This document shows positions 1 through 64,000 of a stretch of 64,000 bases of DNA, piece after piece; position 1 is the first letter of the stretch; each line of letters begins with the position of its first letter. This DNA comes from Takakia lepidozioides (taxonomy: Eukaryota > Plantae > Bryophyta): NCBI GenBank assembly GCA_030704615.1, contig CM060731.1, positions 31,496,001-31,560,000 of the forward strand, given 5' to 3'. The position numbers were made by a program, and so were the translations under genes. The notes under the pieces were generated by a model, which saw only the letters and a program-made list of their open reading frames with translations, was not told where the DNA came from and ran no database searches.

Positions 1-2012
1 CCAGACTCCTTCCCTTTGGTCTCAGCAATGGTCTCAGCTATACCCTCTGCCACTCCTGCTGCTATTCCAGCTGCTACAGCCTCAGCTATACTCCAATGTA
101 CACCATTTGCAAAACACCCCAATAAATTCATTTGTAGCTCCTTGGAAATCAAATCTGCTTGCTTGCTCGGTAAACTGCAGGACTCCACCAACTCCTCCTG
201 TACTTTCGTGGAACTGCTGGGTCGAATATCCTCTCCCCCTGGCGTCTTGGCTAAACTGTCAGATGCAACCTCTCCTGCCTTTACTAGACTGGTGGTCGCC
301 AGTGACAATGTCTCTGACACCTTCACTAAGCTGGCAGCATTTATTAAATCCTCCCCAGCACCAGTTGGGAGACCAGGGGCCATTATCTTATCAGTAGCCA
401 TGAATAATCCCTCACTATCACAATCCACCTCCATTTTGTCACTTTTCGCTATGTTGTGCATCGCCGCCATAGGTTCTTCTGTATCATTCATCAAGCATCA
501 AGCTGAGACCAAAGGATGCGTTATGACCAAAGGATGGATAAGAATCCCAATGAGGGACAATAAATAGGGCTGTCAGGGGATTTGAGATATATTGTGCATT
601 ATACCTTTGCAAAAGTCCCTGCAGCTCCACCGCACAGCAGGAGGAATGGAACCCTCAAGAAAACATGTTGAGCTACTTCGTTCCGTTGACACAAATTTTG
701 GGTAGATTTCATTTGTCACTACTGAGCACCTCAGCTTATGTCCCAGGCTATGCAAAGATACATCTCCAGTTTCTACCTTAATTTGAGCTTCCAGATCTTT
801 GACACTGTGAAACTCAGATCGCCCCACTGGCAGGCATGGTGAAGTCGTATCAACCCTTTGAACCATGTGACATTTTCCCCTCCATATGAGCTAATACATC
901 ACTGATTCCAGGGTAACGCACACTACTTGGCTGCAAAATTATAAATGACAACACAGCCAAGCCCCAAGTTCTACTCCACGGTCCATACAAGAAGGGTAGA
1001 ATACTCCAGCGGTTCACTGTGTTGTCAAAACCATTCAGATTGGACTTTGGCTTATGACGGTGGATATCACAAACAAACACCCACTTATGAAGAACTTATG
1101 AACTCTCAGAATATGAACATGAACAGCACAGATGTTCATTGACCTACATGCTTGCAACCTGTATGTGACACTGAACACCGGCTTGTTGGTACGCCTAGAG
1201 CTTCCTGCATCACATCCAACACTGAACTTCTGCAATGGAACCCCACAAAAATCCTATGCCAGGAGACAGAGAGGGAGGAAAAAGAAAATTTACTACGTCC
1301 AGAGGAGCAACACGAAAATTTGCATGAAAAATATGAAAAGGTGTACCATTGAATGGAAAATCCATATCGATCAGCACAGCCCCTTCTTGGTTTGATCCGT
1401 CAAGGGCTTCACCCTTTGACAAACCCTTCACTTGCTCCAAGATGCTCTCTGCTACAGCTGTACTTTGCACAACTCCGGTCTGCACTACATCCCCAGCTTG
1501 CCTGGCTTCAACTTGTGTCTGCAGAGATTCAAGTCATAAAACGACTGAACTATAATAGGCTTGCCTCAGCTATTACTAATTTCACTCTTTTCAATACCTT
1601 TTGCAAGGGGGTTATACTCCACATCCCTATTAGGCCAGCATCAATACTTAGAAATCTGGAATCTCTGCCCAAAAAAAAATTGGTCTCCTTAAGCAGCAGT
1701 AGCAAATTCAGGAAAACGAAAATCCATCTTTACCAGAGGAAGATTTCTCTCGCCTTCTGCGTTTGTAATACCAGATTGAGTAACCTCCTCATCCTCTTTT
1801 CTGGCCATAACATCCAAGGTCCCAGTGACTGCTATACTTGTTCCTTCCACAACTACTTCATCTGCCACGCTCTCTGCTCCATTCAGACCATCCAGAGCTC
1901 CGTGAACATAATCAATATCACCGCCATATGTAGCATTCAAGGCGTCCAAAGCTGCGAACTCTGACACATTGCCCCAAGTGACACCTCCCTGGACAACATT
2001 CACTGTTTCCAT
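1..2012 (-). pseudogene. Degraded low-complexity coding relic of unknown identity (possibly L1 ORF1-like), runs off the left edge
   Basis: Successive minus-strand reading stretches (1689-2012, 1210-1485, 573-866, and about 495 to 1: MNDTEEPMAAMHNIAK...AEGIAETIAETKGKESG) have protein-like composition but are broken by stops and frameshifts. No recognisable motif. Confidence 0.25.
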
Positions 2013-3872
2013 TCCTCACCACCAGTGCTTCAATTGTCTCCCTCTTTCCCCTAATGAGCTAGATGTGGATGCCGAGTGACCAAAAGCAGGAAAAAATAAG
2101 AGTTGCACTCTACTAAAATCCTGGAAGAACGACTTGATGCAAAACTCATCTTTCAGAGGCAGACCCTGAGACACGGGGGAATAAAGACAGTTCTAGCACT
2201 AACCCCCCCTCCTGCTTCTACGTTGATGATAATCGAAGCTCGAGGATCGATTCAAGGAAAGTCGACGATGCAGGCTCGTCCTCCTCCAACCGTATGGCAA
2301 TGCAACTTCCGACGCCTCACCAGTTGAAGAACACTTCAACCCAAATTTGGGACACGGCAAAGATAATACAAATTCCCGTCCAAGACAGTCAGAGAACATC
2401 GGCAAGAAAAACACCGCTCAGCCACAATTGCACATCACTGACTGACTGTTCACGTCAGCGCCAATGGCATCAAACGAAAGCAGGCGAATCGTGCACCTTC
2501 TCTTCTCCCTCAATTGACCGTGGACAAGAATGACCAAAGCAGGCAAGGTACAAGCTCCGATCAGCCCGAATTTTCCTACACTTCCAGTTCAGGTAGGTGG
2601 ACAGGAAAACACCTACCGACTTGTCTGTCAACAGAAGCACACGGGGGGGAACAGGAACACCTCCATTCTCGCCCTGCACCACGCCACCTCCCCCCCTCCC
2701 TCCACACTACCTTCTCGTCGTCGTCGTCGTCATCGTCGTCTTCTCTAACGTGTGTTATATAACTTATATTCCACTAAACAGGTTATTATTTTATTTTTAT
2801 TTTTATTTTTTTGGTTTCGAGGGAAACACCAGCCCCAGCAACTGGCCCGGGAAAATGAACTCCCTTTCTGAGCTATAGAGGCATTGAAGGGGCAGAGCCA
2901 CAGCGCTAAAGCAGAGAGACAGATGACAGGGGTTTGAACCCCAGACCCACAGGCCAACACACGTAGTGGAAGAGTTTTTTTTCTTTGTTTCTCGTAAGAA
3001 AAAAATCGTAATTCATATATAAAAGAAAAGAGGATAAGCCTTACGGTTTAACTTTTTCTCCTCAATTAAAAAACCATCAATTGTTTTTTATGTTTCTATT
3101 AAATACCTATATTTGGCAATAGACTTCGAGATGAAAAGTCTTTTTTTCTTCATTTTTTTGAAAGAAAGGGAGCGGAACCTGATAATAAAATTATAGGACG
3201 AGGAAAAAATAACCTTGTATGGGGCCATGAGGCAATACAATCGTGGGGAACCTCCCAGAAAAAGTCTTGAGGTTTTGATATTTACAAAGGATGTTTACTA
3301 AAAGAAATTGCCATATTGGATCCTGTCAAGTAATGTATTGGGTCGTACCGTCGTATGGGTCTCTAGGGGTTTATTGTTGGCTCCGTGTCAAAAATTGCAT
3401 CCTGTTGTGCCTTCCCCAAATATTATATCTTCTCCTTTGCTGAAAACTACTTTTATGAGGTGCCTTCTCCAGGTAACACCTCCCTCAGGTAACATCTCTG
3501 TTATTGAACAATTTATGGAAAACAAATGGATGAATTTTCATAATATGGGTGAAAGTAGATTCCACCATTCACAACGATTGGCCACTTGTTTCTTCCCCTC
3601 TAATCAGTAAAATGTAAGCTTCTTACACAAAAACCATTGAGACATAGGGAGCACGTAAATCAAGTGCATCTTTCCAATCTCCACCAAAATCAAATTTATT
3701 GCATATAACATGTGTTTTTCCATCATTTTCCCTTGTGTTCTCCATGGAAGATAATAGGAATAATGTAAGAACTTAATGCACACGTGCAACCTCTGACAGA
3801 TGGTATGCGGGTTTCCGGCATGTCAAATCTTCCCCACCCTCTCTTGAGAGTGACATGGACTTGAAGGAGTGT

Positions 3873-4150
3873 CAACTCCAACTTGGGGTTACACGACGAG
3901 GTGTGTAACTCCACTTGAGGTTACATCAGGTTACACGACGAGGTGTGCACCTCCACTCGGGGTTACACAGAATGGAGTGTAACTCCACTTGGGGTTACAT
4001 CGGGTTACACGACGAGGTGTTAACTCCACTCGGGGTTACACAGAATGGAGTGTAACTCCACTAGGGGTTACATCGGGTTACACGACGAGGTATTAACTCC
4101 ACTCGGGGTTACACAGAATGGAGTGTAACTACACTCCAGTCGGTGTAACC
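3873..4150. repeat. Minisatellite built from GGGTTACAC...GTGTAACTCCACT units
   Basis: About 8-9 units of roughly 30 bp in alternating GACGAGG and AGAATGG variants. Each unit has an internal GTTACAC/GTGTAAC inverted pair. Confidence 0.85.
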
Positions 4151-7100
4151 CACACTTGGTCTCAAATTTGACTAAGTCCAAATGTGGCTAAGTATAAAAT
4201 GGACTTACATGAGAAATTGGGGAGGTTTACACCAACCCGGATTACACTACAAGAGCCTCCCATCAAGAATCAAACCCTGAACATTGCCGCCTGCAATGCT
4301 ATCACCGTACCATCACGCCACCCACCACAGCTTGCAACCTATCCGGCTTCTGAAATATTTAATAGTGAAACCGAGTTAGGAGGGGGTGGGGAGGATTTGA
4401 CCGGGCCCCCGCCGGAGGAGCCCAGGTTGCAGGAATCCGGTGAAAGTACTGTCAGATCGCACGCGTCCATTAAGTTTTTACATTATTCCTATTGTCTTTC
4501 GTTTTTCATTGACAGCTCTATCCATTTGTTTGTTATCAATTGACGGGCAGCCTCAGCAAGTTGCTAGGGGATTGAGGGTGGCCTCAAGAGCGTGTTGTAA
4601 TATAATCTACTCTAGGCTAACAACAGTTAAACCCGCACTTTTTTTTAAAACTAGACTATCATTCTATCACCGTCCTGTTTTCAACCGACCCTTTTTTTTT
4701 TTTTTTAATACAGGAACAGGGGCCGAGGCCCTGGTTAAACTTATTAGAATTATTGAAGGGAAAAAAATTAAAACCCTTGATGCCCGTAGGCTGCCATTAG
4801 GCTTGAACACACGGCATACCGTGACGGATGATCCGACGAACAATAGATCGAAGATGGACTAGATCAGTAGGAGGGAAGTGTGAAATGTGAAATCGTGTAG
4901 ATGCCTAGACCCGAGCATTCTATCTTTAGAAAAGGTTGGTCACGTCAGATTTGTCAAACTCAGGGGAAGCTGAAGAGGAGGGATCTGTGCCGTTGCCATT
5001 GGTAGGGGATATCCCAAATTAGAATATGGATGCAGAGCAATGACATGAGGAGATACTTTCTAGTAGAAAGTTATCTAAATTAACCGTTTTTTCATTTTGT
5101 GATACTTGAAATTCCAACTTGAAAAAAAAATTCCAACATAGCAAAGTTATCTGTAATAATTAGATATTCAAAAGTGACACAAAATATTCTAACCTTTTGG
5201 AAGAATATTTGGATTCTGTTTATGCGAACAATATAACCCTATTACTGCGGATTAGTGTTAACCTGAGCACTTCTCACAACTCTGCTCACTCCATACCCCT
5301 AAGTTTAGTTTCAGTATCATATCCGGATAAAATCTTTGTTTGCGAAAGCTATTTAGAAATTGAATGTATTCACAAAGTTTAGCAATATCCCACTATTTCT
5401 ATGGCGAAATTTATTTGGATAATGTTTTTTTTTAATATCTGTAACAATATACTAGAGATTGCGGCAATGGAATGTATTTATAAAGTTTGACCCCACTCCA
5501 CATCCATCATCTATGTTTTTGATCTAAATCAATGATTACCATCTCCTGATTTCATTTGCCCAAGCTACCAATTTAATTGATGGGAAACAAAAACTATAAT
5601 GTAAAATAGCCGCATTTTTCTCCTTGAAAATTTGAAACCAATTTGGTGACAAAAAAAATGTCCGGGTGGGGGGGGATTTTTCACAATTATGCTATTGAAT
5701 ATGGGAGAATTTTCAGAAGGGCTTATTAATCAGTGTGTACTATGACTCACACCCGGCCACCGGAGGGATTTGGAATTTTAATTTTTGGATAGCCTCAATT
5801 GGAGGAACTATCTATTTTTTAGACTTCATGTTATGGATCGGGCAGTTTCAAACCCCCAAGAACATCTACAAAGCAGCTCCAAGCCAAGTATGGTCTTTTT
5901 CTTCATTTGCGGTGCAAACTTGGTTTGTTTTTCTTCTGAAAAATGGATGGAGGCCCGAAATTACATTGTAGGAGGTGGAAAAGATAACTGCCGATTTAGC
6001 ATTCCTCACAGATTAGGAATATGTGGAAGAAACACTCCACAAAAATCAAACATCAAACAACGCCTCAATCGGTTGGTCAAAGCAAGCAATCATGATCCAT
6101 GTTTTCTAAAACTATTGTTTTTTAAAAGAAGCAATCCCCACTAAAATTATAATTTCTGCCAACTTTCACAAGTGAAATGGGCTCAATTTTGGTGTGTGTA
6201 TGCAAGCCTATATCAGCTAGACAGCAACATGTTTGATTCAGTTTTATATGAGTATTGGTTGGTGGATAACCTCAGTTTACTAGACAGAGGTAATAAATTT
6301 TAGGTGTCAAAAAATGAACTATGTAAGCAGCTAAGGGTTAATTTATCATCAAGGGGCCATGTAATGCACTATTTATTACAGTTTTTTGTTTTTTTTTAAT
6401 TTATTTAAATTTAAATTTATTTGCACTAGTTTTTAGTCTTTTACTCTAATGCATTATTCTCTGTTGGTTCCATCGTCTACCTCTCTCGACAATCCTTGCA
6501 TTTGATCCGGCAAAGTGGACTTCGAACGGCCTCCATTTTTTCAACTACGTCTCAGCTAAGCAGCTTGGATATTCTGCCAACTTGCTTTCTCTCGTCCTAA
6601 ATTGCAAAAAACTGGAATCATTAATTGTAAGGTTTTCTAACAGACCCCTACTATGGATTCTGGAATGATGCTTGGGCTAAGGCTAGATTTGCAAAGCATT
6701 CCACTTTCTTCTGGAAAATCCCAGAAATTTCGGAATATTATTGCTTTGACTGTTGTTTTGCTACTATTAATTGGGCCAATATTTGTTAGTTTCAAGCTAG
6801 TTGGAAAGTGGTCAACGTAAGCAACATTGATATCCACTTGTTCAATTTGTTTCAAAGGAATGTTTGGAGCACATGTGAGGTTTGGACTTGCATCCGAACA
6901 CATACATATTTGGAAATATCCTTTTAGTCGGCCTTCTGTTCCAATTTTATTTGCATAGGAAATGTCACTTTGATTTGATATATTAATGATATAAAGCGTG
7001 GGGTGTCTTATTTGCATATGTTCTAAAATCATGAGAACAAGAGAAAAAAAAAAAAAAAAAAAAACTTCGGCCAAAGCCGGCGTAACTAAGAGTCACTTCG

Positions 7101-7171
7101 CCTTACGGCTACCGCCTCCTCTCGGGGGTGGGCCCTCTCTACAAAGGTGTCCGTAGGACAAGTCTATGAGT

Positions 7172-8173
7172 CTAAAAGAACAAGGTACCTAGGTACCCCG
7201 GAAGCCAGCGAAGGGTTAGCTTCGAGTTTACGTTTGGTAGTAATAATGGTTGTGAGGAGCGGAGGGCTGTGAGTTGTATTGCTTTGAAACATCTATGAAT
7301 GGAGAGGATAGGGAGTTTAAAGTTATTGTATAGTGCAACGATACTGGCGTTATGAATGTCGCCTCTAGTGCCAGCCGTGATAACCGTCAAAGGACCAGCG
7401 ACCCAGCCCTTATGTCGGAGCGCAAGGATAAATGGCACATATTTTAGCCGTTTGTCTAGCGTTGAGTCAGCGGGGTATTGATCATGGCAATATGTGAACG
7501 CAAAGTAAATGGTAAGGTTCGGGGTTGGGGTGGTGGGTGGGGGGGGGGAGTTTATGGGTAGACCATGTACAAGCAAGAGTCAACCAGCATGTAGCCCAGT
7601 GGTAATGGACACATATCACGTTGGATGTGGTTGTGGGTACAAACCACGGTCTGGTGTGTCATGAAGGTGTCCACCTTCCTAGCGCAGTAGCCCTTCGGGG
7701 TGAAGTGACTCCATAAGTTACGCTTCCTTCGGAAGGCGTCATTTTTTTATTATTTTATTATTTTATTATTTATTATTTATTATTTATTATTTTATTATTT
7801 TATTTACAAGCAAGATGTCCGGGCATAGTCTGGCTGGGCAGGTGCAGGGGGTGTGGGAGCAAGTGCAGGGGGTGTGAGAGCAGGTGCAGGGGAGTAGCCA
7901 GTGTGGGACGGTATGGTCTGGGGGTCGTTCTTGGTAAGTACCAGCGTTGATTAGTGAGAACCATCTGGTCTCGGCGCGATGTAGGAGGAGTTTATGGATA
8001 TGCCAGACTGTTTGGTTATGGCGGGTGATACGAAGCCCATGGATGATCAGGTGTGTGCATTGGCTAAGAAGGTGTGGCCAGGTGTCGCGTTCCTGATGGG
8101 TATGAGAGCAGAGGGGGCAATGCGGGGAGGAAAAAATGCGTGGCCAGAAAATGTATTTACGCTGATGTCCCAT
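7172..8173 (-). pseudogene. LINE CCHC zinc knuckle plus restriction-like endonuclease (RLE), interrupted by the SINE
   Basis: CPLC..DTWPHLLSQC, RHN, PDILLV|HGL, FTYCHD, KRLKY and AGTRG motifs. Confidence 0.8.
7579..7804 (+). mobile_element. tRNA-derived SINE with LINE-like 3' end and T/(TTA)-rich tail
   Basis: 11-bp TSD TACAAGCAAGA (7568-7578 and 7805-7815), A box TAGCCCAGTGG, degenerate B box GGTACAAACC, tail about 7742-7804. Confidence 0.85.
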
Positions 8174-8887
8174 ATTGTGCGTATCGGAATTTAAGCTTCT
8201 ATCTGATTTGGGCGTCAGTAGCTGCTTTGGAGTGCCAAAAGTAGTTTGAGCGTTTATTATGGAGAACTGCAGATTGTGTCCATTTCTGTATGCATATTTT
8301 AGTGTGACTAGCAGATTCCGAGGTTTGTTTATTGGCTTCTCGAGTAAGGGTTTTCAAAAGGTTGCGTATGGGTCGGGGTTCAAGGGGGTCGGGTATAGGG
8401 TGTATTAGCCAAAATGGGTGGGTATGTGCTATGTGGATGGGATCATTGGTAGGGTCGACAAGGGGTTTGTCGGCACCTTCCTGGGCAAGAAGGTCGGCAG
8501 CCTCATTCCCTGGACATATACCACTAACAGAGTGGTGTGTAAGTGATTCATACATTCCCATACAATTCTTCTACAATTCCCATATATTCCAAATGAATCT
8601 GCAAATCCAAATACTCTTGAAGATTCACCATTCAAAAAACAGAATAGAATCCAAGACAATAAGTGTCGGAACAGAGTCAACAAAATCCAACCATGATAAA
8701 GGGTGACATACTACATCTATACTACGTCTCCACAGGCATGCTAAAAGCCATGAACTACTTTCCTACCTTTTGGTCAGTGACAGACCATCTACCCATGCAG
8801 GTTTTTTGTAGCTATTGATCCACAGGGAATCATAGGTAACCTTATGCTTGAAATCTGGCCTTCTTGGATGAATCTGGACCCACACTC

Positions 8888-10360
8888 TGTCGCAGCCCTT
8901 TGCCTTGAGGGCAGGGGGTCGGGCCATGGTGGGGGCAGTGGCAACAATAGATGCGGGGGCTGAAGTAGGTCTTAGCACTACAACAGATCGCGATATTTAT
9001 GACTGTATATATGACTATTCTGCAGTCATAAACGGTACATATGACTTCTATGACTGTAAGTCGTGCAAACCAAGTCAATACAATGAGTACATGATGTTAC
9101 GGTCCGGATGACTACAGTCATATGAACCAAGTGATATCTCTCACTGCGGTCATATATACCATACTGCAGTCGCTGCTGCCGCGACACGTGGCGAGGCGCA
9201 ATTGATTTAAAAAAATTAAATTAAATTAAAAAACTAGAAAAATAAAAACATATGTCAAATGTCGCGTCGCACTGCATTGTGCCACGTGGCATAATGCATT
9301 TTATAATAATGAAAAAACCACATGGCAATCCATCTAGGATACCACATGCTATCCCTAACTCGCCAACTAACCCTATGACCATCTTATCCATTTGATTGTA
9401 CTTAGAGGAGTTTGAACCTGCAACCTCTTTATTATAAGAGTTATAGTTCACTACCTGTTAACCAATACACCCATTAGTCATTCATATGATCATATGGTGT
9501 TTTAATTGTATTATACACACCAAATTACAAAATCCCCAGTAGTCATCATGACTATGTAATCTCATCCATATACACTGTAGTCATGGAAATGACTATGAAT
9601 GGTGAGCTAAATCTGGTCAATTGTCGTTGACCAGCCTTCCGCCCATTCCGGAGCTATGTAGTCATACAGACGACTATTTAGATAGTCGTTCATATGACTA
9701 CAGTCGTATGAATGACTGCGGGAGGTCAATTTCATATAAAAACATGGTGCAGTCATGGTCAAAGTCATGAAAACCATAACTACCACGGTTTGGCAGTCAT
9801 AACTACCGCGGTTTGGCAGTCATAACTACCGCGATCTGTTGTAGTGTAGTGGGGGTGGCATAGGACTCACTATGGGGCGGAAACCTTGTGGTGGGAGTCG
9901 TGGGGAGTCTTGGGACTCATCACGGCCCAATGGGGCCGTGGTGGGTGGGCCAAGACTCACCGCGACTCATCACAGGGAGTCGAGGGTTTTCGTGGTGGTT
10001 CGCCATAAAATGGCAGGATTGTTTATGAAACCCCCGCGGACAGTCACAAAAGTATATATAGGGAGTAGTAACCCCAAGAACGGTGCAAGTCCGTTGGTGA
10101 CCAAAAACTAGTGAGTAAGCGTGCGAGCCGGAAAGCGACCAAGGTGTGGGGAGCTGTTCCGGACTGCCAACAACCAAAGGGAATTTCCACTAGGCCCAAA
10201 TTGAGAGAGGGTCTTGTGGAGGAGCAAATGGGGACCGTTATGTCTCAGTGAGCAGCCGAAGCTCCGAGTTGGCCCGGCGGCCAGTTTGGGAGTTAGGCGC
10301 GCGCATCAAAGCGAGTAACTATGACTTGAAAGGGAGTTTACCGAAGTGAGGTGCGCAACA
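8888..10360 (+). mobile_element. Solo LTR (about 600 bp once the nested CACTA element is removed)
   Basis: TG...CA ends, 5-bp TSD CACTC (8883-8887 and 10361-10365), homologous to 16593-17313. Confidence 0.9.
8976..9846. mobile_element. Complete non-autonomous CACTA (En/Spm) element, 871 bp
   Basis: 17-bp TIR CACTACAACAGATCGCG, 3-bp TSD TAG, many ATGACT/AGTCAT subterminal repeats. Confidence 0.95.
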
Positions 10361-10659
10361 CACTCTATCTCTGCTCCTTCAGCTATCCATGCCTCTGCAC
10401 AAATCATGCATTCATCCTTGGCTTGCTGCTAGCAGCTGACAATGACAGCCTAGAGTTGTTCCAGCAAACACCCCAACCCTACTTATCACATTAGTTCTTA
10501 TGCTCAATTGCATTTGCTACTCTCTATAATCCAACAGGCATTCACCTTCATGCCTCCATTGTCCCACCATTGGCTGGGGTCAGAAAAGTATTCATTCCAC
10601 AACTTCTCCTCATCTCTGTTACCTGTTTCTAGATACTTTCTTGTTGTCACGTTGGCAGT

Positions 10660-11830
10660 ATCATGTCAGTCACTCCAAAGAAGATAGGCCCATTTGAGTA
10701 CTTGTACATCTGGAAACTTGAATGACAAGTGCAGATCTATTGCGGGCCAGATCAAAACCCCTTGTAAATGTTTATGTGAATGTTTATGGACATAGAGGCT
10801 ACATATCTTCATCACCCTACTTGTAACAGATCCATCCACCAAAACTGGAGCAGTTGGCAAGAAGATATGCCCATTTAAGTACCTACACGTCCGGAAACTT
10901 GAACAACAAGTGCAAATCTGTTGGGGGCCAGACCACAACCCCTTAAAAACTCCAAAGCTATGGAGACCACCATATATTTATCACACTAGTTGTTAGAAAT
11001 GTGCCAAGTCATAACACTCCACAAATGGCAAGAAAATAGGCCTATCAAAGTAGCTGAACGTCCGGAAACTTGAACAACAAGTGCAGATCTATTGGGGGCC
11101 AGACCACAACCCCTTAAGAAAATTCAGATCTTAGTAGGTCACCCTACAAGTACAGATCTGTTGGGGGCCAAACCAAAACCCCTGAAGAAAATTCAGAGCT
11201 CAAGAGGTCACCATAACTTAATGACATTAGTTGTTAAAAATGTTTCAAACCATAGCACATCACAATTGGAGCAATTGGCAAGGAGATAGGCCCATCTGAG
11301 TACCTGAACGTCCGAAAACTTTAACAACAAGTGCAGATCTGTTGGGGGCCAGACCACAACCCCTTAAGAAAATTCAGAGCTCAGGAGGCCACCATAACTT
11401 GATCAAAATAGTTGCTAGAAATATTTCAAGCCATAGCACACCACAATTGGAGCAATTGGCAAGAAGAGAGGCCCATTTGAATACCTGAACGTCCGGAAAC
11501 GTGAACAACAAGTGCAGATCTGCTGGGGGCCAGACCACAACCCCTTAAGGAATTCCAAAGCTCTGAAGGCAACCATATGTTGATCACAATAGTTATTAGA
11601 AATGTGCCCAGCCATAGCACACCACAAATGGAGGAATTGGCAAGAAGATATGCCCATCAAAGTAGCTGAATGTCTGGAAACTTGAACAACAAGTGCAGCT
11701 TTATTGGGGGCCAGACCACAACCCCTTGAAAATCTTTATGGCTCTGAAGGATAGTATATCTTTATCACCCTACTTGCTACAAATCCACCAAGCCATAGCA
11801 CACCCAAATTGGAGAAATTGGCATGAAGAT
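10660..11830. repeat. Tandem array of about 181-bp units (about 6 copies plus a partial)
   Basis: AACAAGTGCAGATCTGTTGGGGGCCAGACCACAACCCCTT recurs near 10729, 10909, 11081, 11331, 11512 and 11693. Confidence 0.9.
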
Positions 11831-11844
11831 AGGGCACAACTGAA

Positions 11845-12120
11845 ATGAATGTGACTCGGTCTGGCTTCACCCCCTGCTGATGTGCATTTGCTCACAGGTC
11901 TCCAAAGCCTCCATCCCCCATATCCATGTTGTGCATGTCCTGCAATCATAACACTCCAGAACACCACATCTCGTTTGTCCGTCAAACACTTCATTTGCAT
12001 CCAGAGTGCTCCCACATTTGGCATACATATCAACAAGGGTATTGTTCAGAATGACATCTGGTACTATTCCAGCCTTGACGATGTCACCATGGACCTCTTT
12101 TCCCTTCATGAATATATAAA
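11845..12120 (-). pseudogene. Captured PLS-class pentatricopeptide repeat gene fragment
   Basis: GKEVHGDIVKAGIVPDVILNNTLVDMYAKCGS..A.EVFD / RDVVFWSVMIAGHAQHGYG / EALE..EQM..VKPDRVTF, with frameshifts. Confidence 0.85.
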
Positions 12121-14385
12121 TGGTTGAGCCCTAGAATACAACTTCCTGGCAATGGTGCTCCTAAAGAACTGGCAACAGAAGACCCAAGCCTCGAGCGACC
12201 TACTGCAGCAAAAGCATGAGAAATGAAGAGGGCGGGAGCGAGATTGATGGAGAGTTGGAGAGCTTGGGCGTGGACTAAGGAGAAGCAGACAATGTGAAAG
12301 ACAGAGGGGGAAGAGAGGAGGGTGGAGAGGATGATATTAAGGATCGTATGAAAAAGCTAGGAAGCTGTCGAGCTTCAACCCTCCCCGCATCGCTTAAACG
12401 CATGTGGTCTCCAAAGCTTCCATCTCGGACCCTAGCTATGCACCTGCAAATCATCCCACGACACAAAGAAAGAAAAACGACCAAGTCCAAGACTCATCGT
12501 TCAGCACACAACCCCGCAACCCTAAATCTATTTTGAAAATTATTTTGAACTTTTATTGGATAGTACACTTTTTGTTACCCCAGTGGTTTGGGGCTCAAAT
12601 CTTGCTACGTCCTTTTTATATGTGGTACGGTATGAGAATTTCACTTTATTGTAATGAGTATAATGTTAATTTTTGTTATGAAGTGGTAGTAGAAATCAAT
12701 AAAGGCAGGCCAAAATGAGCTAATTAATATGAACAAATTTAAATTATGTAATGCATGTTTGGCCATATCCGGGTCATATGAAACCTGTTTGATGTAGTTT
12801 TTGGGGGGGGTAGCTTCAGGGCTTACAATGCTACCTACCTACACCTCATTTTTGGGCTCTTGCAAAAAGTCTATAGATTTTTCCAAAGTATATTAGATTA
12901 TCTATTTTTTAAATAAAAAAATAAATGGAAATACCACCTAGGAGCTACAACTCACAAATTATCAGGCTTATCTACTAGATGTGACATATAAAAATTTGAA
13001 TGAAATATAAAAAAACTATTTTCAAGCCTTATAGTGAGTTCAATTATTTGGAAATTTTGTATTTTTGGAACTGGCTTAATTTATTTTCATTCTAAAATTC
13101 ATTGTTGAAGTTTGGACATTGGAGAAAATGCAAATTTTGATGGTCTACGGGCACTCTCTACCTTATCAGATCAGCCCATACCTAGGTCATTAGATAGTGC
13201 CACGGCTCTAAGTGGAGAAGAGTTGGCTATGTTGACTACCATATTTCAAGCTAGTTTTGTATGACCAAACATTGTTCCAGTTGAGGAACGTGCTTCAGAG
13301 AATGAATACTGTGATTCAGATTCAAAATAAAATTGATTGTTTCCTACAATGATTTGGACACTTGTATGTATTTTAAAGTCTGCCACAGGTGCACAAACCA
13401 CTTCAACATTTTCATGTATCACCACAAGAGTGGTACTAGTCAGTGAGGTGTCTTTAACCACAAACAGTCTACCACCGTCCAAGTGATACCAATCATTGCG
13501 GTGTCTTTAACCACTCACTATGTACCACTGTCCAAGTGGTATTAATCACTGAGGTGTCTTTAACCACATAACATTCTAGAATTAACATGAAAGACTTAAG
13601 ACCTGGCTATGTTGGCTACATGCATTTAAGCGGCATTTGTATAACCAACCGCTATTCCAGTTGAGGAAAGTGATTCACAGGGTGACGAATATGTTTCAGA
13701 TTCAGAATAAAGTTTATTGTTGGAACCATTTGTTCAATAGCATCATTCTACAATGGTCTGGACACTTGTCTGTTTTCCAAAGTCTGTCACAGGTGCACAA
13801 ACCACTTGAAGTTTTTCATGTATCACCACAAAAGTGGTATCAATCACTGTTGTGTAGGCAACCACTCATGAGTGACCACTAGAATAGTGGTTCCAATTAC
13901 TACAGTGTCTTTCACCACCCACTCTCCACCACTGTCAAAGTGGTAAAAATCAATGAGGTGTCTTTAACCACTCAAGATCAATGTGCATTGTCCCCGTCCA
14001 CGTGGAATATTATATTAATTAATTAAAATAGATTTCCAAATCATAAATCATAAATAAAATTTGAATTATTACACGTGGAGTAGCAAGTGGTTTCAACCAC
14101 TTCCCATCACCGAGGTGTCTATAACCACTCACAATGTACCACTGCACTCGTCCACATGGAATATTATATTTATTAATTAAAATATATTACCAAATAAAAA
14201 AATAACAATAAATTATTACACGTGGACTACTGAGTGGTTGAAACCACTTCCAACCACTGTCTGTGATGCCACCGTGGCATTTCATCGGGATTAACCACTG
14301 GCAAGTGGTTACTAGTGGTTTATAGAGTGGGAAAAGACAGTAGTGGTTAAAGGGCCAGTGGTTATTCCGCGTTTTTCTTCTAGTG

Positions 14386-14660
14386 TATACGGTCAGGGTG
14401 ATGATGGTGAGAAGATGGGCGAGAGAGGTGGTTGCGGATGAGAAAGAGCGAGGTGAGGCTGTCTATGAAGATATAATGTGGAGGGGAGAATGATGACAGT
14501 TGGGTGAGTGCTTCAAATATTGCCATTAGTTCTGTACGAAGTATGGTAGGAGGATCAGGAAGTCTGTGAGCAGTGCCCTGATCGGTGGCAGCATGATATA
14601 CTCCATAACCAGCGTGGGAGCCGGTGAGAGAGCCGTCGGTGTAGTGGGAGTGGGACGAGG
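14386..14660 (-). pseudogene. LINE RNase H domain (C-terminal GNEAAD part displaced to about 8490-8514)
   Basis: HYTDGS, AGYGVY, TILRTELMAI and YIFIDSLTSL; GNEAAD in ORF 8199-8561. Confidence 0.85.
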
Positions 14661-15059
14661 GAAATTGTGGGGGCATAGCTTGGCAGTATGATGGGAGGCC
14701 GGGGAGCGTAGGTTGGGCGGGGGAAGGGCGCGGTAGCGCCTTATTCCATGCCTTACTTAGGTTAACCCTAGGGAGTGGGCTGGATAGAATTGTGGGGGTA
14801 AGATGGGGGTAGATGGTGGGTTTTAGTTTGTGAGTGTGCTTTAGAACTTGATCTAGTAGAGCAGGGAAGGTGGCGGGTATGGTGGAGTGCGTGGTATGCT
14901 GGACATGGAGGAGGAGGGTGAAAGTGGGTTCTGTGCAACGGAGATATTTAGGGAGAGGTGGGGTGTGGGTGTATCGGAGTTGGTTAGGTTCGATGCGGCG
15001 AGAAGTGTTATGCCGGGTGGGAATTGTAGGAGGGGATGGGGATTGGTGGGTAGCTTTTG

Positions 15060-15350
15060 GTGAGTGAGTAGAAGGATCGTGACGTTTGACGGGGAGGAGT
15101 GTGTGGCCATGCGGGCCCATTGGAGGGCCTCATGCCTGAGGGGGCCTGAGGGGGGGTGGGCAAAGCCATTCCCTGCCCATGTGTGTTGGGTGGCGTGTCC
15201 GGTGGCACCGAAGATGCAGTCACAGGGGTGGGGGCTGGCAAAGGTTGTGAATCCCATCGGGCATGTAAGCGGACTGGAATAATATGAGTGAGTGAGTTGG
15301 AAAGTGGTAATGAGCAAAGAGAGGATGTCTAGGGGGATAGTACTGTGAGC
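15060..15350 (-). pseudogene. PCIF1/CAPAM-like adenine methyltransferase-fold domain within the LINE ORF
   Basis: IPLDILSLLITTFQLTHSYYSSPLTCP..FASPHPCDCIFGATG..GNGFAHPP parallels PCIF1 (recalled) FECFASPLNC..YCSAFPDTDGYFGSRG..GSFEANPPF in order and spacing. Confidence 0.7.
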
Positions 15351-15515
15351 AGAGGCTTGTGACAGTTTTAGAAAAGAGCGGGGTTTTTTGGGAGGGGTGT
15401 CTTGGAGGTAGCGGGAGACAAGCCAGCTAAATTTGGTAGCAAAGTCTTGGCGGGGTGGGTGGATTTGAGTGTCGCATGGGGAGGGAGTAGAGTATTTGGC
15501 CCAAAGCCATGCTGA

Positions 15516-15577
15516 CATGGTTTTAGTCATGGTTAACTAGAAGTAGGTAATTCTAGTTAACCATGACTAAAACCATG
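15516..15577. repeat. Perfect 27-bp-stem hairpin
   Basis: CATGGTTTTAGTCATGGTTAACTAGAA-gtaggtaa-TTCTAGTTAACCATGACTAAAACCATG. Confidence 0.95.
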
Positions 15578-16592
15578 ATAGTTGTCGTGCACCTAAGCAT
15601 CTTGGGTGCGTGCCTCAGAAATGGAAAACGCATCCGAGGCGGTTGCAGCTTTCGAAGGACGACCTCAAAAGCGGAAGAAGCGTTGATGGGGACATCAACC
15701 TTGGAGCGTGGGGGAGGAAATGCATGCTTAGCCCGGCTTAGCTAGCTTAGGAATCCGATTACAAAAACTTGTATTGTACAAAAATTTGTTATAAAGGAAA
15801 TGGGTTCCAAATGTTGTGCGTCCTATTTTGTTTGGAATGGTGATGCATGGTATGGTTGGCTAGTGTGTAGAATGCATGCTAGCTTATAAAAGTGGGAGAG
15901 GTAAATTGGGTTAATCGTGTGTTTGCGTAGTGCCGAAATCGGGTGACCCCCATCCAAGGGGCAAGGAAACTTGCGCCTTCTTTGGGAGTTCACGTGCTAG
16001 TGCGCACCTGGCGCGTGCGCGTACTATAACCGCGCTACCGAGGGGGTTGCCTTGTAGTGCGGGCTAACGCGGAAGCTACGTGCTTCCGTTCACGTACTAT
16101 AATCGTGTAGCCTCAGGACGAAGTCGTAGTGCGGCTTCGGCGTGTTCCCGTACCTCAGGCCAGCATTCCAAGGCGGATCCAATTGTAGTGATTGGGGCGC
16201 ACGGTTGGTTCAAGGTTATCTTCCTAGTCAAAGAGGGTTCCAGGTGAACCCTTGCTCAAGGTGATGCCAAAAGCGGCATCATGAGCGATCGCAAGCAATG
16301 TTTTTGCAGTAAGGCGATTCGATCCTCGGGGAGGATCGTTCCTTGGCCTTGAAGTAGGCCAAGAAGAGTGCACTGGGAGGAGCTGGAGAGGCTCCACCCT
16401 TGGCCGGGACTTGGAGGAAGTCGGCCGAACTAGCTAGTGGAGAGTAGAGTCAAGTGTGGGGTTTGGTTCTTTGCCATGGGACGCCATGGTACGGAAACAA
16501 ACTCTTTGTTGTGGGACGCCACAACTTGGATGTTCGTTTCTACAAAATGGACAAGTCGATGAGGACATCGACTCCCTGTTGGTAGGGGTGTG

Positions 16593-17313
16593 TATCGCGG
16601 CCCTTTGCCTTGAGGGCAGGGGGTCGGGACACATGAGGGGCTGCCCCTGTGGTGGGGGCAGCGATAGGTATGGGGGGGCTGAAGCACCCTTGAGTGCCCA
16701 AGGCACTCGAGTAGGCGGAGGCGCTCACTAGGTGGAGCCCCGCACACCGGGTTGCGGTGGGGGTGGCTCCACAAGGGGTGGTGGTAGCTTAGCGGGACTT
16801 AGTGGGGGTGGCATAGGACTCACCATGGGGGCGGAGACCTCGTGGTGGGAGTCGTGGGAAGTCTTGGGACTCATCACGGTCCATAGGGGCCGTGGTGAGC
16901 GGGCCAAGACTCACCGCGACTCATCACCGGGAGTCGAGGGTTTTCGTGGTGGTTCGCCATAAAATGGCATGGCTGGTTGTGAAACCCCCGCGGACAGCTA
17001 CAGAAGTATATATAGGGAGTAGTAACCCCGTGAACGGTGCAAGCCCGTTGGTGACCAAAAACTAGTGAGTAAGCGAGCGAGCCGGAAAGCGACCAAAGAG
17101 TGGGGAGCTGTTCCGGACTGCCATCTACCAAAGGGAATTCCACTAGTCCCAATTAGGTGGAGGGTTTAGTGGGAAGCGAAGGGGGGACCGTTATGTCCCG
17201 GTGAGCAGCCGAAGCTCCAAGTTGGCCCGGCGGCCAGGTTGGGAGTCAGGCGCGCGCATCAAAGCGAGTAACTATGACGTGAAGGGGAGCTTACGGAAGG
17301 GAGGTGCACGACA
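16593..17313 (+). mobile_element. LTR of the same family as 8888-10360 (solo LTR, or 3' LTR of a deleted element)
   Basis: High similarity to 8888-10360, ends ...GCACGACA, flanks GTGTG/GTGCG (near-TSD), preceded by a purine-rich PPT-like stretch. Confidence 0.75.
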
Positions 17314-18539
17314 GTGCGGAGTGTAGGGATTAGATTAGCACTTGTGTGTTGAAGAGCTTGGGAAGATAGCTCTTGTGTTGCAAGGTGTTGCATATATTAC
17401 AAAGGAAAATCCTTGTGGTGTTAGGGCTTTGAGAGATATTGCTTTGCCCTAAGGAGGTAGAGAGCTCAAAGATGGAGCTCTTGTAGATCACAAGGGTTGC
17501 AAGGAAAGATACTTGTGGTGTTACACCAAGGTGTTGGAGAGCTCAAGAAGGAGCTTGTTGCCACAAGATTTGCAAGGATTGCAATAGGGAAGTCTTGTGT
17601 GTGTGGAAGCATGGATTCTAGGGTTTGATAATCATTTCTATGCATTATGGAGTCAATGGTGTGTGCCATGGCTTGAGGAGAGCAACTAAAGGATTGTTAG
17701 TGCTCATTTCACTATCAATCTAGGGTTAAACAAGCTCAATTGTGGATGTTGTGGAAGAGAAGCCAAGGAGCTACATAGGCTTGGGCTTGAAGACAACAAG
17801 GGCAAGCACTTGGAGAGCATTAAGAAGCTCAAGAGGTTTGAAAGGAAGCATATGGGTGAAAATTCTATACATGATGATGTGAAACCAAGTCTAGAGCATT
17901 GAAGAGCTTGGAGCACATGTAGGAGATCATTGGAGGTGATCTTCATGAAGAAAAGAGATTGTGGGTCAAGGCATGCATAGCAACTTCAACCATACATTAG
18001 CATGTGACAAGACAAAGAAGGGGAAGGTGAAGCTCATGTATTCATTCCCTTTGGGCTTAAGTTTTGTGGTGGAAGGTTGATCAAGCAAGTGATGCTTATG
18101 TGGAGCATGCTTCCCAAGTGTGGCTTCCAACTTCAAGCTTGAGGAGAGCTAGAAGGTGAAAAGAGCAAGTTGATTCCCTTGTGCATGAGGTGATGCATGT
18201 GTGGAGCATGCTTTTGGCTTGAGCTTTGCAATTTCAAGCTTGAGAGGAGTGGCTCTTGAGCTAGCAAGTGAATGGAGCTTGAATGACCAAGGCTTGAGAG
18301 GAGATAAGGCTTGGTGGCTTGCCAAAGGAGGTACAAGCTTGATTTTGAGTTCCAATGAGAAATTGAGCTTGTTGCGTGGCCAATGCATTGCTAGTTGAGT
18401 TGGAGACAAACTTGAGTAGCTTAAGGTGAAGAAGATCAAGGGAATTTGCCTTGGTACCCCATAGAATTCATGGATGCTTGAGGGGATTAAGCATAGAGCC
18501 CCAAGGAGCACAAACCCTAGCTTGGTAAGGCTAAACCTC

Positions 18540-19070
18540 AAGGAAATAGAGGGGGAAGTGGCTAAAGCTTAGGGGGAAATGGCTAAACCCAAGGGAAAAT
18601 GGCTAAACCCTAGGGGGAAATGAACTACTCTATGAGGGGGAAATGGCTATTCCAAGGGGAGAAATGGCTATTCCTAAGGAGAATACAAGGGGAATACAAG
18701 GGGAATACGTATAGGCCCAAGGGAATACTGGGGGAATACTATAGAATATTCTCAGGAATATTCCTAAGGAACCTATTGGGAACTTATTGGGAACTTGGGA
18801 ACGTATTGGGAACATGGTGACATAGGAAAAGCCCTTGGAGGACTGTTTGGAGGGCCATTGGGAGTCCTTGGGGGACTGTTTGGGGTCCTTGGAGAACCAT
18901 TTGGAGGACCATTGGGAGTCTTTGGAGGACTGTTTGGGGTCCTTGGAGGACCATTTGGAGGACCATTTAGAGTTCTTTGAAGGACTATTTGGGGTCCTTG
19001 GAGGCCAATATTTGGCGAGCTTGAGGAGTCTTTGGCGACTTGAGTGAGGGACTATTTGGGGTCCTCGAGG
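18540..19070. repeat. Short tandem repeats inside the LTR-like region
   Basis: GGGGAAATGGCTA(AA/TT)CC about 5 times, then TTGGAGGAC(TGT/CCA)TT(T)GG units about 12 times. Confidence 0.85.
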
Positions 19071-19797
19071 GCTAAGTTTTGGCAGGCTCTTGGGGCCTTG
19101 GTATACTGTTTTGGAGTCCCATTGTGCAAGGATTAGGAGCCTTAGTGAGATTGTTTGAGAGACATATTCTTGAGGGCTCCTGGAGAGTTATTTGAGAGAC
19201 ACTTGAAAGGTAGTCTTGTCTATTATTCAAGCAAGAGAGTGTGGAGATAGGGTAGTGGGATGAGGGCATGCTGGGATTAGGAATTGCTTTAGTCTCTATT
19301 CCTTGTAGTCTTTTACCCTCTCTGTAGGCCAAAACCTTTCCGTAGGTAGAGGCAAGAGTCAGTCCGGGTTTGGGCTGGGGTGTCATTGCAAGAGCAACAC
19401 TGTGGAGTGTTTTTGGTGTTGGGGAGTTGCTGTCTTGATTCTCTTGTGTTTGGATCCCCTCCACATCTGCATGCTTAACTGTGCGCCATGTTAGCTTTGT
19501 ATGTGCGCTTGTTTTCATAGGAGGTTGGTCCGGATTTGATCACCGGTCAATCCTAGAGCGTGCTGTCGGTGGTGAGGCTGGGGTGATGACCAGTCAGACC
19601 ATCATTGTTTCTCTTATGGTGAGGCTGGGTTGATGACCAGCAGACCATAGGAGTGCTTGCGGTGGATGCAGATGCAGGTTTATGTTACGAACCTAGTAGT
19701 CTAAGCCATAAGCCGCAACAGGTTCTCTATCCGGTTACCTTGTGGAAAAGGGGATTAGAGATAGGTTTACAACAGGTTGTGAGTTTTCATCACGGAG

Positions 19798-21397
19798 GTG
19801 CCACCAGTTGCTGAGGAGAGTGCCGGTACAAGCACCAGCGATACTAGTGGGTATACAAGACGAGGTGTGCGGTTTAGGCCACCTTCACCTTCAGTGTTTT
19901 CTGAAGAAGGTTCAGACTCAAAGTTAGGAGGATTCTCGCCGAGGGTGCAAGTCATTTCCGTGCCATTGTTGTGGGATATGATGGAGGAACTGTATGGAGC
20001 TACCAAGGGGCCACGTCGGTACTCTGGAGCTATGGGCACCATCGAGCTTGATGATTTCATACAAGAATTTGATAGTTGGTGTGATTTGCAGCAGATGCGC
20101 AATCCACAACTGTTTACGCCTTTTATGGCGTGGAAGGGGCTGTTTCAGCACCTTGAGGGGCCGCCCATGGATGACTACCATGAGTTTAGGCAAGGACATG
20201 AGGTGGAGATTGAGGAATGGCGGGTGTATTGGTCACCTGACTATGTCTCCATCATTAGAGGCACAAGGGCAGTGGTGACACTGGCAGCTTCTGCAAGCAG
20301 CAGTGGGACGTCAAATGGAACAGGAGCTAGGAAGTCCACCCAAGCTCCTGCTGCAGCCAACACCCGTGCCTGCCTTTAACCCAGTTGTGGAGTTCTTCGA
20401 GGAGTTAAGGAGAAACTACCAGGGGATAAGGACGGAGAAATTGCGGAGCTTGCAAGAGTTCCAACAAAAGCCTACCGAGAGTTTAAGGGAGGCTTACACG
20501 CGCATGAGGCGATTGATAAATGTAACCCAAGGGGTGACGGAAGCTCAAGTAGTCCAATTTTGGTATGGGATATTGGACAAGGAGCTGAGGAGAAGGGTGC
20601 GGGATGCAACTCTCCTACAAGTGGCCCAACCCACCTTAACAAACGTGTTTTTGCTGGCAGAGTAGATAGAGCTCAATATGGTGGAGGAACGAGTGGTCAT
20701 GGTGGGGTTTGGTAAGGAGACACAACAAAGTGGGGCTCTTAGCCAACAACAACCACTACCCCAACGTGCTCAAGGCAACAAAGAGGCTCAGGCGAAGCCC
20801 AGGGAAGGATAGAGAGGATCTCAATTGCTGAGGTCACTTCCTTCATTCTCAGGCCAACAACAGTCAGAAGTGACATGTTGGGATTGTGGAGGACCCCATG
20901 TTAAGAGAGATTGCCCGGAGAGAGGCAAAGGGTCGGCACGGGCACAACCTACACAACCACAGTGTGGGCATTGTGGCAAGTATGGGCATGAAGAGACCCA
21001 TTGTTATGATGTGCATCCTGAGTTACGGCTAGACCAGATCCAAAGGAACAATGGTGGCCGAGGACGAGGCAATGTATTCCAGAGAGGTAGAAGAGGCAGA
21101 GGTCGTGGTGGAGGTCGTAACCAAAACCAAGGAGCACAGGGTCAAGATCAAGGTCATGACCAAGGCATGGTGGATAGGCTTGCCCAGCTAGAGCAACGTC
21201 TTGCTACCATGGCCACTACTCATGTTGTGCCTGCTACAAGGCCCGAGGTTCAAGCCCCACCTGCACAACCTCCTTTGCGTAGGGTAGACCAGATTGGTAT
21301 GGGCTTCATGTGTGGAGCCGTACTTGCAGGACCATTGCATGTGGACTCTGTAGCTGCTGTCACTCGAGCAGCAACACGTGCTCCTGAGCCAAGATGA
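19798..21397 (+). pseudogene. gag: Ty3/gypsy gag
   Basis: FQQKPTESLREAYTRMRRL (capsid MHR-like), zinc knuckles CWDCGGPHVKRDC and CGHCGKYGHEETHC, RGG-rich tract. One frameshift and stops. Confidence 0.85.
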
Positions 21398-21844
21398 GCG
21401 AATATGGATTTTGATCCACAAAGAGGGGAAGCAAGTCTGCAGACAAGGCTTCCACAGTCTTTCACATTGGCTGAGACAGTGCCAACTATGCCATCGATGA
21501 CACCCGCTCGCCCAAGTGTGTCAGAGGTAGAGCCACGAGTGCCATTGGGGAAAGTTGGTATGGCTTGGGAAATGCCAATGGGTGGTTCTGCAAAGCAAGG
21601 TGCAGCCAGTACATTGTTGGGGGCGGCTACGGCAATTTTCCAAGCTCCATTGTTTTCTACCACGACAATTGCAATGTCGGGGATGCGGCCAGTTGCAGTG
21701 TTTAGACTGGCAGTTGTACTCTGTGAGAGTGGTGATGCATCGGCACTATCTGCGGGGATAGCGGTTTAGGTGCAGTGCATGGATGCCCTGGATTCAAGGG
21801 TGAAGACAGCCACAGCTGCGCCATGACAAGCGGCAACTACAAGG

Positions 21845-22400
21845 TTGCAAGAGTTGCCAGCTAGACCAGCCATTAAGCGTAGTATGGTGACTCCTGGGGT
21901 AGTCCTGGTGGACAATCAGGATGGTGTGTTTCAGTTGGGTGGCCCAGCCGGGAGGAGGTATAGGCCACTGCAGGTCTTGTTGGACTCGGGAGCACAGCCA
22001 TTGATGTTGGGGAGAGCAGCAATTGTAGGCTTGGGTCTTACAGAGGCGGATTTGGAGCCTTGCCCTTTCCAAATTCAAACATCTTTGGGCGGTTCAGAGA
22101 AGGCACGAAGGATTACACGCCATGAGTTCTTCATTCGATTGTACCCAGATCATCCTACAGATGGCTCTGTCATGAGAGCTAAAGCCATTGTTATGGATGC
22201 GATGTCTTATGATGTGTTTGTTGGTGGGGCTGTGTTATACCCGATGGGCTTTACTTTGGACTTTTGGGAAGAAACGACATCCTACAGGCCGGAGTGGCAG
22301 TCAGGAAATTGCCGACGTGCACTGCTCCCGATGCGGTTTATTGGGAATGTAGCGGTGGATCATAGGAACATGATGCCGACATTGGCTGCATTCTCAGGGG
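21845..22400 (+). pseudogene. Retrotransposon aspartic protease
   Basis: VLLDSGAQ active-site motif; YDVFVGGAVL C-terminal motif. Confidence 0.85.
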
Positions 22401-22683
22401 TGGTGAGCTCTTGGAGGGCAATAGCCATGCAGATGATAGGCCACCACCTGATGAGGACAAACAATTGGCATACAAGACTGATTTACTTCCTCATGTACCT
22501 GTTCATATTCCACTGTGGGGTACAGTTAGGAATTTGTATCGAGTAGCAGGCAAGTGTGTACACCAAGCATGGCGGGAGGCCTATCCATTGGTGAGTGAGG
22601 GGAGTTTAGTGACATCACCTAGACCTCCTCAGTTAGCTCCTTTGGATACAGTGCCCATTACCTGGCAACCACCTGACTCAGGG

Positions 22684-23610
22684 ATTTGTTTGCTAGACCT
22701 GTTTGGAGGCATGAGCACTGGGCTTGCAGGAGTGTTGCAAACTGGGATTAAAGTATGAAAGTACTTGTATGGGGAGAAGGCTCGGCGTATTTCTATGCGC
22801 CACATTGCCTTGCTCACACACCAGTACCCTGAGTTGCTGCCTCTCTCAGCAATTCAAGGGTACCAAAAGGCCTTGCCAGCAGACATTATCATGTTGGGGG
22901 CGGATGATTTGGACCGGCATGGTGCCATTGACTTGGTGATAGCTGGATGACCTTGCCAATGACACTATCCCGTAGGTCATGGGAATGGCTTGCATGATGC
23001 ACGATCGCATTTGTTTTGGGAGATGTTGAGAGTGTTGCGTGACTTGCAGACGAGGCAAATGCAACCTCTAGCCTATATCTTGGAGAATGTTCCTCTTACG
23101 GGAGACTCTCGGGCCAGGGTTATGGCCAGTGTGCATCAAGTGCGGTCTTGGATTGGATCGGCGGTGTTATTGGAGTAGCAGCGGTGGGATCACAAGCGCA
23201 TCGACCTCGATTGTGGTGGACCAATCTTGCACCACCAGAACTGCTCAAGAGAGCATACGATTCCATTCAACGGCCACCCAATCTCAAAGTTGAGGGCATT
23301 TTGGACCAAGGGAGGCAACCACAGAGGGTGCGACATGATGACCTCCACCTCTAGCAGTAGTAAATTGAGTGGGGCAACCACATGCGGCCTTGCCTACGCT
23401 TATGAGCTTTCCCTCGTCTCATGCTTTTCGAGACAAAGGTCCTGGGTTGATTTGGGACAATGTGCTACAACAATTGGTGGAGCCCAATGCAGATGAGCGA
23501 GAGCAGACAATGGGATTTGCCACGAGCACTACAACTGTGCCAGCTCTGTCAGAGGCATCACGATGCCAGGTGTTGGATCATGCAATGGATCTCAATTGCT
23601 TGACATGGGT
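22684..23610 (+). pseudogene. DNMT3-type C5 cytosine DNA methyltransferase domain embedded in the pol region
   Basis: Motif I LLDLFGGMSTG; motif IV IDLVIAG*PCQ (PC at 22951-22956); motif VI YILENV; motif VIII SQAHRPRLWWTNL; motifs IX-X EREQTMGF..SEASRCQVLDHAMD. Stops at 22756, 22948 and 22960 and a frameshift near 23175. Confidence 0.92.
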
Positions 23611-24099
23611 CATTGGTTTATGCATGGCTGAGCAACGGAGATTGCAAGCATTGGTGGCTATTTCTGTACTCCCATTTGGTATTGTATCTCCTCTACGAAC
23701 CGGGACGGTTGAGGCAGTGAGTGGGGGTGAGCACAGGATCATGGGGTGCAAACACCCATGGCAGATGTGGGATGAGATGCGGAAAGAGAGAGTCTTTGGA
23801 TCTCTCAAGCAGCAATATGAGGAGCGGGGAGAGCCATACACTGAGGATCAGTTGGAGGCCAAGGTGGCCAATGTTTTTAAAGAGGTTGAGAATGTTTCTT
23901 CCCCAGAGGATGTTCTCAAGGTGGCTATGGCAGAGCAAGTGGAGGCTACGCCACGGTCAGGGTGTGCGGATAAGGCCCAAGAGGTTGCTATCTAGTAACC
24001 AAAGGATGCGTCTCCTACCTTCAAGCCTGGTGTACCCAAGGTTGCAGTCACTGAGGACAACTGGGAACCAGATGTTGGACCTACAATCACCGGAGGAGA

Positions 24100-25719
24100 G
24101 AGACGGAGGATCCAGTGATTTCTAAGGGCTTATAGAAATTGCTTTGCCTTCGGTTTGAAGGATTTGGGGAGTTTGAAGGGTCAGGAGATTTGTATTGATT
24201 TGACAAGTGACACGCCAATCTTTCGAAGGCCCTACCGATATAGTACATGGAGAGGTCATTGATCCAGTCATGGACTATGGAGTTGTTCAAAGCTGGATTG
24301 GTGGAGTTGTCAGGCGGGGAGTATACCTCGGCAACGGTGATGTCAGCTAAGAAGGATATCTATGGCAATTGGACAGAAAGAAGGATGTGTGGGGACTATC
24401 GTCCTGTGAATCGTCAGACTAAGTCCAATAGATATGTCATGCCAACTCTAGAGGAAATTTTTGATGCCATTGGGTATGCAAAGGTGTTTAGCACATTGGA
24501 CTTACGATCCGGTTACCACCTGTTGCCAATCAAAGAGGCTGACAAGCAAAAGACGACATTCTGGGGGATTGACCAACATGAGAAGGATTGCTTGTACCAA
24601 TGGCGCTTCCTACCGTTTGGGTTGAAGAATGCTCCTGCAGAGTTTCAGAGGGTTATGGATAGGATTCTCGCGGGGCTAGAATTTGCCCTATGTTACATTG
24701 ATGACATCATCGTCTTTAGTGCTACGGTTGAGGAGCATGAGAGACACCTTCAGGTAATGTTTGAGCGCTTGAGAGTGCATGGGTTGAAATTGCACCCTGG
24801 GAAGTGCAAGTTCTTCTACAACCAGATTGAGTATCTGGGCCACATGATATACCTTGGAGGATTGGGTGTTCAAAAGACGAAGGTGGAGGCCATTGTACGC
24901 ATTCCACGCCCCATAGATGTTAGCAGAGTTCGTGTTTTCATGGGGTTGGCAAACTACTATCGACGGTTTGTCAAGGGATTTAGCAGCATTGCAAAGGCTC
25001 TTCCCAAGTTGACCAAGGTGGGTCAGGAGTGGCAGTGGGAGGAGGAGCAGGAGGAAGCCTTTGAGGAACTCAAGGCTCAATTGACTTCTGCACCTATTCT
25101 GAGGCGGCCTATTCGGGGGCGGCATTTCCAGCTACATACGGATTGGAGTATGCTGGGGATTGGAGCAGTGCTCACACAGGTGGATGATGAGGGAAGAGAG
25201 TTCGTAGTTGCATATGCTAGCGGCTCAAACAATGATGCCAAGGCGAAGTATAGTTCCTATGAAGGGGAGTGTCTAGCTGCGGTATGGGCAGTGACACATT
25301 TCAGATGCTACCTCTATGTCAATCTCTTCACCCTTGTCACGGATCACCAACCATTGAAGTGGTTGATGAAGTCAGACAAGCTTACAGGGAAGCTTGCACA
25401 GTGGGCACTTATGCTTCAAGAATACAACTTTCAGGTGGTGCATCGAGCTGGTATTGTCAATCGGGATGTAGATGGATTGAGTCGTAGTCCATGCATGAGC
25501 AAGCATGATGATATTGGAGCTCGATGGCATGGTGAGACGGATGAGGAGATGGTGCAAGGATGGCATGCATCTGCCTTTTTGTACATCCTAGCGATGGGAG
25601 CTCAAGCTGGTCCATCCCATAGCATTGGTCATGTAGATGGTGTGCATGACGATCTGGAGATCAGTGAGGAGCTTGGTGGTGCTAAGGATGCATCAGTGTT
25701 GGCCTACCTTCGTACATGA
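24100..25719 (+). pseudogene. pol: Ty3/gypsy reverse transcriptase-RNase H
   Basis: RMCGDYRPVN, TLDLRSGYH, PFGLKNAPAEFQR, YIDDIIVF, LHTDWS, YSSYEGECLA and TDHQPL. Confidence 0.95.
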
Positions 25720-25734
25720 GAGACAGCAGCCAGT

Positions 25735-26745
25735 GTGACTGCTAAGGAGAGAGATCGGATCCTCCAACGAGCCAAGATGTTCAAGTGGGATGGGACTCAC
25801 CTACTCCGAATATGGGAGGATGGACGAGTGAGGATTGTGCCTCATCCAACACAACGAGCGCGATTGGTACACCATGCCCATGAGGAGTTGGGACATATGA
25901 CAGTACTGGTGGCGGGACATGCACACGGATGTGCAACAGTTAGTGGCAAGGTGCATGGTGTATGATAAAGTGCGGGCTTCTTTCAATTGCATCCTTTACC
26001 CATTATGGGTTTGGGCTATCGTTGGAGTCTTGACTTCACAGGCTAATTGCCACTAACGATTCGCCATAATAAGTATGTGCTGGTGATGGTGGAACATTTC
26101 TCCAAGTGGATTGAACTGGTGGCATTGCCTGACAAGGCAAGTGAGGGGGTTGCGTATGCATTCTTAGATCGAGTGCTTAGCCAATTTGGTGCTCCAGCCG
26201 AGGTACTCACGGACCAGGGGAGAGAGTTCTTGGGGGAGTTTCAGGCTTTGTGTGAGCAAGCCTTGATAGATCACCGCATTACTTCTCGGGATCATCCCGA
26301 GGCTGATGGCCTGGCAGAGAGGGTTGTACAAACAGTCAAGCGAGGCTTGCGCAAGTATGGCTTGCAGAAGGGACACTTATGAGATTGGGACCTTCAGCTA
26401 CCTTGGTTGGCCATGGGCTACAGGTTTAGCAAACAAGCATCACTTGCCTCGTTCTTGCCTTATTTCCTTCTATTTGGCCGAGAGCCAGATTTGCCTGCAT
26501 CTATTCGCAGGGAGACTGCAGTAGTCCTCAACCTTGATGATCCGGATGTGTGGACACAAGCATGTGCCCAGCGGGCAGAGTTGTTCAAGAGAGTCATGCC
26601 TATGGCTTTTGAGAACCTTGCTATTGCCCAACACCGAGACACATTGAGGTACGTCACTATACGTGGAGGGGGATATCGGCCAGGTGTTCGGCGTTTCCAC
26701 CCTAGGGACTATGTGTATCTGCAGCAGACAGCGCCCACTACAGCA
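25735..26745 (+). pseudogene. Ty3/gypsy integrase, 3'-truncated
   Basis: HEELGH..CxxC, WSLDF, EHFSKW, LTDQGREF and DGLAERVVQTVK. Ends abruptly at a poly-G run. Confidence 0.92.
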
Positions 26746-26747
26746 AA

Positions 26748-27055
26748 TGGGGGGGGGGGGGGGTTTGCGACGCCAGCCGCGCCCCCAAGCCCCGCGCGAC
26801 GCTGAGCTCGCGGCGTTTGTTTGCGACGCCCCGGCGTCGCAATCCTCCGCTGCGACACCATTTCGATGCCCAGCCGTCGTAAGGTGGCATGAAGGGGGAA
26901 AGAGGGCCCTCGCTTCGACGGTTTTTTTTTTCTTGCGACGCCATGGCGTTAGAAATTTTTTTTTTTTTTTTTTTATTTATTTTTAAATTTTTTTGGGACG
27001 TTGCGACGCCGAGCACCTCTGCGACGCCAAGGCGTCGCAACAGCATCACCATAGT

Positions 27056-27096
<41 letters not shown>

Positions 27097-27215
27097 GACT
27101 TTGCGGCCCTCAATTTCACAAAAGCGTCGCTGGGGGCGCCCCGCGCTGGGACGCCCAACGTTGTGACGCCAGGGGGTCGCAATGGCGTTGCCACAGGGGG
27201 TCGCAATGGTGTTGT
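26748..27215. repeat. CpG-rich insert with TTGCGACGCC/GGCGTCGCAA motifs in both orientations and long homopolymers (probable DNA-transposon end)
   Basis: More than 10 GCGACGC/GCGTCGC motifs, poly-G and poly-T tracts. Confidence 0.55.
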
Positions 27216-27665
27216 GGTCAGCTTAGGTCATCACAAAGACGTCGCTTGGGGCGTCTGGTGGTGGGGAAGGTGCAACAACGACGACGATGCTGGGGCTGGG
27301 GCTGGGCACTAAGGCTGTGGAGGGAGAATGGTTGTGTCCACGATGCCTTGGCCATAGGTAGTGGGCATGACAATGATGTAGTTCACAAGTGATCCAAGGT
27401 CTAGCGCTCAACGCCATGGATACTCAATTGAAGATCATGGATTGCAAGCATGCGACTAACGATGGGGCTCTTGTTGCACCCGGCCTCTTGATCCATATAC
27501 TTTAGAAAATTGTGAGATGTGCGATTGCAGACCAAGCGATGATCTTATTGAGATGAATACTTGTCAGCTATCCGGTGTTAGATGGACCTAATCACCAGCT
27601 AGGGGGGCGATTGTGGCATAGCTTACTAGGATTGTGTGCTTAGAATGTATGGTGGACAACGATGT

Positions 27666-28135
27666 CGGTTCCTGAACCTCCTCGACTTAAATATTGCCTC
27701 CACCTCGTACTCAGGTTCATTTTCATGATCCAACAGCATAGGTGGCGGACGCAACACTTGATGCCGATTCGGACGCGCTTCATCTTTGAAGTAAGGCTTC
27801 AAAAGGGAGACATGGAATATTGGGTGCACCTTGCTGTTTGCCGGCAGCTCCAATTCATACACATCGTCATTCATAACCTTCCGAATGCGAAAGGGTCCCG
27901 CATACGGAGGTACGAACTTCGGACTCACTTCCGGAGGTAGTCGGAAATTCTTGATGTTCAACCAGACCTCTGTGCCTGCCTCAAACTTCACTTCCCTTCG
28001 CTTCCGATTCGCCTGCCTTTCATACCGTTTCCTAGCTTTGGCAATATTATACTTTGCGAGCTTCAACAAACGCTCGCGTTCTTCCAGTACCGCCGCTACT
28101 GCCGGTTCCTCAACGTCCTGGGCGGCCCAACTCAC
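27666..28135 (-). pseudogene. Fragment of a different chromovirus integrase C-terminus (GPY/F module plus start of chromodomain)
   Basis: ANRKRREVKFEAGTEVWL, KFVPPYAGPFRI, YELELP, HPIFHVSLLKPY and EYEVEAI. Lies between 56-bp direct repeats at 27610-27665 and 28247-28302. Confidence 0.9.
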
Positions 28136-28632
28136 TTGGTATGTGAGACCAAATGAAGTCCCAACACACAAAATACAAATATAAATATCCAAAATATCCT
28201 AGTTAACTAGAAGTAGGTAATTCTAGTTAACCATGACTAAAACCATATTGTGGCATAGCTTTCTAGGATTGTGTGCTTAGAATGTATGGTGGACAACGAT
28301 GTATGTTGTGGCACGATGCTTAGGTGCACAACAATGCTAACCTGTCATTGGGAATGAGGCCGAGGAAGTGGCCATTGAAGGTGTAGATGGTGGACATACG
28401 CGGGGCTTGACAGATTGTGGGGGAGGTATGCAAGATGTCCTTATCCAGGTTGCATTCTGTGATGTGTATGTGTATGTTGGAGGTGGCAGGCGGTTGATGT
28501 ATGTAGCGGGCATCTGTGGATTGGGTTTATGTTGTTAGTGGGTATGCGCGAGGTAGTTAATATTAGTGTGTTTGTGGAATGCGGTAAGGAGTGTGAGATT
28601 GTGGGCGGGGTCACAATCGTCGTGCAAGCCAA

Positions 28633-28775
28633 AGAGGTTATCCTCGATTTGCCATGAGTTATCATTTGCTATGAAGCCAGCCCATTGGCAGAGGTATTAT
28701 GTATCAACGCATGGTGCTCCATATGAGTCTGTAGAAGTTTGGGTTTTAATACCTAGGATGGCTTCGATAACGTAT
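28633..28775 (-). pseudogene. Chromodomain within the LINE ORF
   Basis: Manual translation YVIEAILGIK...DT*YLCQWAGFIANDNSWQIEDNL matches the chromo pattern YxVExI...YLxKWxGY...NTWEPExNL. The single stop is TAA, probably from CAA. Confidence 0.75.
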
Positions 28776-29299
28776 GCGTCGGGGTTGGCATGGTGAGCTG
28801 TGGGGGTGGTGGGTGAGCATGAAGAGGGAGGGGATTCAGCAGAGGTGAAAGTAGTCTGCGTAGGAGAGGGCATATGGGGGTGCACGGGAGGGGAGAGGCT
28901 GGAGGAGAGGTGGATGTGGATGGGGTGACGGTGTCGTGTGTGTAAGAGGTTTGGGAAGTTCTAAGTGTATGTAATATAGAGGGAGATGGGACTGATCTAT
29001 AGGCGGGTAATAGGGCTCGTTGAGTGTGTGGGAAGAGTAGGCATGGAAGATCACATTTGAGGGTACATGATGCAGAGGGGTGACAAAGTAGGGTGCATAG
29101 GTGTTGGAGAAATCTGCAAGTTTTAGCCATGGCTCGAGAGTGTTTAAGAGTGAATTCACCTGGGGATAGTAGTTGAGTACCGGTGACGGTGGTAAGTTGG
29201 GTGAGATGAGTGATATGTTGTTCTTTAAAATAGGTGAGGAGGGGCCACTTTTGGCGGGGATGGAGGCGTTCAAAGTGGGAGAGGGATGGACTAGTGTTC

Positions 29300-30720
29300 A
29301 AATTGTGTTCTAACTGTGATACCGTGTTGGGATAGCCGGGTAGATCAGTTTGTATGCTAATATGCCTTTGTCGCAGAATGAATAGTGTAGGTGCCGTGGG
29401 GGAGTGGAGGGATGGAAGGGATTGTAGTCCATTGAATTTTTGGGCGAGGAATTGAAGGAGGCCACGATAGATGAGTCCCAGGTGACCGGGGTCGTTGAGA
29501 GCTTCTCGTAGCTGGGTGCCGAGGGTACGGGCATATGAGTTGATTAGGGGGATAGAGCCGACACCATAACAGTCTGTAGGTAGTTGGGTAAGAGCGTTCG
29601 GAGTACTAGTGGGTAAACCACATATCCGCTTGGTTAGCTGGGTAAAATGTTTGTCCAGTACTTTGAGATCCGGCAGAGAGAAGGGAGTAGCGTGGAAAGA
29701 GTATTGGACTTGTGGCTTAAGCACAGAGCGGGTGATTGCTAGCTTAGGTCTAATGGATACAGAGGATTTAAGAAGAGCTAGGCTTTTGTTGGTTAGTTTG
29801 GCAAGTGTTGTGGCCTTTTGTACATGCCAGGTAAGTGACGGGACTAGCTGGATGCCTAAGTATGTGTAAGGCTCGTCAGGCCGTAGGAAAATGAAGGGAT
29901 TATTTAGGTAGTGGATATAGAGTTTACAGTGGGAGGCAATCGTAATCTTCTTTAATTTACTGTGATGGGTTGTTGCGGTAACGGCGCACTTGTGGAGGCT
30001 GAGTTCCATGCCAGACCATAGGTTAAAGCGGGATAGTTTGCTGACTTGGCGGTTTTTGAAGTCAATATACATGAGGTAAATATCATGTTTAGTGAGTTTG
30101 GCATCTTCGAGGGCACTATAAAACCTCACCGAGTGAAATATCCGCTGCCGCATATGCTGACGACCTCGCTATACTAGCCCACAAACCCCAACACCTCTTC
30201 GGATCCTTAGATCATGCCAGATTACTTGCAGTCATAACGGATTTAGGCTATCCCACCAATGATATCCAACTCATTGGCAACATTTATACCAACAGTACTA
30301 CTGAGTATTCCGGTTTATACTATGGCACTACTCCCCACATCCCTATCATGCGCGGCACTATATAAGGTGACACCCTTAGCCCATACCTATTTATTATCTT
30401 TCTAGAATCACTACTACGATGGCTAGCACGCGGTAATCTTAGTTCCCCGTAGTTGGATAACAGCGCGGTTAGTGTGCTGGTGAACAGTTTATAGATGGTG
30501 TTGGCTAGGGCTATGGGTCTATGATTACCAAGGTTAGTGGGATCGTCTTTCTTGAAGAGCAGGATGGTGCGGCTATGTTTCCATGTGTGTAGGGATACGT
30601 TGAAGCTGATAGCAGAGTTTGAAAATTTTGAAGATAAGGGTATGGAGATTGGGATCAAGTGCTTGTAGTATAACATCAGGGATCATATCGACAAGCCCGG
30701 GGGCCTTTGATTTGGGTAGA
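29300..30720 (-). pseudogene. LINE reverse transcriptase domain (core rearranged)
   Basis: TILLFKKDDPTNLGNHRPIALANTIYKLF, ALEDAKL, IDFKN, KC and YTYLGI on the minus strand. RGTI*GDTLSP and AYADDL lie on the + strand at 30117-30440. Confidence 0.9.
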
Positions 30721-30747
30721 CTTTTGAGGCAGGAGTTGTAAAGATCA

Positions 30748-31444
30748 CACTACAACAGATCGCGGTAGTTATGACTGCCAAACCGTGGTAGTCATGGTTT
30801 TCATGACTTTGACCATGACTGCACCATGTTTTTATATGAAATTGACCTCCCGCAGTTGTTCATACAACTGTAGTCATATAAACGACTATCTAAATAGTCG
30901 TCTGTATGACTACATGGCTCCGAAATGGGCGGAAGGCTGGTCAACGGTAATTGACCAGATTTAGCTCACCATTCATAGTCATTTCCATGACTACAGTGTA
31001 CATGGATGAGGTTACATAGTCATGATGACTACTGGGGATTTTGTAATTTGGTGTGTATAATACAATTAAAACACCATATGATCATGTGAATGACTAATGG
31101 GTATATTGGTTAACAGGTAGTGAACTATAACTCTCATAATAAAGAGGTTGCAGGTTCAAACTCCTCTAAGTACAATCAAATGGATAAGATGGCCCTAGGG
31201 TTAGTAGGCGAGCTATGGATAGCACGTGGTACCCTAGATGGATTGCCACGTGGTTTTTTCATTATTATAAAATGCATTATGCCACGTGGCACAATGCGGT
31301 GCGACGCGACATTTGACATATGTTTTTATTTTTTTAGTTTCTTAATTTAATTTAATTTTTTAAATCAATTGTGCCTCGCCACGTGGCGTGGCAGCGGCGG
31401 CTGCAGTATCGTATATATGACTGCAGTGAGAGATATCACTTGGT
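30748..31444. mobile_element. Second, truncated copy of the 871-bp CACTA element, in opposite orientation
   Basis: Starts CACTACAACAGATCGCG and is the reverse complement of about 9126-9846. The other end is lost together with LINE sequence. Confidence 0.92.
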
Positions 31445-31869
31445 AAGTAATGCGGGGGTCTTGCCTCCGTTCTATGTAATGACTGTTTGATGGGGAGTTA
31501 GGAATGATAGTAAGGGCACGACGTATGGTATGATGGGTGTTAAGGTGAGAGGTCCAGGCACGTTTTTGAGAATGGGTGAGGTGACCGCCATTTTGTTTGG
31601 ATCTAGTGGTTTGGGGTAGGTCCTGTGGGGCCGAGCATGTTACCGACACACTCTTAGTCATTTCTTGGAGGATGGTTGTGAGGGTATGTTCGGCCTCAGT
31701 CCAGAGAGGGTGTATGAGAGTTTTTGGGTAAGGAGTGATGCGTGTGGTTGGAAGTGTTTTAGAAATGCGGTAATGTTATGTTGGGGTAAGGGTGAGAGGA
31801 GACGAGGTTGTGGGTTGTGGGTCTGGGTTGGGGGTATGGGCCGGATGGGAACAAGGGACGGGGGAAAAG

Positions 31870-32650
31870 AGACCGAGACTGGGTAATGATCTGAATTACA
31901 GATGCTGTCAATATGGATATGACTTGTGAGGTATGCGGGGATTTCACTAGGTGACTTAAGATAAAAACCGTCGATAAGGCTTAAGGACGAGTAGTTAAGA
32001 CCGCCTTGCCTTGACTAGTGATGGTCTGAAGGTATGTACCTGAGCTGATGCTTATGTATAAAGTGGGCCTAGTCTTGGTCAAGAGAGGGTGGTGGTTTGT
32101 GGGTACCATTGTATGTATGGCCCCGTAGAGCGATATCTCGGTTAAAGTCACCTGCTAGTATGTAGTCATGGTGCTGATGCGTGGGTTGCGTGATTGTGGC
32201 AAAGATTGTGTGCAGTATGTCAGGTATCAAGGGTAGGTCATCAATATGGGAAGGCATGTATAAGTGGATGAGGGTGATGGGGGTCAGTGAGGAGAGGTGC
32301 AATTGGACGATTTGAAGATGACATCTGAGGGAGGGGTACTAGTCCTTTTGTGGTGGTACAAGAAGAGTGATGAGTACGGAGGATGCCAAGCGCAACTCCA
32401 CCCCGGGTAGGGCAGTATGGGGCAGAGCAACAACGGAGGCATTGTGGGGAAGTCATGGGAGTCCCGTATATGAGATAATAAGTTGGTAAGAGTTTGTTGA
32501 TGTAGGAGCTGGTGGTGTTGGAAGTGTGTAATTTGGTTTCTTGTATGAAAATAACATGTGGGGGCGTGGAGTCTGTAAGGAGGTGGATCAGGCTTTGGAT
32601 GTTGGTGGCCAGGGATCCAACGTTCAAAGTGGTGATATTGAAAATGTGTG
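31870..32650 (-). pseudogene. LINE apurinic-like endonuclease (APE) domain
   Basis: Motifs TLNVGSL, FIQETKL, GGVALGI, HLYMPS, ILAGDFNRD and SDHYPV in the expected order, with frameshifts. Confidence 0.9.
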
Positions 32651-34559
32651 GGTTTAGGTCAGGGGTGGTCGGGTTATGGCATCGTGATGTAGTGGGTGTA
32701 GAGGAGTGATGGTGGGATGCGGGATACTAGGGGGTTGGAACCCTGGGAGGGGCATGGTAGCGTTAAATCGTAGCAGACAAGATGGTGGTAGAGAGAAATG
32801 AGAACTTGCTAGCGATGGTATGTTCATCTGGGTTAGGAGTGGGAACATATGCCAGATGGTCTCCTAATAGCTTGTGTACCACTCCAGGGTTTGATTGCAA
32901 GAGGTTAAGAGACGCGTGGAGTTCAGCTAGGCAATGTGGTGGAGCCAAGTAGTTATCGGGTTGTGTGGGTAGATCGTGTAGATGATGCAATAGAGAAATG
33001 AGTGGGGAGTCTGGTTGGGTTACAATCATGAGAACAACTTTAATTATCCATGATTTCAGAGCATTGTGGGATTGGGGATCCTCTGCACCCGACTCCCTGA
33101 TTTGAACCCATTCTGGACCACCAACTTTCATAAGGAGCTTTTGATAGATACCTTCAAGGGGAATGAATAACATGTCTATAGAGTCTCATAACGATATACA
33201 TGACAAAGGGAAGTGTACAACAATGGACAATTTTGTCCACTTTCCCCTTGATGTGATTTTGCCTTCCGCGTTTTTTTCCTAGTGTATTTGTTTTTGTGTA
33301 ATTTTTTTTCCTTAGACTGGCCTTTTCTCTTGAAGGTTTTTCCATTTTCCCACCATATATATATTTCTTTTCCTTTTTGTTTTTTGTTTTTGCCTTGTGT
33401 GTTTTATCTACTCTTGAAGTCTTTGTTTTTTTTTTTCCTCCTGAAGTTCTGACTAATTTCCACATGATGCATGGTTTTTCCATTCCCCCACTTGTAATGG
33501 TTTTGTTGCCTCTGTCTCTCCGGGACAGAAACTTTCCATCATGTTGAAGTCAATGGAGAAAATGTGGTCAACGGACCTTACACCGTGTCAAGAGTATGAT
33601 TGGTGTAAGAAAAACTCTTAAGTATAAACCATGTGGCAGCTTATCAAAATTGTTGATTCAATGGACAAAGCCTCTCGCAGTTTGCGGCTTCTTCCCCTCA
33701 GTGTAGTGATAAAAAATTTCTGGAGCATTTCAACTGATATCTTGATTCCCTCCAAGATTGTCCCGTAGTAGTGTCCATTTCTTCTTTGTGTTGTTTTCTA
33801 TGCTAATTGTATGAGTTACATGCAAGAATTATGTTTCCCACGTTATTCCAATGAACATGCTCAAGAGTCATGCTCTAAAACCTATGGATATGAGCGAATT
33901 TGTCCCCATTAAGCATTCTATAAACATCACTAAAAGCGCCCAACATGTATGTGGCTAGCACATTTATCTGCTTGTAGTCATGCAGAACTAAAGTCTCTTA
34001 AGAAAATCCTACAAGTTACACACAAGTTATAGCGTACTGTCATATATTGGGCCACGATGCAAAATAAAGAAAAAGATGAGAGAAATTGAAATGAAATAAA
34101 GAGACAACCAGTGTCTGGATCTTTGTCTTCTTGTTCTCTGTATGCACCTTATATCTTAGAATTTATCATATATGTCCACTGTCTTTTAGTGCATCACGAT
34201 CGTGCTGCCTTTTTTATCAAATAAAAAAACTCCAATGGACATTTCCCTTTCATGGATAATATTTTACCGAGTCTTCCTAATAGTGCTCATTGTATCTCAT
34301 GTTTGTTGTGAAGAACCTCATAATGTGGGATCCTCCTTACGATTGAACCATTCGTGCATTAATCTCATGTTAGTGTTTAAATAGATTTTCCATTGTGCAA
34401 GACAATACTTCATGAGGTATGTTTCTCCATATAAGACATTGTCGGCGCCCTTCAGGAAAACCGTGGAGGTTTCATTATTCAAGATTCAAATCTTTAGCAA
34501 ATTGACGGCCACTTACTGTGCATGGATGTTGTTCATGCAATATTTATTTTATCACACGT

Positions 34560-34935
34560 GAAAATTTATCTCCCTAATTTGTTGGTAGCATTGGGAACTT
34601 TATACACACAATTTCAACTTCCAAGAAGACCACACAGGATTTTCGAAGGAGTGCATAAGTGCTCTCTGATGTCCTCCACTTCTAATAATATTTTCCAGCG
34701 ACAACCATGTCTTCTTCAAGAAACCTAGTGCCTCACGCATCAATAAAGCTCTTTTTCACGGCATGAAGAGGCCGGGAACAACAAATGACTTAGAAGTCCA
34801 CCCCTGCTTCATTGCCAGGCTCCTCAGCATTCACTGCAAAATTATCGTCAATCTCAATGCAGGAGGCAAGGTAATTACCGTTGATCCCAAACTTTCATTC
34901 TGAACTTCAAAACTGTAGTTCTCAGTATCCAAGCC
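34560..34935 (-). pseudogene. Relic of a Sola2-like (DFAENY-type) DNA transposase, internally deleted
   Basis: ENYSFEVQNE followed by FAVNAEEPGNEAGVDF*VICCSRPLH..DMVVAGKYY*KW..YALL, resembling bryophyte transposase segments as recalled. Many stops. Confidence 0.45.
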
Positions 34936-35639
34936 TGGAGCATTATCTGCACATAACGCATTAAAGAGTCGTTCTTCTTCTGTTAGATAGCCATAAGGAT
35001 AGTTCTCACTTCTGTTAGTACCTGTTTCTTGCTCACTTGACGGAGTCTCATGCTTTATGTTGTTGTGTAGTTGTGCTGGAATAGCTAGTTCCACATTGGT
35101 GCCATCTGGATGTAGGAATAGTCGAGGATCGGTTTCGTATGACGCAACGTGTTCTCTTGTAGCAAAGATGACACAGACGTGCAAAGGCCAAACTTCTGTG
35201 TAGAGCTAGCTTAAACTGTTCAAATATGTCTTTTTAAATCAAAAGAGATCGTGAATGTCTGGATCCCTGCCATGATGAGTGCTCTTGTGCGTAAAATCCA
35301 CCACCGCAATCAATACATCAGCAGGGAAATTTATGAGACATTCCTTGAATTGTTTGTCTTCCCATCGAGCAGCAAATTGTGACGAATAAAATACTGGAGT
35401 TTAGGCTTCAAACACCAAATGCATTCATGGGGTGGCGTCCGCGTGTACAAGAGAAAAAACAACGACGCTACCGCGTGAGCGTGTGAGCATACGCTCACAC
35501 AACGATGACATGGCGTGAGCCTGGTCCAGGTCATGCCACGTCACCACAAAGAAGGTAAGCCTATAACCGTGGAGCCTCCAACTGCTGATTTCACCACATG
35601 AAGGTGAAACGGATGAAGGGTTTCGGCTTTCCTGGAGTT

Positions 35640-35873
35640 CAACCTTCTGTTAACAGGAGCTTCATTTCCTAGAACTGAAATGAACGTTGTGTTAACACGA
35701 GGTTGTTTTCCTGGAACAAAAATCAACTTTGTGTCAACACGAGGTTGATTTGAACATCTCCAAATCAACCTTGTGTTGACACGATGTTGTTTTCTTAGAA
35801 CTAAAATCAACCTTGTGTTGACACAAGGTGGATTTGGAGAACTTCAAGTCAACCTCGTGTTAACACGAGGTTG
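35640..35873. repeat. Six 24-bp palindromes (CAACCTTGYGTTRACRCRAGGTTG) at exact 42-bp period
   Basis: Copies start at 35640, 35682, 35724, 35766, 35808 and 35850. Confidence 0.9.
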
Positions 35874-36076
35874 ATTTGATCATCTGTATATCTGAAGGTA
35901 GTTTCTTGTGTTTGCTAATGAAAAGAGAATGACAAACCAATGCGACAAATGCGTTGATACACGCATAGCGAAGATGTTAGAGGACATACATTGAGAGACA
36001 CTGGACTTGAACAGTCATTCCATTACAAGTTGTAGTCAAGGAAAACACAGATTTCTTCATGTCAAGTGCATGTTGT

Positions 36077-39000
36077 CTATGGGCTTGTATCCCGCTGTAG
36101 AAGTGTGTTGACTTCGTTGAAACTCATAGTGGCTTGGTGAATGAAGAAGTCACGCTTTGGATCACAAACCATCATTCTCAAGAAGACAAAGTAAAGATGC
36201 TTGCACGGTATGAACTTCCCTCTTTTTCCCAAACTACTTGAAAGCATACCAACAAAATCAGGACAGGTACAATTGGGAAAATTGGAAACACTAATGTCGT
36301 ACGTCCTGTCCTGCAGCGCAGGTGCGGATGAGATCATGGTGAAGACCCGACCATACCCTGGATCAGGCACTTCCATTGTTCCCACAACACGAGCGTGAAG
36401 CATTCTCGCGGACGTGATTTTGCCGTAGTGTTCTGCGGTTGGAGGGAATCGTCGAACCAGCTTCCCATTCCGTCTGGTTGGCCACAGGTGAGCGTCAGGC
36501 GGAGGTACCCATGAACCGCTTGAACTTGAAGCACCTCCACGTGCAATGGAATGTCTGGCTAGGGAGAACCCCGCCTCTTCCAGCATTGCGATCTCTTGGT
36601 GAGTGAGACCTGTGCCCATCTTCACAGGCCACACGGTTGGTGGAGTAGGCTTCCTCACCACGGAGGGCCTCACTGTCCCATGCACACATCTCCCGCAATC
36701 GTCAGCGTAGAACCAGAACTTGTGGTTCTTTGCCTCCATAAGGAAGAAACAAACCAGTGAATGTAGGAGCTACAGTGCGTTCTTTGCCTCTGGATATTAA
36801 TGATGTACATTTTTCATGATTTGTGGCCCTGATTGCCGCGCATTTCACACGCGATCCAACTTGTGCGTTCTATATGCCAAACCTCGTCCAAGTACATCGA
36901 CTCCATTACATGCCGCACCACGTTCTGGTCTTCAACCATTGCAGTGACAGTGCTTGATGCAGGGGTCCGGTCTGGGGCTGAATGGCCCTCACCTGTGGAT
37001 GTTCCGCAATTCCATCTCTGATCCAAGGGAAAACGTGGCGTGGCGCTGACCCTGTCCGCCCTATGGGAATCTGCATCCTATCCGGGAGGGGTGTCCAATT
37101 TCCGTTTGCAAGACCCGAATCTCTCTTCGCCTACCAGATGGGGAACTCTACCCACGAGAGGGGTGCCATCTGCACATATGCTCAGTGCCCGTGCTATTTT
37201 GCTGGGATCCCCCGATCTTCTGGCTGCCTGCAACATCAACTTGCTCCTGTCCGGGCCTTTGCCACCAAGGCCACCCCTCAAGAATGACCTGTATCCTGGT
37301 TTGCTGCTGCAGAGCACGGATAAGGTCATCGGCCGTGGCCGCATACAAATCTCTTCCCTTTCCGCCGGATTGCTGCAACCAGGCATTGTGCACTGTCTCC
37401 GCTAGATTGCAAAAAGGCATGTCCGCCATCTCCTCAATGGACATATGCTGCATGGCAAAAAAACACAAAGCCGATATTAGGATGGGGACCCTGAAAGACA
37501 TATCCGAAGCACCCAAAGGAAGGTGGATGCAAACCGCTCACCGTTGTCATGGCCGCTCTCCACTGTCGGTAACGGAAGTGCCAAAATGTGAACCAGTCTT
37601 CCAATGCCCTCATGCTATCCTCCGATGCCGCTCCAGATGAGTATCACCAGGCACGAATTTTCTGGAACAATGTATTCGCTTCCCCCATAGTTTTGCCGTT
37701 TTTGTACTGTTTGCACAGTTGACGATGCATACTCTGCATATCTGGCTTGATGTCTGCCTTTGTGTGTTTGTCCAGGGATTGTGTCCAATGGAAAAGACCT
37801 CTCTTCCAGGCATTGGCACTTTTGGATCTCCCGTCCCGAACACAATGCGGACAACGTTGAAGTTCGCTTGAGCACTGTCGGCCATGAAACCAACAAAATT
37901 GGGAGATGGGAGACCATTGGAGGCCATAACATGAATGAGAGCTTCCCACATGAGCTGCTGTGAAACTATGTCCTCTGACTGCATGTCACACACTGCAATT
38001 GTTATGACACGCTGGTACACAGGGTCGTAAACATGACATGCCATTGTCGTCCAGTCTTTAACCCTCTTGACGTGATCGAACATAAGGAAGCAGTTGCCAA
38101 GATCGCCACCCTTTTGCATACGTTTAACCAGGCTGACTCCGCTGCCCTCACCTTTTGTGGACATTTTGAACATGAATACTTTCCTGGCTCTTTGTCCCGG
38201 AAAAACGTTGTCTTGGATGTAGTCGTACATGCTCCTTTTCTTCAAATCCATAATATTGTCCATATAACCTCGGCTCCCAGAGCCCATTCTTAAAGCGTTC
38301 ACCTGATTCCTAATGTTTGGAGAAGTCAATGTCGAGAAATGGTCCATAACAATGTCCAAAGCTAGTCCCTCCAGTTTTCCTCCACCCGAATCCAATGCAC
38401 ACAGAATACGGCTTTCCAGAAAGGACTTGCTCGCCCCCATGGCAATTGTTGTGAAAACCAAAATGGACACAGGCTCTAGTCAGGGTTTTGAATCGATGCA
38501 CCACATAGTACATTCTGGCGCCACACAATGCAAGGCAGCAAGGTGGTAGCCTACAAAACTTGCACACAAAAGTGTTATTGCATGGTGGTGTCACCCCAGG
38601 CTTGATTGGATTCTCAGTGACACCATCCCATTCGCTTTGGTTTTGCACACCTGACAGTGCGAAGTGTCTGCATTTCAGGTGCCCATTACAGACTGTTCTC
38701 CTGAATACGAGGTTGTCATGGTTGTGAATATTGGAGGTTTTTGTGCGGCACCAAGGGTGCCTATCGTGCTTTTTGTCCATTCCTTCCATGATACTGGAAA
38801 TGCCCCCCATGCGACCCGGAGGAGGCAGCTCGAAAACAACATTACCATCAAAAGATTCCGGCAAGAATGCCACCCTCTGAACATTGAAAGTGCTCTAGTC
38901 AATCCCCCTCAACTCACTCTTGAATCGTGTCATCCCACCCATGGCTTTCAGTTTGGGAATGACACTGGTGATCTCCTCTACATCTGCTTCCTGATGTGGA

Positions 39001-39374
39001 CATGGCTGATCCACGGGTGGTATTTCACAGGCGTCATCGGAGGATGAGTCCGAAAGCTCAACTACAGTGTCAACGGTACTTGACTCCTTCTTGACAACCA
39101 TGGGTGTTTTCTCCTGGGCCACTAATGCTGCCGTTCCAAGAGTAAGGAACGATCCTGCAGACTGTCTTCGAGGAGCACTGAGCACCCTGTATCTACCTGG
39201 AGGCACTCTCCATTGTGTGGTTGGTGCAGTATGCAAAGGTTTCTGGAACGCGTACTTGAGCAATTTTCCATTGGCATCGTACACTTCCCTCCCAAGGAAT
39301 AGAGTTCCATTTTGCACAGGGTGGTCATCACTGAAGAAGTCCGTGTCAAGGGAGCCCATGGCTTGGGAGGCCAT
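36077..39374 (-). pseudogene. MULE-type transposase with GCM/WRKY-like N-terminal domain, DDE core and SWIM finger
   Basis: DRHPWCRTKTS..CNGHLKC..CGARMYY..H.G.H; FLMFDHVKR; GFMADSAQA; LFHW; NLAETVH; CTCPDF..PCKHL. Several frameshifts. Confidence 0.85.
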
Positions 39375-40045
39375 CTGTCAATGTTGCTTCAAAGCGCACA
39401 GTTCTTAGTCCAATGTTGCTTCTGATTGCAGGTTGTACTAGAGTGGAATTTTTGGGCTGTATACAAGACGTCCTTACACACAATTGCAGGTGTCGCTCTC
39501 ACATGTAGGTCTCCTAACGCGGTTCGGCACATCAAATGTGTGGACATGCGAACCAAGTGAATGGTCACAGATTACCCAAATGCGGAGTGGATAATGTCAG
39601 CCCCAATTAAAGAATCCAACTGTTTTTTCACAGGTGTACCACCAGTGCCTTGGACAACGAATTCCACAATTTTGACTGATAGAGCCGCCATTTGGCTGTC
39701 ATGTCAGAGAGGCCATATGAGGTGTCCATTTCCATTCAATGTTAACGGCAACTGCACCGCTATACAACTGTACCAACTGCACATTCCTTTGAAACATCCC
39801 AAAAGCGGATACCCAATAATGAACTTTTGCGGATGAGAGGTCGACCTGAACGAATTTCGGTGGATGAGAAACAAATGATTTCCGGCGATATTCATAACGG
39901 ATAGTTGGACACGTGTCCGCCATGCATGTGGAATGAGCATGTGGCACTTAGGTCGTTTTGAGCGATCAGCTTGGCGTGGATGGCCTTGCGGTGAACCTCT
40001 CGTAGTGCATTTTTTTTCCTTCTTCTCCTTCTTCTCATTGCAACC

Positions 40046-43000
40046 TTGGATTCTGCAGAGTCGGTGATCCCATCCCGAGGGAGAAGAAAGCGTCGAAGAA
40101 CACTTTATTTCACATCAAACAAGCAAAGGGCACGCGCTAAGGAGAGGATGAGGAAGGCGAGACGGGAACTTAGAATGGGAGAAGAAACCTCCGTCGGAGA
40201 TGAGGACGAAGGGCAAAACCCGAGTCTACAACCACAGTTTGGAGAGGAAGGCCTTGAAGCGATTCCGGAGGCGACCGAAGAGCAACCTCCAATAGAGGGA
40301 GGGGAGGACGAGGAAGTCAGCTGGGCTCGGGAGGAAGCGGTGCGAGTGGAGGACCAGGTCATGAGAGAGCAGGGAGGAGAGAAGGACGCGGGAACGCTCC
40401 CGTCTACCGCTGTTTCCCACCACCGGGACCTGCTTGGCAGCATGCTGCCTCCAGACCTCACGCAGTTGAATGCCTTTGGAGCATCATCAAGTGCAAAGAA
40501 GAAACCAGAGGTGGTTATCAACCCTCTTTTGCCATTTTTTTTTTTTGGTCTGTTCCATGCTAAGCAGAGAGGTGACATCAACCTTGCGTCAACGCAAGGT
40601 TGATGTCGACCTCCAAAGTGTATGTTTGGGCACGAAACGAGGCAGATGCAACACTCGAATCAACCTTGCGTTGACGCGAGGTTGATTTGTGTGCCTCTTA
40701 TGTTCATTCCCACCTCCCGGATCTGCTTGGCAGCATGCTGCCTCCAGACCCCATGGAAAAGATGAATGCTCCCGATGCATCATCAAGTGCCAAGAAGTAA
40801 GCAAAGGTTGTAGTCTCTTTTTGTGTTTGTTGAACGCCAAACTGAGAGCTCGACATCCACCTTGCGTCAACGCAAAGTTGATCTCAACCTCTAAAGTGTA
40901 TGTTTATGAAGGTGAAACGAAGCAGATGCAACACTCGAATCAACCTTGCGTTGACGCGAGGCTGATTTGGATGCCTCTTCTGTTCATTCCCAACATCCAA
41001 AGTCCCGTGTCATGAACTGCAAGGTAGGGAAAGTTGATTATGTACAACCCCATCAATCAACCTTGCGTCAACACAAGGTTGATCCATGGGAGCTCAATCT
41101 GTCACTCACAGGGATATTCATTCTTTGCAGAGGAGAAGAAAAAGGAAATCCGTGGGGGGAGATGTGGCAGTGGCAGAAGGTGATGGTGAGGAAGACTCAT
41201 TTGAGGAACACTATGAAGATAAGGCCAAGGAGGTTATGGGTGGGTAGAAAGTGAACTCCTCGAAGGTGATTCTGTCGATGGAGGTTCCCGGCAGAAACCT
41301 AGTTACCCCACTATGCAGGATGATCTCTATGCCCGCGGTTCGACCTGCATTGAGGAACGACATCACGAAGTTGAAGAACGATTTTGTTCACGGCTATATT
41401 AAGGGATCTGCAGTGTTCTATGTATCCACTCCATGTGAGCATGGCACCTTACGCCGCGTAAGGTTCCTCCTCTCTCTCCTCCAGAGGAAGGCACCGCCAC
41501 ATTGTGAACACGAAAGGAGAGGAGTGTCTTGTAACAGAGGACATAGAGCAAAGTTGGGATGCATGCTGGCGGGATGTAAACAGGGAGTTCGAGTTTAAGC
41601 TGTCCAAAAAGGCTTCGACAAAAGCATTTTTGGGAAAGATGTTTTTTGTTTGGGATGGGAACCATAGACTGCTTGCCTGGATGGATTACATTTCAAGCTT
41701 ACACTCGGACGAGATCGAATGGCACTGGAGCGTGGTTTCCATGGTACTCGACCACAAAGGACGTGTCACGCAGCTCTTGACAGCCATGCATGACATAAAC
41801 AAGTAAGTTACCAATCTTGTTCCCACCCGATCTGCGTTTTCACAATTCGAAATCATCTTATGAGTTGAAGGTTTTTTCAGGTCCAATGAAACCTCCCATG
41901 TGACGACCAATCTCTGCCACACTCTATTCCGTATCCAGAAGATAGGGATGATGCCACTGGAGTCATTCACGAACGTGCTCAGTCCTCAGCAAATGAAGAG
42001 GTGTGCTGAAAAGAAGACAAGCACATGGTACAGCCTGACAAGGGAGGCTTTTCTTGACTACATGTACATGGTAAGCTTCTTTGTTTGTTGCTAGTGTAAA
42101 TTTTATCAAGAAACACCAGTGTTTGATCCTTTCTCCCTGTAATGTATGCAGCAAGAAATAACAGAGACTGGCTTGAAGGTGAAAGCAGAGTACTATGCTT
42201 CCACACAGAAGAGCAGAGGTCTGCAACTGGGCTTGAGGACATTATGAGATACGAGATGAACAATCAAAGGAAGAACCTCATGAGTGCGTTCAACAAACAA
42301 ATCCGCATAGCAGATCCAAGTCTTGGCACGGAATTTCTGGAGCAGGTGAAAGCACATTATGACAAGTATGGCTCCAAGCCAGAAATGACCCAAGAGAAAC
42401 TGCATCGCCTTTCCATATCAATGGTGGACAATGCAACCAAAATCAGGTGGTTGGAGATCTGGAATTCGGATCCACTTGTGAGAGACACCAACATGTTCCC
42501 AACTCCTGAGAGGGATTCGAAGACACAAGCAATAAAAGTTGTTAGCGACCACACATTCGACCAGTGGCTACACAAAGCAACCTTCTGGAGCCAGGTAAGG
42601 CATTCACAAAACCCTTTTCAAAGGATTGTGCACATTTGTACTCTCTCCCAAATTCTTATGATCTTTCTTGCTGCAGTTGGAAAATCGAGCGGTGGTTGCA
42701 CTTGGGGAGTCAATGGCAGACTACAAAATCCAGATGGCTTGCCCCCGGATCACACTGGAGGCCTATATCAGGAGATGGAAACTCGCTATCTGGAACAACT
42801 GCTTCTTCAGGGAGTTTGAGAGAGACAAAGGAATCTCCAGATCCTACGAATTCAAAAACCAATAGAACAGCGAGCAAGCAATGAAACGAGTGTTGTACAA
42901 GTGTGACCTCCAAGAAACAAATGTGGTACTAGAAGTGTATGTTTCAGTATTCTTGTGTCGTGTTTTCTATGGAGAATTATGAATATGCAGGTTTTGAGGG

Positions 43001-43971
43001 AGGTCTGAGGGCTCTGGACGTGCAGCCGAGCAACATTGTGTTAACGCAAGCTTGTATCCCGGCTGCCACGCCACTGTCTTGATCTTCATGTAGATGTGGT
43101 TTTGGTTTCACTTTCCTGTACCTGGGGTATCCAATGACGTCGTTTTCTGCATGTTAAAGTGCAAAAACCGCAAGGCAAATCAACCTTGCATCAACGCAAG
43201 GTTGATGAAGGGCCAGGCTATGTAGGTCTTCCTGTATTCTTGGACTGTTGTTTGCTGTCGTGTCCAGTTCCCCTGCTGCCAGGATGAACATAAAGTATGT
43301 TTGGAGTGAAATGCTGTTTAGTGCTTACACTGTACCACCAAACAGCCTTGCGTTGACGCAACGTTGTTTGACGGTATGGATTGCTAGAAATGTCCCGCAT
43401 AAATAGCCCGATTTCCATACAATTGTAGGAAAGTTAAAGTTATCAAATATCATGGACAGGTGTTTCCAGCAGAGGTACAAACAGATCTTCGGATGGTTGT
43501 TTTTTAGCATTGTTTTCCATTTCTTCTGTTCATGAAAACAACCTTGCGTTGACGCAATTTTGAATTCCGCTTGTCAATCAAGAAAAAGCTTCTTTCTCTC
43601 ATGCCTTTTTTTCGACATGATTGTTTGCATTGAAAAGTGCTAGAAGCTCTGTGAAATCATCGCAGGGAATGATCCGGTGTATAACTTGTCGGAATATGCA
43701 AAAGATGGGATAAGGGCTGCGATTGTTGCCCTAGATTTTGGTGACTTGAATAGGTGAGCATCTGACATTGATTCATTCACACATAATCTTGCATTTGCAT
43801 TACATTCATTTGCTCGAACTTGCATTCATTGCCTCCATATGCATGCAAAGTGAGACAAATAGTTTGGCCTATCTGAGCAGTAGGCCAGAATACTTGCAGT
43901 TTACTCTTCGAGATGTCAACGATGAAGCTCTGAAGAGGGACTTCGTTGCGAAAGTTCGGATAGCAGAATAG
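40046..43971 (+). pseudogene. Multi-exon transposon accessory gene with a ParB/Srx-like motif
   Basis: PLCRMISMPAVRP..GY..FYVS..FFVWDGNHRLLAW (DGNHR at 41654-41668). Canonical GT/AG junctions near 41803/41880, 42070/42151 and 42594/42676. Acidic N-terminus. Disrupted near 41430-41503. Confidence 0.65.
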
Positions 43972-45494
43972 AATATGTTTTGCATATTTTACAGCAGCCA
44001 TTATTTATGTAGGGGTCTTCTAGTGTGCCACAATGCTTTATCCATCAATGCATAAGTTTGCAGATGTAACAAAATAGGCCGTAGAAACTCCCAAGTCTTG
44101 GGCACAATCCTAGTCAGTTTTTTGTTCAAAGCAAGAACGATAAATGCGAGAATCCTGGGGCCACCCTGGAGGCTGATTAATTAGGGGAGGGGCTGACCAT
44201 GTGCATGGCAATCACTCTCCACAGATCAGTTTTATGGATGATGCACCCCACACTAGTTAGCATCCTCCGCTTTCTTGATGTTCGTTTGAGAAACGTCTCG
44301 CAAAATTGGAAGAACTGAAGCAACAACAGCAGGAAGATGGCTTCCATGAAAGCAGTGAACCGGCAACAGTAGGAAGAGATCTCCAGGAATACCAAAGATA
44401 TAGGAGCGCTGCACAAGATCAGACTCCGAGAAATCATCAAGAATGCATGAGGGATGGTTGCTGACATCTTGCAGAGGAGGTTAACGTAAAATAATTTCTA
44501 ATTCGTGTTTTTCCGTAGAAATCCATTTGCGTAGTCATTTGTTCCGTTTGTGCAAAGTGAACCTAAACCTTCTTATTTAGTTCATTGATTTGGTTTTGCA
44601 ATTGAACAATTTGTGTGGATTTGCGCCTCCCATCTTGCTCTAATGCTTCATAAACTTTAATCACAAAGAGAAATCAACAACAAGTTAGAGGTGCTCCCAG
44701 AGGCTCTCTGGGGCTCCTCTGGATGTGGTGGATTTTCTTCTTCTTACAAAACCCCAAACCTGGTAAAGTTGGCCTAATTTCCAAGCTTCCATATTGCAAA
44801 CATTGGCACAGTGGACATGACGGAGCTGAAGTTGAGGATGGATGTCATTAAATGACTAGGGTCTTGAGGTTGATGTTCAATATATAGCTGGATAGTATAT
44901 AGAGCATCATTAACTTAGGAAATGACATTGCTTGGGCACTTGTGGAATTAGAACTTTCTCTTTTTGTTGTATCAACCTATCACAAAATCTAGATCCAAAT
45001 ACCATTGGCGCGCTAACCGTTGAGATGAGCGAGACCACAACTGTTTTTGTACCCCCTTTACATATATTTATGACAACAAATTTTGATAGACCAAATGAGT
45101 GGTTATCCTTTGTTGGTGTACATTATACCCACCAAATGATGTGTTAATTCTCAACAACTAGTTGGAGGTGCATAATGACATATAACTACTGTACATAGAT
45201 AGTAGGATTTTTCTAATACTCGATCTTTCACTCTTTTCTAGTGTAAAATTCTAGAGAGTAGAAAACACAGAACAATAATAGAGATATAACACAAATGGAA
45301 CATTTATCTAGTGCTGACTGTAGTACTCTTTCCACACCCACGAAAGGGGCAGCCAAAAGGTATAGGGGCTCGTACACCGGCCTATATGACATCTTCTCTC
45401 TCTCCAATTAAGCTTGCAAGATTCAAAGGATCAGAAAAATTTGAAGTTGAATACACAATTGCTCATACCAGGTTTGCTGTAAAGGTATGTTTTA

Positions 45495-46390
45495 TCACAT
45501 TCTGGGGATCATGGGCTCAGAAAAATGTTCTAACACATATGCACAGAAAATTTGTGACATTTTTGCAACCAACATATCTATGTTATGTCGGTTATCCTCT
45601 ACATTATTTGCTGAGCTATTGTCAATCAGTAGACTTGTGTCATCAACATAAAGTGAGCTAGATTTTATGCTGCTAGGACCGCTGACAGAGTTTGGGATTT
45701 TCAACCCCACAATGTCAACTGTGTTAATCTCTAATGGCCTGGTGACCAAGACCATCAGTTGCAATGAGAGAAAGGAAGGGCGCTAGGGGAGAGCTCTGTC
45801 TGACGGAGTGAAATAGAGCAATGAGTTTTTTTAGAAATTTGGAAATAACATGAATTGCTACTGAGTTTTGCAAAAAATAACCATGTATTTTGTTCATTGA
45901 AATTTGGATAGAATCATCCTCCTCTATACTTTCATCCATTTCTATCATCCATATTTGGCAAATTCATCCATAATTTATTTTTTATTTGGAAAAGTTTGGC
46001 GATTTCATCCATTTAAAAACAGGAAATTTCTGATAGAATATTCCATTTTATTTCTTGAGGTCGAAATTTGGTGATTATTTGCCACTAAAAGAATGGCTGG
46101 AATAGAGGGAAGGAGAGATAAATAACTCCATTGACGATCACCTTGCTCGATGTTGAAGAAAGCAAAATATGAATCTAGGAGAGAAAGTTACCGTTGATGC
46201 GGCGTTTCTCTACGGCACCCAACAGAAAGTTCCAATCAATAGTATCAAATGTTTTTTCAAAATCTAGCATAAGTAATGCTAGCAGTTGATTGGAGAACGA
46301 CTTGGCATGATGTATGGCCTCGTTGGCCAACAAAATATTATCAAGGATCATCCAATTTTTGAGAACCCAGTTTGCTAACGTCAAAAACAT
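45495..46390 (-). pseudogene. L1-type LINE RT fragments
   Basis: ILDNILLANEAIH..LDFEKTFDTIDWNFL, VRQSSPLAPFL and SLYVDDT, interrupted by an AT-rich insert. Confidence 0.85.
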
Positions 46391-48648
46391 TTGCGTAACA
46401 TTTGCGTAACGTGGCTTGCACTAAGGCCTTTGGCTGTTTAGTTTAGGAAACAAGAAAACATGAAAATAAAAAATATAGGCGGCTCTTCAGCCTGGTATAA
46501 CTAGGGGTAGTATGTATGAGCGCTCACATTCAAACGGGCGGGTAGGTTGTTCTTGCCCGTTAGGGTTTCACGTGGCTGTGATGGTGGTGCACGTAACTGT
46601 ATCATTGTGGTCTGGACAAGCAGCAATGGATAATGATCTGCACAACAAGAAGTAGGCAATTGTTCCGGTGAAGAAGGGAGGAGCATTTCGCAGACTCCAT
46701 TTGATTATAGGTATGAGTCTCGAATGGCGGATGAAGTTGTTGTTTCTTCCACAATTCTGCTTGCTCTCGACTCCCGTACTAACGGGGCAGTTACATTACA
46801 ACCGAAGGGGTGAAGTGATGGCCAGGTTTTTGTATCCGCTTGAAGGTGGCCCAGTCGGGCTATCTTCCAACCCTGTCACTTCTGGCCTTCAAATTGCGGT
46901 GCACATTTTGGTTGTCCAATCTAATAAACCAACGAATTCCAACAACTCTTTGTTGGACGCGGGATACTTGGTGGGATGATAGACATGAAATTATCCGCGA
47001 CTGCTTCTAAGTGGAGCTTCACTGAAGATCGTAAGAGCTCAGCAACGTAGCTCTGTTTCAGCTTTGGCATGCTGGGAGGATCTGCGTGGTTAAAATCTGC
47101 GCTGGGCAAGGTACGGACACTATCACTCTGACTTTAAAAACTCTTCACTGGATGTAGCACGAGGAAAACTTCATGCGCTTGGAGAATATTCTGGGCAGTT
47201 GCTGACGCGATTACTCAGGTTCGGAGGAGCTGCAGTAGAAAGGTTCGATCACAGTAGCAAACACTAATTCTGCTTGTGCTGCCTTCAGGTCTTTTTGGAA
47301 GTGGTGTAAAAAGTCCATATATTTTTGTTCAGTTCGATAGGACCTTATATATTGCTATGGAGGATTGGAAATGTATGAAGCTGAAGTCGCACACGAAATA
47401 CTACACCGAGTCTTGTGCTTTTCAGGAGCCATGCATAACGAGTCATATAGGGCTTCCTATGGCTTGGTTCTTATCCTGGGGAAAAAATCTTGCACCCACA
47501 GCTACATGGGATCCTGCAAACCCCATGATTGCTCCATGAGTCCTTGTGCCACCGTAGCTCTCTCAATGCTAGCTCTAAAGAACTCTTGCTCGTCATATAG
47601 TAAGTTTGCCTCTACTATGGCCTATTTTTAGTGCTGCACCCTCTTAGATTCACAATGCAGCTCCCTTGCTGCGTCATAGGGTTTTAGTGCAAGGGCCTGT
47701 AATTGATCCCGCCCTTTACAAACACACATGCACTCTATATCAAGTCATTATCATTTTAACTCTCCAGCATGAAAATAGAGGCCACTCCCGAAAGGGAACA
47801 GTAGCCACAAGATGGAGTGGCTCTTAGTTACTCCGGCTTAGGCCGCAGTCCTGTCTCTCTCTCTCTCTCTCTCCAGCATGAAATACAAGTGAAGTATACG
47901 GAAGAGATCTCCCAAAGCGTAGCAGACATGTAGGGCTGTAGCAAAAGATGTAAGTGGAGTCTTCCAGGGTCCAATTTTGTTCCTTCGCAGCCTGGGAAAG
48001 TCTTAGTGAAGTAGCAATGAGTAACAGTAAGTATGCTGTCTTTCAAGCAACATATAAAATGCATAACCTCTGTCAGCATTTCTCCAAATGATGAGGGAGA
48101 TTGTGGATCAAAACTGTAGGAGGCTGCACTGGATTCATTCCACCCACCCAGCACCACTGACTGCCATGTTGCGCGTTGCTGGACTAAGTGGAGAGAGATG
48201 AGGGGTGGGAGGAGCAATGATGTTGTACTCAGAGGTATCTATTTTCTCGAGGAAGAAACACAACATCTCTGGACACAGGTATCCAAGCGAATGAAGGGTT
48301 TGAAGAAGAGATTAAGTGCAACTTAAGCCCAGCTTGTCCTGTTGAGGGCATATCACTTGATCTGTGGTAGGATGCAGCAACTCACTCATGGGGATATCCG
48401 ATGCAAGGGCCATGGTAGAAGGAAGGAAATATGAAAGTTATGCATCAGGACGATGCTCCTTGTGCCCCTCATTCTGGTGACCAGAGATTAATGGCAACAG
48501 CCCGGGGGTAAATCACCTTTGGGAGATTTGAGATCAAGTTGCAATGGAGCAAGGGAATGACAGATAAATCCAAACACGCAACGAAGTGTGAATTCCTCAA
48601 AAGAAAATGTACTGTGAACCTAGGGGACACTGAAAACTAAATGGAAGT

Positions 48649-49633
48649 ATGAAAACAGAGTTGGTGTTGGTGTGTGTAGCCCACCCCTCTACAGCTTCAA
48701 CACTAGGCAATCCTCCCTCCTGGCCCTTTCCTCTCCATTCTGGCAACACGAGGGAATTCACAGGGGTAGTGCAATGGGACCAAAACCATACATTCCGTCT
48801 GGCTGCCATAAGAGCTGGGGGCATTTTGCAGACATATACTCTTGAAAACTGCCAGGGCAAGGCTTGCCCCCACCTCTCTCCCTCATCAGCTTTACAACTG
48901 CACATTTCTTATGGGAAAGGGCAGCTGGACTCTTGGTTGAATCAGGGGTCGAAAGCTGTAAATGTGCAGTGGGGTAGCTTCGAATTTATTCCTGGGCGAT
49001 CCAACGAAATCGTCTTCTTCCAGGTGAATTCAAGCCGGATTTTGTCGGCAGAGTTGCCATGTCCATCTGGCCACCGTATTTATGATGTCAGTGTCAGGAG
49101 CAAGGACACCTTCGCAGCCGCAGAAAGGAGCAAAGTGTACTGTGTTGGTCGCCACTCTTCATCAATTTTGTGCATTGCACTGAGAGCTGATGGGCTGGCT
49201 ATGGCTTCTACAGCAATAGATGGATGTGTTCGTGTCTGGAGGCTCTCTGATGGAGCAATGCTCTTTCAGACCTTTGTTAGTATTGCAAATCTTATGCAGC
49301 AGCATGCCTCTGGTCAATTGAGTGAGGGACAGTCTCATGTAGTCTCTGGTGTGAGTGCTGAGGCATTGCAAGCTTCTTGGATGTCTCTACGGATTTTGGG
49401 GTTTGTTCAGAAATCACGGGGAGTTGTTATGGGGTGTCAGGATGGGAATCTCCGCCTCTGGGCCATGGAATCTACAGGTATAGATCCTGACAAGCTCTCC
49501 CCGGGCTTAATGCATTTGAAGTCCACTGAGACTCTTTTCTCTTCAGACATGGCTCCAGTCTCTGCACTTGCCCTACACTCTCTGGAGAGAACTGATTCTG
49601 TTTCTTCACCTTCAAAAGGTGAACAAGGGACAG
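48649..49633 (+). CDS. Exon of a WD40-repeat protein gene (start uncertain)
   Basis: GRHSSSILCIALRADGLAMASTAIDGCVRVWRL and GCQDGNLRLWA; GT donor at 49634. Confidence 0.7.
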
Positions 49634-50146
49634 GTATGTTATGCATCACATACATTTATACCTAATTGTGAATAGGTACCTTTATGCAGTATGTATCTTG
49701 CCATTCAAGATTAAACTGTATATATGGGTCATAAGGCTATTTTACATCACGAATTCTTGGCCTTGCAGGGGCTCATCACGGCCCCGTAATTTCAAATAGA
49801 AACCATCAACATGGGATTGATCCACCCACATCTTCCACCTGGGACGGTCATGCAGTTTCTTCTATCAATTTGCTGAGAAATCAATCCTTGACTTGATGTT
49901 CATCTGTCGCATCCTGACAAGGTGCAACCAGCCTTTAAAGAGCTGTCAATAAAAGTGCTTCTGCACGCTAATTTTAAAGTCTATTTTAATTGTCAATTTA
50001 TAGACAGTCAGGACTCTATTGGTTTGGTTTTGGAGCACCCTCACCCCATTTGAACCAGAGTCTTGGAACAGTATTTTCACATCATGTGCAATTTGGATAT
50101 ATATGACTCTCTTCATTTGGGACTGCATTCTTGCATGTGCGTCAAG

Positions 50147-50747
50147 AAGGCTCTGGACATGAAGAAGTGGGTTGGAATTCTGGTCAATACTCCCCCGACC
50201 TACCTGAAACAGAAGTTGTCTCAACAAGGACGCCTCCCCCGGGATTCATGGCTATTGGAACCAGCAAGGGTGGTTTAAAAGTGTGGGTTCTGTATTTTGG
50301 CTCTGAAAGGTGGGTGCCAGCTTGGACAGGTTCCGCTGGGGGCGTGCCCATTGTATGCCTCAGCTTCCGTGCAGATGGAGGCCTCCTTGCTGCAGGGACT
50401 TCATGCCTCAGAAACTCCTTCCCTGGTGATTTTCCCAAAGAAAAACTGAGTGGCTTGTTGGACCGAGTGTCTCTTTATGACACTTCAACTTGGAGCTGTG
50501 TTGGTTCCCTTAGTTTTAAATCCCGCTTGGGGTCTTGCCTTTTCTACCGGCCAGCTCTTGAAGGCCATGCCAAAAAAATAAAGCTAACAACAGACTGTAA
50601 CATTTTGGTGGTTTGCACCAGCGATGGCCTCGAGGCACACTTTCTGCCAGGATGTGGACAAGTGGTCATGGATGAGCCTCTGAAGAGAAATGGGGCCAAG
50701 ACTGTGCATTGGGCAGATTTCAGAAAGGAAACTCATAATGAGTTCAG
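50147..50747 (+). CDS. Further WD40 exon
   Basis: MAIGTSKGGLKVW, IVCLSFRADGGLLAAG and VSLYDTSTWSC; phase-2 GT donor at 50748. Confidence 0.65.
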
Positions 50748-51090
50748 GTATTGCTTAAACAACTATTCCATTATCCGAAAGGATAATTCATTAAGCATCC
50801 ATTCGATTAATCTGAATGTAGAATAGGACTGACTGCACATACTAGTCCTGCAAATTCTTCTTCACATAAATTTTTGCTTAAAGAAGAGTAGCTCCCCTGG
50901 GAGTCCTGCCGTGATGATGAGTCTGAAAATGAACAGGAAGCAAAGAGTTCTCTTGCATGATGCCTGATTTATAGTCTGTGCATGTCATGAGGATGCTTTA
51001 CATGCTTAATTCCAGAAGACAGTGGAACATGTCTCTTGCCTTATGGACATCATTCACACCCTCATGGTTTGCATTCATGTGCTGATGTAG

Positions 51091-54000
51091 TGTACCTCAC
51101 TTGGGATCCCCAAAATCTCCCCAACAATGGCAGCCAGGGAAGAGCCCTCTTGACGAGGAGTCAATGGGCAGTGTCAAAGCAAGCATGGGCAATGGAGACA
51201 CGGCAGTGATGTGCGAGATTTGCAAGGAGCCAAGAAGGCTCCTTGGGGGCAGCTTTGGAGGAAGCAAGGGTGAAAAGATTAGGAAGTCGATTGAAACCTC
51301 AGAAAAGTGTTGCATTCATAAAGATCCACAAACGTCTTTTGAGGACAGGTCCAACAGAGACCGGGATCAAAGAGCTAGAAATTATGGCAAAGAAATGTGT
51401 GAAGTTTGTCACCACCCATTTGAACGGAGCAGTCACAGTGTAAAGGACCTTGAAAGGTGTCAAGTTTGTCACCACCCTAAGGAGCATGATAACAGGAATC
51501 ACAGCACCCCCAGTAAAGAGGTCCACGAGAAAGGGATATGCCACCAAATCCAGGGTTGCAGGAAGGAACAGAACAGCCCCAGTGAAGGAGACCCAAATAT
51601 GTGTCAGGAGATCTGTCACCACCTACGTAACGAGCAGGTACAGAGTACCCATGATGAAGTGAACGAAGAGAAGTGTCACCTCCATTTCAATGACCACTCA
51701 GGTAAGGAACAGAGCAGGCCCCCTAAAGAGGGCATTGAAATTTGCAAAGTATGTCACCATCAGATAATGGAACATGGTCAGAAGAATCTGAGCAGCCACC
51801 GTAAAGAAGACCCACAAAGGTGTCAAGTTTGTCATTGCCCAGTAAAGGAGCACGTTCAGCGTGGCCATGGCAAAGAGGACCAAGTGAAGTGCCACCTCCA
51901 CCCAATTAAGGACCACACACAAGACGAACAGAGAAGCCACACCAAAGAGGACATAGCAAGTGGCCAAGTTTGTGACCACCCCTTAAAGGAGCACAATCAT
52001 GAGAAGCATCGAAGCCACAGGAAAGAGGAGCTAGAAAGGTGTCAAGTTTGTAATGGCCGATTGCAAGAGCACACTGGAAGGGCAAAGAGTGGCCACAGGG
52101 GTGAGGAGCAAGAGAGGTGCCATCTCCCCACAATCAAGGACCACAAACAGGTGGAACCGAGTGGCCACAGCAAAGAGGACTTCAAAGAAAGCTCCCAAGT
52201 TTGTTGCCACCCAATGAAAGAGCACATTGAAGCGGTAAGGAGTGCTCACCCTGAAGAGGGCCAAGAGAAGTGCCACCTCCATCCAATCAATGGCCAGGCA
52301 CAGGAGCAGAGAAGCCACAGCAAAGAGGACCAACAAGAAAGCTGCCGAGTTTGTCACCACCCGATGAAAGAGCACATTCAAAGGTTAAAGATAGACACTG
52401 AAGAGGACGATGAGAAATGCCACCTGCACCCAATCAGGGACCATCCACATGAAGGACAGAGAAGCCACAGCAAAAAGGACCAAGAAGAAAGCTGCCAAGT
52501 TTGTCACCACCCGATGAAAGAGCACATTCAAAGGTTAAAGATAGACACTGAAGAGGACGATGAGAAATGCCACCTGCACCCTATCAGGGACCATCCACAT
52601 AAAGAACAGAGAAGCCACAGCAAAAAGGACCAAGAAGAAAGCTGCCAAGTTTGGCACCACCCGATGAAAGAGCACATTCAAAGGTTAGAGATAGAAACTG
52701 AAGAGGACGATGAGAAATGCCACCTGCACCCAATCAGGGACCATCCACATAAAGAACAGAGAAGCCACAGCAAAAAGGACCAAGAAGAAAGCTGCCAAGT
52801 TTGTCACCACCCAATGAAAGAGCACATTCAAAGGTTAAAGATAGACACTGAAGAGGACGATGAGAAATGCCACCTGCACCCAATCAGGGACCATCCACAT
52901 AAAGAACAGAGAAGCCACAGCAGAAAGGACCAAGAAGAAAGCTGCCAAGTTTGTCACCACCCGATGAAAGAGCACATTCAAAGGTTAAAGATAGAAACTG
53001 AAGAGGACGATGAGAAATGCCACCTGCACCCAATCAGGGACCATCCACATAAAGAACAGAGAAGCCACAGCAAAAAGGACCAAGAAGAAAGCTGCCAAGT
53101 TTGTCACCACCCGATGAAGGAGCACATTCAAAGGATAAAGAGACGCACTGAAGAGGCCTATGAGAAATGCCACCTGCACCCAATCAAGGACCACCCACAG
53201 AAGGAGAAAAGCCACAGCAAAAAGGACCAAGAAGGAAGCTGCCAAGTTTTTCACGACCTGATGAAAGAGCACATTCAAAGGATAGAGAGACACACTGAAG
53301 AGGACGACAAGAAATGCCATCTGCACCCAATCAAGGACCACCCACAGAAAGAGAAAAGCCACAGCAAAAAGGACCAAGCAGAAAGCTGCCAAGTTTGTTG
53401 CCACCCAATGAGAGGTCACATTCAAAGGATAAAGAGTAGTCACACCGAAAAGGTCCAAGAGAAATGCCATCTCCACCCGATGAAGGACAAGTCACAGAAG
53501 GAACAGAGCGGCCAGAGCAAAACTGAGGTAGAAGAAAGCTGCCAAGTTTGTTGCCACCCAATGAATGATCACATTCAAAGGATTAAGAGTAGCCACACTG
53601 AAAGGGTCCAAGAGAAATGCCATCTACACCCAATGAAGGGCAAGTCACAGAAGGAACAGAGTGGCTACAGCAAAATGGAGGTAGAAGAAAGCTGCCAAGT
53701 TTGTCGCCACCCAATGAATGATCACATTCAAAGGATTAAGAGTAATCACACTGAAAGGGTCCAAGAGAAATGCCATCTCCACCCAATGAAGGGCAGCTCA
53801 CAGAAGGAACAGAGCGGCCACAGCAAAACGGAGGTAGAAGAAAAATGCCAAGTTTGTCACCACCCAATGAAGGAGAACATTCAGAGGACAGAGGAAAGCC
53901 ACAGTGGAGACAAACCAGACAGGGGTCAAGTTTGTCACACTCAGAGGGTAGAGAGTAGTCACTACAAAGAGGACGACGATAAGTGCCACCTCCACCCAAT

Positions 54001-55687
54001 TAAGAACCACAGACAAGAAGAACACACTGGCCAACCCGCCAAAAAGGACCTAGAAAAGTGCCAAATTTGTCACCACCTGATGAAGGAACACAATCGGGAG
54101 ATGCATAAAAGCCACCATGCAGAGCTAGGAAGGTGTCAAGTTTGTTGTAGAGAAGCGAAGAAGCACACTCAAAAAATACCGAGTGGCCACAGCGAAGAGG
54201 GCCAAGAGAAGTGTCAGCTCCACCCAATCAAGGGTTATATTGCCCAGAGTAAAGAGGACCAAGAGAAATGTCCTCATGCCCCAACAAATGGCCACATTCC
54301 CAAAGAACAGAATAATTACCGCAAACAGGACCAAGACAGGTGCCAAGTCTATTGCTGCTCAAGGAAGCAACATGATCAGAAGAACTGGAGCGGGCACATA
54401 GACAAACAAGAAAAGTGTCGTGTTCACCAGAGCAAGGGCCATAGTGGTAAGAAACAGAGCAGTAATGAGGACCTCACAACTTGTGAAGTATGTGTCAGAC
54501 CAAGGAAGGGTCATCCTCAGAGGGTACATAAGAGGCAGAGCAGCAACAGTAAAGAGGACTTATCAAAGTGCCAAATCTGCCACCGGTCAATTAAGGACCA
54601 GATTCCAAAGGAACAAAGTAGCAAAGAGGATATCGAGAGGTGCCAAGTTTGTCTCCATCCGATTGAAGAGCATGCTGATAAGGAAGAGAACAGCCACAGT
54701 AAAGATAATTTTGAAAGGTGTCAAATCTGTCACCACCCAGTGAAGGACCATATCTTGATGGAGCAGAATATAAATGAACAGAGCAGCCACAGGGAGGAGG
54801 GCAATGAAGAGTGCCCTATCGATAAAATGCAAAGTAATTGTGGTGACCAGGTACATGAAAGGTGTGAGTTTTGTCTTCCTCCAATGAAAAATCACAATCA
54901 AAAGGTAGAGAAGAGCTGCAGAAATGATGGTCAATCAGACTTTTGCCGGCACTATGACAGCTACTGTACAGGGCTGCATGAAGAGTGCTCCATGCATAGA
55001 TTTGGGGACTCTTGCAGCATTGAGGGTGGCGTAAAGCATATTGGGAAAAAAAGGACTCTGGAAGAGCCTGCAATGCGTTGGTTAAAAAGGGTGATAGCTA
55101 CAAGAAACATCCCATCATATATCATCCACCAGTATTGTTTAGGCAGGCGTGTGTGCCCCCCAATAGTCAAGAAGCAGATGTGCATGGGCTGCACAAAGAA
55201 AATGGAGTTGCAGCAGCAGGGGGATGCTGAGAGAAAGAAAACTTCCCCTCAGCATGTTAGTCTTCTTCCATCAAGAGTCTCCGCAATGAAAACTCATCCA
55301 TGTAAGCGGCAAAAATTGCGCTTCTGTACAGGACAACATCGAGGGAAGGGTGAAGCTCATGGGTTGGTGCCGAATATGACTACAAGGTTCACAATATTGC
55401 CAGTGGTTTTGCTATCCAATGATCCCACCAGGGGTGTATGGGCGCGCAAGGGGATCCAAGAAGGTAAGGAGGGTACAAATGCACATCTGGGGTGTTGTTC
55501 TCATCGTTGGGTTTCAATGCTCGATACAACCAGAAAGGTTGGCGAGGGAGCTTCTGACTTGTCAAGGAACTCCACAACCCCACTCATGCAGGCAAGTTTT
55601 TCGTTTGACATTTTTGTGTCCAAACCAACTAACAGACTAGGTCCAATTCATGGACAAGAGTTGATCCACAGAACTTCTGATGGATAG
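51091..55687 (+). CDS. Giant exon encoding Cys/His-rich tandem repeats, probably part of the WD40 gene
   Basis: 4.6-kb stop-free frame. The AG acceptor at 51089-51090 is phase-compatible with the 50748 donor. Near-identical 150-bp (50-aa) repeats at about 52310-53400. The true exon end may be earlier than the stop. Confidence 0.75.
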
Positions 55688-55963
55688 TGGTTCTCAGTCC
55701 AGGCTGGATATTTTAAGATTCCCGTTGCTGCGATATTACAGAAGATTTCATGTGCCCATAGCTCGTTGGTAAGCTGTTGAAGAGGGAAATGTTGTCAGGC
55801 TTTATAATTCAGCCTCACAGCCCCTCTACTCGAGAAAGCCTTCCTACATGTTCCATTTTACTCTCCTGCTATCTCCCTCCCCTTCTCCCCTTTCCTGCTT
55901 ACTGACTTTTTGGGCCCGAAGTGCTTCCAGTGCCCCTCAAAAAAGATGTTATCTCTGACTGCA

Positions 55964-57613
55964 GGATCAAGCAGAATCCTTGGACAGAAATGTAGCAACA
56001 AGGTTCTCAAAGGCACAGCTGGGAGAAGCTCACAGGAGGTGCTCCAGCAGTCAAGGAAATAGTTGGGCTCGTGGTAGTAAACTTTCTTATACACCTCCAG
56101 CTGATCCAGTCAACTTGGAAACTCCTGTGCTCAATTCATCAGCACAACTATTGGCAAAGGTGCAGGAGGTGCATGAAGAGACATTTGACGTGGGCAGAGC
56201 TATGCAGGCATATCATTTTACCCTTGCTTTCTGTATCTTCTGCAGAGACAGTTTTTTCTTCTCTTCAAGTGGAACTATCAATCATGGGAGGATGAGCTGA
56301 GTAATAACAGTTGCTGTAGAACGTGCTTTTAGCTTGAGACGTCTGCTCACACAGTTGGGAAATTGTGAAACAAAGGGCAGTATAATGGATGGTCGTAATT
56401 TATCAGTCTTGATGAGTTGGCTTGTGTGTGGTAATCATTCTTCGGGCTGTGGTGCCTGGATCTCAAAGCACAAGATTCTTGGTACCAGGAGTTTTTTAAT
56501 TTTGTATGCAAGGTCTTGTAATGACTAAGTCCCTAAGAACAAAAAGCAATCAAGTGTTTGAAACACCAAGGGGACTGTGTCAAGCTGACGTAGTGGTGGA
56601 TTCTTAATGGCCCTTGACATACATTCAAGTTAGTTAGACTTCCGTCACTAAGCATTACTGGATATCAAGGGGCATTGTAGGAGGATAGTCAGCACCTCAA
56701 TCCCAAATTTTGAGTGCCCATTCTTAGGCGTGGTCAGTACAGAAATTTGTATACCTCTATTTGCTTAGGTCTTGCTTTGCACTGTTTGCTTTCTGCTTCT
56801 GTTCTCTCAGACCACACCAGCTGCAAAGCTGTTGTTCCCTGTGATCTTTGGCAGCTCTCTTGGTGTACCCTGACTTGTTGGAGCTGTGTGTGTAGAACTG
56901 CCTTGGCCACCTAAAATTCAGCAACTTCCATAGCTGAGACGCATCAAGCTCTGAGCAGACTGTAAATCTTCTCCTCACTGGCTTTTTATTCATAGGTGGC
57001 CAAGGAGAGACGCTTAGTGCTTACTAGGAAGGATGTAGCTGAGTTCAGAAAACATCTTCGAACTGACAAGGGTCAGGTCACGGTGGAGAGGAAAGTAGAT
57101 GGGAAGAAAAGTGCCCAACGGGAGTATAGAGACCTCTGCAAAATCGTCGAGCCACCTTCTACTGCTACTACCTCCATCTCTCCCAGGTTAGCCATCTGAT
57201 GGCATACATCAGATACATCATTTTTCTTAATGGAAATACAATCAGTCTCACCTCCTAGTTCCATGCAGCTGATGTCTTGAGCCAGGTTGCTGTTGTTCAA
57301 AGGCAGGTTACCATTCAGCATCGCCGTAAATGGCACAATGTGTGAGTCAATGTGCAGGAGCCCGTGGCAGGTTCAGCACTTTTCATATTGAGCCCCTGGA
57401 GACGCATATCTCTGTTGCTCACTGGTGCGAAATGCTGAAACCAACTTGCCTTTTGTGGATCCAGCAGTTAAGCTTTTCGTTCCGAAGCTCATCAAAACTA
57501 TTGCATGTTTCTACAGGAGAGTGGGAAAGCAGGTGGATGAGGGGTGGATGGCCATGCAGCGCAATCAGCCCTCAATCTCAGACCTTTGGGTTGCATCCCA
57601 TCAGTGTCCACAG
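55964..57613 (+). CDS. Probable downstream exons (about 55964-56207, 56996-57186, 57358-57613) of unknown product
   Basis: Pyrimidine-AG acceptors and GT (or possibly GC) donors flank open frames. Frame continuity was not fully resolved. Confidence 0.35.
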
Positions 57614-60600
57614 GTATCTCTCTCTGTGGGTTTCCTGTTGGTGTTGTAAAGATTTCCATTTTCTTTCTGTTTCTTCTTTGAATCTTATAAGGTTCGCACA
57701 AAGCCCAAAGAGATTATGGGAAAAATGAAGTGTGATAAGCAAAAACAGCAAGAATCCCTGGCATATGGTTTTACCCTTGAGGATCAGAAGTGACTAGCAG
57801 CTTCTGCATGAGGCATTGTGCCTTCATAGCATGCATGATTAGTTCTCGTCTTTCTCTGATACAACGGTTTATTCTTCTTTGGTTCTTCGTTGTTTTACTT
57901 GTATCTGCTATCCTTTTGGCCATGGGCAGATGCATTCATGTTTTTCTTTCTTTCTTGCAGATCCCTGGATGTTTTAAAGCTCTTTAGCCACCATAATGTC
58001 TCTGCATTTGGTACAGTTCACAGTACAGTAGCACTGGTTGAATACACATGGTTAACCGTACACTCCACCTTCTTCATCTACATCCTCTTTACCATAACAA
58101 GTTGATAGCATAGTTGCAGGTGTTCCAGAAGACAATTTAGGTCATCCCTATGTGTGACAATCTCACCTTTTTTGATAAGCTATTGTCCTGTTTTTTTTGT
58201 CTGGAGGGATTTAGGTGCAGCTGTTTGTCAACCTGGAAACCTTCACTTGAAAACCCCCTGGTCTCTGAGGACGCAGGTCTCACTTTCGGAGTTACTAAGC
58301 CTGTCACAGGCTTGCCATTAGAAAAACTTCCAAAACCACTACCTGTCAGTGTTTGAGCTCTGGATACATACTGTTGCGTGAAGCAGGTGGGTCCACCAGC
58401 CATGGATTTTCCCACGCAAGTCGAACTGGATGGACTCTTTCGATAGGGATAAGTCTCTGATGAGAGAGACGCCCTCTTCATATCCATCAAGGGAATTGTG
58501 CCTGAATCTCTGTTTACCAACTTTGAAGTCTCGAGGCTGAGCCAAAAGTCCAGGCCCTTTTGGGGCCTAGTTATCGGGCAAACCACACACAGCAGATTCA
58601 TGCTTGTGTGAAGGGATTTCTAGAGGATATCTGGAAAACTTGGATTGATAGTCTGTTCCAATGTAAGTCATACCACCAGCGTCAGCCCCTGACAGAGGTA
58701 GTTTCTGTCCCACGCAAACTGAGCGCGGGGTCAAGGGCCACAAGGCTACGGCAAACGTCTTATGAGTACATTCTTTCGATGGGGATAAGGGAGAGACGAA
58801 CAGAATGATGTCTCACTGAGCCCACGTATGTTGGTCATGACGTATCATGAAGGGCAGAGCTCCCCCTAGATGGCAACCTTTCAATGTAAGCCAGCCATGG
58901 CATGATGAATCTTTCCTAGCAAGCATAGTGTCAATCCTGGCACTGCCAATGTTGTCTTCTGAGCACCACAGATGTGACATGTGGCACTCCCGGTCCCACA
59001 GTTTGGACCAGAGGGGCAAGACCGGTAGAAGGTGCCAAACCAGAACCTGGACCTGCTATGATGTCAGAAGTTGCAGATCTAGAATGCCCATGCTATGTGC
59101 TAAAGAGATGTATTATGATTCCAAACAGGTGTATGCGATGGAACCTTTAGATATATGTCCACGTCACGTGGATGAACCAAAGGAGTCAGAGGATGCACAG
59201 ATTTGGATCCAGAGGGAAGCAGCCTGCAGAGAAGCACAGAACTCCATGGCTGTATATGACAGTTGCTGTATGTGAGGGAGCCTGCATATCATCTCTTCAG
59301 TGAGGGATCTTGCCTATGTGGGGTACAACTCCTGGCTACTCTAGTCACTCCATGTCGACAACAGCAGGCAGACAAAGGTACATGCCACCTTGATAATTAA
59401 GTCCATTGCACTTTGCGCTGCCATAGCCCTCACCTGGTTGGGGTGGAGCAGACAAGGGGAGGAGAGGGATCCGGCTGGGGAAGAGCATGACATTGCCAAA
59501 GCCATGTGGCTGTAGCGTAGGACAACGCCTCTGAAATTTCCGAAAGCCCTTGCAGTGGAATGGAGAGTGTATCAGGAAGACATTATGTGCGGCTGACTTT
59601 CCATGCACAAGGAAGGCCGCGGTAGTGAAAGGTGCTACGGATCCTTTGTCCAATCTGTCTTGCACTGGTAGAAAGTATTTGATGGAAGGGGCATGAATTC
59701 TAATCCCAATTCTGTTGAGAGCTCCATCAAGAAAGGCCAACTGATTGTGTCAAACGTCTTCGCATTGTCTAACATTTAATTTAGCAATACCTGCAGCTGC
59801 CCCTTAGATTGAGCTTCAAATAAAGCTAGCACAATGTTGTCGAAAATCACTCTGCCGACATCTGGTCTGATAATAGAAGGCAACATCGGCAAATCCTCAT
59901 GGCTAGAGCCTTTGTCATAATCTTATATGAAGTGATAGGGCGGTGATTGGAGATGAGAGATCTATCTCCTTTCAAAAAAAAAAGTGCCATTGCCCCTAAT
60001 GAGATAGGGAAAAGAATCTATTTTGAGATAGGTGATCAGAGAATAAAGTGGGAAAATATTGGTTCATAGTTGGGAGGGTGGCTTCACATGCTATCAGGCA
60101 CTCTTAAGTGTGTTAACATTCAGTATTTTCCAGGTGTCCTTGGAGCTCCCTCGACCAGGAGGGACGTGCAATGGTGTGTTTGCAGTGGATGCACATCTTC
60201 TCAAACTTGTGAGTAAAATGTGGAAGGGCTCACTCTGGAATAGAGCAACAGCATGCCCACACAATCTTTTGGAAATCTATCGTAGATATTACCAGGGTTC
60301 AATGTGAGCATAATAGAATTCCCGAGCCCTAGCAAGATAATGTGTCTGAGTGCCATATATCATGTCATCTGACTGTGTAACAGCTACAGAGGGTTGAGGC
60401 CCAGTTAACAGATGGTAGTCCTAACTTGCAAGTAGGATGTGCACTTTCTTGCTGAACAGACATGGTGGTGGATAGAGTTGGACTGAGAACTATGACTTCC
60501 ATCATTTGTGAATCCTCAATTAGACCAGATGGTAACGTAGTTATACCACTGCATACCCCTTGCCTGTCATAGTTTTGCTAGGCAGTTTAGAGTCCCAGTT

Positions 60601-61109
60601 TACTGGGCTCTCACTTTGATACTTGATCTTTCCAAACATTGCGCAAGATTTTATATGATCTTCTGTGTCTTGCAGGTGTGTGCACTACTTGACGCTGAAT
60701 CTGGCATAGACCTATGAGGTCATGCTGAATCATTTCTACCCGCTTTCGTCATGCCTGAAATTTTAGGTGGCCTATGCTCTTGGTAGAGTGCATTGGAAGC
60801 CTAAAGAGAAGACCAAAAACTCTTTGGTTATGCGACAAAGCGTCATATATATGTATAGGATAACATCAAGAAAAGATTGAAAGGTTCATGGAGAGTAAAA
60901 AGGGTATCACAACAAATCTGACTACAAACATATCATCATCCCATTGTGCAACATACCCATCCACACCAACATACAAGTGATGGAGAAGTCAGCAAGCTTT
61001 AAAAATAAGCTGTGTGCTGAGTATGAGCAGTAGGTGGAGCAGAGGACTTCCAAGCTGGCGATCATAAAGTGCAGTGAAGTTAAATTATGAAAAATCGATA
61101 TATGAAGTA

Positions 61110-62010
61110 AGGTAGTTTGTTTGTTTTGTTTTGTTTTGTTTTGTAGTGCTCAGATGTCCCAAGACGTGGCGCGTCCCCTTGGTGCTTGGTAGCCCTCGAT
61201 GAGGAGGGGATGAGGAGGGGTGCACCAGCTTGGTCTCATGATTTTTGGACGTGAGGTGGGGGAGATGTTGAATTTCAATGGTTGTTGGAAATTCGCGAAA
61301 AATATCAAAGTGGGCTTTCCTGGGACAATGATTGGAGCCTTGATAGGAGAGATATATAAAAAATGATTGGATGTAATATTACTCAATAAATTCATGGAAA
61401 AAAATAACTTGGGCTTTGACGTGGGAGACGTACTTGGATACATAGGAGATTGCACTTGGGCTTAGATAACACTTGACATTTGGGCCTCTACATTGGAGAT
61501 GCACTGGTACATGAATAGAGGATTGCACTTGGGCTTAGATAGGCCTCCACATAGGAGACGCACTTGCATACATAAGAAATTGCACTTGGTCTTCAACGTC
61601 AAGTCTTCATTGGGCCAACACCATAGGCTACAGTAGAGGTCACACTTGGGCCTCAACATAGGAGACACACTCCAATGTATAGGAAATTGCATTTGGCTTA
61701 CATTTCAATTCTTCATACTAGGGCCAAAGGTACATTCTACCTAGAGGTCGCACTTGGGCCTCGACATACTAGATGTATTGGGATACATAGAAGATCTTAC
61801 ACTTGGTCTTAGATGACACTGGTGGGCCAACGGAACATGCTATCCTAGAGGTCGCATTTGGGCCTTGACACAGGAGACCACTTGGATACATTGGGGATTC
61901 CACTTGGACTTAGATGACACCGGATACTTGGGCCAATGGCACAAGAGATGCACTTGGATACATTGGGGATTGCACTTGGACTTAAATGACACTGGACACT
62001 TGGGCCAACT
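61110..62010. repeat. Interspersed repeat followed by degenerate tandem repeats (TTGGATACAT..TGCACTTGGGC)
   Basis: (GTTTT)n start, repeated CACTTGGG/TTGGATACAT units at 61425-62010, followed by (TA)n. Confidence 0.6.
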
Positions 62011-63699
62011 GCATAGGCTTTGAATATATATATATATATATATACTAAACAGTAGACGGAGGCCCTGGAAATGCAATAAAATGTGACATAGAGAATATAA
62101 ACTTTTTTGAAGTTGAACCCCAAGGTGGATAAAGGCTTTATGCAAACTTGCATTGAAACTCATTCAGTTCAAGACTTACAACAAGCTCAAATGCTAGGTA
62201 ATCCACAAGGCGTAACACACTTAGGCCATGCCGTTTATGTAGGGAAGAGAGAAATTCATGATTCTTAATTGAATTATAATATTTTATTAATAATTTGGTT
62301 CACCTTTGGTCCATCTGAATGATTGGAAGCATTTATATATTCATGGGCTCTTGACCATGCATCATATAATTTAATATGTATTTGATAAAATTTATTTAAT
62401 TGGGAGGCTGTGCCAACTAGCCTACCCATACTCATGGTTGTGAGAGCATATTGCTGCTCCCACCACCGGTATTCCTCCGCCTCTTGGTATTGAGCAATTT
62501 GGGGTCATGTAGCTCGGCTAGCGAGGACGGTAGGACATCTCCTAGAGGACTTTGAATCCTGGCCTAGAATCTTCCTGACGAATGCCAAACACCAAACTCC
62601 CTACACCAAATCAAGCACATTCATCCACTCCAACCGTACATACATTAACACTCCAAAAACACACTCACCTGGAGAGCCCAAGCTCCCAGGTTTAAATGTT
62701 TAAATAGATCATCTAGCCACTCCTGACATATATCAGGAAAAAACATCAGCTGCAGACTGCAGACCCCACAATTAAACTAAAGTGAAGGAGTCCGGAATCC
62801 GTGTTTTCCTTTTTGGCAAAAAATTGCCAGATTTCGTTCTGGAAACTCGGTCAGCTACTTGTAACAAAGGAATTATGTGAGGTAAAATCCGAGATTTTCG
62901 CCAGAAAGCAGCAGGAGATAAGCCTAATCTTGCCGACATGGACCAATGATTATGGGACACCTGGAATATAGTCACTTTTCTTACTTTGTCACCTCGATAT
63001 TCTCGCCACATGGGCACTGGGTGAAACTCACAGGTGGCGGAAATATGAAAAAAAAACACAGAGATACCTTACTAAAGGGAATACGCAGAGTTTGTAGATC
63101 CGTCAAACTGCACTCGGTGAAGGCAGAGTTAAAAGGGGCAAAGTTTCACAACCCATGAGTCAGATTCAGATACTCGGCCCGGGTTTAGACACATGCCATG
63201 ATATGTGCGGCTAAAATCGTTTTGGCTGCTCATCTCAGGCGCTCGTTGGGATGACGTGACAGGCTGAAACGAAAGATGTTTAAAGTGTCGACAGGCTAAA
63301 ATGCGGACGGCCAAGCCTCCATTTCGTACTCCACGACGTGCACTCCATCTCCATCTCAGGGAAACGTAACCACTTAGCAAAACATCGGCAAAACCTTTTG
63401 GCCGCTCGACCATTCTTGGGATGACCTAAAAGCTCGTTCTCAGTTTTGGCCCCTCAAAAGTGCCACATATGCATCCAGCAGTGCCACCTAGATTGGGAGT
63501 TTTTCATTGACCGGCCACGTCTAAACTATCAAACCTGAAATTCGTCCAATCATTGACCACCAAAACAAAATAAAACAGGTGGACGCTTTGCTGAAGCAAC
63601 GCGTAATCACTTGACTCCATAGGGCTATGGTCTTCCAGTGGGAAGGTGGACACGGTATCATTGACCACCATCGCATTTGGGCGCAGTCTAACCCCGGCC

Positions 63700-64000
63700 T
63701 CAGAATTCTATCTCTTGCCGCTCAGCCCAGAACTTTCCTGAAGGCCCTCCAGGAGGCTGGAGAGCTAGCCACACCCCAGTGTCAGCACCCACTCCAACCG
63801 GGTGGGGTCCAGTCCACTGGGGCCTGGGCTTGCGCGTAGGCCGTCGGGCAGAGAGCGCCTGAGCCATCATATCCGTTTCAGTAACCCCGGGACAGTAGCT
63901 GTTGACGACGATACTCTCGTCTTGCGGGCGGCCAGACAGGGCGCGGTGCAGTATGCTCACGTACGCATTCACCGCCATCTTCGAAACAGCGTACACCATT
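63700..64000 (-). CDS. 3' exon of a short-chain dehydrogenase/reductase (carbonyl reductase / neomenthol dehydrogenase-like), partial
   Basis: Catalytic YAVSK (YxxxK), VNSYCPGVTETDM and GADTGVWLALQP..PSGKFWAER, then a stop. Confidence 0.9.
   Translation of the reverse strand, partial: MVYAVSKMAVNAYVSILHRALSGRPQDESIVVNSYCPGVTETDMMAQALSARRPTRKPRPQWTGPHPVGVGADTGVWLALQPPGGPSGKFWAERQEIEF

Follow-up and report, generated by a model that had tools for sequence, protein, structure and literature searches.

Why would a Ty3/gypsy retrotransposon carry its own cytosine methyltransferase, and what could the enzyme do for it? This question is raised by the 64,000-nt window (i.e. the whole stretch of DNA that we analysed), in which three-frame translation and Pfam searches found Ty3/gypsy domains from 19783 to 26740, all on the + strand. 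They bore out the order gag-PR-[DNMT]-RT-RH-IN that had been proposed in an earlier note on this DNA, and the gag-PR-RT-RH-IN order with a DDE integrase is that of Ty3/gypsy elements.

The element and its decay

The whole element occupies 15513-28333 and is bounded by a 4-bp target duplication. The end at 26745 given in the earlier note was rejected: an insertion breaks the element there, and a PHD remnant, a 3' motif and repeats follow the insertion, up to 28333. The window copy is a dead Gypsy-Dnmt3 retrotransposon, with the following internal features.

15602..19782, + strand: 5' non-coding region that probably contains nested fragments of other repeats
19783..21250, + strand: gag (PF03732) with two zinc knuckles, a frameshift near 20300 and stops
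21857..22315, + strand: aspartic protease, DSG at 21983 (translation, Pfam, related loci)
22681..23641, + strand: DNMT3-type C5 cytosine methyltransferase, unpermuted motif order, 4 stops, 2 frameshifts (PF00145, homologue alignment, L040 model)
23993..23995, + strand: conserved UAG closing Gag-PR-DNMT, in frame with the coding sequence before and after it; RT-RH-IN is likely reached by readthrough here
24062..24891, + strand: reverse transcriptase (PF00078) and leader, YIDD at 24694, one frameshift near 24244
24892..25488, + strand: RNase H (PF17917, PF17919)
25720..26740, + strand: integrase (PF00665) with a partial deletion of its zinc-finger part, interrupted at 26740 by the insertion
26741..27290, no strand: nested insertion with abundant GCGACGCC repeats and poly-T, foreign to the family (sequence, low cover by other copies), right boundary approximate
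27312..27361, + strand: C-terminal PHD finger, last residues GEWLCPRC (homologous place in L061)

Pfam matched gag at 20279-20662 (PF03732, E 2e-6), reverse transcriptase and RNase H (E 1e-32 and 8e-33, spanning 24244-25716) and the integrase core at 26047-26379 (PF00665, E 1e-13). The protease, with LLDSGA at 21980, matched PF13650 at E 0.028 only, and is 53-56% identical to the proteases of the related loci L040, L005 and L004; the first 94 residues of gag are 74% identical to Marchantia Mp_4g09160. The PHD remnant alone gave no Pfam match; in L061 the corresponding segment scores as a PHD finger (E 9e-10). Part of the 5' non-coding region (16828-17313) recurs at 9874-10360. Near the element lies a WD40 gene whose best matches, in a search limited to longer proteins, were in Marchantia (41%) and Riccia (37%); this points, weakly, to a bryophyte host.

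Stops number 5 in 685 codons of gag-PR, 1 in 551 of RT-RH, 2 in 254 of IN and 4 in about 320 of the methyltransferase. The earlier view that the methyltransferase has decayed to the same degree as pol is correct as to the order of decay, although RT-RH is cleaner.

Identity of the methyltransferase domain

With its three TGA codons read as X, the first frame piece of the methyltransferase matched PF00145 at 37.6 bits (E 2.3e-9), above the curated cut-off of 22; homologues score 23-58 bits. The two later pieces gave no Pfam match on their own and align, collinearly and without introns, with uninterrupted homologues, in agreement with the intronless gene described before. In-frame stops lie at 22756, 22948, 22960 and 23366, and there are two frameshifts (about 23176 and 23343-23356), not the single one claimed. 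The window copy retains the motif I Phe, motif II Glu, PC, EN, both motif VIII Arg, the TRD Thr and the motif IX Glu-Arg, i.e. motifs I, IV, VI, VIII and IX are present as first reported; motif X, which had also been listed, is degraded at both positions checked, in this copy only. Across 50 aligned rows the catalytic Cys and the Glu are invariant (50/50 each) and the motif VIII arginines nearly so (48/50 and 47/50).

A profile of 50 homologues scored DNMT3A at E 9e-26, DRM-type enzymes at 4e-13 to 2e-9 and HhaI at 2e-8. The AlphaFold model of the L040 domain had a pLDDT of 96 when built from the 50-row alignment (48 from a 15-row alignment), and its top Foldseek matches were DNMT3A/B/C (TM 0.73/0.83). 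In sequence profile and predicted fold the unpermuted domain is nearest to DNMT3A/B, as the earlier assignment to the DNMT3 type had it. A permuted DRM-type enzyme was rejected, as the motif order is unpermuted and both profile and fold are closer to DNMT3, and a bacterial or phage methylase was rejected as well. The domain shares fold and motif order with the host DNMT3 of bryophytes and animals, but is only ~21% identical to human DNMT3A in the structural alignment and lacks the host accessory domains. The TRD loop has no conserved Arg at the place that we take to be that of DNMT3A R836, and a CG preference is therefore not predictable from it.

Relatives, trees and selection

A protein search returned 28 homologues, of which 15 are named Marchantia polymorpha and 1 Sphagnum fallax, so the suggested extension into embryophytes holds. 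Proteins of Marchantia and Sphagnum share the domain order, as do metagenome loci. The Marchantia homologues, named hypothetical proteins at NCBI, have gene numbers other than that of the host DNMT3, MpDNMT3b, given as Mp5g09290 (bioRxiv 10.1101/2021.02.12.428880). Counted by eye, with duplicates of one insertion still included, 80 loci had PR upstream in 64 and RT or its leader downstream in 58. Every locus was found via the methyltransferase, so that domain-less copies could not show up; 11 proteins with a PR match and no methyltransferase match are all shorter than 340 residues and uninformative on domain loss. None of the 15 joints listed (there are 294 more) skips the domain alone, and contigs of other copies join the protease side to motif I. 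The viral contig set gave no match for the domain or RT.

The aligned rows are 32-71% identical. Among the window, L040, L005 and L004, the domain is 63-66% identical as against 50-56% for PR, with dN of 0.27-0.32 at dS of 1.5-2.6 for the domain. Between families, dN/dS is about 0.1-0.2, which shows purifying selection on the domain. Within the Sphagnum-like family the signal is weaker (w 0.59 for the domain, 0.32 for RT, 0.23 for IN and 0.81 for PR, from states common to at least 4 loci) and is confounded by recurrent CpG decay.

The DNMT tree, made by a quick method and drawn at the midpoint from 64 of 144 rows (near-duplicates and intron-spliced gene models left out; no outgroup, host DNMT or bacterial sequences), split the PR-DNMT-RT layout from a second layout, RT-RH-DNMT-IN, found in chlorophytes (SH-aLRT 99). 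The RT tree (28 of 72 rows) split the layouts with support of 100 and had the same nesting, and this match shows that the domain was co-inherited with RT. The window domain groups with Klebsormidium and Closterium proteins, so the window element is probably a land-plant member of the published KnitGypsy-Dnmt3 kind. The K. nitens protein P0130 lies on the window's side of the main DNMT split with support of 99, in a tree with one K. nitens row and no outgroup, and the RT tree has no K. nitens row.

A conserved stop behind the domain

The methyltransferase had been placed between protease and RT, and that position is right; it does not simply lie in pol, however, but is the last part of the Gag-PR frame, which a conserved stop closes. 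One continuous Pol frame with RT is found in Closterium and ENA relatives, not in the window's clade. The UAG at 23993-23995 had no variant among those listed in other copies (4 runs), in which it is followed by a CARYYA hexamer, a known readthrough signal (PMC4132726). Of 56 rows, 53 have a stop at the equivalent place; 39 of the 56 are in frame, the others being decayed by indels. Among 47 distinct Sphagnum-like junctions the stop is present in 44, replaced by a sense codon in 1 and not located in 2; their context is CAA-CCC, one base from CARYYA, and CAR-CCN after the stop is conserved. UAA, a poorer readthrough codon, is used in 13 of the 47. In several Marchantia and JGI proteins the C-terminus lies 71-77 residues past the domain. 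Tobacco mosaic virus and other plant viruses have the same stop and hexamer as the window's family and L040 (PMC4132726), but here the stop follows PR-DNMT and not gag, and the Sphagnum-like copies have CAACCC. Judged on this conservation, readthrough from Gag-PR-DNMT into RT-RH-IN-PHD is likely.

Stops also persist passively in dead copies, as decay is mostly C to T, and the stop is absent in P0044, P0226, P0238, P0188 and Closterium P0200, which have the same layout; an excess over RT is therefore not needed everywhere.

RT-RH-IN could instead be made via splicing, an internal promoter or reinitiation, which would change the route and leave the excess of Gag-PR-DNMT in place. Most Sphagnum-like copies have an in-frame AUG two codons past the stop, annotated gene models bypass the stop by predicted introns, and there is no conserved 3' hairpin downstream of the stop and no outstanding RNA structure (z +1.2 to -2.9). 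In Candida Tca2 the junction alone is reported to have driven no readthrough and to have held a minor promoter (PMC2194720). However, L040, L064, L042 and the window lack the AUG, the frame and CAR-CCN are kept, and the predicted introns vary among gene models. We consider such a route unlikely.

Split terminal repeats

The ends of the element comprise the following features.

15509..15512, + strand: target-site duplication, left copy ATGC (same 4 bases at 28334-28337)
15513..15580, + strand: repeat A, left end, a short hairpin unit starting TG (boundary inferred from the target-site duplication)
15583..15601, - strand: inverted copy of the right tip, inside the repeat A border (19/20 match to 28315-28334)
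27577..27610, + strand: conserved 3' motif with a polypurine tract at its end, 31/34 identical to the L061 motif upstream of repeat B
27612..27665, + strand: repeat B, first copy, shortened, 55/56 identical to 28247-28302
27665..28201, - strand: unrelated Tf2-like integrase C-terminus fragment in place of the B1/A2 junction (PF24626, E 2.5e-14), loose ends at 27665 and 28132
28202..28246, + strand: repeat A, second copy, partial (match to left repeat A)
28249..28333, + strand: repeat B, second copy and right end, ...GCACAACA as in related loci (repeat comparison)
28334..28337, + strand: target-site duplication, right copy, same as the left ATGC

With one ATGC counted, the frame of the interrupted LINE runs without a stop for 40 codons or more to the left and to the right, and the last 45 bases of left repeat A recur at 28202-28246 with 45/45 identity. 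An exact 4-bp duplication was found in 7 of 11 related elements with both ends. The element has the short target duplication and TG...CA ends of an LTR retrotransposon, but not two complete direct LTRs: the ends are A...B or A...B-A-B, and it would behave as a gypsy element whose ends are permuted. The right ends of related loci are B only in 20 and B-A-B in 5, with a polypurine tract before the first B. A DIRS-like A-coding-B-A-B arrangement is full in 5 related loci, and the window copy has its inner junction replaced. A DIRS element, which has a tyrosine recombinase and neither integrase nor protease, was rejected, as a DDE integrase, a protease and the 4-bp duplication are present. The split repeats suggest insertion from a circle, a form usually treated as a dead end. 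The A...B form could also come from A...B-A-B via recombination between B copies.

Proposed role of the domain

We infer that the likeliest job of the domain would be to methylate the element's own cDNA in the particle. Readthrough would give Gag-PR-DNMT in excess over Gag-PR-DNMT-RT-RH-IN-PHD and, if it occurs only now and then, the enzyme would be made in bulk. The protease would free the domain within the particle, where it would act on double-stranded cDNA, with CG as the likeliest site of methylation; the copy would thus be marked before it enters the genome. The cDNA would close into a circle and the integrase would open it at an att site in the LTR (B|A); the A...B form would come from a circle with one LTR, and A...B-A-B from a circle with two. 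As a whole, the path from readthrough through bulk packaging of the domain to methylation of the element's own cDNA seems to us, from the sequences, somewhat probable. L040, which is nearly uninterrupted, has a CpG o/e of 0.27 and a CHG o/e of 1.22, with no same-host element lacking the domain as a control; two host ORFs of the window have CpG o/e of 0.26-0.32, so CpG depletion does not distinguish self-methylation from host methylation.

A different target of methylation is conceivable: the insertion site itself or the host chromatin next to it, to which the integrase PHD would guide a domain that rides the integration complex. The PHD finger at the integrase C-terminus would suit this, as would the chlorophyte layout, in which a domain between RNase H and integrase would stay near the integrase. 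In the window's clade, however, the domain lies in the Gag-PR frame, across the stop from the integrase, and we regard this target as improbable.

We rate still lower, as quite improbable, the idea that the domain is kept for a role other than DNA methylation, i.e. cDNA binding or protection, end joining, or RNA methylation. The domain co-occurs with split ends both here and in Klebsormidium, and tests of the Klebsormidium domain in yeast detected no de novo methylation, a result which the authors called inconclusive as DNMT3B also failed (PMC5890265). Against this, the catalytic Cys, the Glu and both Arg are nearly invariant over these diverged rows, the fold is nearest to the DNA-acting DNMT3, and the related SymbioDIRS-Dnmt3 domains are reported to methylate CG in yeast (PMC5890265).

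That a host DNMT3 retrocopy landed once in a gypsy copy has the intronless state as its one point and is almost certainly wrong, being refuted by homologues in several lineages: many copies have the domain at the identical position, linked to the protease side in contigs, the trees are congruent, purifying selection acts between families, and no poly(A) or duplication flanks the domain, which is a family trait as the earlier note supposed.

It is possible, but rather improbable, that a single old green-plant gypsy lineage, from chlorophytes to bryophytes, combines a particle DNMT3 (at the Gag level through a leaky stop in land plants), methylated circular cDNA and att insertion in the LTR, and that its CG-methylated copies start heritable methylation that depends on neither RdDM nor de novo enzymes of the host.

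Comparison with known systems

The Gypsy-Dnmt3 concept was published in 2018 by de Mendoza et al. (PMC5890265), and 'streptophytes (Gypsy-DNMT3)' are named as a known case in bioRxiv 10.64898/2026.05.21.726589; we found no land-plant copies described in the literature searched. KnitGypsy-Dnmt3 of Klebsormidium nitens is reported to have Gypsy domains, an intronless unpermuted DNMT3-like domain, purifying selection and DIRS-like split repeats (PMC5890265). GAQ93235.1 (P0130) of this alga is a zinc knuckle-PR-DNMT protein 34% identical to the window domain. According to that paper KnitGypsy-Dnmt3 has one Pol frame, whereas here the domain ends the Gag-PR frame at a CARYYA stop; P0130, a partial gene, likewise ends 12 residues past the domain. 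The elements described here differ further in their land-plant hosts and C-terminal PHD finger, and in the 4-bp duplications and the A...B form, of which we found no mention in PMC5890265; the lineage is also broader than "the K. nitens lineage" of that paper.

SymbioDIRS-Dnmt3 of Symbiodinium likewise has a DNMT3-type domain and split direct repeats, and cDNA methylation was proposed for it, but it is a DIRS element with a tyrosine recombinase and an independent capture, and CG activity in yeast was shown for it (PMC5890265). EpiLTRs/DAM-LTRs are also LTR elements bearing methyltransferases, but their DNMT is described as sister to DNMT4, at the pol 3' end, with DAM and a chromodomain (bioRxiv 10.64898/2026.05.21.726589). 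Gypsy-7a_cRei and REM1 of Chlamydomonas, compared by description only, are green-lineage gypsy elements with a PHD finger and an LTR drawn in subparts; the PHD lies between RNase H and integrase, and the figure legend names no methyltransferase (PMC9940879).

The only gypsy case before was that of an alga with a domain silent in yeast (PMC5890265). Close relatives whose domains are uninterrupted are annotated as hypothetical genes of Marchantia polymorpha, and the mutants and methylomes available for this model make function testable. A leaky stop would mean investment in the enzyme at the capsid level and would point to a real need for methylated cDNA, and the split ends with a DDE-type duplication suggest circles as the inserted form. 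In practice, DNMT counts for bryophyte genomes are inflated by such copies, which LTR finders miss if they require two terminal repeats.

Coding content and identity of the domain

Translation of the three forward frames, combined with Pfam, gave gag, two zinc knuckles, protease (PR), a C5-methyltransferase, RT, RNase H (RH) and integrase (IN), in that order, at 19700-26800. The gypsy gene order with a methyltransferase between PR and RT, as the earlier note had proposed, was thus seen. The gypsy element itself stood, and the limits proposed for it (19798-26745) were replaced by the following:

15513-28333, + strand: window element, between two ATGC copies

The domain extends over 22681-23641 and is collinear with uninterrupted homologues. 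It carries four stops and two frameshifts, and every gene of the element is dead. When X was placed at three stops, the first piece of the methyltransferase was recognised by the PF00145 HMM with 37.6 bits (cut-off 22).

The best solved relatives of the window piece were DNMT3A, DNMT3C and DNMT3B, followed by HaeIII, HhaI and DRM2. With a profile of 50 homologues, DNMT3A ranked first (E 9e-26); DRM-type enzymes followed, with E values from 4e-13 to 2e-9, and HhaI had 2e-8. An AlphaFold model (pLDDT 96) of the domain of L040, a divergent metagenome copy, had DNMT3A, B and C as its top Foldseek matches (TM 0.73/0.83, 21% identity). All 50 rows keep the catalytic Cys and the Glu of ENV, and the two arginines of motif VIII occur in 48 and 47 of them. 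Profile ranking and predicted fold therefore agree with the proposed DNMT3 type, and we regard it as nearly certain that the window domain is a DNMT3-type methyltransferase in a gypsy element.

Between the window copy, L040 and the Sphagnum-like loci L005 and L004, the domain has a dN of 0.27-0.32 at a dS of 1.5-2.6 and is more conserved than PR; against the related locus L064, dN is 0.50-0.52 and dS is saturated. In the Sphagnum-like family, singletons behave neutrally, with a w of 1.07; for recurrent states, w is 0.59 in the domain, 0.32 in RT and 0.81 in PR. The within-family signal of selection on the domain is weaker and is confounded by repeated CpG decay.

The domain as a family trait

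Among longer proteins, 28 homologues were retrieved (15 named Marchantia polymorpha, at 51-68% identity, one Sphagnum fallax, the others unnamed), all with the order gag-PR-DNMT; one Marchantia protein, P0010, extends into RT and RNase H. The metagenome scan gave 117 loci, of which the best 80 were kept. Among these, counted by eye and with one insertion in several assemblies possibly counted repeatedly, PR lies upstream in 64 and RT or its leader downstream in 58, and no other domain order was found. Because the loci were collected through the methyltransferase domain, they can reveal only copies that carry it. L004 is 100% identical to the S. fallax protein P0029 across its last 141 residues, and most loci are therefore Sphagnum-like. 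L040 runs from gag to integrase in a single frame, with two stops only in 2114 codons. In the sequencing runs containing the window's DNA, other copies cover every bin of the domain, and their contigs join the PR side to motif I. These results establish the domain as a family trait instead of a one-off, and the named Marchantia and Sphagnum homologues bear out the suggestion that the family extends into land plants.

With E 1e-30 as the upper limit, a full-library search gave 422 representatives. In the 126 proteins with a near-complete domain, it lies before RT in 32 (named members: K. nitens GAQ93235.1 and Closterium) and after RT-RH in 60 (named members: Scenedesmus, Haematococcus and Cymbomonas), with 34 unassigned. 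The two layouts are separated in the DNMT tree (SH-aLRT 99) and in the RT-RH tree (100), both built on family members without an outgroup or host DNMT3. Around the window copy, both place L064 outside, the window copy and L040 next, and then Marchantia with the Sphagnum-like family. Because both trees give the same split and nesting, they indicate that the domain and RT travelled together.

The larger second group (P0053, P0072, P0125, P0228, P0237 and others) has the domain between RNase H and integrase and a C-terminal PHD finger, and its named members are all chlorophytes; we found no description of this layout in those parts of the literature examined. The liverwort and Sphagnum-like elements, represented by P0010 and L005, are sisters on short branches (RT 0.078 and 0.071, support 99), and the window copy is more distant from both. 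Their closeness could reflect either horizontal transfer or paralogous lineages of old age.

A conserved stop between the domain and RT

Many homologous proteins stop ∼75 residues past the domain. In the 56 rows of DNA with both the domain end and the RT leader, the stop lies at a single place in 53, in the RT frame and 17-23 codons ahead of the leader; domain and RT are in frame in 39, the others being indel-shifted. The window has this stop:

23993, + strand: in-frame stop ending Gag-PR-DNMT

In four runs, no variant was listed among other copies at its three bases, the neighbouring bases vary, and other copies have the hexamer CARYYA behind it. Tobacco mosaic virus has CARYYA as its readthrough signal, and this signal is less efficient with UAA (PMC4132726, in the part consulted). 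The 47 distinct Sphagnum-like junctions comprise 28 UAG-CAA-CCC, 13 UAA-CAA-CCC, three other stop forms, one sense codon and two not located; the L040 junction is UAG-CAA-CCA.

Because the in-frame stop after the domain is conserved, the coding sequence in the clade of the window copy reads as two frames, Gag-PR-DNMT and RT-RH-IN-PHD. We predict that these are joined by readthrough of the stop, which we consider probable. Several observations speak against readthrough: the Sphagnum-like junction is one base off CARYYA and is followed by an AUG two codons past the stop, no 3' structure stands out behind it, the stop is absent in Closterium and several ENA relatives, and the Tca2 junction by itself gave no readthrough in the published account as seen in part (PMC2194720).

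Element ends and possible insertion from circles

Sphagnum-like elements start with repeat A (∼340 bases, TGTCATG) and finish with repeat B (113 bases, ...GACA). Their 27 right ends are B alone (20), B-A-B (5) or touch the contig end (2). Seven of 11 two-ended elements have an exact 4-bp duplication, and two more match at 3/4 bases. A polypurine tract lies ahead of the first B, and B plus A read as an ordinary TG...CA LTR after this tract, with the inserted tips at the B/A boundary inside it.

These ends suggest circle insertion: a one-LTR circle opened at the B/A boundary would give A...B, and a two-LTR circle opened there would give A...B-A-B. A...B could equally arise from A...B-A-B if its two B copies recombined. 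The 3' motif is shared by the window copy (31/34 bases), which also retains a remnant of the PHD finger, two copies of B and part of a second A; a foreign fragment covers the inner junction. Repeat A of this copy consists of a short hairpin, after which the right tip recurs in inverted form. The LINE interrupted by the element keeps its frame from one side of the insertion site to the other.

In the related locus L061, 2017-2038 is the reverse complement of 10511-10532 (21/22), matching bases that directly follow the left A to bases inside A. We take this to be as expected for Tf1-type self-priming instead of a tRNA primer.

Possible role and relation to published elements

Fused behind Gag and PR, the domain would enter the particle and be cleaved off within it, where it would meet new cDNA. 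Methylating this cDNA, the only double-stranded DNA in the particle, is the simplest job for it, and we lean slightly towards this role; it has been proposed for SymbioDIRS-Dnmt3 (PMC5890265, in the part consulted). The mark might hide the copy from host sensing, protect the circle or temper the element's own activity. L040 has a CpG o/e of 0.27 and a CHG o/e of 1.22, a pattern of CpG but not CHG depletion that fits CG methylation in replication and also host methylation, because CpG values just as low occur in host ORFs of the window.

The element is real and mostly a member of a published kind. De Mendoza et al. 2018 (PMC5890265) describe KnitGypsy-Dnmt3 of Klebsormidium nitens, an element with DIRS-like repeats that is under purifying selection and was inactive in yeast. 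The window family has a land-plant range, a Gag-linked domain ahead of a stop that is probably leaky, and ends pointing to circle insertion. PHD fingers are common in Chlamydomonas elements (PMC9940879, PMC9977147, PMC8557442, each in part), and the window copy retains a PHD remnant.

In the main text of PMC5890265 as available (text, figures apart) 'Marchantia', 'liverwort' and 'Sphagnum' are absent, as are 'Marchantia' and 'Sphagnum' from the text of three of its supplements. The consulted parts of PMC12344493 and bioRxiv 10.64898/2026.05.21.726589, citing or echoing De Mendoza et al. 2018, call the case 'streptophytes'; land-plant copies may be among the sequences in supplementary trees of both works. 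The portions seen of two Marchantia methylation papers (PMC5784723, bioRxiv 10.1101/2021.02.12.428880) name host enzymes only, and in those of PMC6453930 and PMC11982613 nothing was found on the element. We found no report of land-plant copies in the literature searched, which lay mostly outside subscription journals.

Other features of the window

Past its RT region, the interrupted LINE has a stretch resembling the PCIF1 methyltransferase (PF12237, E 5e-5, under the cut-off) and then RNase H (E 2e-4). This stretch may be an adenine methyltransferase-like domain; it had no solved-structure match, and the literature search gave no paper on such a domain in a LINE. The window also contains the following:

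14380-15512 and 28334-32726, - strand: LINE interrupted by the window element
9126-9847 and 30747-31444, opposite orientation: copies of a 0.7-kb non-coding repeat, 95% alike, the second inside the LINE
10670-11812: tandem array, period 181 bases
36080-39377, - strand: likely Mutator-type transposase pieces with a SWIM finger (PF04434)
48634-50823, + strand: WD40 gene with long exons; top matches are Marchantia and Riccia hypothetical proteins
51086-55684, + strand: Cys/His-rich open frame of 1533 codons, made of 150-base tandem repeats; sole Pfam match a weak CPXCG
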